A DNA stretch of 64,000 bases from Candidatus Woesearchaeota archaeon. Its GTDB lineage: Archaea > Nanobdellota > Nanobdellia > Pacearchaeales > GW2011-AR1. The stretch spans positions 513,050-577,049 of the forward strand of contig CAZNJU010000001.1 of assembly GCA_964573625.1 (NCBI GenBank), given 5' to 3'. Both the position numbers and the translations under genes were made by a program. The notes under the pieces were generated by a model. That model was not told the DNA's origin and did not search any database. It saw only the letters and a list, made by a program, of their open reading frames with translations. Positions within the stretch are counted from its first letter, which is position 1. Each line of letters opens with the position of its first letter. Positions 1-64,000 of this stretch are shown here, one piece after another.

Positions 1-655
1 TTCCAAGGGCCTTGATAAGTAATACGGCAGGAATATTCTTCAATCTGCTGAATGTAACGTCCAGAATGCCTTCAGTTGTCTCAGTGATGGTCGTAGGGAT
101 ACGATAGGTCCCGCGTTGCGAGAATAGTCTAACCATCAAGCCATTACGGCCTTCTTCAATAAATGGCTGATTTGATGCAAGATCTTCAGCCATAACCATG
201 ATACGCTCATTACCATTGATAATAAAGTATCCTCCTGGGTCAAGAGGGTCAATATAATGTTCAATAAGCTGATCCTTGCCCATACCATCAGTGCTACATT
301 TAGCGCTTCGAACCATAACGGGAATACGTCCTACTTCAACCTCTCCACTGTCAGTTTGTTCTCCGTACTTAACGGTAAGTTCTACAAATGTAGGAGCAGA
401 GTATGTTAAACTTCGAAGGCGAGCTTCAGTAGGAGTAATAAGACTAACGCTTCCATCAGCTTCAATAACGTCAGGTTTACCGACACGAATTTTTCCAAGA
501 GTCACTTCAACATCCTCTTTGTTAGTAGTCTCGTTCACTTCATTCACAATCTGCTGCATGCGATGGTTAATGAAATCGTTAAAGCTTCGGATGTTCGACT
601 CTACAAGTGAGTGCTGTTCAAGATACTTCTTTACTAGTAGATGTTTTTCCTTCAT
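1..655 (-). CDS. rpoB: DNA-directed RNA polymerase subunit B (N-terminal part; gene runs off the window start)
   Basis: Reverse-strand translation from the ATG at 655..653 gives MKEKHLLVKKYLEQHSLVESNIRSFNDFINHRMQQIV...GRIPVMVRSAKC...GGYFIINGNERIMV, with conserved Rpb2/RpoB N-terminal motifs. Its start codon overlaps the rpoH stop (TAATG). It is not in the ORF track because it is truncated by the window edge. Confidence 0.85.
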   Translation of the reverse strand, partial: MKEKHLLVKKYLEQHSLVESNIRSFNDFINHRMQQIVNEVNETTNKEDVEVTLGKIRVGKPDVIEADGSVSLITPTEARLRSLTYSAPTFVELTVKYGEQTDSGEVEVGRIPVMVRSAKCSTDGMGKDQLIEHYIDPLDPGGYFIINGNERIMVMAEDLASNQPFIEEGRNGLMVRLFSQRGTYRIPTTITETTEGILDVTFSRLKNIPAVLLIKALG

Positions 656-861
656 TAGCTGACAACTCGGTAATATAAGCGAGATTCACCATCCATTGTT
701 CGTTGGATTTTGATAACGTCTCCACGTTGACATCCCTCAGGGACGGACAAATCGGTTGATTTTATTTTAGGCAATTGAGAAACAGATATGTTAAACTCGG
801 TCATTAATGATTTAACCTCTTCTGGTTTTAACTTTGTGTGTTTTGGCTGTAATACGTGCAT
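655..861 (-). CDS. rpoH: DNA-directed RNA polymerase subunit H (Rpb5-like)
   Basis: The 68-aa ORF MHVLQPKHTKLKPEEVKSLMTEFNISVSQLPKIK...GDVIKIQR...YRVV matches the archaeal RpoH pattern (HxLVPKHE...LPKI...GDVVR...YRLV). It sits directly upstream of rpoB, as in the archaeal rpoH-rpoB operon. Confidence 0.85.
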   Translation of the reverse strand: MHVLQPKHTKLKPEEVKSLMTEFNISVSQLPKIKSTDLSVPEGCQRGDVIKIQRTMDGESRLYYRVVS

Positions 862-974
862 GGTGATAGTCGGTAAAACGCTGAACGTGACCGGAGATTA
901 TGAGGAGTATAAAATACCCTTTTTAAATGTTTCGTACAAACCTCTATTCTCTTGTCCTTCAGCAGTTAAACAAA

Positions 975-1049
975 TGGCCCCGACGGGATTTGAACCCGCG
1001 ACACCTGGCTTAAAAGGCCAGTACTCTAACCGGACTGAGCTACGAGGCC
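975..1049 (-). tRNA. tRNA-Lys (anticodon TTT)
   Basis: Reverse complement GGCCTCGTAGCTCAGTCCGGTTAGAGTACTGGCCTTTTAAGCCAGGTGTCGCGGGTTCAAATCCCGTCGGGGCCA folds as a cloverleaf. It has a 7-bp acceptor stem, an anticodon stem CTGGC/GCCAG with loop CTTTTAA (anticodon TTT) and a T-loop TTCAAAT. CCA is not encoded. Confidence 0.85.
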
Positions 1050-1164
1050 GTACAAAACTAGAATCTAGATGATTTTTAAATGCTTTTATCAGCCCGTATG
1101 TGAAAAATTGATAGTTATTTCAAAGGGCAACAATTTTTATAAAGCTCTTACACGCACTGTCAGT

Positions 1165-1584
1165 ATGAGAAAAGGTCTAAGTTATATTCTTTCTACAGGA
1201 ATGCTTGCTTCGACAGCCGGATGTGGAATGTTTGGCGGTAAGAGTGAGATTGCTCATCAATATACCTTTGATACAGATGTAAAGACGAGACGTATAGAAG
1301 TAAGATACGAATCAAAGCAAGCTGAAAATGATATTCAAGTCGGACTCGTATATCGCCACGGTTTAGATGAAGATAAGGGCGCACCTATTACTGATGTAGA
1401 ATCAGACAAGTTTTTCACAGAACATTTTGTCAGAGCAAACACAGATGGTAAATTGTATATTTCAGAAAAGGATGCAGAAAACTTTAGAACAGAATCTTTT
1501 AAGTCATACCAGGAAAAAAGACTTTCTCAGAAAGAATTCAGAAGCATGAATTCAAGATCAAGTGAAGTTATAAGAGATAGATAA
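1165..1584 (+). CDS. putative lipoprotein (signal peptide with lipobox-like LASTAGC)
   Basis: The ORF track lists 1069..1584. An internal Met at 1165 begins MRKGLSYILSTGMLASTAGCG, a signal peptide with a lipobox-like Cys. The rest is hydrophilic. Confidence 0.45.
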   Translation: MRKGLSYILSTGMLASTAGCGMFGGKSEIAHQYTFDTDVKTRRIEVRYESKQAENDIQVGLVYRHGLDEDKGAPITDVESDKFFTEHFVRANTDGKLYISEKDAENFRTESFKSYQEKRLSQKEFRSMNSRSSEVIRDR

Positions 1585-1602
1585 TTTTTATTTTAAACTA
1601 AT

Positions 1603-1917
1603 TTAAGCAAAAGCTTCTTTTGTCTTTTTCTCAATCATCTCAGCGTTCATTGCTCCGGTATGACGATCAACCATTTCGCCATCTTTAAAGAAAATTGTCG
1701 TCGGTATTGACATAACTTCGAACTGACTCGCAAGTTCATATTCTTCATCAACATTTACCTTTGCGAACTTCACACTTGTGGCTTTCTCAGCTGCCTTTTT
1801 GAAATGGGGTTCCATCATTTTACATGGTCCACACCATTCAGCCCAGAAATCAACTACTACATTTCCTTTTGACGTGAATGCTGAGAAGTCCTTTTCTTTT
1901 AACTCTTTTATCGTCAT
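1603..1917 (-). CDS. trxA: thioredoxin
   Basis: 104 aa with a WCGPC active-site motif and a thioredoxin-length fold. Confidence 0.85.
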
Positions 1918-1951
1918 TATGTGAATTATAACGTTTAATTAATAAATGTTT

Positions 1952-3787
1952 TCATATCTTGCCAAGTTTTTTCGCAAGTTTTTCTGCATCGTCGAGTCTT
2001 TTTTCTATTTCTTTCAAGCCTTCCTGCCAAAATTTCTTTTCGTTAATATCAATTCCAACTCTCTTGAATAAATTTTTTGGTGAGTCAGAACAACCAGATG
2101 AAAACACATCTTTAACTTGAGAGATAAATGCCGGGTTTTCAGTAACTCTCTTTTGGAGCGCCTTAGCTATTAGAAGTCCGGAAGCATATGAATAAACATA
2201 GAAGTAGTTGCGTATATGGCTCCAATAAACCCACCAATTTTCTGATCCAGGAGATTGTTCAACAGCATTTCCCATATAGGCTTCCATATTCTTTGTGAAT
2301 ATTTCCCCGATTTCTTTCATAGAGAGATATCCTTTTTCCTTGAAAGTTGAATGTATTTCCTGTTCAAATAAATAACAGGCGACCTGTCTAAATATAGTGC
2401 TTATATCATCTCCAAGTGAAGAAACGAGCAACGCGAGACGCGTATCTTCATCAGATTTTCTTAAAAGTTCATCGAAAACAAAGTCTTCCATAAAAGTACT
2501 AGCCACTTCTGACGTCGATACGGGAGTGTTAAAATTCAGCGCGTTCTGTTTTTTCGATAATTCTGAATTTATTGCATGTCCAAACTCGTGAGCTATTGTC
2601 GTAATATCGCGCAATTTATTAGTATAATTAAGGCAGACATATGTTGGGAAAGCAGGTCCCCACCAAACGCAAAATGCTCCTCCACGCTTTCCTTTCCTTG
2701 GGAACGCGTCTACCTGTCCTTTCTTTAGAAATTCATCAAAAACATTAGAGAAGTAAGGATCAACTTTATTGAAGACATTTCTTACGAGTTCAACAGATTC
2801 TTCAAATGTATACGAGTCATTTATTTTCCCATATTGTACATTGCGTTCATGATATGCAAGTCGCGGGAGTTTCAACAATTTTGCCTTAAATGCATAATAT
2901 TTCTTAGACACGTGAAAGAAATCACTAACACTTTTGACTAACGTGTCAACAACTTCCGTCTCCATATCATCACCTATATGACGATGAGTATCTGGGCGAG
3001 GATAGTTCCGTAAATCGTCATTTATTTTCCTGTTCTCCATAACTGAATTCATCTCAGCCTCGGCAACTTCAACATGTTTTTTCAAAATATCATTGAAAGC
3101 TTGCACTGCAGAATCTCTTATTTTTTTGTTAGAATCGCTCAATAACGTCGTAATCTCAGAAAAGTTTTTATTTTTCATCGTTCCGTCACTATCAAGCACT
3201 GGTCTTTCTTCTTTTGACAAAAATCCAGAAACCATTCGAGTCCAATTCTGATAAGATGTAGAACTCTTCATAGTCATTATTTTTTCTTCATTCTCACTGA
3301 GCGTGTGTTTTCCAACTATGAAAACTCTCTCAAGAAAATGTCGATAATTCACAAGTTGAGAATCTGTAAGAAATATTTTTTGGTAATTTTCTTTAATTTT
3401 AGACAAATTAATTGTGAAAAAATTAATTTCTGTGAATATTTTTTTATACGCTTCTTCAACTTTTTTCCTCTTAGCTTTTAGATCAGTATCCATATCATTT
3501 TCCTGACCTCGCAACCAAAAGTAATATCCTTCTTTTCCACCGTCAGAATAAGCGCGTTCTAGTTTTTCATATTCATCAAGCGCTTCTTTAAGTATACGAG
3601 GATCGCGTAAATAATCGTCTCGAGGTTTCCATTTAGCTATGAACGTTTTAGTGGCTTTCTCAGCTTTCTCACGTTCTTTTTTAATGGAAGAATCATCATC
3701 GCTTTTGAAAAAAGGAGATAAATCCCATTCAGTTTTCACAACCATACGTCGAATAAGGTTAAAACCTTTATAAAGAAACGTATACAA
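1952..3787 (-). CDS. pepF: oligoendopeptidase F (M3B family metallopeptidase)
   Basis: 611 aa with the HEFGH zinc-binding motif (IAHEFGHAINSE) and M3-type architecture. Confidence 0.75.
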   Translation of the reverse strand: MYTFLYKGFNLIRRMVVKTEWDLSPFFKSDDDSSIKKEREKAEKATKTFIAKWKPRDDYLRDPRILKEALDEYEKLERAYSDGGKEGYYFWLRGQENDMDTDLKAKRKKVEEAYKKIFTEINFFTINLSKIKENYQKIFLTDSQLVNYRHFLERVFIVGKHTLSENEEKIMTMKSSTSYQNWTRMVSGFLSKEERPVLDSDGTMKNKNFSEITTLLSDSNKKIRDSAVQAFNDILKKHVEVAEAEMNSVMENRKINDDLRNYPRPDTHRHIGDDMETEVVDTLVKSVSDFFHVSKKYYAFKAKLLKLPRLAYHERNVQYGKINDSYTFEESVELVRNVFNKVDPYFSNVFDEFLKKGQVDAFPRKGKRGGAFCVWWGPAFPTYVCLNYTNKLRDITTIAHEFGHAINSELSKKQNALNFNTPVSTSEVASTFMEDFVFDELLRKSDEDTRLALLVSSLGDDISTIFRQVACYLFEQEIHSTFKEKGYLSMKEIGEIFTKNMEAYMGNAVEQSPGSENWWVYWSHIRNYFYVYSYASGLLIAKALQKRVTENPAFISQVKDVFSSGCSDSPKNLFKRVGIDINEKKFWQEGLKEIEKRLDDAEKLAKKLGKI

Positions 3788-3795
3788 AGAAATAT

Positions 3796-4662
3796 ATGAA
3801 GCGCGTTCTCATCATTATTCTCTCTCTTCTCATAGTAATAGGCGTTGTGCAATTACTGTTCCAAAGCAAACCCTCTTCAGCCCAATCAATCGAACTTTCG
3901 CACGGAGCTATTGCATACGATCAATATGGAAACGGTTCACGAATTATCATACTGATTCATGGAAGTCCTGGCACAAGCAAGGAAGATTTTTCAGTGCTTG
4001 GACCAGCAATATCTCCTAGATATACCGTTTATGCACTCAACATGTACGGATTCGCCAATTCAGCATCATACGTGAGAGACTACAGCATACAATCCTCAGC
4101 AGAAACTGTTCGGGAGTTTATGGATGCAAAAAATATCTCTGAGGCAGTCATACTAGGTTATTCGTGGGGTGGCGGAGTCGCTATAGAATTCGCCCATGCC
4201 TATCCATCCAAAACTGCAGGATTAATTTCTCTTTCGGGCATGGGAATACAAGAAGGAGAAATCACTGGCACGTATTGGGGAGAAAAAATACGCTCTTCAG
4301 TCGCACTACCTTTCGTTTTAATCTATCCAGGAGTATTTGCAGGAAGTTTTGAATCTCGTTATGGTTTTATGCGAAGTTTTCTTGACTCCGATCAACGACC
4401 ATTGCGTGAATATCTTTCAGAAATCGACGTCCCTACGTTGATTCTTCAAGGTGATACTGACTACGTAATCGCGCCATGGGTAGGGGAAGAACATGCTCGT
4501 CTCATTAAAAAAAGCAATCTTGTCTATTATCACGGAAATCATCACACGGTTTACACAAACGTGAGTGAAATTGCGCCAGCCATCAATGAATTTCTTATGC
4601 AACTTGATCGTTCTGAAACTCAAGCTCACGTCAATCTATTCATTGAAGGGAGTTCAGCATGA
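3796..4662 (+). CDS. secreted alpha/beta-fold hydrolase
   Basis: 288 aa with an N-terminal signal/TM segment, the GxSxG nucleophile elbow GYSWGGG, and HGSPG near the N-terminus. Confidence 0.6.
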   Translation: MKRVLIIILSLLIVIGVVQLLFQSKPSSAQSIELSHGAIAYDQYGNGSRIIILIHGSPGTSKEDFSVLGPAISPRYTVYALNMYGFANSASYVRDYSIQSSAETVREFMDAKNISEAVILGYSWGGGVAIEFAHAYPSKTAGLISLSGMGIQEGEITGTYWGEKIRSSVALPFVLIYPGVFAGSFESRYGFMRSFLDSDQRPLREYLSEIDVPTLILQGDTDYVIAPWVGEEHARLIKKSNLVYYHGNHHTVYTNVSEIAPAINEFLMQLDRSETQAHVNLFIEGSSA

Positions 4663-5000
4663 ATCGCTCACATATCGTAAAAGATGTAATCATTGCTCTT
4701 GGAATTTGGTGGGCTCTTGCCATCGGTCTCGGGACGTTGCAATTATACGGTTCATACAGACAAATATACATAATTCCCGTCGGAATAGCACTCATGGCGC
4801 TCGTATTTGTAGCCCACGCAACACTTGCACAATTTTATCCAAAACGAGCAGTCACAAAATATATTCTAGGCGCATATATAGCCACATTCTTCATACCGTT
4901 AGTCATGCAGTTCGTAGGTTTGCGCCAGCCAGGTATCGATACAATCATAGTTGCATTATTCGGATTGTTTTTCTTTATTCTATCCTACGAAGAAAAGTAA
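4659..5000 (+). CDS. small integral membrane protein
   Basis: 113 aa with three predicted TM helices. Its start overlaps the upstream stop (ATGA). Confidence 0.45.
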   Translation: MNRSHIVKDVIIALGIWWALAIGLGTLQLYGSYRQIYIIPVGIALMALVFVAHATLAQFYPKRAVTKYILGAYIATFFIPLVMQFVGLRQPGIDTIIVALFGLFFFILSYEEK

Positions 5001-5705
5001 TCATTTCTTAACAGGTGGAAAACCATTTCGCGCTCCCCATGTAAACGGAGATGTTCGCCAATCAGCAAGCATATCTGCTTGCTCTTGATCAATATATCTT
5101 TTTGATTGAGCGACATCAAGAAGAGTATTATATCCAAGAAGCGAAGTTGGTACACAAGAATGATCTAAACATCGATTTCCATCAAACGGTACTCTGCCTT
5201 CAAACATGTTTCTTGCTTCTACAAATCCGTAATTGAATATAGAAAAACAATTTACAATATTACCTTCAGCATCACGTATGGCTTGCACTGCTTTGACAGA
5301 ACTTCCTCCCGTAGAAACAAGATCTTCAATAAGGGAAACTTGCTTATGTTCAAGCGTTTTATCAGCCGCAATACCCTCAATCTGATTTTTTAGACCATGT
5401 TCCTTCGGCTTATCTCTTACGTAAATCATAGGCAACTTAAGCCTATCAGCGACGAAAGAAGCCCAGGGGATTCCAGCAGTAGATGTTCCAGCGACTACTT
5501 CTGACTTGCTTAAAGATACTTTTTCAACAAGTCGCTTAATAATATGTTCACGTGCATCTTCATGCCCTAAAAATAATCGATTATCATTGTAAATAGGCAT
5601 GTAATATCCTGAAGCCCATAAAAAGGGTTGAAGAGGGTTAACTTTTATTGCTCCAATGCGAAGAGCATGAACTGCCAATTCTTCTGCACATCGTTCTTCA
5701 TTCAT
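5001..5705 (-). CDS. pyrE: orotate phosphoribosyltransferase-like (type I PRTase)
   Basis: 234 aa with a PRPP-binding motif VSLIEDLVSTGGS and an OPRT-like N-terminal region (ASGYYMPIY resembles SGxxSPYYxD). Confidence 0.55.
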   Translation of the reverse strand: MNEERCAEELAVHALRIGAIKVNPLQPFLWASGYYMPIYNDNRLFLGHEDAREHIIKRLVEKVSLSKSEVVAGTSTAGIPWASFVADRLKLPMIYVRDKPKEHGLKNQIEGIAADKTLEHKQVSLIEDLVSTGGSSVKAVQAIRDAEGNIVNCFSIFNYGFVEARNMFEGRVPFDGNRCLDHSCVPTSLLGYNTLLDVAQSKRYIDQEQADMLADWRTSPFTWGARNGFPPVKK

Positions 5706-5729
5706 AATATCTTTCCAACAAAAGAGTAG

Positions 5730-8591
5730 TTATTCCCCGCAACCACTACGAGAGGTGTTATTACAGCTTGTGCACTTAATTGCACAGTTACCAATTCGCT
5801 TTGCTGTTCCACCACAGATAGGGCAGAGAATACCTTCATTACCAAACTCTTTAATTGTCTTCTGCTGATCAAGAGTTGGCTGTTCCAGTGTCTCTATTTC
5901 GAACTCTATCTTTCCTTTACCTTCGCCAAACTGATTAAGCATAAATTGCGAAACATAGTCGACAATGGAGGATGCACTTCGTATCTTAGGAGATAGCTCA
6001 TCAAGTTCTCCCGCATTTGCGTTGCGTACAAATCCAGCAGGTTCAAATTTATGATGTCTGAACTTGTCGAAGAGCACTTCAACAGGGAGACCATACTGGA
6101 GGTTAAGTGAAACGGACATTGCCCACGCATCCATTAAACCTCGGATAGTCGATCCTTGCTTATGCATAGTTACGAATATTTCTCCAGGTTTACCATTATC
6201 ATACAATCCGATGGTCAAGTAACCTTCATGCCCTGCAATATCAAACTTATGCGTAACTGACTTACGTGTCTGAGGGAGTCGCAACCGTTCTCCTGAACGA
6301 GGGGCCTTTTCTTTCTTGACCATTTCTCCTTCAGTCTTCTGTGTATTAAGTGGCTGGCTTCGCTTACTATTTTCACGATAGATAGCTACTGCTTTCAATC
6401 CCTGTTCCCATCCGAATATGTATGTCTCAGCAATCTCACTTGCAGTAGTATGTTCAGGCATATTTACTGTCTTACTGATTGCTCCAGAGATGAACGGTTG
6501 TGAAACGCCCATCATCTTAATATGGCCTTTGTGATGAATGAAGCGCTTTCCTTTAGCAGCCTTAAAGGCACAGTCAAATACAGCTAAATGTTCGTCTTTC
6601 AAACCAGGCGCACCTTCAATGGTATCATTCTTATCGACAAAAGAAATAATCTCTTGAATAGCTGCCTCATCATATCCCAGATTTTTTAGAGCAAGTGGAA
6701 CTGAACGATTAACTATCTTAAGCATTCCTCCACCTGAAAGCACTTTATACTTGACAAGAGCAATATCCGGTTCAATACCTGTGGTATCACAATCCATCAT
6801 AAACGCAATCGTTCCGGTAGGTGCAAGAACAGTAGCTTGGGAATTTCGATATCCATGTTTCTCTCCAAGATCGACAGCCTCACTCCAACAATCCCATGCA
6901 TCATTAGCAAGGTATCGTAAATCATTAGGCATCTTGTTGACTTCTATTTTCTTCACAGAATCTCGATGCATGCGCATAACTTCAAGCATTGATTCTTTGT
7001 TCTGAGCATATCCTGGGAACGGACCGACTGCACGAGCTATTTCAGCGGACGCTCTGTACGCCTCACCACACATAATCGCGGTAATTGCGGCAGCAACTGC
7101 TCGTCCTTCATCAGAGTCGTACGGCAATCCAATGCTCATAAGCAATGCACCTAAATTAGCATATCCTAGTCCAAGTGGTCGATAGTCATGAGAATTGCGG
7201 GCAATTTTCTGTGTTGGGTAGCTAGAACCATCTACAGCCAGATCCATAGCGATAATGAACGAGCGGACGACTTTCTTGAATCGTTCAACATCAAATTTAC
7301 CTTCATCAGTTCTAAATTTCATCAGATTGATTGAAGCAAGGTTACACGCACTATCATCCAAGAACATATACTCACTACATGGGTTGGACGCGTTAATTCT
7401 TCCTGAAGCCTTACATGTGTGCCATTTATTGATAATAGTATCAAATTGCATTCCAGGATCTCCGCAAATGTGTGTACCTTCAGCTATCTTGTTAAGTACC
7501 TCTCGCGCCTTAAGCGTCTGACATATTTCTTTCGTAGAAACCATGTGCGTTTGCCATTCACCATCGCGTTTTACAGATTCCATAAATTCATCAGGAACTC
7601 GAACTGACATATTACAATTCTGGAAGAAGATACTTCCATAAGCCTCTCCATTCATACCGCCCTGGTACCCTTGCTCAATAAGTGCCCATGCCTTCTTCTC
7701 TTCTTTCTGCTTTGATTCTATAAATTCAACAATATCAGGGTGATCGACGTTCAATATTTCCATCTTAGCAGCACGTCTTGTCTTTCCGCCTGATTTTATA
7801 ATTCCCGCGTAGGCATCGTATCCTCGCATGAAAGATACCGGTCCAGAAGGTCTTCCTCCTCCTGTCAATCGCTCATGAGTGCTACGTAAGGGAGAACGAT
7901 TAGTACCTGTACCTGATCCTGCTTTGAACAAAAGCGCTTCGGCAAGTTGTACCTGAAGAATAGATTCCATATTATCTTCAATACTTTGAATGAAACACGC
8001 AGAACACTGAGGCCTATCATCAGTCTTATCAGTGTGTATTACCGTGTCTGTTGCCGCATCCCATTTCCAGGCAGATACTCCGCCCGCATTACGATCATAC
8101 TCTTGAATGCCTGCATTAAACCAGACAGGTGAATTAAACACACATAACTGATTAAGACAAATAGAAGCAATTTCATCACGTAGAATCGCGCTACGTTCAG
8201 CATCCATATACCCTTGCTTGAGTGCCTGACGTCCAATAAATCGAGCTACACGTCCTACAAGCTGTTCTATTGAGCTTTCACGTTCGCCTTTAGCTTGATT
8301 ACCCCAGAAATATTTACTTGCAACAACTTTGATAGCAAGAGGTGACCAGAATTCGGGTCGTCGGACATTTGGCTGGACGAAAATGACCTTGCCCATGTCA
8401 TCACTCACTTTAACTTCCTCGCTCACCCAGCGGATAGGATTTCCATATATATCAAACTCAAATGGGCTCTTACCTTTCTGTGTAAAGAAATGATCCATGT
8501 TCAGACCAGACATAGGGAGAATATGTTTAGAATCAAATGTTCCACCAGCGGTAATATCGTCCTGTGCTCTTTTTGGTGTTTCCTTTTCCAT
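5730..8591 (-). CDS. nrdJ: ribonucleoside-triphosphate/diphosphate reductase, class II (adenosylcobalamin-dependent)
   Basis: 953 aa with class II RNR length and catalytic-core motifs, and a C-terminal Cys-rich zinc-ribbon tail (CPICGG...CTSCNN). It is translationally coupled to nrdR (shared base at 8591). Confidence 0.85.
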   Translation of the reverse strand: MEKETPKRAQDDITAGGTFDSKHILPMSGLNMDHFFTQKGKSPFEFDIYGNPIRWVSEEVKVSDDMGKVIFVQPNVRRPEFWSPLAIKVVASKYFWGNQAKGERESSIEQLVGRVARFIGRQALKQGYMDAERSAILRDEIASICLNQLCVFNSPVWFNAGIQEYDRNAGGVSAWKWDAATDTVIHTDKTDDRPQCSACFIQSIEDNMESILQVQLAEALLFKAGSGTGTNRSPLRSTHERLTGGGRPSGPVSFMRGYDAYAGIIKSGGKTRRAAKMEILNVDHPDIVEFIESKQKEEKKAWALIEQGYQGGMNGEAYGSIFFQNCNMSVRVPDEFMESVKRDGEWQTHMVSTKEICQTLKAREVLNKIAEGTHICGDPGMQFDTIINKWHTCKASGRINASNPCSEYMFLDDSACNLASINLMKFRTDEGKFDVERFKKVVRSFIIAMDLAVDGSSYPTQKIARNSHDYRPLGLGYANLGALLMSIGLPYDSDEGRAVAAAITAIMCGEAYRASAEIARAVGPFPGYAQNKESMLEVMRMHRDSVKKIEVNKMPNDLRYLANDAWDCWSEAVDLGEKHGYRNSQATVLAPTGTIAFMMDCDTTGIEPDIALVKYKVLSGGGMLKIVNRSVPLALKNLGYDEAAIQEIISFVDKNDTIEGAPGLKDEHLAVFDCAFKAAKGKRFIHHKGHIKMMGVSQPFISGAISKTVNMPEHTTASEIAETYIFGWEQGLKAVAIYRENSKRSQPLNTQKTEGEMVKKEKAPRSGERLRLPQTRKSVTHKFDIAGHEGYLTIGLYDNGKPGEIFVTMHKQGSTIRGLMDAWAMSVSLNLQYGLPVEVLFDKFRHHKFEPAGFVRNANAGELDELSPKIRSASSIVDYVSQFMLNQFGEGKGKIEFEIETLEQPTLDQQKTIKEFGNEGILCPICGGTAKRIGNCAIKCTSCNNTSRSGCGE

Positions 8592-9031
8592 TATCTTAGT
8601 AACTCCTTTATCTCCTTCTTGAAGTCAGATATGTCCGTGAAGTCACGATACACGGATGCAAACCTGATGTATGCTACTTTATCAATCTTTTTAAGTTCAT
8701 TAGATACTAAACCACCTATATCAGAAGTATTAATCTCTTTCCCCTTTTTTCTTATCTTTTCTTCAATGCGTGTTATCATCTTTTCGATTTGTTCATCACT
8801 AACAGGTCGTTTTTCACATGCCTTAACTATTCCTGTTTTGACTTTATTCCTATCAAAAGGTTCTCTGCGACCGTTTTTCTTCACAACTTTGATTTCGCTC
8901 CACTCCACAGTTTCGCGAGTTGAAAATCTCTTACCGCACTTCAGGCATTCACGCCTTCTTCGGGTGATTCCATCAGCGTCTCTCTTATCATTCACCTTTG
9001 TATCGGTGGAAAGACAAAACGGGCAGTGCAT
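8591..9031 (-). CDS. nrdR: transcriptional repressor NrdR
   Basis: 146 aa. The N-terminal zinc ribbon MHCPFCLSTDTKVNDKRDADGITRRRRECLKCGKRFSTRE is followed by an ATP-cone region. It lies upstream of, and overlaps, the RNR gene. Confidence 0.85.
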   Translation of the reverse strand: MHCPFCLSTDTKVNDKRDADGITRRRRECLKCGKRFSTRETVEWSEIKVVKKNGRREPFDRNKVKTGIVKACEKRPVSDEQIEKMITRIEEKIRKKGKEINTSDIGGLVSNELKKIDKVAYIRFASVYRDFTDISDFKKEIKELLR

Positions 9032-9049
9032 GTAACCTCTTTGGAATTA

Positions 9050-9065
9050 CCACAACATCTTGTGT
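9050..9065. promoter_or_regulatory. NrdR box 1 (16-bp palindromic operator)
   Basis: cCACAACATCTTGTGt is an inverted repeat CACAA-N4-TTGTG matching the NrdR-box consensus acaCwAtATaTwGtgt. It lies 19 bp upstream of the nrdR start. Confidence 0.6.
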
Positions 9066-9080
9066 TTCTCTTGCGAAACA

Positions 9081-9096
9081 ACACAACATCTTGTGG
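9081..9096. promoter_or_regulatory. NrdR box 2
   Basis: ACACAACATCTTGTGg is a second near-identical copy. Its centre is 31 bp from box 1 (about three helical turns), as in canonical tandem NrdR operators. Confidence 0.6.
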
Positions 9097-9258
9097 TTAT
9101 TAGTATCTATATTTTCTCTGAGTATTTAAATATTTATGTAATTTTTTGGATAATATTTTTTATTTATAAATAGAAAATAAAATTGTAGGAAATTTTTTTA
9201 TTAAAGAGAACTTTAACACAATCATAACCTTTAATAAAGAAACATTCTCTTAATAGAT

Positions 9259-9516
9259 ATGGCAGATACTCTTACAACACTCGCTGCATCATTTGGCATT
9301 CCGCTCTGGCTTCTAGTGATTGTTTTTGCTTGGACTCTGTTCTGGAAAGGTCTTGCTCTCTGGAAATCAGCACGAAATAATCATTCCGTATGGTTTGTCA
9401 TCCTGCTTGTTGTTCAAACATTCGGTATTGTTGAAATTCTCTACGTGTTTCTCTTCTCGAAAATTTCTTTCAAGGAATTTGAGTCTACCTCTAAAAGTAA
9501 AAAGAGAAAGAGATAA
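9259..9516 (+). CDS. small membrane protein
   Basis: 85 aa with two TM helices and a Lys-rich C-terminus. It is divergent from nrdR across an AT-rich intergenic region. Confidence 0.45.
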   Translation: MADTLTTLAASFGIPLWLLVIVFAWTLFWKGLALWKSARNNHSVWFVILLVVQTFGIVEILYVFLFSKISFKEFESTSKSKKRKR

Positions 9517-9743
9517 TGCAAACTCAATTCAAACGACATCAATCAGTACGTTTACTCGCTGACCCTCGTGAAGAGGACGTAGAATTTTACATAGATCCTC
9601 CTGTACCCATTACAAAGGGAACTATCGGGACGGTAAATATAATCCTTCCAAATGGGCGATACCATATCCGTATTTCTGACAAAAAAGGAAATGAAATAGC
9701 ATACGTTGCTATGGATGAAGAACAACTAGAACCTGTTAATTAG
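9516..9743 (+). CDS. hypothetical protein
   Basis: 75-aa ORF translationally coupled (ATGA-type overlap) to the upstream ORF. Confidence 0.4.
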   Translation: MQTQFKRHQSVRLLADPREEDVEFYIDPPVPITKGTIGTVNIILPNGRYHIRISDKKGNEIAYVAMDEEQLEPVN

Positions 9744-10857
9744 ATTTTGACTTCACAAGTGCCGCTTCCAATGCGCGAGCGAAAACACGTGCATCAGAAG
9801 ATTTGATTTTTTCATCAATGCTTATTCGTATAGATCCTTTCTGAAGTTCTCGCGACATTCTTATCGCCTCAAGAACATGATCTTCCTTTTCTCGACGGGT
9901 TTCACATGCACTTCCTGTCGACACATATATATTTTTATGCGAAAGAAAAGCTACGAGCGTGTTTGCGTCAATCCCATTGAATGAAGCATGTAGTATATGG
10001 GGCATGTGTTCACGTGAACCGTTAATGCTTCCCCCCAGCTTTTCAATTTCTTTTACAAATGAAGCACGTGTTTTTTCAACACCTTTGAACGTTTTACGAG
10101 ATAACTCAATCGCTTTCGCAAAACCGACGATGCTTGCAACATTTTCTGTTCCTCCACGCATTCCTCGTTCTTGACCGCCCCCTACAATCAATGGCTTAAA
10201 GGGCGTATTTTCTTTTACGAACAAAAATCCTACTCCTTTTGGTCCTCCAATTTTATGTGCCGAAGCAGAAAGTAAGTCAATCTGCATGGCTCGCACGTCT
10301 ATCTTTAATTTTCCAAACGTTTGAGCAGCATCAGTATGGAATAAAATTCCTCTTTCTCTACAAAAACGCGCAATTTCAGCAACAGGTTGTATTGTCCCCA
10401 ATACGTTGTTAGCATGCATCACAGAAACAAGAGAAGCTCCGACGATCAAATCAGCAAGTTCATCAACTCTAACAAGGCCTTCTTTTGTCACAGGAATTCG
10501 TTTTATACGCTGGGCTCTCTTTTCAAGTTCATTGCACATCTCATTAATCGAGGCATGTTCAATAGCACTTATCACAATAGGTTTTGCATTATGCACTGAC
10601 GCAGAAAGAGCCCAATTGTTTGCTTCAGTCACACCAGATGTAAAGAAAATCTCCCACGGTTTAGCATTAATCTCTCGAGCAATAGAATTTCGCGCAGACT
10701 CTACTGCTTTTCGCGCATTCTCTCCCAGTAAGTGTGAAGAGCTCGGATTGCCATACGAATCAGTGTAATAAGGCATCATCGCTTTTAGGACTTCCTTTCG
10801 CACAGGAGTCGTAGCGGCAGAGTCAAGATAAAGTGGTTTCATTGCACACTCTCGCAT
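9736..10857 (-). CDS. iscS: cysteine desulfurase (NifS/IscS family, PLP-dependent)
   Basis: 373 aa with the PLP-lysine motif SASAHKIGGPKG and class V aminotransferase architecture. Confidence 0.85.
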   Translation of the reverse strand: MRECAMKPLYLDSAATTPVRKEVLKAMMPYYTDSYGNPSSSHLLGENARKAVESARNSIAREINAKPWEIFFTSGVTEANNWALSASVHNAKPIVISAIEHASINEMCNELEKRAQRIKRIPVTKEGLVRVDELADLIVGASLVSVMHANNVLGTIQPVAEIARFCRERGILFHTDAAQTFGKLKIDVRAMQIDLLSASAHKIGGPKGVGFLFVKENTPFKPLIVGGGQERGMRGGTENVASIVGFAKAIELSRKTFKGVEKTRASFVKEIEKLGGSINGSREHMPHILHASFNGIDANTLVAFLSHKNIYVSTGSACETRREKEDHVLEAIRMSRELQKGSIRISIDEKIKSSDARVFARALEAALVKSKSN

Positions 10858-11213
10858 CCAGCGATAGTCTTCAACTCTTCAAGCGTCTTATTTCCATAGT
10901 AGAATTGTCCGTTAATCTCCCAAGCCGGGAAACTTCGTATGCCTAAACAAGTGCTACCGGTGCATTCCTGAGTATCAAGAAGTGAGAGCGCACGACCTCC
11001 AAGAAGTTTCTCTTGATAATAGCAATCGACGCAGTTTTCTTGCGTGTACAAAACGGTTCCCTTCTCCTTAAGGCATTTTGCCAGTTCCACTTCCTGGCTG
11101 TTTCCAAGAATATATCCCGTTACTTTTGAAAACCAGTCTGAAAAAACATACATTCCTGCAATAAGTCCAAACAAAATAAACATGGTAATAAAAACGCGCG
11201 TTCGTGCTTCCAT
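10839..11213 (-). CDS. membrane-anchored thioredoxin-fold protein (CxxC)
   Basis: 124 aa with an N-terminal TM helix, a CVDC motif, a second Cys pair, and a cis-Pro-like FPAWEING segment. It overlaps the cysteine desulfurase start. Confidence 0.45.
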   Translation of the reverse strand: MEARTRVFITMFILFGLIAGMYVFSDWFSKVTGYILGNSQEVELAKCLKEKGTVLYTQENCVDCYYQEKLLGGRALSLLDTQECTGSTCLGIRSFPAWEINGQFYYGNKTLEELKTIAGCESVQ

Positions 11214-11261
11214 AGAAGCTTATCACATAACGTTTATAAAAATGTTATTCTTTTACATTGG

Positions 11262-12089
11262 ATGTTCAGATGGTATGGATTAGCCGGTATGCTCCTCATT
11301 ATTCTGGCTGAAATTAACTTTATTGCTAAAATACAGCCTTTCGCAGACTGGTACTTTCCTATTGTCTGGTTTGGATATATTCTAGTTATCGATTCTCTCG
11401 TTTACAAACTCAAGAAAGACTCGCTAATAACAAACAGATTTTATGCATTTATCGGGATGCTCATACTCTCAGCTCTCTTCTGGTGGCTTTTCGAGATTAC
11501 CAATATCTCGTTAAACAACTGGTCATATCATGGTGGAGAGGCAATCTCGACGGTAGGAAAGACCATTTTCAAGTTTCTTTCATTTTCAACCGTACTCCCT
11601 GCCTTTTTCGAAACAGCCGAGCTTTTCAGATCTATTCATCTATTTGATCACGCGGTGCTCAAGAAGAAACATCATATTACTAAACGCTTTTTGCATACGA
11701 TGATGGTTTTAGGTTGTATTTGTTTTTTCCTTGCGATCTTCTTCCCGCTTTTCGCATTCCCTCTCATTTGGCTTAGCTTTTTCCTCTTTCTTGATCCTAT
11801 AAATTATCTTCACAAACAACCAAGCGTGGTTGGGCATTTAAAAGATAGAAAGCTCGCAATTCCTCTTTCCCTTCTGGCGGCAGGAATTGTTATGGGTGTA
11901 CTCTGGGAGTTCTGGAATTATTGGGCGCTTCATAAGTGGACATATTCGATACCCTATGTCGGATTTTTCAAGATATTTGAGATGCCTATTTTAGGGTACC
12001 TAGGTTATTTCCCATTCGCGCTAGAATTGTATGCTATGTATTGGTTTACTCGTAGTCTTTTCACACATAAGGAACATTTATTGGAATAA
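11262..12089 (+). CDS. polytopic integral membrane protein
   Basis: 275 aa with at least seven hydrophobic segments. No recognisable family. Confidence 0.5.
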   Translation: MFRWYGLAGMLLIILAEINFIAKIQPFADWYFPIVWFGYILVIDSLVYKLKKDSLITNRFYAFIGMLILSALFWWLFEITNISLNNWSYHGGEAISTVGKTIFKFLSFSTVLPAFFETAELFRSIHLFDHAVLKKKHHITKRFLHTMMVLGCICFFLAIFFPLFAFPLIWLSFFLFLDPINYLHKQPSVVGHLKDRKLAIPLSLLAAGIVMGVLWEFWNYWALHKWTYSIPYVGFFKIFEMPILGYLGYFPFALELYAMYWFTRSLFTHKEHLLE

Positions 12090-12131
12090 CGAGTGATTTT
12101 TAATAACCTTTAAATAGTTCTTCGCGATACT

Positions 12132-12692
12132 ATGAATATGGCAGCCCTTTTATGGATTATCATCGGTATTATAGCGCTTATAGCTATAATTTTCATATAT
12201 TATTTCAATAGGCTTGTAACACTCTCTAATCGTATTGACAATTCTCTTTCTCAAATAGACGTTCAACTCAAGAAACGAGCAGATCTTGTTCCTAACCTGA
12301 TTGAAACAGTCAAAGGTTACGCTAAACACGAGAAATCAATCATGACACAAGTCACTGAAGCTCGTAAGGCCCTCGTTTCAGCAGGCACATTGGACAAGCG
12401 CATGAAAGCAGGCGCTGAACTTCAATCAGCACTCAAATCTGTCTTTGCGATTGCTGAGAATTATCCGCAGTTGAAGGCAAATGAAAACTTTCTCCAGTTA
12501 CAACAGGAGCTTGCAGCAATTGAGGATAAAGTAGCCTATGCTCGTCAATATTATAACGATTCAACACTCGACTATAACAATCTCGTAACAACTTTCCCCG
12601 GCACGTTCTTTGCTTCAATATATGGCAAGAAAAAGCGCGAGTTCTTCGATATGCCTGCTGAGGAAAAGGCAGTTCCAAAGGTGAGTTTCTAG
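12132..12692 (+). CDS. lemA: LemA family protein
   Basis: 186 aa with an N-terminal TM helix and conserved LemA core (NRL...[28 protein letters not shown]...EAR). Confidence 0.75.
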   Translation: [186 protein letters not shown]

Positions 12693-13226
12693 ATGGGTCA
12701 CTTGAATGTAGAATTCAAGGCACGATGTCACAATCCACATTTTATTAGACAGATACTTGCTTCATTAAACGCGAATCTTAAAGGAGTCGATCATCAAATC
12801 GATACCTATTTTAACACGTCTCGCGGACGCCTTAAACTACGTGAAGGCATCATAGAAAACAACCTTATTTATTACGAACGCTCAGACACGCAAGGCTCAA
12901 AGGAATCTCATGTGATATTATTTGAGACCGAGCCTCGCTCAATTCTTAAAGAAATGCTTGCTAATTCATTTGGTGTACTTGCAGTAGTCGATAAAAAGCG
13001 TGAAATTTACTTTGTAGAAAACGTTAAGATCCATATTGATAATGTTGAGACGCTCGGTTCCTTTGTAGAAGTCGAAGCAATTGATATGGATGGTTCAATC
13101 GGCAAGCCAAAACTTGAGTCGCAGTGTGCTCACTTTCTAGACATATTTAAGATTGCTCAGGAGGACCTTATCGCAACATCGTACAGCGATCTTATTCTAA
13201 ACCCTAATATAGTTCAAAAAGTCTAG
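12693..13226 (+). CDS. CYTH-domain protein (class IV adenylyl cyclase / triphosphate tunnel metalloenzyme family)
   Basis: 177 aa with an N-terminal ExExK-type motif (NVEFKARC) and CyaB-like length. It immediately follows the LemA stop. Confidence 0.6.
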   Translation: MGHLNVEFKARCHNPHFIRQILASLNANLKGVDHQIDTYFNTSRGRLKLREGIIENNLIYYERSDTQGSKESHVILFETEPRSILKEMLANSFGVLAVVDKKREIYFVENVKIHIDNVETLGSFVEVEAIDMDGSIGKPKLESQCAHFLDIFKIAQEDLIATSYSDLILNPNIVQKV

Positions 13227-13228
13227 AG

Positions 13229-14140
13229 TTGTATATTCACATGGCCGAGCGCATATCATTTTATAATGAAATTCAATCGAACAAGCTGAAGTCGTTCGTC
13301 TTAATGGCTATTATTGTAGTTTTCTTTGTCATGTTAGGGTATTTCGTTTCCGTTTTCTTCGATCCTTCTTATTTCTTCGTCATTATGATTTTTTCAATAA
13401 TCATCTCGCTCACGTATACGTTAGTAAGCTATTACAACTCAGATAAAATAGCGCTTGCATCAGTTAATGCGAAACCTGCTTCGCGTACAGAGCATCGTAT
13501 ATTCTTTGATGCTGTAGAAAGCATGTCCTTAGCTTCAGGACTTCCTATGCCGAGACTATATGTAATGAACTCATCAGAAATTAACGCTTTTGCTTCTGGT
13601 CGAGACCCCAAACATGCGGTTATCTGTGTTACCAGCGGCACGTTAGCAAAACTCACTCGGCAAGAACTCGAAGGAGTAATTGCACATGAAATGTCACACG
13701 TCGCTAATTATGACATCCGCTTCATGACTCTTGCCACAGTCATGATAGGAATGATTTCAATAGCCGCAGAAATGTTTCTTAGAAGCCTCTGGTTCTCAGG
13801 CCACGATGACCGCGATTCAAAAGCAGGTGCATTCATCATTATCTTCGGCATTCTCTTCGCAATTCTTGCACCCCTTGCGGCACAACTTGTCCAACTCGCG
13901 ATATCAAGAAAACGCGAGTTCCTTGCTGACTCCACTGCTGTCAAGCTCACGAGAAGCCCAACAGGTCTCATCAACGCTCTAAAAAAGATTCGTGATGAGC
14001 ACGTTCCACGAGAGGAAACAAAGCGCTATTCAAAAGCCACCGCGCCTCTCTTCATTGCAGACCCGTTCAAGAAAGCATCAAATCTCTTCCAAACGCATCC
14101 CGAGCTCAACGAGAGAATAAAACGACTTGAGAGAATGTGA
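13229..14140 (+). CDS. htpX: HtpX-like M48 zinc metalloprotease
   Basis: 303 aa with TM helices, the HExxH motif AHEMSHV, and the C-terminal conserved PELNERI. Confidence 0.8.
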   Translation: MYIHMAERISFYNEIQSNKLKSFVLMAIIVVFFVMLGYFVSVFFDPSYFFVIMIFSIIISLTYTLVSYYNSDKIALASVNAKPASRTEHRIFFDAVESMSLASGLPMPRLYVMNSSEINAFASGRDPKHAVICVTSGTLAKLTRQELEGVIAHEMSHVANYDIRFMTLATVMIGMISIAAEMFLRSLWFSGHDDRDSKAGAFIIIFGILFAILAPLAAQLVQLAISRKREFLADSTAVKLTRSPTGLINALKKIRDEHVPREETKRYSKATAPLFIADPFKKASNLFQTHPELNERIKRLERM

Positions 14141-14159
14141 ATCTAGTCTAAGAATGCAA

Positions 14160-16085
14160 CTAATTCTTATTTCTTCCTAAGAAACCTTTCAAGAACGATT
14201 CGTGTTTTGCTCTATCAAGAATGGCATTGAGCTTATATGCGCCGAGCGTGTTAATCTTTTCAGCTTTGACGACATTCATAATAGGCCGGTGTGTTGTTGG
14301 CGATAAAAGTACGTTGCCTTCTGATAATGTTGCAAGGCGCTTAGCTCCAGGTATGAGTGTGCCCACGGCGGTAAACTCAAACTTTCCTTGCTTCATTTCA
14401 GAGATAATTGAACCACTTACAGCGCCAATACCAAATTGCACGGTATTTCTCCCGCGGGAATTATGTTCTTTCATTGCACTTTCAACTTCCTGCGCACACT
14501 TAGCCGCAAGCAATTCATGATTCTGTTTCTTCGTAAGTGAAGGTGAGAATAGAAGTAACTTGTATTCTTCATCATTGTATACTTTTACTCCTTCACGACG
14601 TGCATGTTCTAATACGTCCTGCGCTTTAGGAGGTATAACTCCATTAGGTGTCTTGAATGCAACAACACTTGCAGGTTCTTTTTTGCCTTCAGAAGTCGTA
14701 AGGGCAGACATTTTCATTGTCCCACCAGATGTTTTTCCAGCAGGGGATTCTTTTGACATTTTCATTGTCCCCTTCATTGAACCACGCCTTCTGACATAAA
14801 AGTTCATGAACAATACAAGCGCAACAAGCACAAGTAAAAATATAGTGGCATAACTTGCCTTGAAGTATCCTTCACGCACTTCACCGAGATTAATAGCACG
14901 ACCTGTAAGAGGAATATTATCAAATGAACTTGCATCCTCTCCGCCTTTTACACTGACAGAATACGTAGAATCCTCTCCGTATAATTTATATTTCTTAACT
15001 TGCCCTACTCCGAGGTCAAGATCACGAACATACGTCGTATTCCCAATAATTATTTCAATAGGCTGCGTATATCGCACGTTTCCAATATTGGTAATGATTA
15101 GCGTAGTATTAACAATTTCAAATCGTATGTGTGCATTTTCAGGAACATAGAACAACTTCTTGCGTATCATTCCTTCCGTTTCGGCCTGCACCTTCCAATA
15201 TCCCGGAGAGGCATTCTGATTCAAGGTAAACGCTTGTTCAGTTCCTGTGCGTACAAGCTTAGAAATGAATGACACGTCCTGTGGTGAGAAAAGCGTGACT
15301 TTGGTATCTTTATCAAGCACGTTTGCAGCTTGATCATATGCATTTACGGCAAACGTTATGGAATCGCCCGCGGCAATGGATTGATTATTAAGAGTTATTT
15401 CCAAATTTCTTAAGACAACACGGACAGAAAATGACGTCTCATGCGCTCCTTCGTTTGCAACCTGATTTGCGCTATCTCGTTCTACTGCACTCACGCGCAT
15501 GACTAACTGTCCTGGCGCAAAATCTTCAGGTAACGTAAGATTCAATGAAAATATTCCGTTTGAGGCAACGCCTGAAACGCTTCTATTTCGTCCAGTGATT
15601 TGAGCATCAATAGGTCCTGAAAACTGCTGGCCATTTGCTTTTTTTGCAGTGCCTGTAATACGTACACTTTCCCCGGGATTGTAAGACGTAGCGCTGAGTG
15701 AGAAATCAACATCAATTACATTAGAAAGTTGAAATTGAGCACTATTTCTTGTATCTCCGTCAAGGCTTGCTTGCAGCGTGCATGTGCCTTTGAGATCAGC
15801 GATGATGTTATGATTAAGTTGAGTCGTAATAGCGACGTCTTTACTTGCGCCCGCTGTCAGATGAATTGCGCTTCTATAGAGTTCTATCTCATTTCCATCA
15901 CAGACAATTTTAACACTTAAGAAATCATTCACTGCATTTGTAGCATGTACTGTTACAATCATATTCAACTCATCACCTAAATTATAGAGCGGTTGAGGCT
16001 GATTGAATAACAATTCTCCAGAAGCAAGCGGAAGAATCGCGATAAATAACATCACCCAAATATATTTCATACTTTTCCAATGCAA
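14160..16085 (-). CDS. large surface protein with C-terminal TM anchor and cytoplasmic tail
   Basis: 641 aa. A signal peptide is followed by ~430 aa of Thr/Ser/Asn-rich beta-type extracellular domains and a TM helix (FLLVLVALVLF). The ~200-aa cytoplasmic tail contains a segment resembling a class III nucleotidyl-cyclase homology domain (FGIGAVSGSII...FTAVGTLIPGAKRLATL). Confidence 0.6.
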   Translation of the reverse strand: MHWKSMKYIWVMLFIAILPLASGELLFNQPQPLYNLGDELNMIVTVHATNAVNDFLSVKIVCDGNEIELYRSAIHLTAGASKDVAITTQLNHNIIADLKGTCTLQASLDGDTRNSAQFQLSNVIDVDFSLSATSYNPGESVRITGTAKKANGQQFSGPIDAQITGRNRSVSGVASNGIFSLNLTLPEDFAPGQLVMRVSAVERDSANQVANEGAHETSFSVRVVLRNLEITLNNQSIAAGDSITFAVNAYDQAANVLDKDTKVTLFSPQDVSFISKLVRTGTEQAFTLNQNASPGYWKVQAETEGMIRKKLFYVPENAHIRFEIVNTTLIITNIGNVRYTQPIEIIIGNTTYVRDLDLGVGQVKKYKLYGEDSTYSVSVKGGEDASSFDNIPLTGRAINLGEVREGYFKASYATIFLLVLVALVLFMNFYVRRRGSMKGTMKMSKESPAGKTSGGTMKMSALTTSEGKKEPASVVAFKTPNGVIPPKAQDVLEHARREGVKVYNDEEYKLLLFSPSLTKKQNHELLAAKCAQEVESAMKEHNSRGRNTVQFGIGAVSGSIISEMKQGKFEFTAVGTLIPGAKRLATLSEGNVLLSPTTHRPIMNVVKAEKINTLGAYKLNAILDRAKHESFLKGFLGRNKN

Positions 16086-16144
16086 TTTTTATATATAAAG
16101 ATGGTGGTCATCATTTTTATAAACCTCTCTAGCGTTAAAACCAC

Positions 16145-17269
16145 ATGAAAAAGAGTCAGGTTACGCCTTGGGATGTTTCAGGCTCAGTTGACTATGAAAA
16201 CATTATAAAAGAGTTCGGTGTTGAAAGAATAACTCCTGAACTTTTGAAAAGAATTGAGAAACTAGCTGGCGAAGCTCACTTCATGTTAAAAAGAGGAATA
16301 TTCTTCGCACATCGAGACCTTAAATGGTTGCTTGATCAGTACGATGCAAAAAATAATTTCTTCCTATACACGGGTCGCGCACCATCAGGACAAGTTCACC
16401 TAGGACATCTTTTACCCTGGGTGTTTACCAAATGGCTTCAAGACGTATTCAACGTTGAACTCTGGTTTCAATTTCCTGATGAAGAAAAGTTTCTTTTTAA
16501 GCAAGAAATGACTTTTGATGAAACGCAGAAATATTTACAGGAGAATATGCTAGACGTTATCGCTCTTGGGTTCAATCCTAAAAAAACGTTTTTCCTTATT
16601 GACACGAAACACGCAAGTTTAATGTACAAAGAGGCATGTAAAGTCGCGAAGAAAATTACTTTTTCTCAAGTTAAATCATCATTTGGAATGACTGATCAGA
16701 ATAATATCGGTTCTATTTTCTATACGGCTATGCAGGCAGTTCCTGCGTTTCTTCCTTCGGTCATTCAGAAAAAAGAAATTCCGTGCCTCATTCCACATGC
16801 TATTGATCAGGATCCACACTTCCGATTAACAAGAGATATTCTTCCTAAGCTCGGACATCACAAACCTGCTTCGATTCAGTGTTTGTTCCTTCCACCATTA
16901 ACAGGTGATGGAAAGATGTCTTCTTCGCAAGAATCGTCTGCAATTTACACGACTGATACCCCTGAAATGGTAAAGAAGAAGATAAACAAGTACGCATTTT
17001 CAGGCGGTAAAGACACGCTAGAAGAGCATAGAAAACACGGAGGCAATCCGGACATAGACATATCATTCCAGTATTTGCGAATGTTTCTCGAACCAGACGA
17101 CAAAAAACTCGCTAAGATTGAAAAAGAGTATCGTTCAGGCAAGCTTCTTTCGGGAGAGTTAAAAGCAATTGCAATAGATAAGATAAATGATTTTCTTAAA
17201 GACCATCAGAAAAAAAGAGAAGCCGCAAAGAAGAAAGTAGACGACTATATCTTAAATGTTAAGTTCTAA
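16145..17269 (+). CDS. trpS: tryptophan--tRNA ligase (archaeal/eukaryotic type)
   Basis: 374 aa with the HIGH-type motif GQVHLGHLLPW and the KMSKS-type motif KMSSSQ. Confidence 0.9.
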   Translation: MKKSQVTPWDVSGSVDYENIIKEFGVERITPELLKRIEKLAGEAHFMLKRGIFFAHRDLKWLLDQYDAKNNFFLYTGRAPSGQVHLGHLLPWVFTKWLQDVFNVELWFQFPDEEKFLFKQEMTFDETQKYLQENMLDVIALGFNPKKTFFLIDTKHASLMYKEACKVAKKITFSQVKSSFGMTDQNNIGSIFYTAMQAVPAFLPSVIQKKEIPCLIPHAIDQDPHFRLTRDILPKLGHHKPASIQCLFLPPLTGDGKMSSSQESSAIYTTDTPEMVKKKINKYAFSGGKDTLEEHRKHGGNPDIDISFQYLRMFLEPDDKKLAKIEKEYRSGKLLSGELKAIAIDKINDFLKDHQKKREAAKKKVDDYILNVKF

Positions 17270-17789
17270 GAACGTCTTTTACAATTAAACGAGGACTCAT
17301 TCCTCTCTTGCGCATTTCTCGTTCACAATCTATTGTTCTATCATTAATTACTTGGTGTCCGAACTGAAGATAATTTTCAGTATCTTCTCCTAGAAAACAA
17401 GTAGCATGCGTATATCTAACAGGGTTTTGTGCCCGGTCTTTCTGCTTACCGTTTAGGGTGCTTTGAGAGTTATGAAACATGACAAGATCTCCAGGTACAA
17501 GTAGTTCAGACGCATATAAATCTCGTAAAGTTTCAAATCTTTCTGGACCTACAACGGGAATAGATTCATACCAAAAGGGAAGATTCCACGCTTCACGATA
17601 ACCTTCAGGAGCATCATAGTGTCTCCCAAAAAAACTGTTTGAGACACGACGCGCATATCCTGCACAGTTTCCAGCAGGAACTCCGCCATCTTTCCAGTCA
17701 TTTAAAGAAAATTTAGGAAATGTGACAAATTTGCCATCAGCATTTTCGAATACCTCCCACCCATCAACACATAATCTTTGAGAACTCAT
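17259..17789 (-). CDS. CHAP/NlpC-P60-like cysteine peptidase domain protein (paralog 1)
   Basis: 176 aa. It shares a Cys motif (NCAGYARRV) and a downstream His motif (YTHATCFLG) with the adjacent paralog. It is the last gene of a four-gene coupled operon. Confidence 0.45.
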   Translation of the reverse strand: MSSQRLCVDGWEVFENADGKFVTFPKFSLNDWKDGGVPAGNCAGYARRVSNSFFGRHYDAPEGYREAWNLPFWYESIPVVGPERFETLRDLYASELLVPGDLVMFHNSQSTLNGKQKDRAQNPVRYTHATCFLGEDTENYLQFGHQVINDRTIDCEREMRKRGMSPRLIVKDVLRT

Positions 17790-17795
17790 AGTACC

Positions 17796-18446
17796 TTATT
17801 TCTTTTTAGAAGTAATTACTTCAACTGGCTTAAGACCTGTTTTCTCCATAGCTTCTAGAGAAATTCGTGGTCTTGTTTTTGATCCAAATTTATCGGCGAA
17901 GAAAAGAGTGTTTCCTTCCTTACCTAGATAGAGAGCCATGTGAGTATATCCTGCTTTCTTTGCTCCTTTATCATAATTATATTCGCTTCGAGGATAGTAC
18001 ATTCCTACCGCATCACCGGGTACCAGGCTTCCTTCGTTAGCTAACTGTTCAAGAGTCTTATTGTTAAGAGGAATTATTTTTACAGAAGAATTTTCACGAA
18101 AATCCCATACATTAGCGTAAGGATAATTTCTATTAAACAATTCTTTTGCAGCAACACGTACGTATCGAGCGCAATAACCATTAGGAACGCCTTTCTCCTG
18201 ATTTTCAGAATATACTGGTCCTTTAAGCGGAAGACTGCTTGGCAAAGGTGCTTCATAATTAAAAGAATTAAGAGGGGTGTTAACAGGTTCAAGCGAGCGT
18301 GTTACTATCGGATATTGAGAAGGTTTAGTTCCAGGCTCAGGACTTATTCCGCGAGAAACATATAATGGAATAAGAGTTGCAAGACCCATAAGCCCAGCTA
18401 GAGGAATATATTTTGTATTTCTTTTGTAAGTACATTTCTTGTCCAT
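17796..18446 (-). CDS. secreted CHAP/NlpC-P60-like cysteine peptidase domain protein (paralog 2)
   Basis: 216 aa with an N-terminal signal/TM segment, GYCARYVRV and YTHMALYLG motifs, and LVPGD shared with paralog 1. Confidence 0.45.
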   Translation of the reverse strand: MDKKCTYKRNTKYIPLAGLMGLATLIPLYVSRGISPEPGTKPSQYPIVTRSLEPVNTPLNSFNYEAPLPSSLPLKGPVYSENQEKGVPNGYCARYVRVAAKELFNRNYPYANVWDFRENSSVKIIPLNNKTLEQLANEGSLVPGDAVGMYYPRSEYNYDKGAKKAGYTHMALYLGKEGNTLFFADKFGSKTRPRISLEAMEKTGLKPVEVITSKKK

Positions 18447-18811
18447 TATGCTGCTTTACCCCTAATATGTTCGTATTCACGAACGTGGAACTGGAAATCA
18501 CCAACATCAATATTTAAACCTTCGCCTAATTTGAGCGCAATAACATGTCTTTCTGGGAAAGATTGCATAAATCCGATGCCTCTGACAAGGTTTTGATACG
18601 TTTTCTCTGAAATAGTACCTTCTGGTGAAGCTTGAACTGCAATCGTCACAGGACGTCTGTAAACCTGCTCAATAGCTCTATCAATTGTCAATTCGTTATC
18701 TGAGACACGTCCATCATACATCTGATTACCCGAAACATATTCACGAGCACTCTCTGCAAATCTGGCAAGCATTCCAGGCTCTTTCACCAATCTAACGATA
18801 TTTTGTTCCAT
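18446..18811 (-). CDS. hypothetical protein
   Basis: 121 aa. Its start/stop is coupled with both flanking genes on the same strand. Confidence 0.4.
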   Translation of the reverse strand: MEQNIVRLVKEPGMLARFAESAREYVSGNQMYDGRVSDNELTIDRAIEQVYRRPVTIAVQASPEGTISEKTYQNLVRGIGFMQSFPERHVIALKLGEGLNIDVGDFQFHVREYEHIRGKAA

Positions 18812-19074
18812 TAGCTTCCATCTCCCCTTAGAGGAACAGTAAGAAACCTATTATTCCGCGGATCCGCAATAAATGAGCTTATTTCAGAAGTTATTCTTTC
18901 AAGAAGTGCTTCTCCGCTTCCATTAAGGTCTTCACCACGCGTAACTCGAGCATACACGTTTGCAGGGCAAATGTTTCTTAGGATTGGAACGGCCATAACA
19001 GGATTACCTGCCTTGCTAATAGTAAGATAACCTGTCTTAGTACATGCTCGAACGTCATACATATCGTTTGTCAT
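18811..19074 (-). CDS. hypothetical protein
   Basis: 87 aa. It is the first gene of the coupled minus-strand cluster 19074->17259. Confidence 0.4.
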   Translation of the reverse strand: MTNDMYDVRACTKTGYLTISKAGNPVMAVPILRNICPANVYARVTRGEDLNGSGEALLERITSEISSFIADPRNNRFLTVPLRGDGS

Positions 19075-19175
19075 GTAAATTAGTCAAAAACTCACTATAT
19101 AAAGCTTTCTCCTATAGTTCCTAAGTAGTAGTAACAAATAGTAATCTTTATATATAGCTTATTTGTGCTTTCAGT

Positions 19176-19598
19176 ATGAAAAATAGAAGCGATTTAAAGA
19201 GCTATTTGGAAGAAAGCCTAGCTTTGCAAACATACGTCCCCGGAGAAGAATTAGACCCCTTAGTCGCTCTTTCTCAAATGGCTGGTCTCGATACACTCGT
19301 TTCTCATCTTGACGCTGAACAATGCAATTGGGAAACTATCGAGTATTTCGGAATCAAACCTCATAATTCAGAGCCCTCTCCTGAAGCTGTTTTTAATCGT
19401 AGCAAATCTTTCTATCTCTCTAATGGACTAAAACACACAGGATGTATAGATCATGACGCAGACGATAAGGGCTCACTAGAACAGTATGCTACCAGTTTTA
19501 CAGAACCATCAGGACGAGCTCTCTATTTGCGCGTTGTCAAGACAGGAAAACCACACCCTTCTTTTTCTGTAACTTCTTCCTATTATGTTGGCGAATAG
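19176..19598 (+). CDS. hypothetical protein
   Basis: 140-aa ORF with no recognisable motif. Confidence 0.4.
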   Translation: MKNRSDLKSYLEESLALQTYVPGEELDPLVALSQMAGLDTLVSHLDAEQCNWETIEYFGIKPHNSEPSPEAVFNRSKSFYLSNGLKHTGCIDHDADDKGSLEQYATSFTEPSGRALYLRVVKTGKPHPSFSVTSSYYVGE

Positions 19599-19632
19599 AC
19601 ATTCTTAAAAACCTTCTTTTCTACATACCTGT

Positions 19633-21354
19633 ATGAAAATACTTACGTTGCATTGTGACTACATCAAGTTTCAAGCGCTCAAAAAAGCGGTAAAGGATGT
19701 TCCCGAAGTCGAAAAAGGCGAGCATGAGGTGAAAGAATGTCTTGTTGTTATGACTGCAGTCGAAAAAGGCGATTCTCAACAGGAATTAAACGAAATGCTT
19801 GAAGCCGTGAAGAAAACGGCTCATGAAGTCAAAGCTAAAAATGTCGTCTTATATCCGTATGCACATCTCTCTTCTAACTTATCAGCTCCTAAAATTGCAT
19901 TAGAGATGTTGGAGAAAGCAGAAATCATCTTAAAAAAAGATTTTTCAGTGACGCGAGCACCGTTTGGATATTACAAGACGTTCGAGCTTAAATGCAAAGG
20001 TCACCCGCTTTCAGAATTAAGCAAGACTTTTGGAAGTACATTAACAACGGTAACGAAGAAACTCCCTGAAGTTGAGCTTACAGCAGAAGATATCAAGCGT
20101 CTTCTTAGGGAAATGAATCCTACTAGACTTGATACCTCTAAACTCAAAGATAACGATCATCGTATTTTAGGTCAACGGCTTGAACTGTTTGGATTCAACG
20201 AGGTATCTCCAGGAGCAGCATTCTGGTATCCGGCAGGATTGCATATTTACAATAAGTTAGTCGAACTTGCTCGTAATGTACAAAACCTACATGGATATCA
20301 AGAGATTGCTACCCCTCAAATTCTCGGTACGTCGCTCTGGAAAGTTTCAGGACATTGGAATCATTACAAAGATAACATGTTCCTAACGTCGTATGAAGAG
20401 AGAGATTTTGGAGTCAAACCAATGAATTGTCCAGGCGCAATGCTTATGTTCAGATCAAAAACGCGAAGTTACAAAGATCTTCCGTTGCGATTTGCAGAAT
20501 TTGGCGTTGTCCATAGACAAGAGCTCTCAGGAGTACTTGCAGGATTGTTTAGAGTTGTTCGTTTCACGCAAGATGATACACATATTTTCTGTGCACCAGA
20601 ACATATTGAATCTGAAATCCATCAATTACTGAAATTGATTGAGTTCTATTATAAGAAAACGTTTGGCTTTGAATATCGTGTAGAACTTTCAACAAGACCA
20701 GAGAAGTCAATGGGAACTAAAGAACAGTGGGATCAGTCGGAAAAAGCTTTAGAAAACGCTCTAAAAAAGGCTAAAACGGCATATAAAATCAATAAGGGAG
20801 ATGGCGCTTTTTACGGCCCTAAAATAGATATTCACATCAAGGACTCCTTGGGAAGAAGCTGGCAGTGCGGAACAATACAACTTGACATGCAAATACCTGC
20901 TCGCTTTGAATGTACGTATACCGGAGCAGACAACAAAGAATACACTCCATGGGTTATCCATCGCGCTCTATTCGGATCAATGGAACGCATTATTGGAATT
21001 CTGCTAGAGCACGTCAACGGAAATCTCCCACTCTGGCTCTCGCCTCGTCAAGTACGAGTGATTAACTTTACCGATCGTAATGCAAAAGCCGCTGAGAAAC
21101 TTGTAGAAGAGCTACGAGAAGCCATTCCTTCCCTCAAGGTAGATATCGATCTCCGTACCGACACAGTGCAATCAAAAGTTCGTGATGCTGAATTACTCAA
21201 AGTAAACTATATCATCGTTGTAGGTGACAAGGAAGAGGAATCAAAGACATTGGCAGTCAGACCACGAGGTCAAAAACCTAAGTTCGGGGTCAAAAAAACA
21301 ACCTTCATTGAAGATTTGCAAAAAGAGATTGCAGAGCCATATAAATCTTTATAA
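19633..21354 (+). CDS. thrS: threonine--tRNA ligase (archaeal type with N-terminal editing domain)
   Basis: 573 aa. The archaeal-type N-terminal editing domain is followed by a class II catalytic core (FRVVRFTQDDTHIF motif-2-like) and an anticodon-binding domain. Confidence 0.9.
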   Translation: MKILTLHCDYIKFQALKKAVKDVPEVEKGEHEVKECLVVMTAVEKGDSQQELNEMLEAVKKTAHEVKAKNVVLYPYAHLSSNLSAPKIALEMLEKAEIILKKDFSVTRAPFGYYKTFELKCKGHPLSELSKTFGSTLTTVTKKLPEVELTAEDIKRLLREMNPTRLDTSKLKDNDHRILGQRLELFGFNEVSPGAAFWYPAGLHIYNKLVELARNVQNLHGYQEIATPQILGTSLWKVSGHWNHYKDNMFLTSYEERDFGVKPMNCPGAMLMFRSKTRSYKDLPLRFAEFGVVHRQELSGVLAGLFRVVRFTQDDTHIFCAPEHIESEIHQLLKLIEFYYKKTFGFEYRVELSTRPEKSMGTKEQWDQSEKALENALKKAKTAYKINKGDGAFYGPKIDIHIKDSLGRSWQCGTIQLDMQIPARFECTYTGADNKEYTPWVIHRALFGSMERIIGILLEHVNGNLPLWLSPRQVRVINFTDRNAKAAEKLVEELREAIPSLKVDIDLRTDTVQSKVRDAELLKVNYIIVVGDKEEESKTLAVRPRGQKPKFGVKKTTFIEDLQKEIAEPYKSL

Positions 21355-21382
21355 ACCTCTCTGCGTTACTACATAAAAGAGC

Positions 21383-22054
21383 ATGAAAATTCAGCCATAC
21401 ATTCAAAAATTACACAATTCTTCTGAATATAAGGAATTCGAGCAGAAATACAAAAACTCGTTCCTTATAGCCGGTTTTTTCGTTATTGATTTTGAGACAG
21501 GTAATAATGTGCACCAAATCGACTATTATGTTCCTTCAGTAAAGAAGGTAGCCGCATTTACTCTTGATAAAAATATCCAAGTCCAACTTCTTAACACGCT
21601 TGACAAGAGAGTGCCTAAAGAACTAGATATTCAAACAAGGATCGATCTAGAGGCTCTTAAAGGCATTATTCAAGATGAAATGAAGAACAGAAGCATCACT
21701 TCAGAGATAAAGAAAATGATTGCAGTTATTCAGAATATTGAAGGCAAGAAAATCTGGAATGTCAATTGTGTACTCAGCGGACTTGATATTCTCAAAGTTC
21801 ACGTTGATGATGACTCAGAAACAATACTTAAGATGGAGAAATCGTCCATTATGGATTATATCCAACGTATGCCTGGCAAAGCACAGGCGCAGATGGCTGC
21901 AGCAACAGGTCAACAACAGCCTACTAAGAAAGATATAGAGGCAAAAATAGCTCAACTTGATAAGCTTAAAGATGCTCTAAAGCAAGAAGAAGTTAAGCTT
22001 GAAAAGGAAGACAAGGAAAGTTCTCCTAAGAAAGCTAAGGCAAAGAAGAAGTAA
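21383..22054 (+). CDS. hypothetical protein with Lys/Glu-rich coiled-coil C-terminus
   Basis: 223-aa ORF whose C-terminus ends KKAKAKKK. Confidence 0.45.
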   Translation: MKIQPYIQKLHNSSEYKEFEQKYKNSFLIAGFFVIDFETGNNVHQIDYYVPSVKKVAAFTLDKNIQVQLLNTLDKRVPKELDIQTRIDLEALKGIIQDEMKNRSITSEIKKMIAVIQNIEGKKIWNVNCVLSGLDILKVHVDDDSETILKMEKSSIMDYIQRMPGKAQAQMAAATGQQQPTKKDIEAKIAQLDKLKDALKQEEVKLEKEDKESSPKKAKAKKK

Positions 22055-22187
22055 TTCTATATTCTCTATAAACAAATTCTAGTCGATCAAGCGTATTTCT
22101 ATTACTCGATATTATTTCTTGAAAATTAACTATTATAAAAAACCCAAAGAATGATGAACTAAAACTATGAATTAAAAAAATAAAAAT

Positions 22188-22646
22188 TTAAGCAGTGCAG
22201 GTTATTACCTTTGTACTTGGATTACAGGTCTTAAGACCATCAGCGCTCTGAACAACTGCTGCAACCGTTAAAGTATCTCCAGCAACTGCAGGAACATTCA
22301 ATCCATTAGCTCCAGTGTTAGCGAAAGTTAAAGTACCCAATTCACTTAATGCTGTAGCATTAGCGCTCTTTGGAAGATCCTGAACAGTAGCTCCACCCTT
22401 AAGAATTATCTTAAGACCTTGAAGCGAACCCTGTCCTGTATTTCTCTTAACAACAATATTTCCAGCAGCTGAACAGCTTACAGGTTGAACATCAATTGTC
22501 AAACAATCAGTAGAACCCTGAACATTACCTACACTGTTAACCGTAGGTCTCAAGAATAACCAGATAATTCCAACAGCAACTAAAACGAGAAGAATGATAA
22601 GAACATTTGTAACAATGTCACTTAACCCCTTTTTTGTCATTATCAT
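22188..22646 (-). CDS. archaeal type IV pilin-like protein (class III signal peptide)
   Basis: 152 aa. A positively charged N-terminus MIMTKKGLSDIVTNVLIILLVLVAVGIIW (prepilin-peptidase-type signal plus hydrophobic helix) is followed by a Thr/Ala/Gly-rich beta-rich domain. Confidence 0.6.
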   Translation of the reverse strand: MIMTKKGLSDIVTNVLIILLVLVAVGIIWLFLRPTVNSVGNVQGSTDCLTIDVQPVSCSAAGNIVVKRNTGQGSLQGLKIILKGGATVQDLPKSANATALSELGTLTFANTGANGLNVPAVAGDTLTVAAVVQSADGLKTCNPSTKVITCTA

Positions 22647-22733
22647 ACCCTATATAAATACGTGCCCTTTATAAATCTTTCGTTTTTTTGACAAAAAAGA
22701 AATATTTTAATAGGCATTTCATGAATCAAATAC

Positions 22734-23000
22734 ATGAGTGAACAAAATCAACGAACCACTTCCAAGAATAACTTGAAAAATCTCGTAAGTAGCACTCAAG
22801 ATAATGCGACTGTCAGACGTGCTTTGGAAACGACTGCGCGGATGCAGCAAGCATACGAATCAAAGCAAGGTTCATCGATCACGTATCTCGGAAGAAATAA
22901 TTCTACCTCAAGTGCGCATGATCCATCGTTGTATGATCCTGCACTTCTTGCAAAAGTAAAAGAAAAATACGCAGGATTTCCCAACGAGCTTCTTGGGTAA
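22734..23000 (+). CDS. hypothetical protein
   Basis: 88-aa hydrophilic ORF between the two pilin-like genes. Confidence 0.3.
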   Translation: MSEQNQRTTSKNNLKNLVSSTQDNATVRRALETTARMQQAYESKQGSSITYLGRNNSTSSAHDPSLYDPALLAKVKEKYAGFPNELLG

Positions 23001-23049
23001 TTTTTTCAAATCTATTTTTATCTAAGATTAATTGTCCAAAACCGTTTTT

Positions 23050-23811
23050 TTAGGGATTGCCATTACAAATATTATTCCCCGGTGCGCTTTGGCAGCTACT
23101 GCAATCTCGCGCGTTCCAAGCAATACAGTAAGCCATATGATCAAGTCCGTTAAAGACAGAGTCGCCGTTGAAATCACCATAATCTGTTCTTGCAGCATAT
23201 TCGTTTATAAAACATTGAAAATCATTGCCATTAAGATAACGTTCCGGAGGCGAGAACGTGCGTTGATCGCATTCAGCACAACGGTTTGCAGGTCTCAGTG
23301 CACTCTCGCACTTGATTGGTTTAGTAATAGGAGGACATACTGTTTTATCTTTTCCAGATCCTACGATAGGAGTAACTGTCAAAGTATCAGGAACAAAATC
23401 AAGAAGATCAGGGGTCAGAAGGATAGGGATTCCTTTCAATTGGTAGGTATTTGGCTGAGGAAGCGGTAAGCTGAACAAAGGGTTCACAGATCGAGTATGA
23501 TCTGCAGTGATAGATCTCCCTTGTTGATCGCTTATAACATATCTAATATCTGAGATAGAGACATTCGCTGCATTGCGTTTCATATTAAGTGCAATCCAAT
23601 AACTTGGTTGCGCCTGAAGTGTACTGCAATCAGCATAAGCACATTCAATAGGCTCTATTTGTACCTTGAGGCAGGCAGCAGCGGGATCAAGTTGTTTTCC
23701 GCCTTGAGAAACAGATGGTGAAATAAAATAATAAAGAACAGCAATAAGAGACAAAATTAGTAATATGAACAAGACTAACGAAATAATTTCATTAAGCCCC
23801 TTTTTATTCAT
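23050..23811 (-). CDS. pilin-like protein with Cys-rich C-terminal domain (class III signal peptide)
   Basis: 253 aa with an N-terminus MNKKGLNEIISLVLFILLILSLIAVLYYF and many Cys in the C-terminal half. Confidence 0.55.
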   Translation of the reverse strand: MNKKGLNEIISLVLFILLILSLIAVLYYFISPSVSQGGKQLDPAAACLKVQIEPIECAYADCSTLQAQPSYWIALNMKRNAANVSISDIRYVISDQQGRSITADHTRSVNPLFSLPLPQPNTYQLKGIPILLTPDLLDFVPDTLTVTPIVGSGKDKTVCPPITKPIKCESALRPANRCAECDQRTFSPPERYLNGNDFQCFINEYAARTDYGDFNGDSVFNGLDHMAYCIAWNARDCSSCQSAPGNNICNGNP

Positions 23812-23845
23812 GCTGCTATTCCGTGTAAAGAGTATATAATTCTTA

Positions 23846-25525
23846 CTAGCGATGGGCGAACCAGAAAATCGCTTTCCCGTCGACTACTCCGTGGAAGCAA
23901 ACAAATCCAACACGCTCAAACTGTACTACTGCGCCAAGAACTAATGTTTCGACAGCTGCATCAGCGATTCCTTCCTTCCATGTTCCATCAGGCATAAGTA
24001 TTTTCGCAGGAACATGTTTACCAACCCATTGTATTTTAGGAATTTTTGCAACGTTATCGAATGAAGTGATATGCGGCTTATCGCCTAGCTTAATATTACA
24101 CAAGTGTATAAGTCTCACTTCTTTTCCATTATGGCTCTGGAAGTCCTGCTCGGAAATATATATTGCATTATCAATAGCGATCTCACGTGTTTTATCAGGT
24201 ATATCAGGATGTAACGCGACACGAACATTTTTTGGCAGCTTATCATTAGCGATGAGAAACTCATGAGGTTGTTCAACAAACGAATATCGTGCTGTCACAG
24301 CATCAATTATTCGTCGATTAGCTGCGTATAATGATTCAATCGGCACGGTAATGTCTTGTCGATTTAAGCCTATCTCTTTCACAAATTCACGAATTGATTC
24401 TTTTGTAATTCCTCTCTTTATCAAACTTTGAATGCTCCACGTTCGGGGATCATCCCATCCGGTAAATGTGCCCTCGCGAATTTCCTTCTGATTTTTGGAC
24501 TTAGAAATTTTCGCACCCATTCCTTCTATTTTTATCAGTCCCGTATGTATAGTCACAGGGTGTTTCCACTTGAATATATCCCACATATATTTCTCCATGT
24601 CTGTTTCAATCATCAATTCATTTCCACGAATAATGTGCGTTATTCCAAGAAGGTGGTCATCAACGCCCCAGGTCATCTCAAGTGTCGGCCAGACACGATA
24701 TTTTTTACCGACACGTGGATGTTCTCTATCAGATATTCTAAACAAAACGCGATCACGAAATGCAGGATTAGGATGTTGCATATCCGTCTTTATACGGAGC
24801 GCAGCTGCTCCTTCTTTCGCATTAAACATATTTTTCCATCGTTCAAGTTGCATTTTTACAGGGAATTGTCGGCAACCGCATTCAATTCCTTTCGCACGAT
24901 TATCTCGAAGTACATTTTGTACACAATGGCAAACGTACGCTTTTCCTTTCTCGATCATTTCCTTAGCATAGTCATAATATATATGCAAGCGATCCGATTT
25001 GTAGATAATTGGTTTTTTGTAATTAATTCCTAGAAGTTGACATGCTTCCTCAATGAGTCCGTATGCTTCTTTGATAGGTTGTTTCTCCTCGCTACCGATA
25101 GTATCATCAATAACAAGTAGAATTTCTCCATTATATTTTTCAGCATACAGTGCGTTGAGTAAAGCAGTCTTCGCATTTCCAATGTGTAGCGCACCGGAAG
25201 GAAAAGGCGCCATGCGGAAAACCATTTTTTTCTTCACTTCAGGCAGTTCAGGTAGAACACGCACTTTCTCTTCATGTTTCTTAACAACATCTTTGAGGAT
25301 TTCAAAAGCATCCACACATTCCTTAGCAGAAAGTTTGTTAACCTCACGCACAATTTTCTGAACGTCGACCATCACTGTTTTTATGTCTTCTTTCTTGAGA
25401 CCATGTTGAAACAGTTTAGGAAGAATCTTGGATACATCTGCAGATCCAAACTCAATAGCATTTTGCAAGGCGTATGCACGAATTTCTCGTGAAAAGTCGA
25501 TCATGTTTGACGTACGACTATTCAT
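23846..25525 (-). CDS. gltX: glutamate--tRNA ligase (archaeal class I)
   Basis: 559 aa with the HIGH motif PSGALHIGNAKTA and the KMSKS-type motif KISKSK. Confidence 0.9.
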   Translation of the reverse strand: MNSRTSNMIDFSREIRAYALQNAIEFGSADVSKILPKLFQHGLKKEDIKTVMVDVQKIVREVNKLSAKECVDAFEILKDVVKKHEEKVRVLPELPEVKKKMVFRMAPFPSGALHIGNAKTALLNALYAEKYNGEILLVIDDTIGSEEKQPIKEAYGLIEEACQLLGINYKKPIIYKSDRLHIYYDYAKEMIEKGKAYVCHCVQNVLRDNRAKGIECGCRQFPVKMQLERWKNMFNAKEGAAALRIKTDMQHPNPAFRDRVLFRISDREHPRVGKKYRVWPTLEMTWGVDDHLLGITHIIRGNELMIETDMEKYMWDIFKWKHPVTIHTGLIKIEGMGAKISKSKNQKEIREGTFTGWDDPRTWSIQSLIKRGITKESIREFVKEIGLNRQDITVPIESLYAANRRIIDAVTARYSFVEQPHEFLIANDKLPKNVRVALHPDIPDKTREIAIDNAIYISEQDFQSHNGKEVRLIHLCNIKLGDKPHITSFDNVAKIPKIQWVGKHVPAKILMPDGTWKEGIADAAVETLVLGAVVQFERVGFVCFHGVVDGKAIFWFAHR

Positions 25526-25543
25526 TATATAAAACTAACTTTA

Positions 25544-25894
25544 CTATCGTGAACGTAGACGTGCCTCAATTTCTCCAATTCGATAGAAAATGTTGTCCAT
25601 ATTTGTTACCAGTTTATCCATGCTTGATTGAATTAAGGCAAGTTTATCATGCAGACTATTCATATCTGGAGAAAATGTTTGTTGTACGGCCGGGGTCGGA
25701 GCAGATGCAGATGCAAAACTCTCAAGAAAGTCAAATGGCGAAGATTGTGTTGTGGCAGGCATCACATTGTTAGCCTGAGAAATAGTCTGTGCAGAAAGAT
25801 CAAGCACGTCCCCTTTCATCTGGAATTGCTTCACAGGTTCTGAAGGTTTCTTGAGAAGTCCTCTCTTTTGCAACTGAGTAAAGTCAATTTCCAT
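25544..25894 (-). CDS. hypothetical protein (C-terminal coiled coil)
   Basis: 116-aa ORF. Confidence 0.4.
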   Translation of the reverse strand: MEIDFTQLQKRGLLKKPSEPVKQFQMKGDVLDLSAQTISQANNVMPATTQSSPFDFLESFASASAPTPAVQQTFSPDMNSLHDKLALIQSSMDKLVTNMDNIFYRIGEIEARLRSR

Positions 25895-25953
25895 TAACGA
25901 ATAGATACGAACCTTTAAATAAACTTTTTGCCTCGAAGATAAAAGAGGGTTTC

Positions 25954-27522
25954 ATGGCAGATATTAACAAATTAGTCGCAGCAATCAGTCCAGATGTATA
26001 TTGCGATCCGTCAGTGCGTGCGGATGTAAAGAAGAAGCTCAAAGAATTGGGTCCTGAAAAAGGGTATCAAGAGGCAGCAAAAATTGCAAAATTTGTTTCA
26101 AATGATGAACTTTTCAATATAGATAATGCGAAAATGATGCCTCTCGCGACTCCAGGATTAAAAGCTCCGTTTGAACAGCACAAACTCGTTTATGATTCAC
26201 CCAGCGAAACACTTGAACCTCTTTACTTCTGGATACTTGATTTTATGAACGGTATGTTCAGAAATAAGGTCACAAAAATAACGGATAATTTTTTCTCAAG
26301 TCCCGGATCGGGACATTTCTCTGAATTAGGTACAAAAATGACCAAGATGCAAGATGAAGCAATGCGTATGCTTGCAGGCGTAAATCAAGTTCTAAAATCC
26401 ATTCTAAACATCGTATATGATTTGAAGGAGTTCAAGATGCGTCTGAAAGAATATGACTTGTATCGTAATTCAAAAAACCCTGCAGAAAGAAGCGCCGCTT
26501 TACTTGCCCTTAAGCAAATATGGCTTGATAATGTGGACATTAAACGAGGCACAACATCCATAAAAGGGATGGCCCAACAGTTCGATTACGTTACACTAAT
26601 TGATGCATTTATGGCCACATCTTCACTTGAACAACTAAGCAAGCCTGCTAACGAGAGCGGAGCTCTAGACTTGAATGACCGCGTACGCAGACTTCTTGAG
26701 CAACGAGTCGGAGAATTTTTCATTTGGCTTACAGAATCGGAAAAAGAGCTGAGAAAAAGATTTGAAATTGAAAAACATTATCTGAGAAGTCAGTATAGCA
26801 CCATTCAGTTGTATTCGAGATGGATAAAACCGTATCTAAAAGCAGCACGCAGTCTTGAGCAAAATCAAAATCTTTCAACAAACGCTGCATTAGTAACTAC
26901 TTTCAACACCATTCTTCTTGAACTAATGATCATGGGCGAAGCCGAATATGATGCTGCGGACGACGTTCAAAAGGGAGATCTTCCGGAACTGTTCAAATAT
27001 ACCAAAGGGAGAAAGTATTCGGCTATTCTTGTTGTAGATCTTAAGTTCAGAGGGATTCCACAACGTGTTGCCCAAGGATACGCGTTCGGCGGTCGTACAG
27101 AAGCAACATTTACAGCATACGCGCTTAATGATGAAGAACTCAAAATACTAAAAAAAGAACTCGATAAAGACTCATTCAATGATGTGCTTTCATTGATTGA
27201 AGGAGCTACAACGCAAAGTCTGGATGAAATAAAGAAAGATATTGAGTCTTTCATCAATGAGGAAAAAGACGAAAAAGAAAAGAAAGAAGCCGAAGAGAAG
27301 AAAAAACAGGAAAGCGAAGATATCAATCCATTCTCAAGTCTTTTCAGTCCTTTCTTTTCAAAAAAGAAACCAAAAGAAGAAGAGAAAAAAAGCATGTCAG
27401 TACCTAAATCAGATGATCAATACGAAAGAGTTTTTCGATCACAGGCAATTGTAGATGCTCGTGAGCGATGTAAGACCTTATTTGAAACCTATAAAAAAGC
27501 GCATCAGATGCCTGCCTTCTAG
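25954..27522 (+). CDS. large hypothetical protein with K/E-rich C-terminal tail
   Basis: 522 aa with no recognised domain. The C-terminal ~100 aa are extremely Lys/Glu-rich. It is the first gene of a three-gene plus-strand operon. Confidence 0.5.
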   Translation: MADINKLVAAISPDVYCDPSVRADVKKKLKELGPEKGYQEAAKIAKFVSNDELFNIDNAKMMPLATPGLKAPFEQHKLVYDSPSETLEPLYFWILDFMNGMFRNKVTKITDNFFSSPGSGHFSELGTKMTKMQDEAMRMLAGVNQVLKSILNIVYDLKEFKMRLKEYDLYRNSKNPAERSAALLALKQIWLDNVDIKRGTTSIKGMAQQFDYVTLIDAFMATSSLEQLSKPANESGALDLNDRVRRLLEQRVGEFFIWLTESEKELRKRFEIEKHYLRSQYSTIQLYSRWIKPYLKAARSLEQNQNLSTNAALVTTFNTILLELMIMGEAEYDAADDVQKGDLPELFKYTKGRKYSAILVVDLKFRGIPQRVAQGYAFGGRTEATFTAYALNDEELKILKKELDKDSFNDVLSLIEGATTQSLDEIKKDIESFINEEKDEKEKKEAEEKKKQESEDINPFSSLFSPFFSKKKPKEEEKKSMSVPKSDDQYERVFRSQAIVDARERCKTLFETYKKAHQMPAF

Positions 27523-27523
27523 T

Positions 27524-28048
27524 ATGAAAAAAACTACTGTTAAAGAAATTCCTTCAAAAATAAAGGAGATTAAGAAGCCCGCCGTAGTTGATAAAAAAAT
27601 CGAAGAAATAAAAGAAGAACACCTGGCAGAGGAAGCATCACACACCCACGTTCCAGTATTGCATCGTACACGCACACTCGAAGAAGATGCTCTACCAGAA
27701 TCATCAAATGTTCAATCCCGAGCACCTCGCGAAGTTTCTAAACCATTATATGAAGGTTCTCGTCGCTCGTACACACTTTCTTCAAACCCTGCAGCAGCAC
27801 CCGAACAAAACGTAATCTATGAAGATCCTATGGTTGCCTCAGCGCGACGCACAGGAACAGTCGAAAAACCAACAGCTCTATTACGCCAAGAATTTCTCAG
27901 AACAGAAGAAGACGCTTTAGGAACACGCCCGACTGTCAGTCAAAATCCATTACACCCGCGCCAGCAGTTAAGGCGCGAAGATACCTATACGGTTGAGCAA
28001 GAACGTGCTAAATCAGATAAAAAACGACGATATCCATGGGAAGCGTAG
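27524..28048 (+). CDS. intrinsically disordered basic protein
   Basis: The track ORF is 27455..28048. The ATG at 27524 begins 1 nt after the upstream stop (MKKTTVKEI...). The sequence is Pro/Arg/Glu/Lys-rich and low-complexity. Confidence 0.4.
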   Translation: MKKTTVKEIPSKIKEIKKPAVVDKKIEEIKEEHLAEEASHTHVPVLHRTRTLEEDALPESSNVQSRAPREVSKPLYEGSRRSYTLSSNPAAAPEQNVIYEDPMVASARRTGTVEKPTALLRQEFLRTEEDALGTRPTVSQNPLHPRQQLRREDTYTVEQERAKSDKKRRYPWEA

Positions 28049-28078
28049 GTTTAAATAAAATTGTTCTTACAATAACAA

Positions 28079-29920
28079 ATGGGTGATGAAAATTTCTATC
28101 AGGGCTCAAAAATCTCTGAACCGATTTATTCAGTGAAAGAGAACTATGGAGGTTTCATAGGATACCGCGCGAATGCAAGCACGTTCGGAATGGCTCTAGA
28201 TCCGCGAACCGCAAACCAACTTCAAGAAGTTTCGAACAAGCTTAACACGGGCGCAAAAACAATCGAAGTTCAAGGTGTTCAGGCAAACGTTCTGGAGGCA
28301 ATTCCTGAGCAACATCTCGAGGAAATCAATCGTCTCAAAAAACTTGCTGGAATCGACTTAACATTCCATGGTCCTATCGTGGAACCATCAGGGTTTAACG
28401 GACGTGAAGGCTGGAGCGAGGAAAATCGTGCACAAGCAGAGCGTCAGATGCTCAGCGCAGTTACCCGCGCCCATAAACTCGATCCAAGCGGAAACATCGT
28501 CGTTACATTCCACACAACGGCAGGTCTACCTGAAATGATGGAACGCATTAAAACGAAAGAAGGAGAGGTTACTACTGAAATGCTTGTGTATGATGAATCA
28601 ACAGGTCAAGCTCAGCGCATCGAGCGCAAAGAAGATTATCTTATGAAAGAAGGGAAAAAAACCGATGTAAAGGAACGCCTGAAAGAAATGAATAAAGAAA
28701 GCTGGGAACGCGCTTTAACAACCGTCGGCTTCCACGCACATCAAGGTGAAGAAACAATACGCAGAAGTGTACGCCCACTTACTGAAGAGGGAATGCCTGA
28801 CGATTTAAAACAGTCATCTGTTCTCGATATTTACAACATTATGAAAAATAATCCCAAAGAGGGACAAGAACTTGTCTCACGCCTACCTCAGCAAACACAG
28901 CAGTTTGTAAAAGAAGCTATGGGGAATATTAATTATGGGGAAATCCATGTAAAAGACGCATATAATGAAATGAAAACATTATATGACAAGGCTTACAAAG
29001 CAGCAATTCGTACAGATAATAAAGAAGATATTGCAAAGCTCAACGAATACGGTGCTGAGTTACGTGCTAATTTCAAGAAATATGCAGACCCTAAAAATTT
29101 ACCTCAATTTGCAGAAGAAATAACAAAGGGAGTTCAAATTCTTAGTGCACTCAAGTCAAACCCTGAAGTGTTTCGTCCGCTAAACGATTTCGTTCTTGAC
29201 AAGTCAGGCGAAACATTTGGGAACATAGCCTATAAAGCATACAACGAATTCAAAAAAGACAAAACTGCTCCTATTATCAGTATAGAGAACCCTCCAGCAG
29301 GAGGCGGTTTAAGTCGTGGAGAGGATTTAAGAAAACTTGTAGAAATTTCCCGTAACAAATTCGTCGAAAAAGCAGTCGCTGACGGCATGGATAAAGAAAA
29401 AGCAGTTGAAGCAGCAAATAATCATATCGGAGTTACTTGGGATGTCGGACACATCAACATGATACGTAAGTTCGGATATGATCAGTCAGACGTCGTTAAA
29501 GAAACCAAGAAAGTGGCTGATATGGTAAAGCACGTGCACCTCTCAGATAATTTCGGATTCGAACATACTGAATTGCCTATGGGTATGGGAAATGTTCCAA
29601 CAAAAGAACATCTTGAGGCAATCGGTGAAAAAGTTAAGAAGATGAAAAAAATTGTTGAAACAGGAGATTGGTATCAGCATTTTAAAACCTCTCCATTTGC
29701 ACAGACGCTCGAGGCGTTTGGTTCACCGATATATGCGATGAAAATGGCGCCCTACTGGAATCAGGCAAGAGGTATGACGCAAGGTTATTTCTCAGGGTAC
29801 GGACGTATGTTACCTGATCAGCATTTCTCAGTATATGGTGCAGGGTTCTCTTCACTTCCTACCGAGCTCGGCGGGCAGATCACGGGCAGAAGTAGGCTTT
29901 CAGGAACACCCACCGAGTAG
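28079..29920 (+). CDS. xylose-isomerase-like / endonuclease-IV-like TIM-barrel protein with a large internal insertion
   Basis: 613 aa. N-terminal barrel strands (TFHGPIVEP...IVVTFHTTAG) are separated by a ~250-aa K/E-rich insertion from the C-terminal barrel motifs HIGVTWDVGHINM and HVHLSDNFGFEHTELPMGMGNVP (HxHxxDN...E...G.G pattern of the AP-endonuclease-2 fold). The tail is Gly/Tyr-rich. Confidence 0.5.
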   Translation: MGDENFYQGSKISEPIYSVKENYGGFIGYRANASTFGMALDPRTANQLQEVSNKLNTGAKTIEVQGVQANVLEAIPEQHLEEINRLKKLAGIDLTFHGPIVEPSGFNGREGWSEENRAQAERQMLSAVTRAHKLDPSGNIVVTFHTTAGLPEMMERIKTKEGEVTTEMLVYDESTGQAQRIERKEDYLMKEGKKTDVKERLKEMNKESWERALTTVGFHAHQGEETIRRSVRPLTEEGMPDDLKQSSVLDIYNIMKNNPKEGQELVSRLPQQTQQFVKEAMGNINYGEIHVKDAYNEMKTLYDKAYKAAIRTDNKEDIAKLNEYGAELRANFKKYADPKNLPQFAEEITKGVQILSALKSNPEVFRPLNDFVLDKSGETFGNIAYKAYNEFKKDKTAPIISIENPPAGGGLSRGEDLRKLVEISRNKFVEKAVADGMDKEKAVEAANNHIGVTWDVGHINMIRKFGYDQSDVVKETKKVADMVKHVHLSDNFGFEHTELPMGMGNVPTKEHLEAIGEKVKKMKKIVETGDWYQHFKTSPFAQTLEAFGSPIYAMKMAPYWNQARGMTQGYFSGYGRMLPDQHFSVYGAGFSSLPTELGGQITGRSRLSGTPTE

Positions 29921-29966
29921 TAAAGATTTAAAAAGAATTGTCACTTCAACTTGAAAAGACGGGATC

Positions 29967-30911
29967 ATGAAGAAATCTAAAAAGAGTTCTAAGCCTAAAG
30001 CGCATGCGCACCATGCTCATCATGTACGCATCGTCGAAGTTTCTGATGCTGCTACTCCTGAACCTCCTGTAATTCCTCAAGTCCAAGAGAAGAAAATCAC
30101 TCCTATATCTATCAGTCCTGAAAGCCAACGCGAGGTTGCAATGGAATTCGCCGCACTTATTCACAAGAAATTCGATTCTCTCATTAAGGCAACGGTGTTA
30201 TTCGGTTCACAAGCAAAAAATACCTCAACCTCTTCAAGTGACATAGACATCGTGGTTATTGTTGACGATGCCTCAGTAAGCTGGGACGACGAATTAATTG
30301 CATGGTATCGTCAGGAACTCGGTAAACTTTTGTCCAGTGTCGCTCGTGAGAAAGAATTGCATGTTAACACGATAAAACTCACAACTTGGTGGCAGGATTT
30401 GCTCTATGGTGATCCAGTCGTTCTCAATATAATACGTTATGGCGAGCCGCTTATTGATATTGCCGGATTTTTCAAACCAATTAAATCACTTCTTATTCAA
30501 GGAAAGATACATTCAACCCCTGAAGCAGTTTACGCTGCCTTGCAACGTGCACCATCGCACCTTGCTCGAAGCCATGCTTCTGAGATGGGTGCAATAGAAG
30601 GCGTTTACTGGACAATGGTTGATTCAGCGCAAGCAGCACTTATTACAGCAGGTCAACTTCCTCCATCTCCTGAACACATTCCAGGATTACTCAAAGAAGC
30701 ATTCGTTGATAAAAATTACTTGAAGATGGAGATTGTCAATTGGTATCGCGAATTATACAATTTACATAAGGGAATTGTTCACGGCACTATCGTTTCCATA
30801 AAAGGAGCTCAAATAGATGTATGGCAACAGCGCGCACAAATTTTCTTACGAAAAATGACTGAGTTAATCGATATGCTTATTGAATCTGGTAAGAACCAAG
30901 CTTCTTCTTAA
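29967..30911 (+). CDS. nucleotidyltransferase-domain protein with His-rich N-terminus
   Basis: 314 aa with KPKAHAHHAHH at the N-terminus, the minimal-NTase motif LFGSQAKNTSTSSSDIDIVVIVDD (GS...D.D), and a helical C-terminal domain. Confidence 0.55.
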   Translation: MKKSKKSSKPKAHAHHAHHVRIVEVSDAATPEPPVIPQVQEKKITPISISPESQREVAMEFAALIHKKFDSLIKATVLFGSQAKNTSTSSSDIDIVVIVDDASVSWDDELIAWYRQELGKLLSSVAREKELHVNTIKLTTWWQDLLYGDPVVLNIIRYGEPLIDIAGFFKPIKSLLIQGKIHSTPEAVYAALQRAPSHLARSHASEMGAIEGVYWTMVDSAQAALITAGQLPPSPEHIPGLLKEAFVDKNYLKMEIVNWYRELYNLHKGIVHGTIVSIKGAQIDVWQQRAQIFLRKMTELIDMLIESGKNQASS

Positions 30912-30914
30912 AAC

Positions 30915-31742
30915 TTAAGCAGCAACTCTATAGACAAATTCGCGTCCTTTCGCAAATTCATCTACATTCGAACTTTTCGCAAGTTTCTTTATTCCTGCGA
31001 GGACATAACTTCTAGCGTTCTTTTTTTCCTTAGTTTCAAATTCGGTAAGTTTCTTCTTAATTTCGTCAAATTGTTCTTTTGCCCCTTTAACTTCAGCGTC
31101 CTTATCTCGGTATCCTCTAAGTGAAGCCTCATATACGACGTTGTACATAGCTCTCTGAATTTCTAAGCCCTTATCTTTGAACTTACCGCTAATTTCCTTA
31201 GCAGCAGCACGAGCAATAGGTTCTCGAAGTGCGCGAATCTGTTCAGGATCAAGACTTTTTGATTTGGCACGATTATGGAGCTCTTCAGCAACTTCATATG
31301 CTTGCTTCAATGCACCCCATGAAGCATACTCCTTTCCAACAGCAGCAGCAATAGCATTTCTATCGTCTTCGTTTGCAAGTATTCCTTCTAATTTCTTAGG
31401 GTCTGCTTCCTTGAGAATTTCGTCAAGATTTCGTTGAATTCGATTTGATGCACTAGCGTCTAAAATTGCTTTCTCCATTTGAGCATATCTTCTGGCTTCT
31501 TCAGGATCGAGTTCATCAGCTTCCTTTCCAACGCGTTTCTTAACAGAAGGATCAATTATTTTCTGACTAACTGCAAACTTATATCCTCGATCTTCAATAG
31601 ATTTAGCAGCCTTATCTTTAACATCTGCTCTGCTATCTTTTTGAATCTTATAGAATGATTCACCTATCTCTTGTACTTGATTAAGTTCTCTTACGAACTC
31701 TTCGCGAGCGCTTGGTTTTACTTCAGCCATATTTTGCATCAA
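30915..31742 (-). CDS. hypothetical alpha-helical K/E/A-rich protein
   Basis: 275-aa ORF. Confidence 0.4.
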   Translation of the reverse strand: MMQNMAEVKPSAREEFVRELNQVQEIGESFYKIQKDSRADVKDKAAKSIEDRGYKFAVSQKIIDPSVKKRVGKEADELDPEEARRYAQMEKAILDASASNRIQRNLDEILKEADPKKLEGILANEDDRNAIAAAVGKEYASWGALKQAYEVAEELHNRAKSKSLDPEQIRALREPIARAAAKEISGKFKDKGLEIQRAMYNVVYEASLRGYRDKDAEVKGAKEQFDEIKKKLTEFETKEKKNARSYVLAGIKKLAKSSNVDEFAKGREFVYRVAA

Positions 31743-31811
31743 TTACAGGAATATTTAAACCTTTCTATTGTTGTATCTTAGTAGGAGTAACATAAACTGC
31801 TCTATAGAGCA

Positions 31812-34319
31812 CTAGAACATACTGACAGTTTCATCTTCCTGTTTATCTTCAAAATGGTCTGACTCAATAGGTATTGCATCATTAAGTGCAGGAATATCAT
31901 CTCCCTTCGTAAACCCCGGAGCATAATCGTTAGGGGTGCTTTCAAGAGCCTTTAGAATTATTTGTTCCTCAAGCGTACTTTTGATAGGTTCAGCAGAAAA
32001 CGATACGTTATTTTCTTTCTTACGAGGCATTGTAGAATGTTCTTGAGGACTCGAAACGTTCTTTTCTATCTCCGCAACTACCTTAGAAACAGCCTCAGCA
32101 GCATCTGCATTCACTGAAAGACTATCTATCCCTTCCTGTATAAGGAAACGAGCCATATCTTCCCGGCTGGCTGCCTGTCCGCAGACAGACGTTTCAACAC
32201 CATATTTCTTGCATCGTCGTATAACATATTGAATTGAATGCATAACTGCTGGGTGCATTTCATTATACAATTCCTGAACATCGGGATTGTTTCTGTCAAT
32301 CGCTAACGTGTATTGTGTTAAGTCATTCGTTCCAAAACTTACAAATGAAATTCCTTCTTCACACAGCTCGTTAATTATCTGAACAGCAGCAGGAGTCTCC
32401 ACCATAATTCCCAAACGTACATTTTCAGGGAGGTTCATGCCCTGCGCAATCTTCTTTGCTAACTTTACTTCATCTACCGATATTACTTGCGGCATCATAA
32501 CTCCTATTTTTTTATCCGGAAATTCATCGGCAATTTCTTTGATAGCCGTAAATTCAGCTTCAAGAAGATCGACATTGCGCAAACTGAATCGTATTCCGTG
32601 ATTTCCAAGCATAGGATTCCCTTCAATCATTTGTGGTGCTCCCTCTAAATGTCTAAACTCATCACTACGAATATCTGACGTGCGTACCCAAATCTCCTTG
32701 AAAGGTAAAGCTATTTTTCTTAAACCTCCAGAAACAAGCGTAATGTATTCCTTGATTTTATCATTTTTAACATACCATACAGGATGCTTACTTGATGTAG
32801 CAATAATCCCTTCAAGTCGAACAAGTCCAACTCCCTGTGCCCCAGAGAGAGCAGCACGCTGTGCGTAATCAGGCAAATCAACAATCACTTTGATATCAGT
32901 TCGTGTAGGGACTATCGGTTTAATTTCAACGCGTTTTTCCTCAGCCTTCCCATCAATAACACGACCTGTCGAGCCATCAACTGTAACGACCTGCCCTTCC
33001 GTGAGCGATTGCGTGGCAGTGCGCGTTCCAACAACACACGGAATGCCCATCTCACGTGAAATAATCGCCGCGTGACTCGTAATTCCGCCCTCGTCAGTAA
33101 TTATTCCTGCAGCGCGTTGCATGGTGACAACCATATCAGGATTAGTCATCATCGTCACAAGTACATCCCCTTTCTGTATTTTCGAAAGTTCGTTAAGTGA
33201 ATGAACTATTTTAACCGTACCAGAAGAGACGCCCGGAGACGCGCCTAATCCAGAAAGTAACACGTTTCCTGTGACCTCTCCACTCATGACTTGCGGTTTT
33301 GTAGTGATAGGTCTGCTCTGAACAATGTACACCTCTTGCGAAATTGCAAATTCAATATCTTGCGGTTTTCCATAGTGTTGTTCAAGATCTAGAGCGTACT
33401 GGGCAAGGCGTTTAAGCTCGTATCCCGTCAAGACTTGCTGGTTTGAACGTTCACTCGTCAACTTAGCAGTTTGTAGCGAGCCAGACGAACTTCTAACGAT
33501 AGCAATTTTTTTATCAGACACTTTCATTTCCTGTACTTCTAAATCGCGATTCAGCGTGTAATGATCTGGAACAATCTGTCCAGATACAATTCCTTCACCA
33601 AGTCCCCAAACAGCCTCAACAACAATAGAATCGTCATCTTTCAATGGATTACGTGAGAACATGACTCCTGACTTTTGCGAATCAACCATTCGTTGAATAA
33701 CTACTGCAAGTAAAGCCTTCTCATACGCAAATCCTTTTTTCTGTCGATAATAAATAGCGCGTGCAGTAAACAGTGAAGAAAAGCATTTCTTAATGTTCTC
33801 AAGTAGTGCTGCGTGACCTTTTATGTTCAAGAATGAATCCTGTTGTCCCGCAAAACTTGCATCAGCCAGGTCTTCAGTAGTAGCGCTTGAACGTACAGCC
33901 ACAAAAGGCGGCTCATGTGAGTTTTTCAAAATATCAAGTGCAGTGGATTTAGCTTGATGCATATTTTGACGTGAGGTATCCAAAATATCGTACGCCTCAA
34001 CAATTTCCTGTTCCAGTTCCGGAGGCATAGGTGAGCTCTCAATAAGTTCACGTATTTTTCGCGAAGCGTCCTGCAAAGATTCAGTGTTTTCAGTATTCAG
34101 TCGCGCAAGTATCGGTCGTATTTTTTCATCAAGTTTAGAAGAGGCAATAAAATAAGCGTATGCTTGAGCAGTCACCACAAACCCGGGAGGAATAGGAAAT
34201 CCATTAATATACATCTCAGCAAGACTCGCACCTTTACCTCCTGCAACAGGCACATCTTTATTGTTTAATTCAGAAAACCACTTCACGTATCCTGTATCAG
34301 GAGCCTCTTTTTTCACCAT
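31812..34319 (-). CDS. ppsA: phosphoenolpyruvate synthase (pyruvate, water dikinase)
   Basis: 835 aa. An N-terminal ATP-grasp region is followed by the phospho-His motif GGITSHAAIISREMGIPCVVG and a C-terminal PEP-utilising TIM domain, with an acidic C-terminal extension. Confidence 0.85.
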   Translation of the reverse strand: MVKKEAPDTGYVKWFSELNNKDVPVAGGKGASLAEMYINGFPIPPGFVVTAQAYAYFIASSKLDEKIRPILARLNTENTESLQDASRKIRELIESSPMPPELEQEIVEAYDILDTSRQNMHQAKSTALDILKNSHEPPFVAVRSSATTEDLADASFAGQQDSFLNIKGHAALLENIKKCFSSLFTARAIYYRQKKGFAYEKALLAVVIQRMVDSQKSGVMFSRNPLKDDDSIVVEAVWGLGEGIVSGQIVPDHYTLNRDLEVQEMKVSDKKIAIVRSSSGSLQTAKLTSERSNQQVLTGYELKRLAQYALDLEQHYGKPQDIEFAISQEVYIVQSRPITTKPQVMSGEVTGNVLLSGLGASPGVSSGTVKIVHSLNELSKIQKGDVLVTMMTNPDMVVTMQRAAGIITDEGGITSHAAIISREMGIPCVVGTRTATQSLTEGQVVTVDGSTGRVIDGKAEEKRVEIKPIVPTRTDIKVIVDLPDYAQRAALSGAQGVGLVRLEGIIATSSKHPVWYVKNDKIKEYITLVSGGLRKIALPFKEIWVRTSDIRSDEFRHLEGAPQMIEGNPMLGNHGIRFSLRNVDLLEAEFTAIKEIADEFPDKKIGVMMPQVISVDEVKLAKKIAQGMNLPENVRLGIMVETPAAVQIINELCEEGISFVSFGTNDLTQYTLAIDRNNPDVQELYNEMHPAVMHSIQYVIRRCKKYGVETSVCGQAASREDMARFLIQEGIDSLSVNADAAEAVSKVVAEIEKNVSSPQEHSTMPRKKENNVSFSAEPIKSTLEEQIILKALESTPNDYAPGFTKGDDIPALNDAIPIESDHFEDKQEDETVSMF

Positions 34320-34365
34320 AACGCCTTAAAATATGCTTAATTAATAAATCAATCGGTAGATAAAA

Positions 34366-34914
34366 TTACGCTTTGACTGGAAGAAGTTTCTCAGTTCTAA
34401 CATTTACTCTTCCAGGTATTTTAGACTTGATCATTCCCATTGCTTCACGCGCAACACGCGCAGCATTCTCATCTGCACACCAGACTACAAATATATCTGA
34501 TCCACTACGTACAATTGCTGCACGACCTTCAATGTTTCCAAAGGAACGGCTCATACCACTCGATAATCTGTCAGCTCCTGCTTGGGCAGCCATCTTATTA
34601 TTGCGAAGAAGGTGATGCGGATGTACTTTTACTTGTAGGTAGTATGTGTTTGGAAGTTTTTCATCTAGAACTTTAGTAAGAAACTGTCTTGAAGCCTCAA
34701 TTGCATTGTCTCGTATTTGTACTGATTGACCTACAATCATACGCATTGCTATAGGGTATTTGCCTTCATGAAATGCTTTTTGGTTACCTGCAGTATATTT
34801 GACTACTTTATTCTGAGGGACTACTTTAATGTAAGATTTTCCCTTGGCTCGTGATACACGAGTGTATGGTCGAGCATATTTCTTTGAATACGTAAGTGCT
34901 TTTCGTAGGGCCAT
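34366..34914 (-). CDS. rpl10e: 50S ribosomal protein L10e (uL16, archaeal/eukaryotic form)
   Basis: 182 aa. MALRKALTYSKKYARPYTRVS...VQIRDNAIEASRQ...KVHPHHLLRNNKMAAQAGADRLSSGM matches the archaeal L10e consensus. Confidence 0.9.
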   Translation of the reverse strand: MALRKALTYSKKYARPYTRVSRAKGKSYIKVVPQNKVVKYTAGNQKAFHEGKYPIAMRMIVGQSVQIRDNAIEASRQFLTKVLDEKLPNTYYLQVKVHPHHLLRNNKMAAQAGADRLSSGMSRSFGNIEGRAAIVRSGSDIFVVWCADENAARVAREAMGMIKSKIPGRVNVRTEKLLPVKA

Positions 34915-35307
34915 TTATTCTCCTTCTGCAAGGCTCTCAAGAATTTTTCTTCTTTTTCCTGCCTTGTCTGTTTTTATCTTATCAGCCTTAGGAGTACCTG
35001 TATATCTAACAGGTTCTACCACGATAACTTGCTTATTAGTTAGTCGTCCTAAATGCATTTTAACTTCTGCATGACTCATGGTCGCTTTATTTCCTGTAGC
35101 CACATAGCCATCCTCTTTAACATCATAGACAATTCCCGCATAATGTCTTTTTTGAGGCAAACTAAAAGTGCGGATTCCAATAGCTCGACTTGGTTCAGTT
35201 GCTCTTTTTGATATTAGTAATCGCGATTCAGGATGGTATTTTAACTCACCTATACCTAAGGCATTAAGATATTTCTCTGCATTTCGTCTTCTTCCTTCGT
35301 AGTCCAT
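34915..35307 (-). CDS. hypothetical protein between L35Ae and L10e (possibly RNA-associated)
   Basis: 130 aa, basic, and translationally coupled on both sides within a ribosomal-protein operon. No family assigned. Confidence 0.4.
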   Translation of the reverse strand: MDYEGRRRNAEKYLNALGIGELKYHPESRLLISKRATEPSRAIGIRTFSLPQKRHYAGIVYDVKEDGYVATGNKATMSHAEVKMHLGRLTNKQVIVVEPVRYTGTPKADKIKTDKAGKRRKILESLAEGE

Positions 35308-35600
35308 TATTTCTTCGCTCCCTTTTTCTCAGTTGGCGTAACAGCATCTAATACTTCAATATTAGTAGTAATAGCCTGTCCTGGTAGACCTTTTTCAAAG
35401 ATAGCTCTAACAATTCCTTTGTTACCGTGAGCATCAGAAACGACTCCTTTGATTTCCTTGCCAGCAGGACTCTTCCAGACAACATGTTTGCCTGCAAGTT
35501 TCTTAGCTTCCTCTCGGGAAGTTGCACCTAAATCAAGAAGATAATGTCTTTCATTAATGCGATGTCTTCCGCGTCGAAATTGTACAACGATACCTTTCAT
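35307..35600 (-). CDS. rpl35ae: 50S ribosomal protein L35Ae
   Basis: 97 aa. GKEIKGVVSDAHGNKGIVRAIFEKGLPGQAI matches the L35Ae core (GKI.G.V...HG..G.VRA.F..GLPGQA). Confidence 0.8.
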   Translation of the reverse strand: MKGIVVQFRRGRHRINERHYLLDLGATSREEAKKLAGKHVVWKSPAGKEIKGVVSDAHGNKGIVRAIFEKGLPGQAITTNIEVLDAVTPTEKKGAKK

Positions 35601-35628
35601 GTTATGTGGTGACGGATAGAAATCGGGG

Positions 35629-35636
35629 TTTTTAAA
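35629..35636 (-). promoter_or_regulatory. putative archaeal TATA box for the L35Ae operon
   Basis: TTTTAAAG is centred ~30 bp upstream of the L35Ae start at 35600 (minus strand). An imperfect second copy of the same 18-mer lies at 35683..35700. Confidence 0.35.
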
Positions 35637-35640
35637 GCTT

Positions 35641-35658
35641 TACGAATCCTCAGATTCG
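35641..35658 (-). terminator. hairpin plus oligo-T downstream of the 591-aa gene
   Basis: ACGAATC-CTCA-GATTCGT is a perfect 7-bp inverted repeat. The minus-strand transcript has a T-run (revcomp of cttttttagggcc) between the stop at 35698 and the hairpin. Confidence 0.35.
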
Positions 35659-35697
35659 TGAGGCCCTAAAAAAGTATTCTTTTTTAAAGCTTTACGA

Positions 35698-37473
35698 TTA
35701 AACAAAAATGTCAAATTCTCCACGTTCTTTACGGACAGTTTCAAGCGCTTTATGACTTAGTTTTAGTTTAGTTCTATCTTTCGTCTTAGTAAGTGCTTCC
35801 TCAAGCTTTCTCTGTTCAACTTCTTCAAGTTTAGCCCCTATCTTGTAGACTTTGCCTGCCTCAACAAAGAACGTTCCTTCATCAGTCAACACGAGTTCAG
35901 CTACCTTCCCATTATACCCTATCTGTACAATTCCACGCTCGACAAGTGCAATTTCCTTGCGTTGAGAGTATTCAATAAGAACATTCATCAAATCGCTCGC
36001 ATTGCGACGTACTTCATCAAGATCATTTTGAGTAAACTTCTTGGAGCGAGCTTTTTTCCTGATTTCACTAACACTCTTAAGTATCGGACTATATCTAGGG
36101 GAAATCTTTCCTTCCTTCACAAGTTTCTTTTCAAACAATTTCATTAATGCGTCTTGCGGATGATTTCCCAGAATATTCTTTAAGATAGAAAACATCTCTT
36201 CATACATTGCATCAGCAGAGTGTTGCGCAACACGTGATTCAAGTTTTTGTCGCAAGACTTTCAATTTTTTATCATACTCGCCAGCTTCTTTAAGCAAGGT
36301 ATCAATTTCCTCACCCGTAATAGAAGTTAACTTTCCGTGTTCATAGTCTTTGTACAACTTAACCGTCTTTTCAAGTATCTTGAGCTCTTTAAGACCCATA
36401 ATTTTCTCTTTATGAACGAATTCCTTCTTAACGTCTTCCACAATAGTCTTAGGAACAGGTGGTGCTTGACCAGCAAGCATCATTAATGCTTGCGTAGGTG
36501 TAACAACTCCCCAATAAATATCAATCATTGCATCCATCAGTCTCCGTTTAACAAGTGTATCATTCTGGTCGCCATACTTCATGAACGTATCAACTGCTTC
36601 TGGACTTGGTTTAATTTTACCCATTTTAAGCAAGAGTTTCCATGGTAAGAATGTCCCTCTATCATACATTGGAATACCATCACGAATAAACGTAAAGATA
36701 ACTGGAGTCGCATCCTTAACAGATTGCCAGAAGTCAGTCAGTAAATATACCTGCACGTTGAGCACGTTCTTAACACCTGCAAGTGCTGTCGCTTCTTTTA
36801 TGTAATCATAAATATATCCTCGCAATCTTTCAAGAAGCTGCAAACGAGGCATCTTCTTTACGTCAGTGTCATCAATAACTACGAACGTATCTACATCGCT
36901 ATCTTTGTCTGCAGTACCTCGGACAAGACTTCCACCAACGGCATACGTCGCAACATATTTCTCGAATTTTCTCAATACTAATGTTTTATGAATATTCGCA
37001 AGTCGCAACGTCCCTAAAAATCCTTTATCATGTAGAGGGTAGCTAGCGGCAATCGCATCTAAGAATTCAAATTTACTATCCATCCCATAATTCCAAACAT
37101 CAACTGGTGTTTTAATGTGCACCCAAACGTTGTGCTTTCCTTCCTTCACAAGTTCAAGAATACCTGGCTTTATTTTCTTTGCAATGTTCTTGTATTCATC
37201 TTCCGGAATGATGAACATCACATGCAACGGCTTACGAGCAATTTCTTCAGCGAGTAATCCTTCGTCTTCCTCAAAAGCCTTAAATGAAGGAGCAGGAAGT
37301 ATAGAAAGTGCAAGTGCAAATGGAAATTTCTTAACCAGTTTTTTCTTAAACTCTTCAAGCTCACCTTTCAGCTTGTCAAATTCTTCATTACCTTCTGAAG
37401 TTTGAATAGGTGGTTGAACCGCGTATTTATCGGCTGAAGAAATATGGTTTCCAAGGGTGTGCTTCTCTTCCAT
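35698..37473 (-). CDS. large nucleotidyltransferase-domain protein
   Basis: 591 aa with a central minimal-NTase motif VGGSLVRGTADKDSDVDTFVVIDD and long helical flanking regions. Confidence 0.5.
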   Translation of the reverse strand: MEEKHTLGNHISSADKYAVQPPIQTSEGNEEFDKLKGELEEFKKKLVKKFPFALALSILPAPSFKAFEEDEGLLAEEIARKPLHVMFIIPEDEYKNIAKKIKPGILELVKEGKHNVWVHIKTPVDVWNYGMDSKFEFLDAIAASYPLHDKGFLGTLRLANIHKTLVLRKFEKYVATYAVGGSLVRGTADKDSDVDTFVVIDDTDVKKMPRLQLLERLRGYIYDYIKEATALAGVKNVLNVQVYLLTDFWQSVKDATPVIFTFIRDGIPMYDRGTFLPWKLLLKMGKIKPSPEAVDTFMKYGDQNDTLVKRRLMDAMIDIYWGVVTPTQALMMLAGQAPPVPKTIVEDVKKEFVHKEKIMGLKELKILEKTVKLYKDYEHGKLTSITGEEIDTLLKEAGEYDKKLKVLRQKLESRVAQHSADAMYEEMFSILKNILGNHPQDALMKLFEKKLVKEGKISPRYSPILKSVSEIRKKARSKKFTQNDLDEVRRNASDLMNVLIEYSQRKEIALVERGIVQIGYNGKVAELVLTDEGTFFVEAGKVYKIGAKLEEVEQRKLEEALTKTKDRTKLKLSHKALETVRKERGEFDIFV

Positions 37474-37545
37474 ATCAAAAATACTCAGGAGACGTATTTA
37501 AAACTATCCTGTTGAGATTTATATACTCGTGAACGATATCTGTTT

Positions 37546-38082
37546 GTGAAAAGAGAGCAATTCGATCGCAAGTATTTGGGCGAGTTCGTATATGGGGGAA
37601 TTGATGGGACAGTCACTACTTTTGCAGTCGTTGCAGGTTCAATGGGTGCATCACTAAATGCAGCAATTATTCTTATTCTAGGTTTTGCAAATTTGTTTGC
37701 AGACGGCTTCTCAATGGCTGTCTCAAACTATCTATCAGTTAAATCACAATTCGAACTTAAACGAGGGAAGAAAGACACGACCATTGATGAAGAGGCAAAA
37801 CACCCGATAAAAACCGCCCTAGCAACATTTTTTTCATTCCTTATAATTGGCTTTATCCCTCTGAGCTCATATGTGGCTGCTCTCTTTATTCCTTCCATTA
37901 ATGCCCATAAAGAAGTATACTCTATCGCATGTACTGCACTTGCACTTCTTATCGTTGGCGCCGTTAAGGGCCGTGTTGTCAAGAAGCATGTCGTGCGTTC
38001 AGCCCTTGAAACGCTTCTCATCGGAGGAATCGCAGCGGCAGTTGCCTTCGGCGTAGGCTATTTCTTGAAAGGACTTGTGTAA
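37546..38082 (+). CDS. VIT1/CCC1-family membrane protein (short form)
   Basis: 178 aa. [19 protein letters not shown] is the VIT-family signature; 4-5 TM helices. Confidence 0.65.
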
Positions 38083-38232
38083 ATGGCTGAACAGTTAATC
38101 ACTTGCGATCTACAGACAGAAGGTGAAAACATGTATATCTGTGAAGCGTGTGGTTCACGTTTGCAAGCTGAAAAATGTAAGCTCATGTGTAAGCGTTGCG
38201 GGTACTTTCGCTCATGTAGTGATTTATTTTAA
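38083..38232 (+). CDS. small zinc-ribbon protein (not in ORF track, <60 aa)
   Basis: The ATG at 38083 is 1 nt after the VIT-gene stop. Translation MAEQLITCDLQTEGENMYICEACGSRLQAEKCKLMCKRCGYFRSCSDLF has CxxC...CxxC pairs. Confidence 0.4.
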   Translation: MAEQLITCDLQTEGENMYICEACGSRLQAEKCKLMCKRCGYFRSCSDLF

Positions 38233-38483
38233 TCTCTAGAGAAGTCAGGATTTTTATGAAAAATACATTTGTCACATCTCTGTATATCCAGACACCACAA
38301 CTGCAACGAGTATGTATCACAAACCATTCGTCTTGATTCACTTGGTGCAGCTTCTCCTGAAAGACTATTACTGCAATAAGGACCAACGTGATCCTCTCTC
38401 AAGTACGGACATCGTTCCTCACGAGAGGTTGCTTGTATAAGGTGAATAGCTAATTTTTCGCCAGAGTTACTTGTTCGAACCAT
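38229..38483 (-). CDS. Cys-rich small protein (uncertain)
   Basis: 84-aa ORF with 7 Cys. It overlaps the 3' end of the small zinc-ribbon ORF on the opposite strand. Confidence 0.3.
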   Translation of the reverse strand: MVRTSNSGEKLAIHLIQATSREERCPYLREDHVGPYCSNSLSGEAAPSESRRMVCDTYSLQLWCLDIQRCDKCIFHKNPDFSRD

Positions 38484-38557
38484 ACCAATTTAGAATGTAG
38501 GGGCTTTAAAAATCTACTCGTGAAAAAGATTAAAAAGCACATCGCGTTAGAAAAAGA

Positions 38558-38833
38558 ATGTCTCAAGAAAACCCTCGTAATAATGCTGGAGGTCTTGAAA
38601 TAATTGTTCTAGCAGTCATTGGCACCCCATTTATGGTATTAGGGGCACTTGTTGAAGCTCCACGATATCTGCGTATTTTAGGAAGTCGTGCCGCAGCATC
38701 AATATACAATCCTACTCTTGGTCGCCTTACAGAAACCAAATATACTCCCGCTAAAATATTTCCCGTTGAAGATAATGAATTCTCACCTAGCGACAACGAT
38801 TATTTAGTCAAAGGATATATCTCTAAGAAGTAA
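38558..38833 (+). CDS. small membrane protein
   Basis: 91 aa with one TM helix (LEIIVLAVIGTPFMVLGALV). Confidence 0.35.
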   Translation: MSQENPRNNAGGLEIIVLAVIGTPFMVLGALVEAPRYLRILGSRAAASIYNPTLGRLTETKYTPAKIFPVEDNEFSPSDNDYLVKGYISKK

Positions 38834-39197
38834 CTGAATAGTTATTCACAAGTGTGGATAATGCTTGATCCTCATGTCCATCAGTTGCAATCGGTTTGAG
38901 GTTAACTTCCCGTAGGAATAATCCGAGCGCTTCTTCAACTAATCCATCTGTCTGAGAAGGTTTTTGTCGAACGTCTATTCGAACATAGAATCCATGAGGG
39001 TTAGTTGATCCGCTAAATGCAGCTCGCTCGCCACCCGTTGCACGGTCTAAGTTTGCACCTATCAAGATATTTGATCGAGAATACTTTTCCTGAGCGATAT
39101 GTTGAGCCGCCCCAATTTTATCTAATAGTCCTGAAGTTGCAGAAAGATTTGAAGAGTCATTTATTCTATATCCAAATTGAACATATCTCTCATCCAT
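38823..39197 (-). CDS. hypothetical protein
   Basis: 124-aa ORF. Confidence 0.4.
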   Translation of the reverse strand: MDERYVQFGYRINDSSNLSATSGLLDKIGAAQHIAQEKYSRSNILIGANLDRATGGERAAFSGSTNPHGFYVRIDVRQKPSQTDGLVEEALGLFLREVNLKPIATDGHEDQALSTLVNNYSVTS

Positions 39198-39345
39198 AAA
39201 TCAAGACGCGTTATCCCACTTATAAATTTAATTATGTTTGAGCAGCTAGAATGCAGTTACCTGGCTCTCAAAGAAGAGTATCTCTTGCACATGAGATCTA
39301 TATGTTAAAGCATACATTTTTAAGCTAATTCTAAATTTTTAGTAT

Positions 39346-39873
39346 ATGCATTTATATCATTGGGTGCCTGAAAAGATGATTGGAGATGTACTCCAGCCGC
39401 TCAATACACTTAGAGAAACTCGCCCGGAGCTATATGCAGAATATGTCAAAAAGTATCAGGGACGTGAAGAATTGCTCAAAGCAAGAGTCCCGATTTTAGG
39501 GTGTTTATGGAATGATGTATTGCATCTGACTCCGGTTAATCCGCAAGAGGTGATGAAAGTATACCGAGATACTGGTCTGAAAGCCCGAACAACTCGTTTC
39601 TTCAAAATATCTGATTCTTCTTTGAAAAGAGACGAATTAGTCATTTACAAACACACCAAGATAGCCAATGGTGATTGGAGTATTGATCCGAGCGAAGTAT
39701 TAAGATATAGTCCTGCTACAGCAAAAAAATTCTCGCATTTCCCTGATGCGGCAAGACAATATTTCGAACGAGAAAAATCAGCAGGCAGAAGACCATTATT
39801 ATTTGGATTCGTTCCGCATGTTTTATACAGAGGAGAAATAGATATTTCTAAATGTGAAGTTATTGAAGCTTAA
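39346..39873 (+). CDS. hypothetical protein
   Basis: 175-aa ORF. Confidence 0.4.
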   Translation: MHLYHWVPEKMIGDVLQPLNTLRETRPELYAEYVKKYQGREELLKARVPILGCLWNDVLHLTPVNPQEVMKVYRDTGLKARTTRFFKISDSSLKRDELVIYKHTKIANGDWSIDPSEVLRYSPATAKKFSHFPDAARQYFEREKSAGRRPLLFGFVPHVLYRGEIDISKCEVIEA

Positions 39874-39912
39874 CTCGCTCTCAAGCGCATTAAGCGTTTC
39901 CGTTCTGCAGAG

Positions 39913-40509
39913 CTATTCAGATGTTTCTTCATCTCTTGATATGTGACCCGCAACTTGCTCTAATTCAGGCATAGACTGCAGTATCACATCGTAGAGTCTT
40001 TGAGAAGTACTGGACATACGTACATAATCCTCATATTCAGGTTCTTCTTTAAATGGTTTACCTCTAAGAAGGATTCCATCTTTATAATTGGCTCGAGCTT
40101 TATCAAATAGGTACAAATCTAATTTTTTACTGAAATCCTCGAGATGTGCAGTTTCTAGTCCTAACTCTCTCTCCAGTCCAACACGAGTTCGAGCAAGAGC
40201 CTCCCGTTTTAAAAGTATTTCCGGACTCATTCCTAACAAGTTCGACCACTCCTCTACTGAAGCTTTAGCTGCAGAATCAAAGATTTCACTTCGCTCTACA
40301 TATATTTCTCTATAGCGTTCTCTAAGTGGAACGTGTTGCTGTAAGAGCGCTCTTACAGAACGTTCTATTTCCCGCACATCTTTCCCGAAGGGAGCAAGAT
40401 GCTTCAAGCCATCACTTACAAAGTTATCTCGATTATATCGTAAACCGTATTCTAAGTCAGCAAAACTTTCAAGTTGATCTTCCGTTATCCCGTAGAAGTT
40501 ATAATCCAT
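39913..40509 (-). CDS. hypothetical protein
   Basis: 198-aa hydrophilic ORF ending 35 bp from the tRNA-like fragment. Confidence 0.4.
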   Translation of the reverse strand: MDYNFYGITEDQLESFADLEYGLRYNRDNFVSDGLKHLAPFGKDVREIERSVRALLQQHVPLRERYREIYVERSEIFDSAAKASVEEWSNLLGMSPEILLKREALARTRVGLERELGLETAHLEDFSKKLDLYLFDKARANYKDGILLRGKPFKEEPEYEDYVRMSSTSQRLYDVILQSMPELEQVAGHISRDEETSE

Positions 40510-40543
40510 AGAAAATCAATAAATTAGTCCTATAAAAAGTTAG

Positions 40544-40590
40544 TGGCCCTGAAGAGAATCGAACTCCTGACTCCTCGGTGTAAACGAGTA
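40544..40590 (-). other. tRNA 3'-half-like fragment (putative integration att core)
   Basis: Reverse complement ...CGTTTACACCGAGGAGTCAGGAGTTCGATTCTCTTCAGGGCCA has a T-stem AGGAG/CTCTT, a T-loop TTCGATT and a 3' acceptor strand CAGGGCC plus discriminator A. No complementary 5' acceptor strand (GGCCCTG) lies within 120 bp. Confidence 0.4.
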
Positions 40591-40645
40591 TAATAAAAAG
40601 CTTACTACTCGTTAAATATATAAACTAGACTCTCGTCGATAAGGA

Positions 40646-41887
40646 ATGTATCAAGAAAGATATGAAAGAAAGAAGAAACTTCTGCTAGTAGATAAAAAAA
40701 TCAATGAGAAAAATCGTAGAATAATGGGACGATTTCTTGAACATCAAGAATACAGGCTGAAAAGAAGGAACGGATTACCGCAAGTAGATGAAAGAAGCTA
40801 CAAAACACTTGATTATTTCTTAGGACGACTACGAAATCTTAATACGTGGTTCAAAAATAAAGAGTGGTCCTCTCTAAAGAAGGCAGATATCAAACAAGTA
40901 ATTGATGATTTAGAAGATGGAGTTATCAAAACAGCTAAAGGTGAGCGGTTCAAAGACCGCAGTTTGTATTATCAGATGATGCAAGGCAAGCTATTCGCTT
41001 TGATAGGCAAAGATAAAGATGCGCGAGACTTCATCAAAGAACATGAAATTATTGGCCGTAAGAATGATAATCAAGTCCGATTTATCTCTGAAGAAGATTT
41101 CAGGAAAATTGTTGATTGTGCTATAACTCCTGAACAGCGTTGTCTTTTGTGGCTTGCTTTTGATATAGGGGAAAATATCGGTTCTTTGCTCGAACTTGAA
41201 AAGCATGACTTTAAACGACAGACCAATGAAAATACCCGAGAACCGGAGTACCTGGTAATCTTGAGCAAAGATAAGCTAAAAAGAAGTAGGACTCCAAGAA
41301 GCGAGACAACCAACTATACAGAAACCGTGCGGTATCTTGATATCGTCTTAGGAAATCTGAAACCTTCTGAAAAAGTAATTTCTAATCGATTTATGAAAAA
41401 TAAGAACTTAAGTGAACTTCACAATTCAGATAAGCTCTTTAAATTTAGTGAAACTGCTGCCACGCTCTTTCAAAGGAGAGCTGTTGAACGATCTGGAGTC
41501 CGATGCCAGCCAGAAGGTCAGAAAGTCACGTGGAAAGACCTACGTAGCTCTATGAGTTGTGACTTACTTAAGAAAGGGTGGACACGTGACGAAGTAAATG
41601 CTAGACTAGGCCATAAACCAAGTTCTCGTATTATTGATCGTTATATCAATTTTTTAGCTTTAGATCGTAATAGACCTAAGCAAAAGGTGCATGAAAGCAA
41701 CCTTCGTAAACTTGAAAGCGAGCTTGAAAACACTAAAGACTTAAGTAAATTACAAGCTCTTCGTATCGCCAAACAACAAGAAGAGCTAGATCATCTTAGA
41801 ATACTCTACGATAAGAAGTTAGAGGACATTGCGGAAGAGTTGAGCGCTATAAGCAAGAGTGCACAAAAGGTAGCAGTCAAGAATTAG
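40646..41887 (+). CDS. int: tyrosine-type site-specific integrase
   Basis: 413 aa with the C-terminal catalytic signature RLGHKPSSRIIDRYINF (H-x-x-R ... Y) and an N-terminal SAM-like region. Confidence 0.7.
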   Translation: MYQERYERKKKLLLVDKKINEKNRRIMGRFLEHQEYRLKRRNGLPQVDERSYKTLDYFLGRLRNLNTWFKNKEWSSLKKADIKQVIDDLEDGVIKTAKGERFKDRSLYYQMMQGKLFALIGKDKDARDFIKEHEIIGRKNDNQVRFISEEDFRKIVDCAITPEQRCLLWLAFDIGENIGSLLELEKHDFKRQTNENTREPEYLVILSKDKLKRSRTPRSETTNYTETVRYLDIVLGNLKPSEKVISNRFMKNKNLSELHNSDKLFKFSETAATLFQRRAVERSGVRCQPEGQKVTWKDLRSSMSCDLLKKGWTRDEVNARLGHKPSSRIIDRYINFLALDRNRPKQKVHESNLRKLESELENTKDLSKLQALRIAKQQEELDHLRILYDKKLEDIAEELSAISKSAQKVAVKN

Positions 41888-41966
41888 ACAATTTTGAGGC
41901 TATTTAGTCTGCTCTCTTATCTCCTATACAATTTAAGCAATTTCTATTCAGCAGTACATATACCCC

Positions 41967-42161
41967 TCAATCCCAATCAATAACTTTTTCGTCTTTAATT
42001 TCTCTTATGGATCGTATTATGTCTGATTCTGGAATATCGTCTTCCCCATCTACAATAGCAATAGTACAACCATTCAAATAATCTCCAGTAAATATTTTAT
42101 TGATTAACTTTTTTCCGTATTTATGTTCCAATTCTTTCCTTTTCATATCAACTCTCCACAA
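41967..42161 (-). CDS. small hypothetical protein
   Basis: 64-aa ORF coupled to the HEPN gene (14-bp overlap). Confidence 0.3.
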   Translation of the reverse strand: MWRVDMKRKELEHKYGKKLINKIFTGDYLNGCTIAIVDGEDDIPESDIIRSIREIKDEKVIDWD

Positions 42162-42654
42162 TAACCTTTGTTTCAGAAATTACTTTCTGCGCAAGTTTCA
42201 CTAATTGAGTATAGAGATTGTCATTAAGGGATAAGCTTGTTCCATACTGATACTTTTCGCGTATCTTAACGCTTGTTTCAGAATCATCCGTGATGCCTAA
42301 CGCTGCAATTTTATCAAGTGTATCTTGTGTGAGGTTAATTTTCTTTTCCTCAATAAGAGAGGCAATCAAGGCAAACGTGCATTCTTGATTATGTGATTCA
42401 TAGCCAAACTTGGAAGCAATGGCCAGTAAGCTATGATACATGGCATAAAAAACCGTACTTGCGCTAATATCTGAGAAATTTCCATCTTTCAAATACATAG
42501 TAGCTTTCAAAAAATGCTCTGCCTTTTTCACATGTTCGGTAGATTGCTCTTTATTTGGCTTTATCTTGCGCAGACCTCTATGCATGCTTCCTTCTTTGAG
42601 CTCTTTCTCAGCTTTCCTCAAACACCAATCTAATTTGTTTTTTGCGTGACTCAT
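42148..42654 (-). CDS. HEPN-domain protein (toxin-like)
   Basis: 168 aa, helical, with HEPN-like conserved positions. It overlaps the upstream NTase gene by ATGA. Confidence 0.6.
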   Translation of the reverse strand: MSHAKNKLDWCLRKAEKELKEGSMHRGLRKIKPNKEQSTEHVKKAEHFLKATMYLKDGNFSDISASTVFYAMYHSLLAIASKFGYESHNQECTFALIASLIEEKKINLTQDTLDKIAALGITDDSETSVKIREKYQYGTSLSLNDNLYTQLVKLAQKVISETKVIVES

Positions 42655-43232
42655 GTTAGTACCTCAATTAGCGTATCGTGTCCCGATACAACCAAGCCTT
42701 TGATCGCATTGAGTACAACCTTATCAGGTTTAGCGACGTTCTTCTTTAAATCTTCTTTGGTTTGATAGACCGGATGAATTTTTTTATCGTTTATGGAGTT
42801 AATCTCTTCAATTCCTTTCTTAATCGCATTAAAATTCTTATCATTAGAAACAATGAGGGCATCAATATCGCCTGCCTCTTCATGTTTTTTTAAAACTGAC
42901 CCAAAGAGAATAACCAGTTCAGCATGTTTGATTTTTTTCAATTCGGTGATCCAACGTTTCAGGTACGGATGCGCACTTTCTGCTTCCTTGGCAAGAACAA
43001 ATCGCACATAATTGCGCACATAGTCATTTGAGAGATTAAGCTTGAAAATATGGGCGTTCCCGATCTCTTCAACGCTAAGGATATCTTCTTTCTGAAGCTT
43101 TTGTGCTATTTTCCATGCTCCCATGGGGCTTATATCTAGAAACTTGGCAATCGTGTTCGCATTGTAGTGGACTTCGGGACTTTTCAGTATCGTTGCAATC
43201 ATTCGCATCTCATTATCCGTTACGTTTCTCAT
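42651..43232 (-). CDS. winged-helix + minimal nucleotidyltransferase (MNT, antitoxin-like)
   Basis: The track ORF is 42651..43352. The likely start is the Met at 43232 (MRNVTDNEMRMI...). An N-terminal wHTH (ANTIAKFLDISPMGAWKIAQKL) is followed by the NTase motif LVILFGSVLKKHEEAGDIDALIV. Confidence 0.6.
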   Translation of the reverse strand: MRNVTDNEMRMIATILKSPEVHYNANTIAKFLDISPMGAWKIAQKLQKEDILSVEEIGNAHIFKLNLSNDYVRNYVRFVLAKEAESAHPYLKRWITELKKIKHAELVILFGSVLKKHEEAGDIDALIVSNDKNFNAIKKGIEEINSINDKKIHPVYQTKEDLKKNVAKPDKVVLNAIKGLVVSGHDTLIEVLT

Positions 43233-43360
43233 ATAAACTCCTAGTATATAGTTATAAACTAGCGATATATAAGCTTTATGGTTTACTTGAGTATTCATCT
43301 TTGTATTTATGATTAGAAAAGAATAAATAGACAGGATGAGTAAGAAACGCATAGCGTTTC

Positions 43361-43678
43361 TTAGTTGTTAGGTTCTTTGTTTTCTTTCCCAATCATAAAT
43401 ATCATGGGAATCATTCCCGAATCTTTCTCCATCTGCTCAACTTCTTTCTTCAGATCCTTATGAGAGGTATAGACTTTCATACAATACACAAAACTACCTT
43501 GTTTATCTTTAAGATAAGGGAATTTCTTAAGAATATCTTTCTTTAAGCGCAAGGTCGTCCACGCTTGATCTCCTTCGCTATAAGATAATTTGCCTTTGAC
43601 CTCTAAATTTTCATGCAGCGGGCTAAGGAACATCACCTCCGACTCTTCTTTATGGAGCGGATGCTTATTTGTAGCCAT
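43361..43678 (-). CDS. hypothetical protein
   Basis: 105-aa ORF. Confidence 0.4.
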   Translation of the reverse strand: MATNKHPLHKEESEVMFLSPLHENLEVKGKLSYSEGDQAWTTLRLKKDILKKFPYLKDKQGSFVYCMKVYTSHKDLKKEVEQMEKDSGMIPMIFMIGKENKEPNN

Positions 43679-43775
43679 CTACCTAATTTCTAGTTAGATG
43701 ATTCTATATAAAGGTTTCGCTTGGATTCGCTCTAGCAACCAAGATTGCCTAACGAAACCTTTTAATACCTTAGAG

Positions 43776-43979
43776 ATGATAACTCCCGTTATGGGAAGAC
43801 GTTATAAGCACACTATCACGGTTCGAGTACCTGATTCAGTCTATGAAGCAGTCATGAAACGTGTTAAGCATAAGCGACTCAAGTATCCTTCTTATAGCGA
43901 CGCCGAAGTCATCCGCAAGGCTTTAGTCAAGCATCTTAAGGAAAAGGGATTGTTGGATAAAGATAAGACTTATCTCTAG
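43776..43979 (+). CDS. ribbon-helix-helix (CopG-like) DNA-binding protein
   Basis: The track ORF is 43698..43979. The internal Met at 43776 begins MITPVMGRRYKHTITVRVPDSVYEAVMK...SDAEVIRKAL, i.e. a beta-strand followed by two helices in an RHH pattern. Confidence 0.45.
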   Translation: MITPVMGRRYKHTITVRVPDSVYEAVMKRVKHKRLKYPSYSDAEVIRKALVKHLKEKGLLDKDKTYL

Positions 43980-44041
43980 ATGGAAATGGTCTGTAGAGCA
44001 TTAACAACAACTTATTTATACAGACATTTTCCTTTAAAACC

Positions 44042-45016
44042 ATGTCTCCAGGGCTCAAGTGTAAAGTTCAAGCCTATAATATTAATGTGCGAGTAAAGCG
44101 CCACCGAGATCTAGAAGGTGCGGATGTTTTATATCATGTCCTAAAAGAAATTAATGGATTCACCTACACTTCAACCGACTCTAGGCAGAATATACGAAGA
44201 AAGATAGGTGAGTTTGATTATGCGATGGAGTTTATAAATTTCCCAGATAAGGAAGATAATTTGACTAGAATAGACTTTAAATTTGGAAGGGAAACAAGAG
44301 AGTCATTTAGCTTAAAAGACAAAAATGGGCAAGCGTCGGTTTTAAAGCTTCCAGATGACTCAAATATTTGTTTTGATACGCATGGCTCGTTTATCTTGAG
44401 AAGATTAAAAAATCATTGGTGTTGTGTTTTATTACTCGAAAAACGCCATCATACAACGACTGGTTTGGCGAAGGTTATTGAATACATCGAGAAGGTTAAG
44501 GAAAAATATAGCCTTGAAGCTGACGCAATAGCACAGGAAGCAGATGTTATTAGAAAGATAAAGAGTACTAAAGATGTAAATGCTGCCATAATAAAAAATC
44601 AAAAACTTGATTTAGAAAAAGAGGATGGAAGCGGCACGATACTTGTAAAAAATCGAGAACGAAAGAAATATGAGGCAACTAGTGTGCGTATAAGACTTTC
44701 TGAAGGCAATAGCACTTGGGAAAGATTTGTTAATTTCGCGAAGGATTATCTAAGCATTAAAAGAGAACCTACAAATCAGGAGATACGTGCACTAATTGAT
44801 GACACAGAATTGGTACTTTTAAAAAAGACCATGGCGGATTCTGGAGAGTCTAATAAAATAGATTTATTTAAGGATTTGGTGCTCTTTAAGATGGATGTGC
44901 AACAGCGTCATTCTAGAGAATTAGATTCGGACGACTTTTTTAATAAGTTGTTCACTTTAGTAGATACCAAGACGCTAGATTCCATCTTTGATCTTTCAAG
45001 AAAGCTCTATGATTAA
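44042..45016 (+). CDS. hypothetical protein (island cargo)
   Basis: 324-aa ORF with no recognisable domain. Confidence 0.45.
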   Translation: MSPGLKCKVQAYNINVRVKRHRDLEGADVLYHVLKEINGFTYTSTDSRQNIRRKIGEFDYAMEFINFPDKEDNLTRIDFKFGRETRESFSLKDKNGQASVLKLPDDSNICFDTHGSFILRRLKNHWCCVLLLEKRHHTTTGLAKVIEYIEKVKEKYSLEADAIAQEADVIRKIKSTKDVNAAIIKNQKLDLEKEDGSGTILVKNRERKKYEATSVRIRLSEGNSTWERFVNFAKDYLSIKREPTNQEIRALIDDTELVLLKKTMADSGESNKIDLFKDLVLFKMDVQQRHSRELDSDDFFNKLFTLVDTKTLDSIFDLSRKLYD

Positions 45017-45454
45017 AAATAGATAAAATATACATTTAAAGATTCTGAGCATAGTGAATAGAATTAAAGCGAATAAAAACCAATATATCCAGACATGAGT
45101 TCCATTCGCAAGTGTGAAGATTAAGAGGCTTACAGTTAGAAGGAGGGTTATAAATGCCGTAGAAATTAAAGCATATAACATGTTTTTGTATTCTTTATGT
45201 TTTCTTAGTCTTGTTAATTCTTCTGAGTGCTCAGGATTGTATAGGAAAAGAAGTGAGAACGTTGTTAAGAGAAAACCTATCAAAATTCCTAAGAAACTTA
45301 TTGTTGATTCGTTTATATTGGCGAGAAGAGTTCCTACAAACCCGAATGAATTTCCAAATAAGACAAGGATCACAACAACGGCTATAGAAAAGATTAAATC
45401 AGCCAAATAAGTGGCATCCCCGTATTTTTTAATGAACCAATTAATTAAACTCAT
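44996..45454 (-). CDS. integral membrane protein
   Basis: 152 aa with four TM helices. Confidence 0.45.
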   Translation of the reverse strand: MSLINWFIKKYGDATYLADLIFSIAVVVILVLFGNSFGFVGTLLANINESTISFLGILIGFLLTTFSLLFLYNPEHSEELTRLRKHKEYKNMLYALISTAFITLLLTVSLLIFTLANGTHVWIYWFLFALILFTMLRIFKCIFYLFLIIELS

Positions 45455-45512
45455 ATTTTATTGAAATGTGCTTCCTATATATTAATTGTTATTCTACGAG
45501 ATATTTTGTTAA

Positions 45513-47081
45513 TTAGACCCAAATATACCTCTTCTGTATGTCCATAATAATCTGACCATTTGTATGCATCCAGTCAACGAGATGTTGCAGGTCGTAAAGG
45601 TCGGAGAAAAGCCCCGATCCGCTGACTGCCTCATAAATTTCTCTTAACGTCGGATTTTTAAGATTTCTTATGGCTTCTTGGACTACTGCAAATCGAGCAT
45701 CTGATTTAGTCCTCTTAAGTCTTGTCCAGGTTTCTTCGAACCTGTTATTTTCGATGAGCCCCGTAAAGTTATCTAAGATAATACCTCGTGCGCCTTCAAG
45801 ATCACTTTTGTCAACTCCTATCTTATTTGTTGCTCGCGCTAATGACTGCGCAAGTCGCTTTAAATTTTCTTGAGTTCGTGAAAGCATCCATCCAACCGTA
45901 GACTTTCGCTCATCTTCGTTTTTTATTAAGTCAGATAACACTACGTCGAAATCTTGGGCAATTTTCTGCGTAGTTCCTATATAATCTGTATTGCTTTCCG
46001 CAACGCTTGGATTTAACTGATGGGCATGCACGATTTGAATCCATAAGTCCTCATTCATGTCTTGTTTTACTCTTGCAAGATCAAGATCGTGTTGTTTTAG
46101 AGAGTCAATATTTTCTGGAAGAGTAACTTCTGTTGCCGTAAAGTTTTGAGCTAACTCTTTTAATATCTCTCGCGGTGTGCGGAGGGGAGTACTTAACGTT
46201 GAAAAGATAGAATATTCTCCTCCGAATCTCTTTCTATTTTCTAACTCATGAGCAAGGTAGCTATAAGCTGAATCATAAAAACTATTGAAATAGGTGTTCT
46301 GATTTTGAGGGCGTTCGGCTAACTGGAACTTTATTCCATCAAGGTAAGAGAAACTTGACCCAACAAAAGCTCTTTCAGGCGGAGTTATTGCTCGGTATTC
46401 AGGGGGAGCCATTAACTGTAGAGTCCTTACAAATTCTTGTGCAAAAAGGGTGTTATTTGCAAAAGAAGAGACTGAAATGCCTCCGACTGATCTCTGAACA
46501 TAGGGTGCACTGATTAAAGGACTTTGTAGGGAAAGAGCAAGAGATTTATCAATAGAAAAATAACGACTTAATATTTTCTGAGCAACGTTCTTCTCATAGT
46601 CTACATCAACGTATAGGAAGTCTGACTTCATTTCTTCCCAATCTTCAATGACGAGTGCTTTTACCACCATATTTTGACGCTCATTGGTGACGGTTATCTT
46701 TTTTGATTTTAGAATTCTGATTAAAGAGTACTCTTTTGGTTGTTTTTTCATATCATAAGAGAAGAGGCCTAAAACCAATGTAGAAGGGGCGTTTTGAATT
46801 GCTGAAAGACCAAAATAGTTATAATTTCCATAAATAGCAATCGCGCTTTGCCACTGTGGAGACAATTCAGATGGCAAGACATAGAGTTCTATTTCATTAA
46901 CAGATCCACCATCTCTAGCTTTAGAAAAAGTATCATGATACCAGGTTTCTACTTTCTTCATGTGCTTCTTCTCGTGTTTCAAAAAATCAATATTAACGTG
47001 CTCTCTTTGCCAGGGAAGAATTTTTCTTGTTTTTCTCCATGGATAGTACTCAGTCAGAGAAAGGTTAGGAAGTTTAGGCAT
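45513..47081 (-). CDS. large hypothetical protein (island cargo)
   Basis: 522-aa ORF with no recognisable domain. Confidence 0.5.
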   Translation of the reverse strand: MPKLPNLSLTEYYPWRKTRKILPWQREHVNIDFLKHEKKHMKKVETWYHDTFSKARDGGSVNEIELYVLPSELSPQWQSAIAIYGNYNYFGLSAIQNAPSTLVLGLFSYDMKKQPKEYSLIRILKSKKITVTNERQNMVVKALVIEDWEEMKSDFLYVDVDYEKNVAQKILSRYFSIDKSLALSLQSPLISAPYVQRSVGGISVSSFANNTLFAQEFVRTLQLMAPPEYRAITPPERAFVGSSFSYLDGIKFQLAERPQNQNTYFNSFYDSAYSYLAHELENRKRFGGEYSIFSTLSTPLRTPREILKELAQNFTATEVTLPENIDSLKQHDLDLARVKQDMNEDLWIQIVHAHQLNPSVAESNTDYIGTTQKIAQDFDVVLSDLIKNEDERKSTVGWMLSRTQENLKRLAQSLARATNKIGVDKSDLEGARGIILDNFTGLIENNRFEETWTRLKRTKSDARFAVVQEAIRNLKNPTLREIYEAVSGSGLFSDLYDLQHLVDWMHTNGQIIMDIQKRYIWV

Positions 47082-47155
47082 AAAACAAGGGAAGAGAGAT
47101 ACTTAATAAGAATTGTTATACTCTTTATTAGGCTGTACCGATAACTTTTCTAAAA

Positions 47156-47503
47156 TTATCGTTGAGATGCTCCCCAACTAAATATGAATAGCCCTGGTAT
47201 CCCTGCTGTGAAGCCGAAATTTTTCTTAAACTTATCCTTATTTTCTATAACATCTATTCCATCAGGGTTTATGTCTCTTATTAGAATGAAAGCTGTTTTT
47301 GTTGTACCCATTTGACCACTTACTTGTCCGTTTAATAGATTTTTACGAATTAGATACTCTAATGCAAAATGCACTCTGTCTCTTTGCCAGCCAGTTATTC
47401 TTTCTATGTCTTCAGTATGCAACTGTTCTTTTCCCTCGATTTTATTTTGATATATCCAAGCGAGAAGTTCGCCTGCATCTTTTTGTATTACCACAAAAAT
47501 CAA
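47156..47503 (-). CDS. hypothetical protein (possible winged-helix)
   Basis: 115-aa ORF. RDRVHFALEYLIRKNLL is recognition-helix-like. Confidence 0.35.
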   Translation of the reverse strand: MIFVVIQKDAGELLAWIYQNKIEGKEQLHTEDIERITGWQRDRVHFALEYLIRKNLLNGQVSGQMGTTKTAFILIRDINPDGIDVIENKDKFKKNFGFTAGIPGLFIFSWGASQR

Positions 47504-48303
47504 CTCAGAATTATATATTTAAGTCTTACTCAGCTAGCAGCTTTTCGGGCTAAACCGGTTAACAGAGGTCTTGAACGCATATTTGCTGATAGCCTTCCCG
47601 ATTGGTATTCAGATGCCCAAGATTCAGCGTACGTCCTACGTTGATCAGGAGTTAAGTCTTTAGGCATTGTATCATAAGCAGTTCTTAGAAAGGACTCAAC
47701 AGCTCTATCTTTTACGTCTATCCTCCCTACTTGTGCTTTAATGACAGAACAAAACCCTCGATAATCCATTTTGAATAGAACAAATTAGATAATTTAAGTC
47801 TTGTGGCTATGTCAAAAAATTTATTAACTGCAACTTCTCCACATTCTGATGTCTTCCGTAACTCTAGATGAAAATGCATTAGAGTCGCTCGTAAAATTAG
47901 TAACTGTAAAAAATCGTTTAGCTTCAGCACTAGTTTCGGCTCCGCACTCAATGGGAAATCGAATTGCTGAGGCTCGAGAAACTTATTCTGCAGGAATTGA
48001 GCAAAGTCTCGCACCTTACCGTAGTATCTCCGTTATCGATCAAGTAATACGAGAATATGAATCATTAGCAAATATGTCTGATAAAGCAATAATATCTACT
48101 TTCGGAGAGATATGCCTCACGGATTCAAATCACTAGATTTCTATCTCACGGGCATTGTTTTTTTTTGATCTTTAGTTAAACGTTAAGTATTTCAACCTTA
48201 AGCGATAGAATTATACATGGTAGAAGAAAGACAATCGTTAGAGTTGAAACTTTAACCAAATAATCACCACAAGATATATTAACAACTCCTGCTATGAATT
48301 GAC

Positions 48304-48618
48304 ATGAAACTCGGCGTAATTTGGGGTGTAGCAATTATTGTGTTGCTTCTAGCAGGTGTTTTTCTTATCTTGCGTCTGCCTCATGGACAAAATTTCATAC
48401 TATCGCAATCTCCTACTGATAACTCTGTCGCCAGTGATACGCGCGGCGCAGGATGGTGTCCATCCCGTCTACCTGTATGTTGTAAGTGTGTAGTATCTGG
48501 TGCGGAAGGATTCGGATGCTATAAAGCGGGAACCGTGTGCAGCAATCTTGTAGGACATGGTGTGTGTGAATCTTTCTCAGGCAACAATGGTGCGTGTATT
48601 CGAACATCCTCACAATAA
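48304..48618 (+). CDS. secreted cysteine-rich small protein (class III signal-like N-terminus)
   Basis: 104 aa with an N-terminus MKLGVIWGVAIIVLLLAGVFLIL, followed by a domain with 8 Cys and many Gly. Confidence 0.45.
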   Translation: MKLGVIWGVAIIVLLLAGVFLILRLPHGQNFILSQSPTDNSVASDTRGAGWCPSRLPVCCKCVVSGAEGFGCYKAGTVCSNLVGHGVCESFSGNNGACIRTSSQ

Positions 48619-48918
48619 ATAAGTTAGTCGTATAATATTTAAGCGCGCAAGCACTTCTGGGCATATACTTAAATTTTAGTGTTGGATGTTGCGGTGTCGA
48701 TAATTCTTACTTCTTTTTTATTATTCTCAGGTTGATGAGTCTGAACTCCCTTAGTGACGACGAAACGGGTAAGGGTGCCATCGTTTCTGCCTTATCCATT
48801 CGGCTCTGATTTTCTCTCGGAGCAAATAAAGCCGACAATCCATTTATGTCAGATAAAATTGGCAAAGTTAACGTTGCCCCCAATATTGCTGCAGGTACAG
48901 AGTATTGTCTTAGTTTAT

Positions 48919-49296
48919 TTATCGGTTTATTTTTAGAGACGCTAGATATTGTTTATAAAGATTATATCTCTCCGAAATTATTCCCTGGCTATAAGCTTTT
49001 TCTAATTTTTCAGAGGCTTTTATAACACTTCTTGCACTATGCGGATTAAACGAATAAAGTTCTTCATCATTATCTGCAATAATTACAAGGCGTTGCAAAC
49101 CCAAAAACTTCTTTATTTTATCTAGGGAGGTCTCTGAAACCATCTCAGCTGCACGTCTGCCATAAAACTCTAAATCAAGGTTTCTCGCTATTCCTCTTAA
49201 TTCAGCAGCTTCTCTATCATTTATTTGTCCACTAGCGCGACCTTCTTCGATAAGTTCAAGTCCTCCACCAATTTCATCTAATTTCGGTTTTGTCAT
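48919..49296 (-). CDS. hypothetical protein
   Basis: 125-aa ORF. Confidence 0.4.
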   Translation of the reverse strand: MTKPKLDEIGGGLELIEEGRASGQINDREAAELRGIARNLDLEFYGRRAAEMVSETSLDKIKKFLGLQRLVIIADNDEELYSFNPHSARSVIKASEKLEKAYSQGIISERYNLYKQYLASLKINR

Positions 49297-49388
49297 ATTT
49301 TTTATAGAAGCGACATGTATTTAAACCTTACTATATGTTACCACTTAACAGATACATATATTTATAAAAGGTAGGAAAAGATGATTTT

Positions 49389-50138
49389 ATGGCTAAAGTT
49401 GAAAAGAGCCCAGAAGAGTATGGTTATCGATTTGTTAAGTGCGAACCCCCTATAAGGACCGGAAAAGAAAGTAACGCTCTTGCTCAGCGATGGTTAGAGA
49501 CTCAGGATCCTGCTCTGAAAGAACGGCTGGTGATAGGAAATCGTCGCTTTGTAGGTGCGCTAAGTGCACGATTTACATGCTTTCCGCCTATAATGCGTAG
49601 AGATTTAATCGGGGAAGGGTACGTTGGTCTTGTCAAAGCAATAAACAATTATGACGAAGGAGGATCATTTTCAAGTTATGCATTTAAACACATATTCGGA
49701 GGAATGATGGGGTATCTTGCTGCCAATAGAAGGCTGATTAATATTCCGTATCAATTTATTAAAGAAGCACGAGAGACAGGGAAATCTGCTGAAGAAATTG
49801 AGGATCTCGTTCTTAAGCAGGCTAAGAAAACAGATGAGGCACAATATTTCCTTATTGATGAAGTTAAACATACTCTTAGAGCTCCACAGGACTCAGAGGG
49901 AGAGAGACGCGAGCAGTTAGATTTTCTAAGAGAGGCATTCAGTGTTTTATCCCTAAACAAGAATGAACGATTTGTGATTCAAACCAGATATCTTCAAAAT
50001 CGACACGAGGTTCCTACCTTTAGACAGTTAGGAAAAGCAATGAGATTAACAGGAGGACGAGTACAGCAAATACATGCAAGAGCTCTTCGTAAAATAAGAT
50101 GGTATATGGAGAAAAAAAGATATTGCGAAGCTAGCTAG
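49389..50138 (+). CDS. sigma-70 family-like protein (regions 2 and 4)
   Basis: 249 aa. DLIGEGYVGLVKAINNYDEGGSFSSYAFKHIFGGMMGYLAANRRLINIP aligns to sigma-70 region 2.1-2.4 (DLIQEGNIGLMKAVEKFD...FSTYATWWIRQAI...IRIP). The C-terminal FRQLGKAMRLTGGRVQQIHARALRKIR aligns to the region 4.2 HTH (LEEVG..[20 protein letters not shown]). Confidence 0.65.
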   Translation: MAKVEKSPEEYGYRFVKCEPPIRTGKESNALAQRWLETQDPALKERLVIGNRRFVGALSARFTCFPPIMRRDLIGEGYVGLVKAINNYDEGGSFSSYAFKHIFGGMMGYLAANRRLINIPYQFIKEARETGKSAEEIEDLVLKQAKKTDEAQYFLIDEVKHTLRAPQDSEGERREQLDFLREAFSVLSLNKNERFVIQTRYLQNRHEVPTFRQLGKAMRLTGGRVQQIHARALRKIRWYMEKKRYCEAS

Positions 50139-50149
50139 TTAATTAGAGT

Positions 50150-50692
50150 TTATTGACTTAATGTCTTTAGAACATCGGCTTTCGTAATAACTCCCTTGAG
50201 CTTACCTAGAGAACTAACCAATACAAGAGGATAAAATTTGAGTAAAGAAACAATAGCAGATAGCTCTGTAGTGTCTGCAATAATAGGGGGGCTTTCGACC
50301 ATTATATCGAAGGCCTTTTTTGAGCGTGCTGAATCCACGTTTTGCTCTAATATAGCAGACTCGGTAATGAGTCCTAAGACACTATAGTTTTCAATAACGG
50401 GGGCTTGAGAAATGTTATGTTTAGTAAGAAGTTCAATTATTTTTTGTAATGGTGAGTTTCTCGGTATATAGATGATCCCTTCATGCATAATATCTTTAGC
50501 TTTCTTTTCTTCATGTTTCGCTAGATTAGTGATTGCTTCTTCTATTTTTTTAACATAAGAATAGGTAGGGTCAAGCTTGCCCGCCTCTATTTTAGCTATC
50601 ATAGACTGGCTTATGCCTGCTCTTTTGGCAAATTCGTGCTGCGTTAAGTCAAGTTGTTTACGTATTTTCTTTAGATGAGTTATATCAAACAT
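50150..50692 (-). CDS. XRE-family HTH + tandem CBS-domain transcriptional regulator
   Basis: 180 aa. An N-terminal HTH (LTQHEFAKRAGISQSMIAKIEAG) is followed by two CBS repeats. It is divergent from the downstream plus-strand operon. Confidence 0.75.
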   Translation of the reverse strand: MFDITHLKKIRKQLDLTQHEFAKRAGISQSMIAKIEAGKLDPTYSYVKKIEEAITNLAKHEEKKAKDIMHEGIIYIPRNSPLQKIIELLTKHNISQAPVIENYSVLGLITESAILEQNVDSARSKKAFDIMVESPPIIADTTELSAIVSLLKFYPLVLVSSLGKLKGVITKADVLKTLSQ

Positions 50693-50780
50693 AATTATTT
50701 TAAAAAAAGCACCTATATAAATATTCCTATAAGAATAAATTAATCAAGATATTATTTATACATCTGCCCCATATAAGGAT

Positions 50781-51122
50781 ATGGAATTGTTTAAGGATAT
50801 ATCCCCTCTGCCAATTATAAAGGGGCGGCAAGGAAATATTGTAGCAATGGAAATTCGAACTCGCTCGGGGGCAGAGACTCTCTTATTTCAAGAACTAACT
50901 TCAAAAGAGCGTTTAGGAAGAAAATTAATAGGTACGCCTGTTGGAAAAAATCTTGAACATTGTGTCTATCTGGGATTGAAATATCATCCAGGTTTTCCAG
51001 AACAAGCGGCTGCTTTTTATATTGACCAGACACCCGATCCTCTTTTAGAGCAATTAAGGCAGTTTCAACCAGGATCTGTAAAAATTGAATTTTATGCGAG
51101 GGTGGCATCAAAATATGAATAA
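50781..51122 (+). CDS. hypothetical protein (operon gene 1)
   Basis: 113-aa ORF. Confidence 0.45.
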   Translation: MELFKDISPLPIIKGRQGNIVAMEIRTRSGAETLLFQELTSKERLGRKLIGTPVGKNLEHCVYLGLKYHPGFPEQAAAFYIDQTPDPLLEQLRQFQPGSVKIEFYARVASKYE

Positions 51123-51462
51123 TAGAGAATTAAGCGAAAAGGTTTATTTATTTGGTCAAGAAGCTAAAAAGAAAAATTCTTTCTTGGGAGCGCGCATTAT
51201 GGATTCGGTTTCTCGATTACTTGCATATCCCGGTCAACTTGAAGGACTTATTGAGCCTGAAGTAGCTCAGATACGTGGCTTACGGTCAGTTGCCCCATAC
51301 ATCACGAGAGTTATGCAAGGAGAGTCGTATGAATCTATTCTACAGGATATCCCTGCACGTTCTAGACCAACAAGACGAACCTACTCTCATGAAAGAAATG
51401 ACCAAAAAGAATGGGACGGATCCTGGGACAATAGTGTTCGAATCAGAGAAGAGGAGAGCTAA
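51115..51462 (+). CDS. hypothetical protein (operon gene 2)
   Basis: The track ORF is 51085..51462. The likely start is the Met at 51115 (MNNRELSEK...), which overlaps the upstream stop by 8 nt (ATGAATAA). Confidence 0.4.
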   Translation: MNNRELSEKVYLFGQEAKKKNSFLGARIMDSVSRLLAYPGQLEGLIEPEVAQIRGLRSVAPYITRVMQGESYESILQDIPARSRPTRRTYSHERNDQKEWDGSWDNSVRIREEES

Positions 51463-51549
51463 ATCTTACCTCGAGAGCAAAAAGTTATCCCTTAAAAGAA
51501 GCAAAAACTTAAAAAGGCCAATGAGGGGGTTTTATAAGGAAGCACTAAA

Positions 51550-52377
51550 ATGGAAAATACAATTAGCGAACTAAATGATCGTAAAGATAGTCTAGCTCTT
51601 TCTAACTATTCTTCATGGGCAAGTACTAGAGATATAGCGCGTGATCATAAGTTGCGGGACGAAATTGCTGATTTAGCAGAAAAAGGAAGGAATCGAAAAA
51701 ATCGTTTTAAAAAATTACAGGGGTTAAAACTTAGAGACTATAAATATTACAATGAGATAATTTCTTTTATTAAAGAGACTCGACATAAGTATGATCAAAT
51801 AGGAGACGAAAAGTCACTTGAAGGCTTAAAAAGTAACGGTCTTTCTTTTGTGAATCGTTTTAGAGCCAATAAAAAAGAACTTCTAGCAAGAGGCATGGAG
51901 TCGAAAAAAGAATTACAATATTGTAAAAGCTATGTAGAATGGGGATATTTCTTAGGTAGCCTTTATGGAAGTAAATTCATTCCCATGAATATTGGCGATT
52001 TCTTAAATGTTATTGGGCCTGAAGGTATTCTGAGCCCTAGAAAAATGAGTGAACGACTCAATCAAGATCGGGCACTATTTGAAATTAAGAAAAAAGAAAT
52101 TAGAGTTTCGTTCGAGTCACGTTTCGACGATTATATCGAGTACATGATGAGTATAAATCCTCAAGGAAAATCTCCTATAGCGCGAGTCAGCGCATATAAT
52201 GCGTTAGAAGAGGCGGTTACTAAATATCAAATTAACTCTTCTAACTTAGATTCTCATCTTAAAATTGCTTTGCAACATATTGATTGGGGATTGCGTGAAG
52301 GGTATAAATCATTACAGCCGAGGTCAATAAATGAAGTAAAAACTCGTGAAATAATTAGGGGAGAACTTATAGCATAA
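51550..52377 (+). CDS. hypothetical protein (operon gene 3)
   Basis: 275-aa ORF. Confidence 0.45.
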   Translation: MENTISELNDRKDSLALSNYSSWASTRDIARDHKLRDEIADLAEKGRNRKNRFKKLQGLKLRDYKYYNEIISFIKETRHKYDQIGDEKSLEGLKSNGLSFVNRFRANKKELLARGMESKKELQYCKSYVEWGYFLGSLYGSKFIPMNIGDFLNVIGPEGILSPRKMSERLNQDRALFEIKKKEIRVSFESRFDDYIEYMMSINPQGKSPIARVSAYNALEEAVTKYQINSSNLDSHLKIALQHIDWGLREGYKSLQPRSINEVKTREIIRGELIA

Positions 52378-52814
52378 TGGTAAATCAACAAAATTTTAGA
52401 AAAAACGTCTTGACCGTAGCTCAAAGACACTTGTCATATATACTAACAGACGAAAAACTCGGCCTTAATTCAAGAAATTATAATAAAAAGAGAGCCTTAG
52501 AGTTTTACGCCTCCGCTTTAACTGCTGCAGGGATGCCTGAGGCGATTCAGGACTTATACGATTTGGAAAGTAAGGCAAAAGTTAGTGTCGCCTCCTCAAA
52601 ATATAAATTGCAGAATGTCTTTCATGTTCTAGGCATTAAAGATAATGTGACTATTTTTGAAGTTCTTGAATTTACCTCAAGTCAAGTAGAAAGAAGAAAT
52701 TCTCCTCGAGGAATGGAATTTATGGTAAACGAAAATGCAGTAGAAAAGATTATCGATTTTCTTAATAAAAAATCTAAAATGGACTATACAAATTTAGGAG
52801 GTAGTGGAAAATGA
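52377..52814 (+). CDS. hypothetical protein (operon gene 4)
   Basis: 145-aa ORF with a TAATG overlap to the upstream gene. Confidence 0.45.
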   Translation: MVNQQNFRKNVLTVAQRHLSYILTDEKLGLNSRNYNKKRALEFYASALTAAGMPEAIQDLYDLESKAKVSVASSKYKLQNVFHVLGIKDNVTIFEVLEFTSSQVERRNSPRGMEFMVNENAVEKIIDFLNKKSKMDYTNLGGSGK

Positions 52815-53623
52815 TTCATGGAAATATTTTAGATATGTTTTCTCCAGAAGATTTGACTGATAAGTCTCAGGGTAAAAATGCTAATGAAAGATTAGCTCCC
52901 CGTTATCGACGTAGTTACTCGGCAAGTCCAGTGAATATTCTTATTAGGGCAGAAGAAAGTGATCATTTGAGGAACTTAACTGTAAATCTTAGAGACTTCT
53001 TGCGTGAAAACATGAATATGGCCCAATATGGATTTCTACATAAATTACTCGGCAAGAATTGGAGCGAGAGATTACGCCTTCCCCTAGAATTTAGGGATAT
53101 GGCTTGTGAGGAATTTATGGTTTTTATCAATGAACGCTTGGGGGAAATACAGGAAAAAGTTGAAATCTTACGCGAACATTACGATAATACTGGATTTGAC
53201 GGGCGTTCAGTCCCAATACAGGAATTCATTCAAGTTCCGTTTAATATGGCTTCGAGGGATAAAATTCTCAAAACCTATGAAGACGTTCGCCAGGGAAAGA
53301 CGTCACGATACCCTTATGCTTTCTTCCACCCTAGAAATACAAGAGTGCCAAAGATTCTTACCCGCCATTTAGTCGATGATATCTTAGGTTTACCTCATAC
53401 GGAATCCCTTCCAGACAAGTTAAGACCCTCTCACTTTAGTGAATATCAATTAGGAGGAATGCTAGGGCAGTATTTTCGCGGTAATATCGAAAGAGCATTA
53501 CAACACGCGTACAGTCTAGAAGAATTCCCTCAATTGTATAGAAGAGGATATCAAACAAGGGATGTGCTGCACGAGGTATTCCAAGGCCTCAATAATAAAC
53601 TACGGGAAAAAAAGAATGAATAA
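52811..53623 (+). CDS. hypothetical protein (operon gene 5)
   Basis: 270-aa ORF with an ATGA overlap to the upstream gene. Confidence 0.45.
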   Translation: MIHGNILDMFSPEDLTDKSQGKNANERLAPRYRRSYSASPVNILIRAEESDHLRNLTVNLRDFLRENMNMAQYGFLHKLLGKNWSERLRLPLEFRDMACEEFMVFINERLGEIQEKVEILREHYDNTGFDGRSVPIQEFIQVPFNMASRDKILKTYEDVRQGKTSRYPYAFFHPRNTRVPKILTRHLVDDILGLPHTESLPDKLRPSHFSEYQLGGMLGQYFRGNIERALQHAYSLEEFPQLYRRGYQTRDVLHEVFQGLNNKLREKKNE

Positions 53624-56600
53624 TCAACAACTACTTGCTCGATTTACAATTCCTGAGCTTAAAGCAGCAGCAGACCTAAAGAAATATACAGTTAACTTGA
53701 AGAAAAAATTTAAGAGGGCTGAAAAGAAAAACTCAACAAAGCTTAGAGAAATAGCTACGCTGGAAATTGAAGAAGAAATAAAAAGAAGGAAAAGCGAACC
53801 GGATTATAATCCTTTTTTTGACGATGTATCTACCACAGAGATAATTTCAGAATTAGAAGAAAGACTTCTTAAGCCAGATTCTGTAACGGGTAGACTTAAT
53901 TTGAAGGCAATTCACTCTTTCATCCAAGGGTCATATTATGAAGGCAAAATTTCCCCCAAATTGGAACATCATCACCCTCGCTCAGAATATAGGGCCAAGT
54001 CTAAATCTCTTGTTTCTAGTAATGCAGTAGAAGATGATTTACAAAAAGTGATAGATGAACAGAGAAAAGATGCTCGGTTAGCGAACAATCCTTTTTTAGC
54101 TTATTTTATCGCCAGGGATGTCCAAGGATCAAATATATGGAATAAATTTGGTTTAAGGGGTTTGTTGAGAGAAGTCAAAGAGCGCACAGGATTGGCACCA
54201 GTCTCTTGGAAAGGGGGGGCCATGTCCTATGACGGATTTTTTACGCTTCAAGAGATCTTAACTAAAGACATAAAATCTGGAGAATTCAAGTATTTTGTTC
54301 CTCAAGGAGTTTATTTGATGGCGCAAGACTTACAAAAAAGAGGAACAAAACTTAATGTTTCTGTAACCTCTTTCAATTTAAATTCAAGGAAAAAACTAGC
54401 TGCTCTTTTAGAAGAAGATGAGTCTAAGATAAAAAGAGATTGGAAACCGCACAGATTTGACATGACTTTAGACGCAATAGAAACTTCTCTTGATTTTATG
54501 AGGAGGAAATATCAAGAGAATCCAGATGCATTTTTCGAAAGATACGGCTCTCCTCAAGGAACTAATAATCTAGTTGAGGATATGAAGCCAGAACGCGAAT
54601 TTAAAACTAATCTTAGAAAAGTTCATACTCTGCTTGGAGATGGCGAATCTCTTTCCAAAATGCTTGACATAGAAGATGAGCGATTTAAGACGAAATGGAA
54701 CCCTTCGGTAATCCAGATATCTCCTTCTGAGCTAGAGGTTGTAAGGGATATTTTGCATCGTTCATTGAATGAGGATAAAAATAAATTTTATGCCGTTTAT
54801 GGTTCTGCTTTCGGCACTGTTATTCTCAGTAAGGAGCTTGCAACAAAGGGATTGGATATCAGTCCCGCAAGATTATCTTCTGTTTTGGTTAATACGGATA
54901 AAGCTTCAAGCATTCTTGGAATTAGGGATGATGAATTTGAAAAAAGGTGGAATGTCAAAGAGTTTAGCGATGAATATCCTATTTTCGATACCACAATGAA
55001 AAGACTTAAAGAGGCTTATAATAAAGATCCCGATACATTCTTTTCTCGTTATGGTTGTGATATAGGGGCCTTCAATGTCGCTCAAGACCTCAAAGGGCAA
55101 GGGGGTGAAAAGTCAATTAAAATGCAAGTTGTTTCCAGAATTATAAGGGAAGGACAACTTATTTCACGTATTTTAGACATTAATGATGATCGGTTCAAGA
55201 CTCACTGGCACCCATCACAAATAGTTCCAGATTACGATGATGCCGAAAAAGTATTAGAATTTATGCGCGCCAAGCACAAAAAAAACCCAGATGCGTTTTT
55301 TGGAAGGTATGGTTCTAAACTCGGGCTCTATTATTTGATGAAAGATTTAAGCGACGTACCTGAATTGAGAACGAAACCAGATCAAAATTTAAAAGGTATT
55401 GCTTATTCCGGAGAAAGATTGTCCCGTTTACTTGGAATTAAAGATACAAGATTTTCAAGCGCATGGCATCCTCGAAGTCTAACGCTTAATTCACAGCAAG
55501 TCGATCAAGTTGGAGAATTTCTTAAGGACAAATATGATTCTAATCCTAAATCTTTCTTTAAACGATACGGAGCAGAAGACGGGCTTTTACAACTATCGCG
55601 AGATTTGGAAGAAGAGCAAGGCGTTAGATTATCTTCAAGTAGGTTAGGAAATATACTTATGGATGTCGAGGCTACACAACAGCTAATCGGAATAAATGAC
55701 CCTAATTTTGATAGTAAATGGAATATTCGTTCAATTCAGGTTAAAAACGGTATCCCCGATCAAGTTGGAGAATTTCTGAGAACTCAGTATGATCAAGATC
55801 CAACACGCTTCTTTGTGCGCTATGGTGGAAAGACTGGCCAAGTTTTAATGTTAGAAGATCTTCGTAAAACTGGCATTAAAATCCCCCTTATGCAATTAGG
55901 GTCACTAATTGGAAAGTCAAGTCTTGTTTCTAGATTAACTGGCATCCCCGAGTCTGAATTTGAAGGACGTTGGAGAAGCAGGCATGTTGGAATGAAAAGA
56001 ACTCATATTTCAAGAATTACAGATATATTAACAAATGCTTATCACGAAGATCCAGAGTTGTTTTTCGAAAGATACGGTGGGAAAGAAGGAATAGTCAACT
56101 TAGCCGAGCGGCTCAAAGAAGACGATGTTCATCCCAATTTACACTTCATATCAAATCTCATTGGAGATCCAGAGACCGTACAGGAGTTAATGAAGGTTGA
56201 AGATGATAGATTCCTTGGTGAATGGGCTCCTAGGAAGGTCAGTATATCTTCGCGACAATTAAGACCTACTATTGATTTCTTACGACGTTCCTATTTCGCT
56301 GACAGTAAAAGATTCTTTGATCGATACGGGTCTAGGGCAGGAATCTATAATTTGGCAATTGATTTAAATGAAGGGGGCATGTTGGCAAGTGGAGATATGG
56401 AGAGAATATACGATTTAGTTGCTCGGCCTTCCATTCAAGAAGTTTTAGGTATTCGCGATCCGAAATTTGGTGAAAAGTGGAATCCTGCTAACATTCCTCT
56501 CAATCTCAATGAGTTCCGTGCTATTTCTACTCATCTTAAGGAGCAATTCGATAAAAATCCAGATACCTTTTTCGATTATTATAGAAAGCCTTTAAGATCG

Positions 56601-57440
56601 ATTATATTAGGTAAGGAAGCTGAAGCCTTAGGTATCAATGAGAATCCTCCTGTTTTTTCAGTAATTTTAAATGATGGTAAATTTGTTGGAGAATTAGTGG
56701 GATCTGCTGATAAACGATTTGCAGACACCTGGCCTCGTAAAGCTTATGTAATGCTACAGGGAGCTTATCCGACCATGAAGAATATGGAGCAATCTATTGG
56801 CCAAGGATTAGAAAGGATGGCTGAAAGTTGCAGTTTACCTTCTATGGGTAGTCCATTAGGTAAAGATGAAAGAGAATATCTCGCTTTACGATATGGTCTA
56901 CGCATGGTTAATGAGAACACAGCACACCATGTTGTTGAATTGTATGCAGGTGCCAAACAAAAAGCAATTAAGAAAAATATTAAAGAAATACTTACACAAG
57001 ACGCCAAAGATATGAGAGAGTTATCTTCTATTAAAAACTTCAAAGAAGTTTCAGAATTTGGTGATGAGGCATTTACTAATTTAGCAGGACATTTGCTTTA
57101 TAGTTTTGACCCGTCTATTAGAGCAGCTGCAGGACATAAAATTCTTGAACTATATACTCCTACCTTTCAACGAATAATTGCTAATCGCAACATTCCAGAT
57201 ATCTCAAAAGGATATGATACGTTTAGTAAATACTGTGAAAACTTTGATATGTATGCTATTAAGTTTGGAGGGCTAAAGGAGAGAAAGCAGGTATGCCCCG
57301 TACCCTTGCCTGGTAGAGTATACAGTATTATTCAATCTATTGGAAGTGGTCGCTACTATGATTGGAGCGATAATGTGATGAGATCTCTAGATGTTAACGA
57401 TGATAAAGAAGGAGGTTATCTTCACGAAATAATTAGTTAA
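53616..57440 (+). CDS. giant tandem-repeat protein (about ten ~85-aa repeats + unique C-terminal domain)
   Basis: The track ORF is 53562..57440 (1292 aa). The likely start is the Met at 53616 (MNNQQLL...), an ATGAATAA overlap like gene 2. Repeats recur with the core pattern [LI]G[IV]xDxxFxxxWxP ...(~40 aa)... NPDxFFxRYGxxxG. Confidence 0.6.
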   Translation: MNNQQLLARFTIPELKAAADLKKYTVNLKKKFKRAEKKNSTKLREIATLEIEEEIKRRKSEPDYNPFFDDVSTTEIISELEERLLKPDSVTGRLNLKAIHSFIQGSYYEGKISPKLEHHHPRSEYRAKSKSLVSSNAVEDDLQKVIDEQRKDARLANNPFLAYFIARDVQGSNIWNKFGLRGLLREVKERTGLAPVSWKGGAMSYDGFFTLQEILTKDIKSGEFKYFVPQGVYLMAQDLQKRGTKLNVSVTSFNLNSRKKLAALLEEDESKIKRDWKPHRFDMTLDAIETSLDFMRRKYQENPDAFFERYGSPQGTNNLVEDMKPEREFKTNLRKVHTLLGDGESLSKMLDIEDERFKTKWNPSVIQISPSELEVVRDILHRSLNEDKNKFYAVYGSAFGTVILSKELATKGLDISPARLSSVLVNTDKASSILGIRDDEFEKRWNVKEFSDEYPIFDTTMKRLKEAYNKDPDTFFSRYGCDIGAFNVAQDLKGQGGEKSIKMQVVSRIIREGQLISRILDINDDRFKTHWHPSQIVPDYDDAEKVLEFMRAKHKKNPDAFFGRYGSKLGLYYLMKDLSDVPELRTKPDQNLKGIAYSGERLSRLLGIKDTRFSSAWHPRSLTLNSQQVDQVGEFLKDKYDSNPKSFFKRYGAEDGLLQLSRDLEEEQGVRLSSSRLGNILMDVEATQQLIGINDPNFDSKWNIRSIQVKNGIPDQVGEFLRTQYDQDPTRFFVRYGGKTGQVLMLEDLRKTGIKIPLMQLGSLIGKSSLVSRLTGIPESEFEGRWRSRHVGMKRTHISRITDILTNAYHEDPELFFERYGGKEGIVNLAERLKEDDVHPNLHFISNLIGDPETVQELMKVEDDRFLGEWAPRKVSISSRQLRPTIDFLRRSYFADSKRFFDRYGSRAGIYNLAIDLNEGGMLASGDMERIYDLVARPSIQEVLGIRDPKFGEKWNPANIPLNLNEFRAISTHLKEQFDKNPDTFFDYYRKPLRSIILGKEAEALGINENPPVFSVILNDGKFVGELVGSADKRFADTWPRKAYVMLQGAYPTMKNMEQSIGQGLERMAESCSLPSMGSPLGKDEREYLALRYGLRMVNENTAHHVVELYAGAKQKAIKKNIKEILTQDAKDMRELSSIKNFKEVSEFGDEAFTNLAGHLLYSFDPSIRAAAGHKILELYTPTFQRIIANRNIPDISKGYDTFSKYCENFDMYAIKFGGLKERKQVCPVPLPGRVYSIIQSIGSGRYYDWSDNVMRSLDVNDDKEGGYLHEIIS
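54430..56950 (+). repeat. intragenic tandem repeat array (~255-bp period, ~10 copies, diverged)
   Basis: The protein-level repeats (e.g. LDIEDERFKTKWNP, LGIRDDEFEKRWN, LDINDDRFKTHWHP, LGIKDTRFSSAWHP, IGINDPNFDSKWN, TGIPESEFEGRWR, MKVEDDRFLGEWAP, LGIRDPKFGEKWNP, VGSADKRFADTWP) map at ~250-260-bp spacing. They are diverged at the DNA level. Confidence 0.6.
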
Positions 57441-57441
57441 T

Positions 57442-57972
57442 ATGTCAAAAAAACCTAAAAGTCTTAGACGTCAAGTGGTTGAACAATATTTTTCTTACAT
57501 TGAAGGAGACCAGACGTTACAACAAGGAGCATTTAATAAAGCGATTGCTGAAGGCGCAACTCTATTCCTTGAAATAGGAAGTTTATACAGAGATTCCTCT
57601 CTAGCAGAATATATCATGGGAAGACGTCCAATGGAAACGACTGCGAATCAATCGTATTCGCCGACCCCCGATGCGGCAATAGGGCAGGAGTCAAGGCAAG
57701 TCGTTTCAAGAAAGAAGCCTCCTCGAACTCACACTGCAAAAAAAGTATGGGTCGAGGTTGTGCAAGAAAAGGAACTATTAGCTGAGCCAGGATTTAATTC
57801 ACTGGAAGGAGTTATGAAAAGACTGGGAATAGATAGAAAAATACTGACACGAATTCTTGAAGAAACTCATTTCTGCATTGAACAACGCACATACGGTGGA
57901 AGACAACTTGAAGGTATTTCCGACTCAACGTATGAACAAGTCAGGAAATATGTAAGAAGAACACGCTCGTAA
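57442..57972 (+). CDS. hypothetical protein (operon gene 7)
   Basis: 176-aa ORF starting 1 nt after the giant gene stop. Confidence 0.45.
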   Translation: MSKKPKSLRRQVVEQYFSYIEGDQTLQQGAFNKAIAEGATLFLEIGSLYRDSSLAEYIMGRRPMETTANQSYSPTPDAAIGQESRQVVSRKKPPRTHTAKKVWVEVVQEKELLAEPGFNSLEGVMKRLGIDRKILTRILEETHFCIEQRTYGGRQLEGISDSTYEQVRKYVRRTRS

Positions 57973-58170
57973 AGTTAATATTGGCCATGTTATTGAGGCA
58001 CTGGAAATCCAATATACTGGGGATTATTAATGCCTTTAAATTTACTATCCTTAAGAATTCGATCTATCGCCTCTACTTTCTAAGTCTTGACTTTCAATTT
58101 CTCTAGCTTGCTGAGCATATTTTCATACTACTCCCAACTATTATTTAAGGCTATTGTACTGGCTTTTTGA

Positions 58171-58575
58171 TCAGGGCAGGTCTCCATTATAAGATATAAG
58201 CTCCTCGAGTTTTAAGAAAGCTTTCAATAAACCTTCCCTAATGTGTTTTGGCAAACCGGTGCTTTTTTCCACATACCTTTTGTTCTGAGCCATAGCAATA
58301 ATCGCTCTTCGGTCGCCTTGTTCACCCTTACCTTCCTTCCAAACATATATGTCCCTATAGCTTTCTAGACTATAAACCGATAGATAACTTCCATCCATAT
58401 AAAAACGTAAAGCTTTATCGTTTTGAAATTCATAAGCTAACTCTTCTGAGTCTCCAAAGAGCGGATGCTGAGTTATTTTAATGGTTACTTCTGGAAGTTG
58501 GTGTGAGAACGTTTGTATTCTTTTATCAGATGTTGAATCATCTTTATTTTCGGTCCAACGGTAAGAATTTTCCAT
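58171..58575 (-). CDS. hypothetical protein
   Basis: 134-aa ORF. Confidence 0.4.
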   Translation of the reverse strand: MENSYRWTENKDDSTSDKRIQTFSHQLPEVTIKITQHPLFGDSEELAYEFQNDKALRFYMDGSYLSVYSLESYRDIYVWKEGKGEQGDRRAIIAMAQNKRYVEKSTGLPKHIREGLLKAFLKLEELISYNGDLP

Positions 58576-58585
58576 AGAAGGTTAC

Positions 58586-59326
58586 TTAACGAGAACCTCG
58601 CAAAACACCTTCCATTAAAACAAAATAATCTTCATATCCTTCTGCTGATTTAGCAAAGAGTGCTTTCGCCTCTCCTAAGGCACCATAGACTTGTTCTTGG
58701 GCAAGTCTTCCATGAAAAGGCTCTAATCTCCAAGACTTAAATCTGTCTAGACCCAGAGGTCCTGTAAAGTCTTGTTGAAAAGGCCTTACATATTTTCCCA
58801 ACCTTCCCAGAGAATCAACCTCTTTAACAATCTCCCTCTCTTCGTTCGCAATAAATCTTGAAAGAGAAAAATAAGCGGAGTCCCCATTATTCCTAAAAAG
58901 ATGCTTTTGTTGGAAAACCTCAGCATCTATTAATACATTATCTGCTAAAGAGAGCTTATCACGATTCAGCCAGAATCTGCAGAAAATCCTCTGTTCAAGG
59001 CTGGAAATAGTGGATGGGTTGACTTTTTCATTTTTATCCCCCTCATAAAAAGTCATTTCGTTTAACCGCCTCTTTTCCTTTCCGTCAATTAAAACACAAG
59101 GATTAACCATCTCAGGAAGATAAATGGTTAAATTTCCATAAAGCTTAGAATGAGTATCAAACTCCGCGGAGATGTTCCATTTTTGTTTTTCTGCAACATC
59201 GAAGAAAGTCCCAATTCTTAATTCTTCCAGCGCATTTTTAAGCAAACGTTCCTCTTCAAAGGTTTTAGTATCTTTCTCTAAATGAGCAGGATTTTTTCTT
59301 TTGAAGATGGCAATTCTTTCTTCCAT
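58586..59326 (-). CDS. hypothetical protein
   Basis: 246-aa ORF. Confidence 0.4.
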   Translation of the reverse strand: MEERIAIFKRKNPAHLEKDTKTFEEERLLKNALEELRIGTFFDVAEKQKWNISAEFDTHSKLYGNLTIYLPEMVNPCVLIDGKEKRRLNEMTFYEGDKNEKVNPSTISSLEQRIFCRFWLNRDKLSLADNVLIDAEVFQQKHLFRNNGDSAYFSLSRFIANEEREIVKEVDSLGRLGKYVRPFQQDFTGPLGLDRFKSWRLEPFHGRLAQEQVYGALGEAKALFAKSAEGYEDYFVLMEGVLRGSR

Positions 59327-59713
59327 AGAAAGACGAAGATTAATTCTTTTTAAGTATTATTGTAAAAACTGAGCAAGCAGCCTAACTTCTTTTATTTTTA
59401 GATATCATCTCAGTAAGCGAGTTAATTAATTGCAGAAAATCAGAGAGTTCAGGCGAGAATGGGATACGTAGCCCACATAAACAACGCACAATTATCGTCT
59501 GCGATTTCATGGATAGGAAATTGTTGAATCGTTTCAATCGGATTGGCAGGATTGACGATTTATTTTAGAAAAAGATAAAAAAATAACTAAAGATGAAGCA
59601 TTAGATTTATTGTCTTTAGGCCTTGCGCCAAGGGAAATCAACGAAACTTATCCAACTTCTTTTACCGTAGGCCAACTTGCTGCGTTTAAAGCTTGGCAGA
59701 CCATGCGAGCTCG

Positions 59714-60286
59714 TTAATTTAACGTCCTAATCACTTTCTCTACCGCATCCAAATATACCTTAGACTCAAGCTTGTGTCGAGCGTTAATGACAACGAGTTC
59801 ACTATTCTTAATTTGCTTATGAGCTTCTTGTGCTCTCCGCATGCTATCTCCGCCTTCTTTTACTCCCACGATGATAATTGTTTTATCAGCACGCACTTTT
59901 TTCGCTAATTCATTAAAAGAAAGTTTGTTAAGAACGCTCATTCGCTTCTTCCCGATAAACATCTTATAGGATGCGGGAATATAGTCAAGATCCTCCTTAA
60001 AGTACGGAGATAGCGAGCACAGAAACAGCGTTTTTACCTTTATTTGAGTAGAGGCCATAAACGCAGTCATGGCTCCAAAGGAAAAACCAAATAAATATAC
60101 TTCTTCATTCGGGGTATGGTGATTAAAGAAATCGTTAAGATAATCGTCATGCGTTCTGTACGTCCATCTAATTTTAACAAATTTAGGAGTAATGCCTTTC
60201 TTTTCGAACCACGATTCTATTTTCTTCAAAACTTTATGCTTTTCAGAACCGCCATAGCCTGGAATGATATATACAACTCTTTTCAT
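59714..60286 (-). CDS. alpha/beta hydrolase (YqiA/UPF0227-like esterase)
   Basis: 190 aa with the nucleophile elbow GFSFG (GxSxG) and a short alpha/beta fold. Confidence 0.55.
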   Translation of the reverse strand: MKRVVYIIPGYGGSEKHKVLKKIESWFEKKGITPKFVKIRWTYRTHDDYLNDFFNHHTPNEEVYLFGFSFGAMTAFMASTQIKVKTLFLCSLSPYFKEDLDYIPASYKMFIGKKRMSVLNKLSFNELAKKVRADKTIIIVGVKEGGDSMRRAQEAHKQIKNSELVVINARHKLESKVYLDAVEKVIRTLN

Positions 60287-60319
60287 ATAGGAATATGGCG
60301 CAGACGTATAAAAAAGTAG

Positions 60320-60763
60320 CTATTCATTCAAGTATTTGTAGAAAAACCTATGGGGGCCGGTAGTTCCTGTAACATACCCTCTTCTTGTATAAAATTCTTT
60401 CAGGTCGTCTTCACTATCGCGAACCATAAGCATTACTTGTCGATGCCCCCTAGACTTCAATTTTTGCTCAGCCGCTTCTAAAAGTGCTCCGCCAATTCCC
60501 TTTCCCTGATGCTCTTTTTGCACGGCTAGCCTAAAGATGAGCGAATTCCATCCATCCTCAAGAAAGAAAACATTGCCAACGACTTTTCCACCTATTTCAG
60601 CTACTAAGATGGATTCCGGATCACGTGCAATCTTTGCGGTGAGTCTTTCTTTAGTATCTACATCTTCGTCAGTAAGTTTAGTGGTATCTAGATTATGTCG
60701 TACCGCTTGATAGTCAGCGCTTTGGTAAGGTCTTATTTGCATCAAAATCACATTTAAACTCAA
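60320..60763 (-). CDS. GNAT-family N-acetyltransferase
   Basis: 147 aa with the acetyl-CoA-binding motif HQGKGIGGALLE. Confidence 0.7.
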   Translation of the reverse strand: MSLNVILMQIRPYQSADYQAVRHNLDTTKLTDEDVDTKERLTAKIARDPESILVAEIGGKVVGNVFFLEDGWNSLIFRLAVQKEHQGKGIGGALLEAAEQKLKSRGHRQVMLMVRDSEDDLKEFYTRRGYVTGTTGPHRFFYKYLNE

Positions 60764-60842
60764 TATTTAAGTATTGCTAAAGCGAGGGTACAAAAATTGA
60801 GTTTAGAAAAATTAGCTCTCCTTTTTAGAGCATCAAAGATAG

Positions 60843-61718
60843 TTATTTGTTTTTCAGAGCAAGTTCAACTAGCTTAATTGCTCCTTCCTTAGAAGACGCA
60901 ATAGCAACAAACAATTTATTATGACAAAACTTAGCATCACTCACGCCCGTGACTCTTTGTAATTCTTCTCCTGCAAGGCCTGCCCAACTTTTTGGAAGAT
61001 CTTTTCTATTCTCAAAACTGCCTAATGCAACAGGGACTGCAAGAACGCACCAATGTTTCTCTATCGAGTCGGGAAAAACGATAAATTTTAGGTTCGATTC
61101 TTTTACAAGCGTCTCTCTCCAGGGTAGATATTCTTCTAAAACAAGATATTCTCCTTTAGCTTTCTTCAATTTCTCTCTGAGTACTCTCTTTCCCGTTACT
61201 AATCCTTCCGCAGCCTCAATTTCTCTATTGAGCAACTTCGAGATTATAGAAACTGCTTCCTCAAAATGATGATCAAACAGCTTTTCTGATTCATCGGGCC
61301 AATGTGGGTTTAGACCATTGATGAACTCTGCTATAGTATATGGGTCTAACTTCTTTATCTCGTACGTGTCTACACCGGTATCGTTTGCATCAACGTATTG
61401 AATAATCTTTTCGTCAATATGCTCAAAAACTTCATCAGAGTTAGTCAGTTTTCTTCCATAATGTTTCCAAATCAGTCCTGCAGAAGCGTAAGGAATACCG
61501 TTCTTTCTTTCTCCAGCACCGCCTTTTTGATGGTGGTCGAAATCATTAGTTGCAGAGTCATATTTTCTTCCCACATCTATTCGAGCGTCTACTTCTTTTA
61601 GCTTATTTTCATCTCTAGTGCGAATTACTCTAAGTTTTGGGTAAATCAATCGTAATATTGAAACCGCAAAAACATCATCTGCATGAAAATCTCGATTGTG
61701 CACTGCAACTACTTTCAT
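60843..61718 (-). CDS. MYG1/UPF0160-family metal-dependent hydrolase
   Basis: 291 aa. The N-terminus VAVHNRDFHADDVFAVSIL matches the MYG1 signature (THxGxFHxDE), and DFDHHQ supplies a further His cluster. Confidence 0.6.
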   Translation of the reverse strand: MKVVAVHNRDFHADDVFAVSILRLIYPKLRVIRTRDENKLKEVDARIDVGRKYDSATNDFDHHQKGGAGERKNGIPYASAGLIWKHYGRKLTNSDEVFEHIDEKIIQYVDANDTGVDTYEIKKLDPYTIAEFINGLNPHWPDESEKLFDHHFEEAVSIISKLLNREIEAAEGLVTGKRVLREKLKKAKGEYLVLEEYLPWRETLVKESNLKFIVFPDSIEKHWCVLAVPVALGSFENRKDLPKSWAGLAGEELQRVTGVSDAKFCHNKLFVAIASSKEGAIKLVELALKNK

Positions 61719-61868
61719 AACTATGAAGAGTGTTAAGCATATAAAAAATCTACTAAGGACTAATTAGTGGGCTGTCTCGAAACAAATAAAGCGCATACAA
61801 TATCGTCTATAAATAAGTAGAAAACCGCTAAAATACATGAAAAATCGACTGTCTTCAACACCGGGTTT

Positions 61869-63941
61869 TTAGTCTTTTTTGAATAAGTGCGTGATTGCAT
61901 CTGCCACACTCCTTTTCGTATAGGTTATACCTAATTCATTATAGTACGGAGATAAGTTCCTATCTGTTACCACGAAAAACCAGTTTTTACTATAACCTTT
62001 GTTAAGATTTCTTATTTTCTCCATTAATTTTTTCCTGTCTTTACTGTAAACTTTACCTGTTTCAACTTCAATTGCGTATTGCTGGCCGCCGGCTTCAAAA
62101 ACAATGTCTGGTTTTACCGTTTCATATAAAGATATCTTGTTTGTGAAATTCTTTAGATATTCTACTAACTCATACGTAAGAAAGCAATGACTCTCAGACT
62201 CATTTCTTCGCGGTTTGATCAGGTAACGTGCTTTTTTATTATTAAGATCAAAGAATGTTCTTTCTTGATATCCCTTTGAGCGCAAGTATTTGATTTCGTC
62301 CAGATTAAGAGAGCTGACTACATGGTGGCGTCTTGACTCATCAATAGCGATGTTCACTTTTCGTTGAATGGCTTTCTTTGTTTCGGTAGGTTGTCGCAAG
62401 AGCTCATCAGGTTTGGTAGTAATGTATTCATGTTCTTCATCTGATGCCACAATACGCAGCTCTGAATGTTCATCATCCATAAGCAGAATGCCTTCACCTA
62501 CGGCAGCAGTAAGCAAAAATGCCCGTTCAGTCTCGCTCAAGGAGAATGTTTCTTTGATGTTTCTAATAACGGCTGGTTTTTGTCTTAGAAGAATGGTATA
62601 AGAACTATTGGCTAAGACAGATTTACCTGCTTCGGTTCCCAACATGCCTTCGACTTCCTGATTAATCAAAAACAGTGCTAAATTGAATTTTCTACACGTT
62701 TTAACGATCTCAAATATGTACGAAGCGTCTTCAGCCCGACTAAGGAGCGACCACGCTTCATCAATGACGAGAAACTTACGCTCTAACGTGCTTTTCATTT
62801 TCATATATACATAATCTAATACGAGAAACATCATAACAGGCTTCACTTGCTTAGGCATATTGCCGATATCAAAGGAAACGAGCGGATTGTCAAAATTGAT
62901 GTTAGTATGCGTATTGAGAAAAGAGAAAACACCTGTAGTGTACAGTGAAAGACGATTAATGAGACTGCGTATGGTGGGTTTTTCGATAGTCGTTGCTTTT
63001 CGTTCTAAGGATTCTAAGGAATACAGTATATCTTCCATAATCGGCGGCTCATTATTCCAGCTTTCAGGATCATTAACAAAGATGCCTTTCTTTTCATACG
63101 CCGTTGTTAGAGCACGATCGATAAACGTCTTCTGGGGTTCAGTAAGCTCACCAAGCATGAGCGGCATCAAATCCATCAAGGCAAGACGTTTTTCAGGATA
63201 TTCGTGACCCATTAAGTCCAGAGGATTGATAATAGTCTCAGAAGTTCGACTCAAATCAATACGTTGCCCTTTAAACTGCTTTACCAGCGCGTTATACTCT
63301 CCTTGCGGATCAATAACCATTACTTTTGTACCATTCAACAGATGCCGAGCAATCATGAGCTTTGACAGATAGCTTTTACCGGAGCCAGAGCTAGCCAAAC
63401 ACAGACCGTTCGGATTACTGAGGGAAAAAATGTCTTTAATAATCGGAATGTTATTTTTGTTAAGGCCGAACCAAATACCGGATAGATCTGCTGATAAGAA
63501 GGAAGAGGTAAAGGGAAAGAACGCCGATAACGCGTTCGTAGGCACGTTTCTACGCATTTTAAGATGGTTCATGGCTAATGGAGCACAGGACTTAAGAGCT
63601 TGTAACATTCTGAATGAAGGACGTCTCGGAATAATCAGAAGCGAATTCAGTTCTGATTCTACTTTTCGTGTTAGAAGATCCAATTCTGCTTTCGTTGTGG
63701 CTCTGCAATTAATATAGAGACTTACATTGAAGAGCTTCTCTACACCTTTCTGAAGGTTGGTAAGCACTCCTTTGGTGTCTTTGTATTTGATTTCTAAACT
63801 CGGATTAAGTATTCCTTTGGATTTAGCAGAATACAAATCTGCACGTTGTTTTTGAAGTTCTTTGTTAATATCCACCATCATCGTTTCAATATCATATGGC
63901 TCAATATGAATCGAAAGATCAAAATTACCTGAGCTACTCAC
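61869..63941 (-). CDS. VirB4/TraC/CedB-like ATPase fused to a C-terminal PD-(D/E)xK nuclease-like domain
   Basis: 690 aa with Walker A LASSGSGKSY, Walker B KFLVIDEAWSLL, and the VirB4-type C-terminal motif QEVEGML. The last ~110 aa carry PDIVFE...AIEVETGK (D...E.K nuclease-like). The start codon appears to be GTG. Confidence 0.55.
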   Translation of the reverse strand: MSSSGNFDLSIHIEPYDIETMMVDINKELQKQRADLYSAKSKGILNPSLEIKYKDTKGVLTNLQKGVEKLFNVSLYINCRATTKAELDLLTRKVESELNSLLIIPRRPSFRMLQALKSCAPLAMNHLKMRRNVPTNALSAFFPFTSSFLSADLSGIWFGLNKNNIPIIKDIFSLSNPNGLCLASSGSGKSYLSKLMIARHLLNGTKVMVIDPQGEYNALVKQFKGQRIDLSRTSETIINPLDLMGHEYPEKRLALMDLMPLMLGELTEPQKTFIDRALTTAYEKKGIFVNDPESWNNEPPIMEDILYSLESLERKATTIEKPTIRSLINRLSLYTTGVFSFLNTHTNINFDNPLVSFDIGNMPKQVKPVMMFLVLDYVYMKMKSTLERKFLVIDEAWSLLSRAEDASYIFEIVKTCRKFNLALFLINQEVEGMLGTEAGKSVLANSSYTILLRQKPAVIRNIKETFSLSETERAFLLTAAVGEGILLMDDEHSELRIVASDEEHEYITTKPDELLRQPTETKKAIQRKVNIAIDESRRHHVVSSLNLDEIKYLRSKGYQERTFFDLNNKKARYLIKPRRNESESHCFLTYELVEYLKNFTNKISLYETVKPDIVFEAGGQQYAIEVETGKVYSKDRKKLMEKIRNLNKGYSKNWFFVVTDRNLSPYYNELGITYTKRSVADAITHLFKKD

Positions 63942-64000
63942 GATCTTATCGAGAAATCCTGCTTCTACGGTTCGCGGATAGCCATAGGCGACAATCGTTC

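Follow-up and report, generated by a model that had tools for sequence, protein, structure and literature searches.

Several ways in which mobile elements meet tRNA genes have been described. Classical tRNA-gene islands and elements of the pNOB8 type carry a partial copy of the target tRNA in attP, regenerate the gene upon integration and leave a direct repeat of 40-50 bp (PMC4383910, PMC8371274). A tRNA-dependent form of lysogeny has been reported for actinobacteriophages (Guerrero-Bustamante & Hatfull 2024, PMC10865867), and a model developed for Caldiarchaeum invokes the disruption of tRNA genes by mobile elements (PMC3293823). Here we analysed a 64-kb stretch of DNA (positions 1 to 64000, referred to as the window) from a DPANN (Pacearchaeota/Woesearchaeota-like) archaeon. 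We conclude, with a probability of roughly 0.8, that positions 40544-40603 are the junction of a mobile element inserted in the chromosomal tRNA-Val(UAC) gene at its anticodon loop, and that the gene was not rebuilt. In the window itself we saw the 3' half of the gene, the element arm, an intact integrase (Int) gene and synteny of the left flank; both junctions of a single element, a 7-bp repeat, terminal inverted repeats and an element-borne tRNA-Val(UAC) were seen only in relatives. Judged from its sequence and by analogy, the system appears to be an archaeal counterpart of tRNA-dependent lysogeny. An original prediction for this DNA had already recognised the boundary of an element that is integrated in a tRNA gene, owns the neighbouring integrase and extends to higher coordinates, and on these points our analysis agrees with it.

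The tRNA-Val(UAC) fragment and its surroundings

Alignment to the intact tRNA-Val(UAC) genes of 14 related genomes (12 intron-less, two with an intron) showed that the fragment matches these genes from position 28 (28-31) to position 73, and that in the window the element arm replaces positions 1-26. A 25-nt portion is identical to tRNA-Val(UAC) genes in 15 Pacearchaeota/Woesearchaeota genomes, and the 45-nt stretch of the fragment is present in a single copy within the window (chance expectation 0.00). The T arm, 3' acceptor strand and discriminator that the original prediction had recognised in 40544-40590 could all be read on the minus strand (Table 1), and the 5' acceptor strand and D arm, which it described as missing, were found nowhere within the 64 kb. 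It had also seen no proper anticodon arm, but this arm is present as ACTCG (40589-40585), TTTACAC (40584-40578, anticodon UAC) and CGAGG (40577-40573), which places the break in the gene at the anticodon arm rather than between the anticodon and T arms. The stem of this arm comprises four Watson-Crick pairs and an A27.G43 mismatch. Position 27 covaries with position 43 in the tRNA-Val genes of relatives, where G43 pairs with C27; as A27 cannot pair with the host's G43, ACTCG derives from the element. The host exon sequence at this site ends AGGAGTTCGATTCTCTTCAGGGCCA. The adjoining arm is conserved as AAG(C/G)TTT(A/T)TATTA beside the loop in four related loci (L018, L021, L023 and L025) and at metagenome junctions.

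Table 1. Features read at and around the junction in the window
Feature	Position	Strand	Basis or remark
Chromosomal flank, 3' side of tRNA-Val: ribosomal L16 family protein, 591-aa nucleotidyltransferase, VIT1, small ORFs	34366..40543	.	
Host-derived 3' part of chromosomal tRNA-Val(UAC), tRNA positions 39-73	40544..40577	-	direct reading and alignment to relatives' intact genes
CGAGG 3' anticodon-stem strand, AGTC variable loop, T arm, CAGGGCC, discriminator A	within 40544..40577	-	
T arm, AGGAG-TTCGATT-CTCTT	40568-40552	-	sequence reading
3' acceptor strand, CAGGGCC	40551-40545	-	
Discriminator A	40544	-	
Anticodon loop TTTACAC, anticodon UAC; inferred 7-bp crossover (overlap) region	40578..40584	-	sole direct repeat in L023 and L047
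Int-proximal element terminus: arm AAGCTTTTTATTA (40603-40591), T, 5-nt stem mimic ACTCG (40589-40585)	40585..40603	-	
TATA-box-like TTTATATA (minus) / TATATAAA (plus)	40617..40624	.	sequence reading; centre ~26 nt upstream of int ATG
Integrase, 413 aa, tyrosine-recombinase fold	40646..41887	+	AlphaFold, Foldseek, Pfam
Element cargo beside int: 64-aa ORF, HEPN/nucleotidyltransferase pair, 105-aa and 93-aa ORFs	41967..43979	.	Pfam, tblastn
HEPN	42148-42654		Pfam
Nucleotidyltransferase	42651-43352		Pfam
Presumed remainder of element, mostly ORFans; extent inferred	43980..64000	.	Pfam, PHROGs

No tRNA was called at the fragment by ARAGORN or by Rfam at its gathering threshold, the Rfam score of 18.1 bits falling below that threshold. 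A complete tRNA gene around the fragment, whether permuted or, as the original prediction had considered, interrupted by an intron, was ruled out: the arm and then int lie upstream, and a T-run followed by the next gene lies downstream.

The chromosomal flank is collinear with that of a relative, L005, and is also syntenic with L004, L014-L016, L028 and L037. In L005 the same L16, nucleotidyltransferase and VIT1 flank leads to an intact tRNA-Val(UAC) in the corresponding position, and L005 therefore serves as an empty site, providing the comparison with a genome lacking the island that had been suggested earlier. The empty site of the window's own host would read as an intact tRNA-Val joined to the CTAACTTTTTATAGG flank.

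On the element side, the integrase points into a region that had been described as holding toxin-antitoxin and orphan genes, a description matched by the HEPN/nucleotidyltransferase pair (42148-43352) and by the mostly ORFan content beyond it. The 105-aa and 93-aa ORFs are common to the window and the L021 element (tblastn of 43361-43678 and 43698-43979 against L021/L022/L039: 32% and 83% identity). Farther out, 43980-64000 encodes a sigma-70-like protein, a 1292-aa repeat protein and a HerA/VirB4/TraG-like ATPase (Pfam, PHROGs), and this region shows no similarity to the 5'-side tRNA-Val flank of relatives. The window contains a single junction, the far one lying outside it. Within the window we found no second copy of the fragment, no 5' half and no second arm; there is no tRNA-Gly between the junction and 64000, and no replacement tRNA in 40-64 kb even at permissive Rfam thresholds. 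The lack of a 5' half, tRNA-Gly and replacement tRNA up to 64000 implies that the element is at least 23.4 kb long or that the region is rearranged. Logan contigs gave no extension past the window end: the 690-aa ORF has no record, and the contig with the MYG1 gene stops at ~63762.

An assembler joining a contig of the element to a chromosomal one through the conserved 29-nt tRNA 3' end could in principle create such a junction, and an old junction, stranded by a rearrangement in which the other half was lost, could resemble it. In the independent Logan assembly of the same sample (SRR16481182), contigs end precisely at 40544 and 40572, and only 29 conserved tRNA bases are common to the contig of the flank and that of the element; the far junction is absent within 23 kb. 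However, a repeat of only 29-30 nt is spanned by ordinary reads, and breaks are expected at a 31-mer graph node common to many tRNA-Val genes of the community. Moreover, the int ORF is intact, the arm and loop are unmutated, and the flank sits exactly at the tRNA-Val position of the syntenic relative. We consider an artefact or relic extremely unlikely.

The integrase

The intact 413-aa tyrosine recombinase of the original prediction was recovered as an ORF whose start codon lies 56 bp from 40590, and its two-domain fold was established by structure comparison. An AlphaFold model (mean pLDDT 83) matched lambda Int, XerA, IntI4 and Cre in Foldseek (E 2e-6 to 1e-4, probability 1.0); this fold search was needed because searching solved structures by sequence gave only marginal matches for the family. 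Int scores 21.7 bits against PF00589, below the gathering cut-off of 27.1 and over residues 263-335 only, and many of its homologues have a precomputed PF00589 match. The family comprises at least 596 proteins, which come from DPANN archaea wherever the source names an organism, with one exception. Searches of IMG/VR with the integrase and with the junction pattern gave no match, and no free attP circle was recovered.

No variation was seen across 24 family members at K297, H323 and Y333, and almost none (≥90% conservation) at R300. The segments K297-D-L-R300, L-G-H323 and Y333 correspond in alignment to HxLR, LGH and Y in XerA and so provide the C-terminal catalytic residues, the second Arg, His/Trp and the nucleophilic Tyr. 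At the Leu-Arg position of XerA (4a8e), the site of Arg-I (the first catalytic Arg, in the GxR motif), a weak HMMER alignment places an invariant Glu176-Asn177. Because the residue aligned with Arg-I is thus an invariant Asn, activity of Int is an assumption of the model developed below; the nearby invariant residues R213, R215 and R218 could stand in for Arg-I. Archaeal promoters generally have a characteristic spacing, and by this guide the TATA-like box (Table 1) is a candidate promoter for a leaderless int mRNA. The arm was also considered as an outward promoter for the 3' half and was dropped by reasoning, as the spacing would put the start site inside the tRNA body.

Junctions, replacement genes and the fate of the halves

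We read nine Int-adjacent junctions, one from the window and eight beside integrase homologues from DPANN archaea (55-73% identity). At each of them a tRNA-Val(UAC) half, broken at the anticodon loop, lies ~55-100 bp from the integrase; this is the 3' half in the window and at L018 and L044, but the 5' half at L021, L023, L025, L040, L042 and L047. Two relatives of the element are complete, L023 (10,844 bp) and L047 (10,468 bp). The former reads 5' half GGACCTA...TTTACAC, arm, int, intervening sequence, an intron-containing tRNA-Val (20608-20713) and arm, followed by TTTACAC...TAGGTCCA, and the latter has the same layout with an intron-less tRNA-Val (16891-16961). In both, the host 5' and 3' halves stand at opposite ends of the element and their acceptor strands are complementary, the direct repeat is exactly 7 bp and consists of the anticodon loop TTTACAC only, and the element terminates in inverted repeats (20/21 and 30/40 matches). 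The host tRNA-Val is regenerated in neither, a whole tRNA being found at neither junction. Both complete relatives have the 5' half beside int, and no complete element of the window's polarity was seen.

These ends bear directly on whether the locus is a classical tRNA-gene island, in which attP would hold a copy of the tRNA 3' half, tRNA-Val would be regenerated at the far end and 40544-40590 would be the displaced repeat. Such an architecture is usual for islands that target tRNA genes (Islander, PMC4383910; archaeal review PMC8371274); the fragment, the adjoining int and the chromosomal flank on the 3' side fit its layout, and the far end of the window's element is outside view. Against it stand the 7-bp repeat of L023 and L047, Int-proximal 5' halves that are not continued, and end arms that are inverted copies of each other and contain no tRNA 3' half; the elements instead carry a separate whole tRNA-Val of different sequence. 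We regard a classical island as very unlikely, and the claim that the fragment is a duplicated att-site copy is not supported, since the complete relatives repeat just the 7-nt loop, have complementary halves and leave the gene unrebuilt. For the same reason a full tRNA with a 3' half identical to 40544-40590, which the original prediction had expected elsewhere in the genome, is predicted to be absent, and its absence would not refute integration.

We propose instead that the tyrosine recombinase would recombine a simple attP, two inverted arms around the 7-bp TTTACAC, with a tRNA-Val gene whose anticodon stem would serve as the dyad and whose 7-nt loop would serve as the overlap. Because such an attP carries no tRNA half, the gene would not be rebuilt, and integration would separate the host 5' half from the 3' half (40544-40577), the two coming to lie at opposite ends of the element. 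The far junction of the window's element would lie beyond 64000, reading GGCCCTGTAGTCTAGTGGCAAAAC-N-CCTCG-TTTACAC and then the inverted arm, approximately CGAGT-A-TAATAAAAAGCTT, with tRNA-Gly(GCC) within ~1-3 kb beyond it. Function of tRNA-Val(UAC) in the window's host would then come from an element-borne copy.

Element-borne copies are frequent among relatives. In L023 and L047 the far arm is accompanied by a complete tRNA-Val(UAC), which may or may not contain a 37/38 intron. Eight distinct Int-distal 3'-half junctions were read, L023 and L032 counting as one element, and a tRNA-Val(UAC) lies within ~800 nt at six of them (L023/L032, L028, L030, L035, L036 and L029), with L047 as a further case. 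At L031 only the 3' end of a tRNA-Val(UAC) is visible at the contig edge, and no tRNA was found within ~450-500 nt of the distal 3'-half junction of L037 or of the distal 5'-half junction of L033. The whole gene carried by the element differs in sequence from the host gene and often contains a canonical intron at 37/38, which disrupts the sequence targeted by the integrase. Intron-containing tRNA-Val genes were missed by ARAGORN. Homology between chromosomal (L003/L006) and element introns was unconvincing, as they have in common only their AG...CTAAAAG ends, which are needed for the splicing motif. Trails of successive units of spacer, arm and 3' half in L028 and L030 point to serial integrations, and the outer 3' halves in the trails are decaying.

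The original prediction had named a split or 3'-half tRNA gene as its alternative, and the gene is indeed physically split at the DNA level, but relatives carry a replacement tRNA instead. For the split gene to be functional, the halves would have to be transcribed separately, cut after position 37 by the splicing endonuclease and ligated in trans; the 5'-half trailer and the 3'-half leader would be brought together by pairing of the inverted terminal repeats, and a relaxed bulge-helix-bulge, cut at 37/38, would arise from the two 7-nt loop copies. Consistent with this, a single gene has its halves at either end of the element, beside mutually complementary inverted arms, and the L023 halves co-fold at -44.4 kcal/mol, compared with -28.4 apart, into an acceptor stem, an anticodon stem, a symmetric 7x7 loop and a 20-bp helix. 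In our reading of this fold, the 7 nt per strand have the 4+3 geometry of a bulge-helix-bulge with cuts at 37/38. In addition, the distal ends of L033 and L037 have no replacement tRNA nearby, and L047 includes a splicing endonuclease gene. However, the central helix (A-U, U.U, U.U, U-A) has two of four pairs, whereas the natural introns of these tRNAs form UUUA/UAAA with four of four, and complementary arms follow automatically from the core sites of a recombinase. The whole tRNA-Val at most complete distal ends makes splicing unnecessary, the outer 3' halves decay, and the TATA-like box, the sole promoter-like signal seen, is better placed for int than for the 3' half. A functional split tRNA is thus highly unlikely, and there is only a slim prospect that elements of the window's polarity, which have no replacement tRNA near their arms, leave the split tRNA-Val in use. 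Were it true, split tRNA genes would be seen to arise directly from tyrosine-recombinase integration with a 7-bp overlap, and interior deletion of the element would then yield canonical 37/38 introns.

Comparison with known systems

Under the reading that we favour, integration into the anticodon loop without rebuilding of the gene, tRNA fragments beside DPANN integrases should not be taken as classical att repeats, and island finders that depend on matching direct repeats would overlook such elements at both ends. A large, uncharacterised integrase family of ultra-small archaea (at least 596 proteins) appears, from the sequences, to break a probably essential tRNA gene and to bring its own copy. 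An element of this kind could make its hosts dependent on it and drive serial replacement of the resident tRNA-Val gene. Replacement genes often have a 37/38 intron placed exactly within the target sequence of the integrase, and intron-less copies occur already invaded, as trails of halves. These observations bear concretely on two long-standing ideas, the protection of tRNA genes by introns against integrating elements and the spread of introns and formation of split tRNA genes by mobile elements.

The element resembles classical islands and pNOB8-type elements (PMC4383910, PMC8371274) in having an intact int beside an att junction and a tRNA gene as target, and its proposed use of the anticodon loop as a 7-bp overlap and of the anticodon stem as the dyad resembles that reported for SSV1 Int (PMC8371274); it departs from the islands in its 7-bp repeat and in a gene that stays split. 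As in the split tRNAs of Nanoarchaeum equitans and Crenarchaeota, the tRNA gene is divided near 37/38 and the flanks of the halves are mutually complementary, the halves of L023 lying 10.8 kb apart with arms that form the 20-bp helix of the co-fold, and as in the Caldiarchaeum model (PMC3293823) the agent of division is a recombinase-bearing mobile element. Unlike in split tRNA genes, the junction is not a canonical bulge-helix-bulge and the element supplies a replacement gene in relatives.

By analogy, the closest known system is the tRNA-dependent lysogeny of actinobacteriophages (PMC10865867), of which the present element looks like an archaeal variant, sometimes with an intron. Both have a short common core and leave the host tRNA unreconstructed, as shown here in L023 and L047, which also have an element-borne tRNA. 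Such a tRNA was seen in L023/L032, L028, L030, L035, L036, L029 and L047, but not in the 23.4 kb of the window's element or within ~450-500 nt in L033 and L037. In contrast to the actinobacteriophage system, the present elements have archaeal (DPANN) hosts and a core made up of the 7-nt anticodon loop with long inverted arms, the replacement gene lies beside attP and often has a 37/38 intron that destroys the target site, and displaced halves accumulate in nested trails.

A tRNA-Val fragment at a native tRNA-Val locus

Direct reading of the minus strand at 40544-40590 gives T-ACTCG-TTTACAC-CGAGG-AGTC-AGGAG-TTCGATT-CTCTT-CAGGGCC-A, a partial tRNA spanning position 27 to the discriminator. Its anticodon loop has 7 nt and carries UAC (Val), its variable loop has 4 nt, and a T arm and 3' acceptor strand follow. 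The Rfam alignment shows four Watson-Crick pairs and an A27.G43 mismatch in the anticodon stem, at a score of 18.1 bits, under threshold. Across the whole window, ARAGORN and Rfam at its gathering threshold called only a tRNA-Lys (975-1049), and not the fragment. The original prediction had rightly described a T arm, 3' acceptor strand and discriminator with no 5' acceptor strand or D arm, but the anticodon arm it took to be missing is nearly complete. The fragment's 45-mer, for which chance occurrence is not expected, has one copy in the window; searches of the window found neither the complementary 5' acceptor strand GGCCCTG on a usable strand nor, even allowing 3 mismatches, the 5'-half sequence of related tRNA-Val genes.

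Scanning species-representative genomes with a 25-nt query (T arm plus acceptor) yielded 15 loci: 12 with an intact 71-72-nt tRNA-Val(UAC) gene, GGCCCTGTAGTCTAGTGGCAAAAC-N-NCTCG-TTTACAC-CGAGN-AGTCAGGAGTTCGATTCTCTTCAGGGCCA, two (L003 and L006) with a tRNA-Val bearing a canonical 37/38 intron that Rfam found and ARAGORN missed, and one (L008) with a further 3' fragment beginning at the loop, beside a contig end. Many tRNAs of these Pacearchaeota genomes contain introns and measure 100-160 nt (L003 5291-5393, L006 6055-6157, and other tRNAs of L006, L008 and L021), and are reported by Rfam and not by default ARAGORN; ARAGORN-based tRNA counts are too low for this Pacearchaeota clade. Positions 27 and 43 covary in the intact genes (A-T, G-C, C-G), and similarity between these genes and the window ends at about position 27-28, upstream of which AAGCTTTTTATTAT replaces the D-arm region. 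Because A27 with G43 breaks this covariation about where similarity ends, the 5' strand of the stem in the window is not host sequence.

The left flank of the window (31.8-38.2 kb; pyruvate phosphate dikinase, a ribosomal L16 family protein, a 591-aa nucleotidyltransferase and VIT1) is collinear with the related locus L005, which has an intact tRNA-Val(UAC) at an equivalent distance and in an orientation matching the fragment and therefore serves as an empty site. In L005 the neighbor of tRNA-Val on its 5' side is a tRNA-Gly(GCC), an arrangement that recurs in nine further loci. This synteny indicates that the left side of the window is chromosome, that the fragment occupies the native tRNA-Val locus, and that the absent 5' half and tRNA-Gly should lie past the inserted DNA; neither was found in the window up to 64000. 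The archaea-specific editing domain of the threonyl-tRNA synthetase encoded in the window (G+C ~39%), together with closest syntenic relatives that are Woesearchaeota and Pacearchaeota metagenome-assembled genomes, identifies the host as a DPANN archaeon.

The integrase family and its tRNA-Val junctions

The recombinase ORF (int) starts 56 bp from the fragment on the opposite strand. Its only Pfam match, to Phage_integrase, is below threshold, and its AlphaFold model (pLDDT 83) matches the folds of lambda Int, XerA, IntI and Cre. We found 596 homologues at E <= 0.001; those with names are from Nanoarchaeota, Pacearchaeota or an unclassified archaeon, with one exception (P0025) named Lokiarchaeota. 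Within the motif K297-x-x-R300, H323 and Y333, R300 is conserved in at least 90% of members and the other residues are invariant; HxxR is here KxxR. A weak alignment to XerA puts an invariant Asn where XerA has its first catalytic Arg, residues 176-177 being an invariant Glu-Asn, and R213, R215 and R218 are invariant nearby. From these alignments, the family may have an unusual active-site arrangement.

We placed eight int homologues (55-73% identity) on contigs and read their flanks. In all eight, a tRNA-Val(UAC) half with one end at the anticodon loop lies ~55-100 bp from the start of int. Loop polarity relative to int differs within the family: a 3' half pointing away from int adjoins it in three loci (the window, L018 and L044), and a 5' half pointing towards int, directly followed by element sequence, in six (L021, L023, L025, L040, L042 and L047). 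Remnants of 5' halves also lie upstream of junctions in L025 and L047. In the closer relatives a conserved arm, AAG(C/G)TTT(A/T)TATTA, lies between int and the loop, together with five variable bases that in some cases resemble the stem strand; in the window this stretch is 40585-40603. Several contigs in independent assemblies (L001, L022, L026, L027, L043 and L045) stop ~80-100 nt upstream of int, in or near the tRNA piece. The tRNA-Val halves beside int in the window and its homologues, with the L005 synteny, bear out the proposal that the fragment bounds an integrated element: it is a genuine feature and a genuine boundary.

Between arm and int start in the window (40601-40636, minus strand), the short motifs CGACGAGAGTCTAG and AACGAGTAGTAAGC are each similar to tRNA positions 39-50 (CCGAGGAGTCAGG). 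Accessory binding sites or chance resemblance could account for them, and no equivalents were noticed on reading L018 and L021.

Complete elements and the extent of the window element

Two relatives, L023 (the same contig as L032) and L047, contain complete elements of 10,844 and 10,468 bp. Their outer halves derive from one gene, since the acceptor strands are complementary. The 7-nt loop, no more and no less, makes up the direct repeat, the two ends match as inverted repeats at 20/21 positions in L023 and 30/40 in L047, and the tRNA-Val gene is not regenerated. The direct repeat and inverted ends imply that attP is a simple dyad site, arm-TTTACAC-inverted arm. In L047 a tRNA-splicing endonuclease gene lies ~420 bp from the 5' half of the split tRNA-Val, probably by coincidence.

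Features of the complete related elements and of the window
Locus	Feature	Position	Strand	Description
L023	int-side junction			host 5' half GGACCTATAGGCTAGTGGCAAACCA-CCTCG-TTTACAC, then element TAATATTAATATAAACCTTAT, then int
L023	interior			~20 small genes after int
L023	element tRNA-Val(UAC)	20608-20713		complete; 35-nt intron after position 37; Rfam 51.4 bits
L023	distal junction			58-nt spacer after tRNA, ATAAGGTTTTTATTAATATTA, then host TTTACAC-CGAGG-ACTCC-GCAGTTCGATCCTGC-GTAGGTCC-A
L047	element tRNA-Val	16891-16961		intron-less; element layout as L023
L047	tRNA-splicing endonuclease gene	5629-6153	-	174 aa
Window	int	40646-41887	+	413-aa tyrosine recombinase
Window	HEPN/nucleotidyltransferase pair	right of int
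Window	two small genes	right of int		common to L021 element
Window	many ORFans	right of int
Window	sigma-70 family protein	49389-50138	+	249 aa; Pfam Sigma70_r2 and Sigma70_r4; PHROG 351 RNA polymerase sigma factor, E 8e-26
Window	repeat protein ORF	53562-57440	+	1292 aa; three internal repeats, family D1, at 54510, 55275, 56040
Window	HerA/VirB4/TraG-like P-loop ATPase	61869-63941	-	Pfam P-loop_TraG 1e-24, DUF87; weak PHROG terminase match

A degenerate junction pattern search found 12 metagenome loci. At four distal 3'-half junctions (L028, L030, L035 and L036) a complete tRNA-Val(UAC) lies 23-37 nt upstream of the arm, with an intron in all but L036. Only the 3' end of a tRNA-Val is visible in L031, 37 nt upstream of the arm, where the contig ends; in L029 the tRNA-Val(UAC) is 760 nt upstream, and none was found within ~450-500 nt at L037 (3'-half junction) or L033 (5'-half junction). 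The introns form a standard helix-bulge-helix-bulge-helix with central helix UUUA/UAAA, also evident by direct reading, and interrupt the int target as TTTACA|C. In L028 (minus strand 1100-780) and L030 (190-520), two consecutive units of spacer, arm and tRNA-Val 3' half follow an intron-containing tRNA-Val; outer units carry mutations (one loop base lost, arm changes), that of L028 being in decay. We read these trails, from their sequence, as probable serial integrations into the tRNA-Val carried in by the preceding element.

In the window, no tRNA, second arm or 5' half was found right of int up to 64000, and G+C falls slightly (~0.40 to 0.37). The repeats of the 1292-aa ORF are spaced 765 nt (255 aa) apart, and it has no family match. 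A bacterial-type sigma factor is unexpected in a presumed mobile element of a DPANN archaeon. The ATPase points to a module for conjugation or packaging and to an element continuing to the window end; either the element exceeds 23.4 kb or the locus is rearranged. Logan contigs of sample SRR16481182 cover 39162-40572, 40544-43766 and 43742-63762. The first break (40544-40572) falls in 29 conserved tRNA bases, as expected of a 31-mer graph when numerous tRNA-Val genes of the community are identical at their 3' ends, so Logan does not independently confirm the join of flank and element; a repeat or differences between strains could underlie the second, near 43.75 kb.

Proposed integration at the anticodon loop and comparison with known systems

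Strand exchange by tyrosine recombinases takes place at the two edges of an overlap of 6-8 bp that has inverted binding sites on either side, a template that the anticodon loop and stem fit. SSV1 Int cuts at the anticodon-loop borders (PMC8371274). We propose that Int would bind the arms and the anticodon stem and exchange strands across TTTACAC, inactivating the host tRNA-Val gene, whose function the element's own tRNA-Val would take over; an intron in that copy would block re-targeting. Both polarities relative to int could be explained if the element body can invert, with the inverted ends as its borders. The 7-nt repeat and the lack of tRNA regeneration in L023 and L047 lead us to replace the att-copy model of the original prediction with this non-regenerating integration.

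Alternatively, the halves might be transcribed with their arms, paired and cut at 37/38 for trans-splicing. Co-transcribed halves and arms are predicted to co-fold into acceptor and anticodon stems, a symmetric 7x7 loop and a 20-bp helix, with the spacing of a bulge-helix-bulge motif cut at 37/38, but just two of the four central pairs of that motif are possible; moreover, a replacement gene is commonly present and old halves decay, both of which argue that the halves are dead. We regard trans-splicing as very improbable.

What is new in non-regenerating integration is a family-level behavior, as seen in relatives; the window itself shows neither the far end nor a replacement tRNA. No description of this DPANN integrase and element family was found in the literature searched, coverage of which was incomplete. 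Delivery of introns and scattering of tRNA fragments by mobile elements were proposed in a Caldiarchaeum study (PMC3293823). The tRNA gene is regenerated by classical islands and by elements of the pNOB8 type (PMC4383910; PMC8371274), whereas the L023 and L047 elements leave it split. The closest described system is the tRNA-dependent lysogeny of actinobacteriophages, in which the core is short, the host tRNA is not reconstructed and lysogens require the phage's own tRNA, which has the isotype of the host tRNA (PMC10865867).

Follow-up and report, generated by a model that had tools for sequence, protein, structure and literature searches.

A sigma-70-family protein encoded in a genomic island of a putative DPANN archaeon

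The sigma-70-family gene and its domains

The window (the whole stretch of DNA that was analysed, 64 kb of a contig of ~760 kb) contains an intact ORF whose product is a genuine sigma-70-family protein, matching this family far beyond chance (Table 1). A first-pass annotation had seen, by eye, a likeness to sigma-70 regions 2 and 4.2; both peptides that it quoted are present in the translation, and both Pfam profiles score above their gathering thresholds, with 33.0 bits versus 24.1 for Sigma70_r4 (PF04545, aa 188-237) and, marginally, 26.2 bits versus 24.0 for Sigma70_r2 (PF04542, aa 66-114). Furthermore, 47 NCBIfam sigma models match the protein, the sigma-70 superfamily model TIGR02937 reaching 69.8 bits (cutoff 42.9), and the top-scoring profile overall is PHROG 351, ‘RNA polymerase sigma factor’ (91.8 bits, E 8e-26, aa 21-244). 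Searching PDB sequences with phmmer returned 62 sigma chains, with SigA as the best match (E 6e-13), and the alignments to SigA and RpoS span regions 1.2-2.4 (aa 30-137) and 4.2 (aa 186-243). The structure prediction that had been proposed as a check points the same way: the AlphaFold2 model (pLDDT 79.5 overall) finds nothing but bacterial sigma factors, namely sigmaS, SigA, sigma32, WhiG and SigB, among its best 50 Foldseek matches in the PDB. These matches have a probability of 1.00 and E-values down to 5e-8, while their TM-scores are low (~0.35) because the arrangement between the domains is free.

Table 1. Features at and around the sigma-70-family gene (positions in the window)
Feature	Position	Strand	Basis or remark
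Compositionally atypical region (genomic island)	40600..59500		borders approximate
Tyrosine-recombinase-like gene	40646..41887	+	left edge of atypical region; weak, 21.7 bits, below gathering (27.1)
TATA-like box TTTATA	49361..49366	+	starts 28 nt upstream of sigma ATG; archaeal leaderless-promoter geometry
Sigma-70-family ORF	49389..50138	+	249 aa, ATG start, TAG stop at 50136-50138
N-terminal signature K-x-P-x-EYG-x-R (aa 6-14, KSPEEYGYR)	49404..49430	+	clade alignment
Regions 1.2-2.4, sigma-2 domain (aa ~20-115)	49446..49733	+	Pfam r2; RpoH/RpoS/SigA alignments; pLDDT >90
Region 2.2 motif DLIGEGYVGLVKAINNYD	within 49446..49733	+	inside sigma-2 domain
Short middle segment (aa ~116-169)	49734..49895	+	two helices and disordered linker
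Region 4, sigma-4 helix-turn-helix (aa ~170-249) FRQLGKAMRLTGGRVQQIHARALRKIR	49896..50135	+	Pfam r4; region 4.2 alignments to SigA/RpoS; pLDDT ~85-93
HTH_3 and CBS-pair regulator (XRE-CBS)	50150..50692	-	convergent with sigma gene; 11 nt between stop codons
XRE-CBS divergent promoter/operator	50714..50760		two TATA boxes flank palindrome TATTC-N6-GAATA
113-aa protein, invariant G-K-x-L-E-H-C-x-Y	50781..51122	+	no assigned family
VirB4-like conjugal-transfer ATPase (TraG P-loop/DUF87)	61869..63941	-	12 kb from sigma gene

Between the two domains the protein is short. The Pfam scan found no Sigma70_r3 (PF04539) in it, and over aa 116-155 the model has just two helices (aa 121-130 and 140-152), followed by a linker with pLDDT below 50 (aa 155-169). 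PF04539 is likewise absent from the six other clade members listed, while the bacterial matches in the same list do have it. At the other end, the N-terminal signature sits upstream of the point where alignments with bacterial sigmas begin (aa ~21), and the model has low pLDDT for aa 1-12.

The genomic island and the neighbouring genes

The sigma gene lies in a stretch, at ~40-59 kb, that differs from the core in composition: its tetranucleotide correlation with the core is 0.67-0.76, compared to 0.87-0.92 when equally long core segments are taken, and its GC content is 0.37 versus 0.40. By this atypical composition and its mobility genes, the stretch is a genomic island. The VirB4-like ATPase is closest to conjugation ATPases of Gram-positive bacteria (28-33% identity), and a homologue (34% identity) is found ~2 kb from the sigma gene in the related loci L007/L009. 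A HEPN/nucleotidyltransferase pair also lies near the atypical region. Within 36-64 kb no convincing flanking direct repeats (att) were found, and the right border may lie past the window; no tRNA gene marks the island border, the only one in the window being at 975-1049. A viral origin of the island was rejected, as nine neighbouring proteins have no PHROG match, and so was a role as MZA or another defence system, as PADLOC matched nothing in these nine proteins beyond the sigma domain. The sigma gene itself has probably been retained as an accessory gene with changing genomic surroundings, which here are those of a compositional island.

While the island, with its integrase-like gene, is as the first-pass annotation described it, the XRE/CBS regulator that was placed beside the sigma gene as part of it turns out to be present throughout the lineage. 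Orthologues of XRE-CBS form more than 240 clusters at 53-66% identity, those with a given organism come from Woesearchaeota, Pacearchaeota, Nanoarchaeota or GW2011_AR20, and in other genomes the gene is set among housekeeping genes. Judging from this distribution, XRE-CBS is a core regulator of the Woesearchaeota/Pacearchaeota lineage and not island cargo; the protein has no match in IMG/VR. Its promoter/operator is conserved in five genomes regardless of whether the sigma gene is present, and therefore is not specific to sigma. For the same reason we rejected as a sigma target a near-identical intergenic element of ~50 nt that the window has in common with L007/L010, which is also found upstream of XRE-CBS in three further genomes without a nearby sigma gene. 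The 17 matches in IMG/VR to an 18-mer of this element are due to chance, given a flank identity of 18-30 of 78 and the absence of module proteins.

The 113-aa protein recurs next to a clade member (L007-L010, 41% identity), and is the sole recurrent gene besides XRE-CBS and the ATPase; for all three, linkage to the sigma gene has been observed in two cases (n=2). It has no family or PDB match, PDB profile search included, and its single-sequence AlphaFold model (pLDDT 39.8) is unusable; an 85-aa repeat likewise gave nothing significant in the PDB profile search. Two further candidates were tried and rejected. The C-terminus of a 1292-aa protein resembles sigma regions 4 and 2 by eye, but hhalign gives this a probability of 0.07%. 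An operon beside XRE-CBS in locus L032 encodes proteins of similar size (301, 124, 242 and 84 aa, versus 282 and 118 aa, sigma and 91 aa), but these are not homologous, and its single BLAST match is an artefact that arose because ORFs were called through conserved promoter DNA.

The clade of relatives and its archaeal setting

An exhaustive phmmer search gave 11,600 matches, of which just six representatives score 118-146 bits over their full length, followed by a gap down to at most 73 bits. Together with seven other clusters at ~35% identity, the sigma protein makes up a clade of eight (clusters being counted at 90% identity), all of which are full-length (241-257 aa). In their alignment 20 positions do not vary. 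These cluster in known functional motifs and include the N-terminal signature, with K6, P8, E10, Y11, G12 and R14 invariant in 8/8 members, and region 2.2, which with D72, I74, G75, G80, A84 and Y88 is among the best-conserved parts. Full-length proteins that have drifted to ~35% identity and yet retain these positions therefore point to long-term purifying selection. The position equivalent to Y430 of sigma70 is Y or W in every member. Conversely, the equivalents of Q406 and N409, which in sigma70 are important for core binding, are systematically replaced, by G and by Y/F. The copy in the window also departs from the clade consensus in its region 4.2 recognition residues (GGRVQQI versus KERVRQI).

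Scans with the single protein, and then with the clade alignment, found no clade member in 185,579 GTDB species representatives, all bacterial phyla included; the clade alignment had no match in IMG/VR either, and the JGI metagenomes yielded one 2-kb locus only. Wherever diagnostic neighbours of the relatives are present they are of archaeal type: a triosephosphate isomerase (TIM) of the NF003302 type, scoring above cutoff, which we take to be the archaeal one, an archaeal class I aldolase family, a family I ProRS, a TrmB-like regulator and XRE-CBS. For the short contigs L004, L005 and L011 this assignment comes from one or two neighbouring genes, and the linkage to TIM and aldolase comes from two sister sequences. 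As such, the clade apparently consists of small, old and divergent sigma-like proteins of ~250 aa that are found in archaea only. The ancestor most likely came from bacteria, because the nearest relatives outside the clade are of the RpoS/RpoD/RpoH type, belonging to groups 1-3: among the 40 nearest, 31 match RpoS models, 26 RpoD and 26 RpoH at E <= 1e-40, where one relative can match several models. The affinity to ECF sigmas that had been entertained is not borne out, with 2/40 matching the sigma70-ECF superfamily model.

The surroundings of the sigma gene are archaeal as well. As the first-pass annotation had claimed, the window encodes ribosomal proteins L10e (71.7 bits) and L35Ae (56.1 bits), and the same contig carries a ThrRS whose editing domain is archaea-specific (152.7 bits); RpoH (Rpo5), which it had also listed, was not found in the window, neither by motif search nor in a Pfam scan of small ORFs. 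We assign the genome to a Woesearchaeota/Pacearchaeota-type DPANN archaeon on the basis of the source names of orthologues of one neighbouring gene, XRE-CBS, and not of a marker-gene phylogeny. Its promoters fit this picture. TATA-like boxes start at -31 to -25 in 15 of the 45 core genes and in 9 of the 29 genes of the island or right flank, compared to a mean of 1.1-1.5 boxes in other 7-nt windows; those of sigma, XRE-CBS and the 113-aa gene start at -28, -29 and -26, respectively, and clade relatives L005, L006 and L011 have TATA boxes with such a spacing, ~24 nt upstream of their ATGs. Promoters of the sigma70 type show no enrichment, with 51 -35/-10 promoters found versus 48.5 +/- 8 expected by chance.

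Could the gene have been joined to an archaeal contig by mistake? The first-pass annotation had named a chimeric contig as a result that would undo its reading, and the atypical composition of ~40-59 kb might be taken to favour either this or bacterial contamination; such an error is very unlikely, to the point of being barely credible, because just 11 nt separate the sigma stop codon from a lineage-specific core gene, an independent 20-kb Logan assembly (SRR16481182) reproduces the gene order, a second one (SRR32910811, 974 bp) contains the gene, and its promoter, like the neighbours of its relatives, is laid out in archaeal fashion.

Possible roles and known sigma systems

So what does this protein do? 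Bacterial transcription initiation is defined by sigma factors, while archaea use TBP, TFB and TFE, so that an archaeal sigma gene which is intact and under selection makes one ask what its product is good for in the absence of the polymerase. Family, fold, residence in an archaeon, archaeal-type promoter, clade structure and conserved motifs are established by the data above. As for function, we consider it reasonably probable that this protein, with its much reduced middle and likely bacterial ancestry, now is a DNA-binding regulator alongside TBP/TFB. The most likely role that we infer is that of a sigma-derived regulator working beside the archaeal factors. The host’s TBP, TFB and RNAP would transcribe the gene from the TATA box at -28, and the product would bind DNA sequence-specifically through the canonical helix-turn-helix of region 4.2, possibly together with sigma-2, to regulate transcription. 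It would do so in a cell with archaeal basal machinery, as many bacterial-type regulators of archaea do, rather than lend specificity to a bacterial RNA polymerase as its subunit. That bacterial-type regulators and their operators work in this genome is evidently suggested by the operator of XRE-CBS and by NrdR, which is present with tandem boxes upstream of nrdR-RNR.

It should be noted, however, that a plain helix-turn-helix regulator would not obviously need region 2.2, which in bacteria binds the clamp helices. That it has been kept hints at an interaction with RNAP. Sigma-2 might dock on the clamp coiled-coil of the archaeal RNAP, a site that all multisubunit RNAPs share and that TFE and Spt5 use in archaea. 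There the protein could serve in initiation or melting as an alternative factor, or else compete with TFE or Spt4-5, and so redirect or modulate this RNAP at particular promoters. Besides region 2.2, the aromatic residue at the Y430-equivalent position is conserved throughout the clade, the N-terminal motif specific to the clade could be a new interaction surface, and in what appear to be archaeal genomes the clade has lasted long enough to diverge to ~35% identity. Against this, the Q406 and N409 equivalents have been replaced, the parts that run through the enzyme in bacteria, sigma-3 and the linker, are reduced, sigma-4 would meet a different beta-flap in archaeal RNAP, and the island promoters resemble ordinary TATA promoters. 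The clamp coiled-coil or clamp helices serve as the binding site for sigma, TFE and Spt5/NusG alike (PMC3382729), and TFE-beta is absent from DPANN (PMC7289017); this common site and the missing subunit count in favour of docking. Taken together, we regard such docking as unlikely for the protein studied here, and are very doubtful that it is the reason for which the archaeal clade as a whole was retained, whether by initiating transcription or melting promoters as a true alternative factor or by competing with TFE/Spt5.

The protein could also be a true sigma for a bacterial RNAP, encoded elsewhere in the genome or present in a bacterial cell that the mobile element reaches. Its core-binding and -35-recognition regions are recognisably intact, its gene lies in a compositionally foreign region, and VirB4-like ATPases are found both here and near its L007 relative. 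This is nonetheless quite unlikely. The sigma gene and the island genes have archaeal TATA boxes with the same spacing as core genes, -35/-10 promoters stay at chance level, no clade member was found among the GTDB representatives or in IMG/VR, and the relatives adjoin housekeeping genes of archaeal type. Furthermore, no large ORF in the 64-kb window resembles bacterial beta or beta-prime, and those DPANN that carry sigma-70 are reported to have TBP, TFB and TFE, with no anti-sigma factors found (PMC8204110). A host range of the mobile element that includes bacteria, as suggested in the first-pass annotation, is not favoured because of the archaeal TATA layout, the chance-level -35/-10 count and the archaeal-type diagnostic neighbours of the relatives.

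It is similarly improbable that the gene is a decaying, functionless relic of horizontal transfer. Its patchy distribution (eight clusters versus more than 240 for the neighbouring XRE-CBS), its place in an island of unknown genes and its off-consensus recognition residues in region 4.2 would be in line with decay, but the ORF is unbroken and its promoter well placed, independent samples hold identical copies, and all eight clade members have remained full-length at ~35% identity with 20 invariant positions, as expected under long-term purifying selection.

The sigma-derived regulator that we prefer would be a basal factor recycled as an ordinary regulator following cross-domain transfer. Binding to the archaeal RNAP, if true, would be a major surprise: a bacterial sigma re-wired for an archaeal/eukaryotic-type transcription machinery. 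Sigma-70 in archaea was published in 2021, and the present locus provides a compact test case: a protein of 249 aa that has an archaeal promoter, lacks a detectable sigma-3, and combines a new N-terminal motif with conserved motifs resembling those for binding core and -35.

How does the protein compare with known sigma systems? Phage sigmas (PHROG 351) provide its best-scoring profile, and in keeping with them it is small and encoded in DNA gained by horizontal transfer. In 50,697 phage records tblastn finds just 25-30% identity, to sigmas of Bacillus, Klebsiella, Staphylococcus and gut phages. To the sigma-70-family protein of the MZA anti-phage system, MzaA, it is weakly similar over sigma-2 (43.4 bits in NCBIfam, 39.5 bits in PADLOC). 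Unlike MzaA, which has ~700 aa and a cutoff of 800 bits, it is 249 aa long, and PADLOC found no other Mza components among nine neighbouring proteins.

With the bacterial group 2 and 3 sigmas (RpoS, RpoH/sigma-32, FliA/WhiG, SigB/F/G) it aligns over regions 1.2, 2.1-2.4 and 4.1-4.2. Its best named NCBIfam matches are sigma-32 (70.3 bits, cutoff 315), RpoS (59.2, cutoff 378.7) and FliA/WhiG (57.0, cutoff 189.6); as with these three, all equivalog and subfamily sigma models score far under their cutoffs. The W-W pair of region 2.3 is missing, which is normal for alternative sigmas. Unlike groups 2 and 3, it has an additional conserved N-terminal motif, an apparently archaeal host, and no bacterial RNAP in the window. 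The sigma-3 domain (PF04539) that in groups 1-3 lies between sigma-2 and sigma-4 is not detected, and group 4 (ECF) does not apply either, since the alignments to RpoH, RpoS and SigA start at aa 21-30 and cover region 1.2.

The closest parallel is found in the DPANN themselves. That archaea do not carry sigma factors, as the first-pass annotation held, is out of date, because sigma-70 genes were already reported in DPANN archaea in 2021, with fam00359 being ‘particularly prevalent in Woesearchaeota’ (Castelle et al. 2021, PMC8204110). As in those cases, the genome is of Woesearchaeota/Pacearchaeota type, taxonomically informative neighbours exclude mis-binning, and no anti-sigma factor is nearby. 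The clade described here is rare (8 clusters), without a detectable sigma-3 and with an N-terminal motif of its own. Given this earlier publication we count the sigma gene as a further case of the phenomenon and not as the first, one that belongs to a divergent and apparently archaeal-only branch.

Identity of the protein and its clade

The predicted protein (249 aa from an ATG start), whose translation contains both peptide stretches quoted in the first-pass annotation, belongs to the sigma-70 family, as had been proposed there. Pfam Sigma70_r4 was passed at 33.0 bits (gathering 24.1; aa 188-237) and Sigma70_r2 narrowly at 26.2 (gathering 24.0; aa 66-114). NCBIfam TIGR02937 (sigma-70 superfamily) scored 69.8 vs 42.9, 47 sigma models matched overall, and the top profile match was PHROG 351, a phage sigma family (91.8 bits). 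With phmmer against all PDB sequences, 62 sigma chains were recovered, SigA being the best (E 6e-13), in alignments spanning regions 1.2-2.4 (aa 30-137) and region 4.2 (aa 186-243). The AlphaFold2 model, based on 20 sequences, has a mean pLDDT of 79.5 (>90 in sigma-2, ~85-93 in sigma-4), and the best 50 Foldseek matches listed in the PDB are bacterial sigma factors without exception.

Since alignments to RpoH, RpoS and SigA start at aa ~21-30, region 1.2 is present. Region 2.2 (DLIGEGYVGLVKAINNYD) is near the bacterial consensus, and region 2.3/2.4 (FSSYAFKHIFGG...LINIP) keeps F and Y and is missing the W-W pair, as are many alternative sigmas. The segment connecting sigma-2 with sigma-4 consists, in the model, of just two helices (121-130 and 140-152) and a linker predicted as disordered (155-169). 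Sigma70_r3 found no match by Pfam in this protein or in six other listed clade members, whereas the bacterial matches in the same listing do carry it. In region 4.2 the window copy (G-G-R-V-Q-Q-I) deviates from the canonical S-K-E-R-V-R-Q-I of the clade (alignment A1).

Searched exhaustively with phmmer, 1.84 billion representatives yielded 11,600 matches, with full-length matches limited to six proteins, P0019-P0024 (241-257 aa, 118-146 bits, 35-37% identity); the next match dropped to 73 bits. Including P0002, the clade has eight members with 20 invariant positions in A1, among them the region 2.2 core and an N-terminal K-x-P-x-EYG-x-R signature to which bacterial sigmas do not align. No member was found in 185,579 GTDB species representatives or in IMG/VR; one clade locus was found in JGI, in record Hain-H41-01um, a name that suggests a small-pore filter fraction. 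The 40 nearest non-clade relatives are mainly RpoS-type (31/40), with RpoD and RpoH types as well, indicating that the clade derived from group 1-3 sigmas and lost a recognisable sigma-3. ECF sigmas are essentially absent among these relatives.

Host, promoters and island

The archaeal surroundings are borne out by L35Ae (56.1 bits), a ribosomal protein restricted to archaea and eukaryotes, L10e (71.7 bits) and a ThrRS with an archaea-specific editing domain (152.7 bits); the RpoH gene also cited in the first-pass annotation was not found in the window. Key evidence for an archaeal host and a sound contig is the XRE-CBS regulator (HTH_3 and CBS domains). A gap of 11 nt separates the end of its gene from the stop codon of sigma, and it has >240 orthologue clusters at 53-66% identity, the named sources being Candidatus Woesearchaeota, Candidatus Pacearchaeota, Nanoarchaeota and archaeon GW2011_AR20. 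Furthermore, an independent Logan assembly (SRR16481182, 20 kb) repeats the gene order around the sigma gene, and SRR32910811 (974 bp) also contains that gene. The former contig, of 20,021 bp, starts at ~43742 of the window and should end near 63762, and these breaks may reflect strain-variable junctions inside or beside the island.

TATA-like boxes start between -31 and -25 from the ATG in 15 of the 45 core genes and in 9 of the 29 genes of the island or right flank; any other 7-nt window averages 1.1-1.5. Such boxes start at -28 for sigma, -29 for XRE-CBS and -26 for the 113-aa gene, and three relatives have one ~24 nt upstream of the ATG. At 43-60 kb, bacterial -35/-10 matches are no more frequent than chance predicts (51 vs 48.5 +/- 8 expected). 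The strong positional signal of boxes that start 26-30 nt before the start codon, together with the scarcity of Shine-Dalgarno motifs across the whole window, points to mostly leaderless transcripts in this genome.

In tetranucleotide z-scores, the correlation with the remaining core is r = 0.87-0.92 for 7-kb core segments and 0.67-0.76 for segments at 38.5-59.5 kb (lowest at 45.5-56 kb), rising again to 0.81 at 56-63 kb; GC is 0.37 in the atypical segments vs 0.40 in the core. Judged by composition this region is an island. The finding is real, and the earlier reading of it, a protein of the sigma-70 family within an archaeal genomic island, was correct. Neither att-like repeats nor an adjacent tRNA were found around it within the window. 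The XRE-CBS gene, previously counted with the island, is not cargo: three other genomes of the lineage have it among housekeeping genes (ThrRS, DNA ligase, TFE-alpha, ProRS) with no sigma. The VirB4-like ATPase is 28-33% identical to Gram-positive 'CD1110-family' ATPases on plasmids; its gene reaches the window's right end, and the element may extend further.

Several other observations concern the window. The HEPN/nucleotidyltransferase pair is laid out as in a HEPN/MNT toxin-antitoxin module. The largest gene of the operon divergent from XRE-CBS encodes 1292 aa with at least eight tandem ~85-aa repeats (LLGI-D-RF---W-PR ... DFLR--Y--DP--FF-RYGS--G--NL--DL; invariant W, F, Y, G, G), without a match in Pfam, PHROG, PADLOC or PDB sequences. 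Two proteins carry putative archaeal class III (type IV pilin-like) signal peptides, read by eye (…KKGLSDIVTNVLIILLVLVAVGIIW…), and two long ORFs coincide with the strongest AT skew of the window, markedly positive at up to 0.27; none of these four has a Pfam match.

Coordinates of the features in the window and in the compared loci (L-numbers)
Feature	Locus	Position	Strand	Remark
Sigma gene	window	49389..50138	+	
XRE-CBS	window	50150..50692	-	
113-aa gene	window	50781..51122	+	
118-aa counterpart	L007	4778-5134		
XRE-CBS promoter/operator	window	50714-50760		
XRE-CBS promoter/operator	L010	~919-1007		
XRE-CBS promoter/operator	L029, L030, L032	~7930-8000		
Class II ribonucleotide reductase	window	5730..8591	-	
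NrdR (Zn-ribbon + ATP-cone), bacterial-type	window	8591..9031	-	directly upstream of class II RNR
NrdR boxes	window	9050-9096	-	upstream of nrdR
Signal-peptide proteins	window	22188..22646; 23050..23811	-	
Long ORFs	window	25954..27522; 28079..29920	+	522 and 613 aa; AT skew over 25954..29920
Tyrosine-recombinase-like gene	window	40646..41887		weak; near start of atypical region
HEPN + nucleotidyltransferase	window	42148..43352	-	both weak; 4-nt overlap; just right of integrase-like gene
1292-aa repeat protein	window	53562..57440	+	repeats 54393-56429
VirB4-like conjugal-transfer ATPase	window	61869..63941	-	TraG P-loop/DUF87
VirB4-like homologue	L007	7882-8508		~2 kb from sigma gene
VirB4-like homologue	L009	2779-3933		~2 kb from sigma gene
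P0024 context	L006 (70-kb contig)	9283-12141		TIM, sigma, class I aldolase, NT5C, PGM; amid pentose-phosphate genes
P0023 context	L005	237-1935		sigma, aldolase of same family as L006, NT5C-like ORF (by eye only)
P0020 context	L011			sigma adjoins family I ProRS
P0022 context	L007-L010			XRE-CBS, 282 aa, 118 aa, sigma; TrmB-like regulator and PIN/MazE pair nearby

Relatives' neighbourhoods and bacterial-type regulators

Wherever diagnostic, the neighbours of clade members are archaeal-type. The TIM of L006 passed model NF003302 (171.7 vs 132), which we take to describe the short archaeal-type TIM, and failed the general TIM model. Motifs common to P0023 and P0024 in A1 make these appear to be sister sequences, and their contexts therefore count as one observation. 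In both, genes of central carbon metabolism surround the sigma-like gene; L006 also carries G6PD, 6PGL, 6PGD, transketolase and Ru5P epimerase, a complete oxidative pentose-phosphate set that is unusual for an archaeon. A four-gene neighbourhood is recurrent (n = 2), the window and L007-L010 having in common XRE-CBS (60%), the 113/118-aa protein (41%), sigma (35%) and the VirB4-like ATPase (34%). The 113/118-aa protein, a possible functional partner of sigma, matched no family or structure (single-sequence AlphaFold pLDDT 39.8). Its two copies have an invariant G-K-x-L-E-H-C-x-Y-x-G-x-x-Y-x-P-x-F.

Upstream of XRE-CBS lies a ~45-nt promoter/operator, TATAAATAAT-TCTTGA-AAAA-TATTCC-TATA-GGAATA-TTTATA, a palindrome between two opposed TATA boxes that is near-invariant in five genomes although the flanking proteins are just 35-66% identical; the element resembles a divergent promoter under autoregulation, kept across the lineage. 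Two 16-bp palindromes 31 bp apart (CCACAAGATGTTGTGT, ACACAAGATGTTGTGG) precede nrdR, the classic tandem arrangement of NrdR boxes. With NrdR and its boxes, a second regulatory system of bacterial type seems to be at work in this archaeon.

Possible roles of an archaeal sigma-70 protein

What, then, would such a protein do? The data show an intact gene behind a promoter of archaeal type, resident in the genome of an archaeon and part of a conserved clade. We consider it rather probable that the protein acts as a sequence-specific DNA-binding regulator through its region 4.2 helix-turn-helix, possibly also sigma-2, alongside the archaeal basal factors, which is how bacterial-type regulators in archaea generally work. 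The presence of two such regulators with intact operators in this genome, NrdR and XRE-CBS, supports this reading. Its main rival, in which sigma-2 docks on the clamp coiled-coil of the archaeal RNAP, is unlikely: at the sites corresponding to Q406 and N409 of sigma70, residues important for core binding, the whole clade has replacements (A1). Conversely, a plain regulator leaves one observation unexplained, namely how strongly the clade conserves region 2.2; the clamp coiled-coil is a site used by sigma, TFE and Spt5/NusG alike (PMC3382729), and DPANN lack TFE-beta (PMC7289017). On the evidence presented here, a protein that serves a bacterial RNAP as its true sigma and a decaying relic of a gene are about equally unlikely. 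An assembly chimera or contamination is very unlikely in view of the archaeal genes, the XRE-CBS neighbour, the independent assemblies and the archaeal promoter layout.

Our full-text literature search found no functional study of an archaeal sigma-70; one paper on proviruses gives the annotation 'sigma factor RpoN' for a gene of the archaeal provirus JAGTQZ010000009_pro. The phenomenon is not new, since sigma-70 genes (fam00359) in DPANN have been described as 'particularly prevalent in Woesearchaeota', with mis-binning excluded, no anti-sigma factors found, TBP, TFB and TFE present, and the mechanism called unclear (Castelle et al. 2021, PMC8204110). Specific to the present clade are the N-terminal motif, the lack of sigma-3 and neighbours that, where diagnostic, are of archaeal type, and these features offer a good experimental handle on the role of archaeal sigma-70.

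Follow-up and report, generated by a model that had tools for sequence, protein, structure and literature searches.

Seven plus-strand open reading frames, g1 to g7, were found in the window (the whole stretch of DNA analysed, 64,000 nucleotides) at the positions given by a first-pass annotation, which had read them as a single operon of undescribed proteins, translationally coupled around a giant repeat protein (Table 1). A coherent coupled block around the giant protein, g6, does exist; the conserved unit, however, comprises five genes, g3-g4-g5-g6-g7 (51550–57972, plus strand), hereafter the cassette. All junctions had been described as overlapping or abutting, and most of them are: the TAATG and ATGA junctions were seen at g3/g4 (1-nt overlap) and g4/g5 (4-nt overlap), g5 and g6 share 8 nt (ATGAATAA), and a single nucleotide separates g6 from g7 (TAAtATG). 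With spacings of −1, −4, −8 and +1 nt, g3–g7 are arranged as translationally coupled genes, whereas g2 and g3 neither overlap nor abut, being 87 nt apart. The 8-nt overlap had been reported at a second junction as well; at g1/g2 it depends on ATG 51115 being the start of g2, for which TTG 51085 and ATG 51094 are in-frame alternatives, the latter chosen in a public gene call.

The 249-aa gene farther upstream, previously called sigma-like, is a true member of the sigma-70 family (TIGR02937 score 69.8 bits, cutoff 42.9), and the divergent gene encodes, as had been proposed, an HTH and CBS regulator (HTH_3, 55.7 bits, cutoff 23; CBS, present as two stretches, 61.3 bits, cutoff 24). None of the other loci has a counterpart of the sigma-70 gene less than 10 kb from the cassette, the regulator is absent at every related locus, and neither g1 nor g2 has a family match or a homolog at these loci. 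All four genes are neighbours particular to this genome and lie outside the system.

Table 1. Features of the cassette and its upstream neighbours in the window
Feature	Position	Strand	Basis or relatives
Sigma-70 family gene, 249 aa, neighbour only	49389..50138	+	Pfam Sigma70_r2 and Sigma70_r4; TIGR02937
XRE-type HTH and CBS-pair regulator, 180 aa, divergent from g1, neighbour only	50150..50692	-	HTH_3 and CBS
g1, 113-aa orphan ORF	50781..51122	+	ORF only; singleton cluster
g2, 115-aa orphan ORF	51115..51462	+	Sequence read
g2-g3 gap, A/T-rich, 87 nt	51463..51549	+	Sequence read
g3, 275 aa, pI 9.4, first cassette gene	51550..52377	+	Orthologs L001, L004/L005, L007, L012, L016
g4, 145 aa, pI 9.4	52377..52814	+	Orthologs and fusions
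g5, 270 aa, all-helical, weakly DUF4046-like	52811..53623	+	
g6, giant scaffold protein, 1,274 aa	53616..57440	+	ORF; HMMER relatives
g6 N-terminal basic region, aa 1-225, pI 9.4	53616..54290	+	
g6 repeat array, aa 226-1040, one partial and nine full 85-residue helical repeats	54291..56735	+	Repeat-profile hmmsearch
g6 HTH module, aa 1062-1135, sigma region-4-like signature (tentative)	56799..57020	+	NCBIfam, PDB profile search
g6 sigma region-2-like helical domain, aa 1150-1244	57063..57347	+	
g6 C-terminal tail SLDxxxxxEGxxxHEIIS, sigma region 3.2 linker-like	57378..57437	+	Profile alignment
g7, 176 aa, pI 9.5	57442..57972	+	Orthologs L001, L004, L012, L013, L016, partly L007

The products of g3–g7 are all soluble, basic (pI 8.5–9.5) and helical, none of them has a hydrophobic segment, and no enzyme-like domain and no membrane or secretion feature was detected in any. 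At the curated thresholds of Pfam, NCBIfam, PHROGs and PADLOC, g1–g7 have no match, which agrees with the initial statement that they lack recognisable domains; for g6, that statement gave way on deeper analysis to a sigma-like module.

Conservation and genomic setting

The g6 family is rare: an exhaustive HMMER scan of 1.84 billion representative proteins retrieved 34 relatives, 13 of them full length. Conservation of the gene order in metagenomic relatives, a check set in advance, held for g3–g7 and failed for g1 and g2. The five genes occur in identical order, with 1–8 nt overlaps and at 25–50% identity, in at least six other loci, the order being kept in L001, L004/5/6, L007, L012 and L016, and the cassette is conserved in several genomes, which come from at least three assemblies. 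L013 has only g6–g7, and the g5 and g6 pair is also present at the distant loci L009 and L018; in L009, a protein with a Fis-type HTH_8 and other HTH-like matches replaces g3/g4. Across seven loci, the spacing is between −11 and +2 nt at 18 of 21 junctions, the other three measuring −26, +18 and +150 nt. Because it recurs across loci with such low protein identity, the tight coupling of g3–g7 is not due to chance. To judge from its sequence, the gap between g2 and g3 is likely the cassette's own promoter site. A separate A/T-rich region precedes g3 in each of its orthologs too, and TATA-like strings stand in it 20–40 nt before the start; in an AT-rich genome, such strings are weak promoter evidence.

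The host is archaeal, the window encoding a ThrRS with an archaea-specific editing domain and GluRS and TrpRS of archaeal type. Named carriers are Woesearchaeota, Nanoarchaeota or Nanoarchaeia, with Methanosarcinales in two record titles, and the cassette is so far confined to small-celled DPANN archaea of the Woesearchaeota/Nanoarchaeota type. Its flanks vary between loci; the neighbours of related loci include genes for RIO1, a KH/PNO1-like protein, Topo VI-B, exosome Rrp41/42, an intein-containing RtcB and the archaeal polymerase subunits RpoK and Rpo1.

The giant protein g6 and its partners

Behind its basic N-terminal region, g6 carries an array of helical repeats with the motif FLxxxYxxDxxxFFxRYGSxxGxxxLxxDL...LLGIxDxRFxxxW, modelled at a pLDDT of about 90 and, taken as a region, near neutral (pI 6.8). 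All 13 full-length relatives have 9–10 units, and the units of g6 are orthologous one-to-one to those of P0002, P0015 and P0017 (matching units score 219 on average, non-matching ones 101); a fixed repeat count together with individual unit identity is unusual among repeat proteins. The 85-residue repeat has no relative in Pfam or the PDB, and it and g5 are new protein families with no known match. As neither has any match, most of the mass of the cassette is functionally blank.

The C-terminal module of g6 appears to resemble sigma factors both in sequence and in structure. Residues 872–1274 were modelled with AlphaFold at a pLDDT of 83 and a pTM of 0.80. Along the protein, an HTH that is tentatively region-4-like is followed by a region-2-like domain, which begins at the most conserved motif of the family, GxLLYSFDxxxR, and by a tail conserved family-wide, whose profile (iSLDtg..ee) was aligned to PISLETPIGKEED of SigA. 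The HTH matches the NCBIfam model of SigE region 4 with an E-value of 0.011 as an isolated domain and of 0.1 in the whole protein, and when the g6 family profile was compared with PDB sequences the top three were SigA region 4 (E 0.03–0.09), region 3.2 of SigA also being among the best matches. Twelve of the 19 NCBIfam families weakly matched by g6 family members are sigma factors, the best being RpoS (E 0.0026). Among individual relatives, P0022 matches Sigma70_r4_2 (E 1.6e-5), and P0023 has a Sigma70_r3 match (E 0.002) immediately after its sigma-like domain. For g6 itself, no curated sigma model reaches its cutoff and there is no Sigma70_r2 or TIGR02937 match, Sigma70_r2 being matched by one of 19 family members (E 0.093); hhalign gave E-values of 0.05 against RpoE and 0.2–0.3 against the neighbouring sigma factor, and Foldseek with the whole AlphaFold model returned no match. 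No single sequence test of the sigma homology of g6 is significant. In each of the 17 members whose alignment includes it, the region-4-like element is N-terminal to the region-2-like domain, whereas sigma factors have the order 2, 3, 4. Regions 2.3–2.4 of real sigma factors melt and read the −10 element; the equivalent stretch in the g6 family, after the FD.Y motif, is poorly conserved, and at such divergence residue equivalence to sigma cannot be fixed.

The most conserved of the partner genes is g5. Precomputed annotations list PF13255 (DUF4046), a family without known function that none of the papers searched mentions, for g5 and several orthologs; against the Pfam model, the g5 of the window has no match at E ≤ 1, and its L004 ortholog scores 16.3 bits, below the cutoff of 22.8 (E 0.015). 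The g3 product has no relative in the PDB or Pfam, and it is fused to g4 in two lineages (L007, 403 aa; L012, 480 aa). We tentatively suggest that a single, degenerate g6-type repeat may be present in g4, with E-values of 0.013–0.027 for the repeat profile and 0.008 for hhalign, none of them significant. In g7, conserved N-terminal helices are joined through a variable basic linker to a C-terminal HTH-like module, and a weak match to HTH_Tnp_1_2 was obtained (E 0.025).

Possible functions of the cassette

The explanation that we favour, tentatively and at slightly less than an even chance, is that g3–g7 encode a complex that is peculiar to this lineage, built on a scaffold derived from sigma and associated with DNA or transcription. 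The five proteins, translated in a coupled way, would most likely assemble into one soluble complex around g6, a protein in which a basic N-terminal region is followed by the fixed array of individually conserved repeats (one partial, nine full) and by a C-terminal module that would descend from a bacterial protein of the sigma-70 family, with a region-4-like HTH ahead of a region-2-like domain and a region-3.2-like tail. The basic, all-helical partners g3/g4, g5 and g7, with their HTH-like elements, may dock on individual g6 repeats; the whole probably binds DNA and would act in or on transcription in a cell with an archaeal-type RNA polymerase, the sigma-derived module making contact with DNA, with the polymerase or with both. 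Against this reading count the weak sigma tests, the reversed domain order, the poorly conserved stretch in place of regions 2.3–2.4, the large part of the cassette that matches nothing, and the host's archaeal RNA polymerase, which is not known to dock sigma factors. Of the three roles initially suggested for the operon (defence, host interaction, nucleic-acid handling), a nucleic-acid-handling complex is the most plausible. A bolder version, which we consider unlikely, would have one DPANN lineage use the bacterial sigma module to read DNA or to dock on the polymerase, as one end of a giant factor of five subunits; this factor would work with the archaeal enzyme, which is Pol II-like, and every one of the ten individually conserved repeats would hold a specific partner or DNA site. 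If true, it would amount to a hybrid bacterial/archaeal mechanism of initiation or regulation without described precedent. The cassette offers a concrete test object for the role of sigma-like proteins in archaea without bacterial RNA polymerase. If it acts on transcription, parts of bacterial promoter recognition would prove to have been reused by an archaeal transcription system, and even without such a role the 85-residue repeat and g5 would still be new protein families.

The alternative that fares best, although likewise unlikely, is a nucleoid-organising or DNA-segregation scaffold, in which the repeat array and the small HTH partners would coat, bridge or position chromosomal DNA and the sigma-like module would be a mere DNA-binding domain with no role in initiation. 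Such a scaffold would account for basic, all-helical, HTH-rich proteins with no enzyme-like domain detected, for a fixed repeat number, as expected of a structural ruler, for the chromosomal, housekeeping surroundings, and for the poor conservation of the sigma melting regions in the g6 family. A core chromatin function, however, would be expected to be commoner than a family that is very rare even in DPANN, there is no ATPase or partition-type partner, and the retained sigma-type domain set points to transcription. Quite improbable, in our view, is a protein-protein scaffold that does not involve nucleic acids, that is, an assembly platform or adaptor whose helical repeats bind clients and whose sigma-like domain is a relic: the partners and the termini are basic, and relatives have more than once gained HTH-type domains by fusion or insertion, even if the near-neutral repeat region and the degenerate sigma signatures would suit it.

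Ligand-controlled expression, suggested by the first-pass annotation on account of the regulator, was not supported. Its full form is distinctly unlikely: a small-molecule ligand would switch all seven genes as one operon by way of the divergent XRE-CBS regulator, and the adjacent sigma-70 protein might take part. The divergent layout with a shared intergenic region of 88 nt (50693–50780) is consistent with it, as are the adenosyl ligands commonly bound by CBS pairs and the XRE-type HTH fused to the N-terminus of the giant protein in relative P0024; against this stand the 87-nt gap before g3, the separate upstream region of each g3 ortholog, and the absence of the regulator, the sigma-70 gene, g1 and g2 from all other loci. 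As the regulator and the sigma-70 gene accompany the cassette in no relative, the case for ligand control comes down to adjacency in one genome.

We give very little credence to a host-directed effector set, in which the sigma-like giant would be delivered through a nearby VirB4-type system into a bacterial partner and engage its RNA polymerase, even though a bacterial polymerase is the sole biochemically sensible context for a sigma domain. VirB4 is nearby in two loci only: in the window, a VirB4-like ATPase is encoded 4 kb away, and in L001 VirB4 lies upstream of the cassette and adjoins a TrbC/VirB2-like pilin gene. The two VirB4 proteins are 64% identical, so this neighbourhood may be shared by descent; the other loci have housekeeping flanks, no VirB4 being found at L004, L007, L009, L012, L016 or L018 in the flanking sequence covered, which extends for at most 10 kb to either side, and the cassette products have no secretion signal or hydrophobic segment. 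Least credible of all is an anti-virus defence system or mobile-element cargo, for which one could cite the size of the block, its unknown genes, its variable flanks and the presence, 8–10 kb upstream in the window, of a weak integrase-like gene and a HEPN/nucleotidyltransferase pair, but g1–g7 match no PADLOC-DB defence model at E ≤ 0.1 and no PHROGs family, no nuclease, ATPase or other effector-type domain was found, IMG/VR viral contigs hold no relative of g6 or g5, and near the related loci there is no integrase family, archaeal housekeeping genes being present instead. Neither the proposed defence role nor a co-occurrence with viral genes or integrases, which the first-pass annotation had named as a check, was borne out, and the cassette has no link to viruses or defence systems.

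Comparison with known systems

With group 4 (ECF) and group 3 bacterial sigma-70 factors (for example E. coli sigma-E, M. tuberculosis SigK and B. subtilis SigE), g6 shares the HTH signature of regions 4.1/4.2 (L..L...E.eYL.LR.GL) and the region 3.2-like tail (SLD...E). It is about 5–7 times larger, with a ten-unit repeat array ahead of these elements, and it differs in having the region-4-like element before region 2, regions 2.3/2.4 that are poorly conserved, no region-3 domain identified, to judge from the spacing, and an archaeal host. Canonical sigma-70 homologs of Woesearchaeota constitute protein family fam00359 (Castelle et al. 2021, PMC8204110); their genes are prevalent in this lineage, and no anti-sigma partner, control, mechanism or role is known for them (PMC8204110). 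Like these homologs, g6 belongs to the same lineage and poses the puzzle of bacterial-type sigma domains in TBP/TFB/TFE cells, but they are of ordinary size and recognised by standard models, whereas g6 is not recognised, shows no close relationship to the neighbouring sigma factor by hhalign and has four dedicated partner genes. In the window, one canonical sigma-70 gene is encoded 3.5 kb upstream of g6.

The MzaA protein of the bacterial MZA anti-phage system also has a sigma-type domain within a much larger protein of a multi-gene cassette, and both MzaA and g6 are presumed to work outside ordinary promoter selection; MZA, however, is bacterial, g3–g7 match no PADLOC model, and a weak MzaA match comes only from the neighbouring 249-aa sigma gene, not from g6. 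Alpha-solenoid scaffolds and modular nucleic-acid binders (armadillo/HEAT, mTERF, PPR, TALE) provide the last comparison. The g6 repeat has no profile or fold match to them, and its unit, of 85 residues and about six helices, is larger than their 30–45 residues; as in those arrays, the helical tandem repeats of g6 are predicted to stack into an elongated structure, and each unit has its own conserved identity.

Extent and conservation of the gene cassette

The first-pass annotation had described seven plus-strand ORFs (g1–g7, starting at 50781, 51115, 51550, 52377, 52811, 53616 and 57442) as one operon in which every junction overlaps or abuts. All seven are present in the window sequence, and their products, said to lack any recognisable domain, indeed stay below all curated thresholds in Pfam, PHROGs, NCBIfam and PADLOC. 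The junction claim holds for g3–g7, where g3 and g4 overlap by 1 nt (TAATG), g4 and g5 have ATGA in common, g5 and g6 have ATGAATAA in common and g6 and g7 are separated by a one-base spacer; it fails at g2/g3 because 87 nt lie between these genes, and the ATGAATAA overlap of g1 and g2 exists only if g2 starts at 51115, its alternative in-frame starts being 51085 (TTG) and 51094 (ATG, used by a public gene call). Across seven loci, 18 of 21 junctions are spaced at -11 to +2 nt, with protein identity of just 25–50%; the remaining three measure -26, +18 and +150 nt. On the evidence of sequence comparison, the genuine unit is the five genes g3–g7, hereafter the cassette, rather than seven, g1 and g2 having no counterpart in any related cassette locus examined.

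A word-indexed homolog search with g6 returned a single relative besides the query, that with g5 the query alone, and the profile version did no better. That sole relative, the closest homolog of g6, lies on a Hainich groundwater contig that carries orthologs of g3, g4, g5, g6 and g7 in the same order (identity 40, 39, 50, 44 and 33%, respectively). HMMER, run exhaustively over 1.84 billion representative proteins, yielded 34 relatives of g6 (P-numbers below), 13 of them full-length (1,068–1,401 aa). Further loci (L-numbers) were located by contig look-ups and one genome scan queried with a five-sequence alignment, and a scan of metagenome contigs gave one new locus only, L016. Gene order is thus conserved in metagenomic relatives, as the g3–g7 order recurs in the Hainich contig and in further loci. 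The flanks vary by locus and consist of ordinary archaeal genes, including RIO1, a KH/PNO1-like gene, Topo VI-B, exosome subunits, RpoK, Rpo1, an intein-bearing RtcB, deoxyhypusine synthase and diphthamide synthase. The carriers are mostly recorded as Candidatus Woesearchaeota, Nanoarchaeota or Nanoarchaeia archaeon, and two records are titled uncultured Methanosarcinales archaeon. The window, too, probably comes from a DPANN archaeon of the Woesearchaeota/Nanoarchaeota group. NCBI records naming g5 orthologs call them 'hypothetical proteins', and a literature search for the g6 protein, its repeat or the cassette found no description.

Several features of these loci deserve mention in their own right. 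Just downstream of the cassette, L004 and L009 encode a 241–244-aa protein of no known kind that is 82% identical between them, the giant proteins of the same loci being ~30% identical, which suggests recent transfer or very strong constraint. In L014 and L009, genes for subunits of the archaeal RNA polymerase lie within 5–7 kb of the giant gene, which may be coincidence. The RtcB RNA ligase gene of L016 is split by an intein that bears a homing-endonuclease domain of the LAGLIDADG type.

Features of the g6 protein, of the related loci and of the window
Locus or protein	Position (strand)	Feature
g6, N-terminal region	aa 1-225	basic
g6, repeat array	aa 226-1040	one partial and nine full repeats, ~85 residues each
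g6, C-terminal module	aa 1041-1274	non-repeat
L004, L005, L006		cassette present; from contig look-ups or genome scan
L007		cassette present; g3 and g4 fused, one 403-aa protein
L012		cassette present; fused g3-g4 protein, 480 aa
L016		cassette present
L013		g6-g7 only
L009		distant; g5 beside g6; 638-aa protein in g3/g4 position with Fis-type HTH_8 and other HTH-like matches
L018		distant; g5 kept with g6, 721-aa protein of no known kind in between
L014; L009	2-2269; 1865-2077	polymerase subunit genes near giant gene (Rpo1, and RpoK/Rpb6)
L004; L009	6048-6782; 11788-12513	downstream protein
L016	18895-21729	split RtcB gene
L001	935-5502	VirB4-type ATPase ortholog
Window	51550-57972 (+)	cassette
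Window	49389-50138 (+)	sigma-70 gene
Window	50150-50692 (-)	XRE-HTH/CBS regulator gene
Window	61869-63941 (-), continues past window end	VirB4-type ATPase gene
Window	42148-43352 (-)	HEPN and nucleotidyltransferase genes
Window	29967-30911 (+)	additional MntA-like nucleotidyltransferase
Window	40646-41887 (+)	recombinase-like ORF
Window	44042-49296; 58171-59326	ORF runs

Host and surrounding genes

The window is archaeal: it encodes archaeal-type GluRS and TrpRS and a ThrRS whose editing domain is specific to archaea, at a G+C content of ~38%. Its proteins are found on a single NCBI contig of 760,348 bp. A scan for bacterial-type promoters and terminators gave no more than shuffled sequence would, as an archaeon should show. 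The upstream gene previously termed sigma-like is a true member of the sigma-70 family (TIGR02937, 69.8 bits versus a cutoff of 42.9), canonical with regions 2 and 4; its presence in an archaeal genome accords with the sigma-70 genes already reported from Woesearchaeota, where they are common and their mechanism is not known (PMC8204110). The divergent regulator has, as described earlier, an XRE-type HTH together with CBS, the latter in two stretches.

Elsewhere in the window, a VirB4/TraG-P-loop/HerA-type ATPase carries a PD-(D/E)xK-like nuclease motif ('PDIVFE...AIEVETGK') in its last ~110 residues. In L001, its 64% identical ortholog comes after a pilin gene of the TrbC/VirB2 type, an arrangement suggesting that the carrier DPANN archaea have a type IV-like apparatus for transferring DNA or protein. 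The HEPN gene shares 4 nt with the nucleotidyltransferase gene, and the two resemble a HEPN/MNT toxin-antitoxin pair. One ORF of 413 aa weakly matches tyrosine recombinases (E 1.9e-4, under the Pfam cutoff) and may lie at the border of an integrated element covering downstream unknown genes. Two runs of ORFs (324, 152, 522, 115, 125, 134 and 246 aa, and smaller) showed no family match and no homolog in related loci.

The giant protein and its partners

The g6 protein (1,274 aa) has three parts, the central one an array with the repeat consensus FLxxxYxxDxxxFFxRYGSxxGxxxLxxDL...LLGIxDxRFxxxW. The repeat count is 9–10 in all 13 full-length relatives. In P0002 and P0015, the best match of every g6 repeat is the unit of corresponding position, one-to-one (8 of 9 repeats in P0017), with a mean score of 219 at matching positions versus 101 elsewhere. 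The array is therefore old and fixed, each unit under its own constraint, rather than one in recent expansion. The repeat profile gave chance-level matches only against Pfam and PDB sequences. Its origin as a duplicated sigma region 4 was rejected (hhalign E 0.08, wrong register).

Among the partners, g7 has a variable, basic linker that connects its conserved N-terminal helices to an HTH-like module at the C-terminus, and g4 may hold one degenerate repeat unit (E ~0.01–0.03). The g3 profile found no relative, and the g3, g5 and g7 profiles gave weak unrelated matches only against PDB sequences (myoglobin E 0.28, Stn1 winged helix E 0.03, a designed protein E 0.3). Mutual paralogy of the five proteins was rejected on an all-against-all hhalign comparison (best E 0.007), of which the sole remainder is a tentative repeat-like stretch in g4.

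An AlphaFold model of g6 residues 872–1274, for which 12 family sequences were used, reaches confident values (pLDDT 83.4, pTM 0.80); Foldseek with the whole C-terminal model returned no match below E = 1. The best three matches of a 19-member profile of the C-terminal module to PDB sequences are all SigA (E 0.03–0.09), in an alignment that places 'LP..L...E.eYL.LR.GL' of the module on regions 4.1/4.2 and its tail 'iSLD...ee' on PISLETPIGKEED of region 3.2. When family members were searched singly against NCBIfam, 12 of the 19 families appearing were sigma factors (best RpoS, E 0.0026), and g6 itself matched SigE region 4 (E 0.011). Among relatives, P0023 has a Sigma70_r3-like stretch after the shared domain (E 0.002) and P0022 a Sigma70_r4_2-like HTH (E 1.6e-5) with the ECF-like motif ADIAQEVFLKAVASYNPY. 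In hhalign, the module aligned with regions 2.1–2.3 of E. coli RpoE (sequence in agreement with PDB entry 1or7) in the expected register at a non-significant E of 0.05, and the sigma-like family profile had no significant match to single sigma sequences. Taken singly, none of these sequence signals reaches significance; the case for sigma rests on their agreement with one another. Descent of the module from sigma region 2 is likely, and the assignment of region 4 is evenly balanced.

The same 'LLYSFD'-type sigma-like domain occurs in three distant relatives, P0046 (1632 aa), P0032 (2452 aa) and P0039 (658 aa), with few or no repeats and joined to unrelated parts (putative hydrophobic stretches, a radical-SAM-like region and very long C-terminal extensions).

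Proposed function and comparison with sigma factors

The tight and conserved coupling, the g3–g4 fusions, the fixed array with an identity for each repeat and the small basic partners, in which HTH-like elements abound, suggest that the g3–g7 products form one stoichiometric complex, in which g6 would be the platform and the products of g3, g4, g5 and g7 would assemble on it. Because its module appears sigma-derived and HTH domains were gained repeatedly in relatives, we infer that the cassette acts on DNA, most plausibly in transcription.

A nucleoid scaffold would likewise act on DNA, and the g3–g7 proteins have a pI of 8.5–9.5 and gave no sign of an enzyme-like domain in domain searches; the sigma-like module points rather to transcription. 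Against a protein-only scaffold, the HTH domains of relatives argue for DNA. Local control by the XRE-CBS regulator, part of the ligand-controlled expression proposed in the first-pass annotation, is less probable: regulator and sigma-70 gene lie upstream of g1 in the window, but both are absent from all related loci examined. The earlier observation was largely right and its interpretation right in spirit, the extent of the unit and this regulatory link being wrong. The giant repeat protein might also be a secreted effector, an improbable reading; none of the five proteins has a hydrophobic segment. A defence system, suggested earlier, is least likely, scans of IMG/VR viral contigs having found no relative of g6 or g5.

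For the proposed transcription-related complex, the closest known counterparts include sigma factors. Unlike in real sigma factors, the region-4-like element of g6 precedes the region-2-like domain, no region-3 domain is identified, to judge from the spacing, and conservation is poor across the stretch corresponding to regions 2.3/2.4. If g6 is a sigma-derived protein, what is new is the repeat family, the permuted domain order, the dedicated partners and the archaeal host, and the cassette is a second, far more derived use of sigma parts within the Woesearchaeota lineage.
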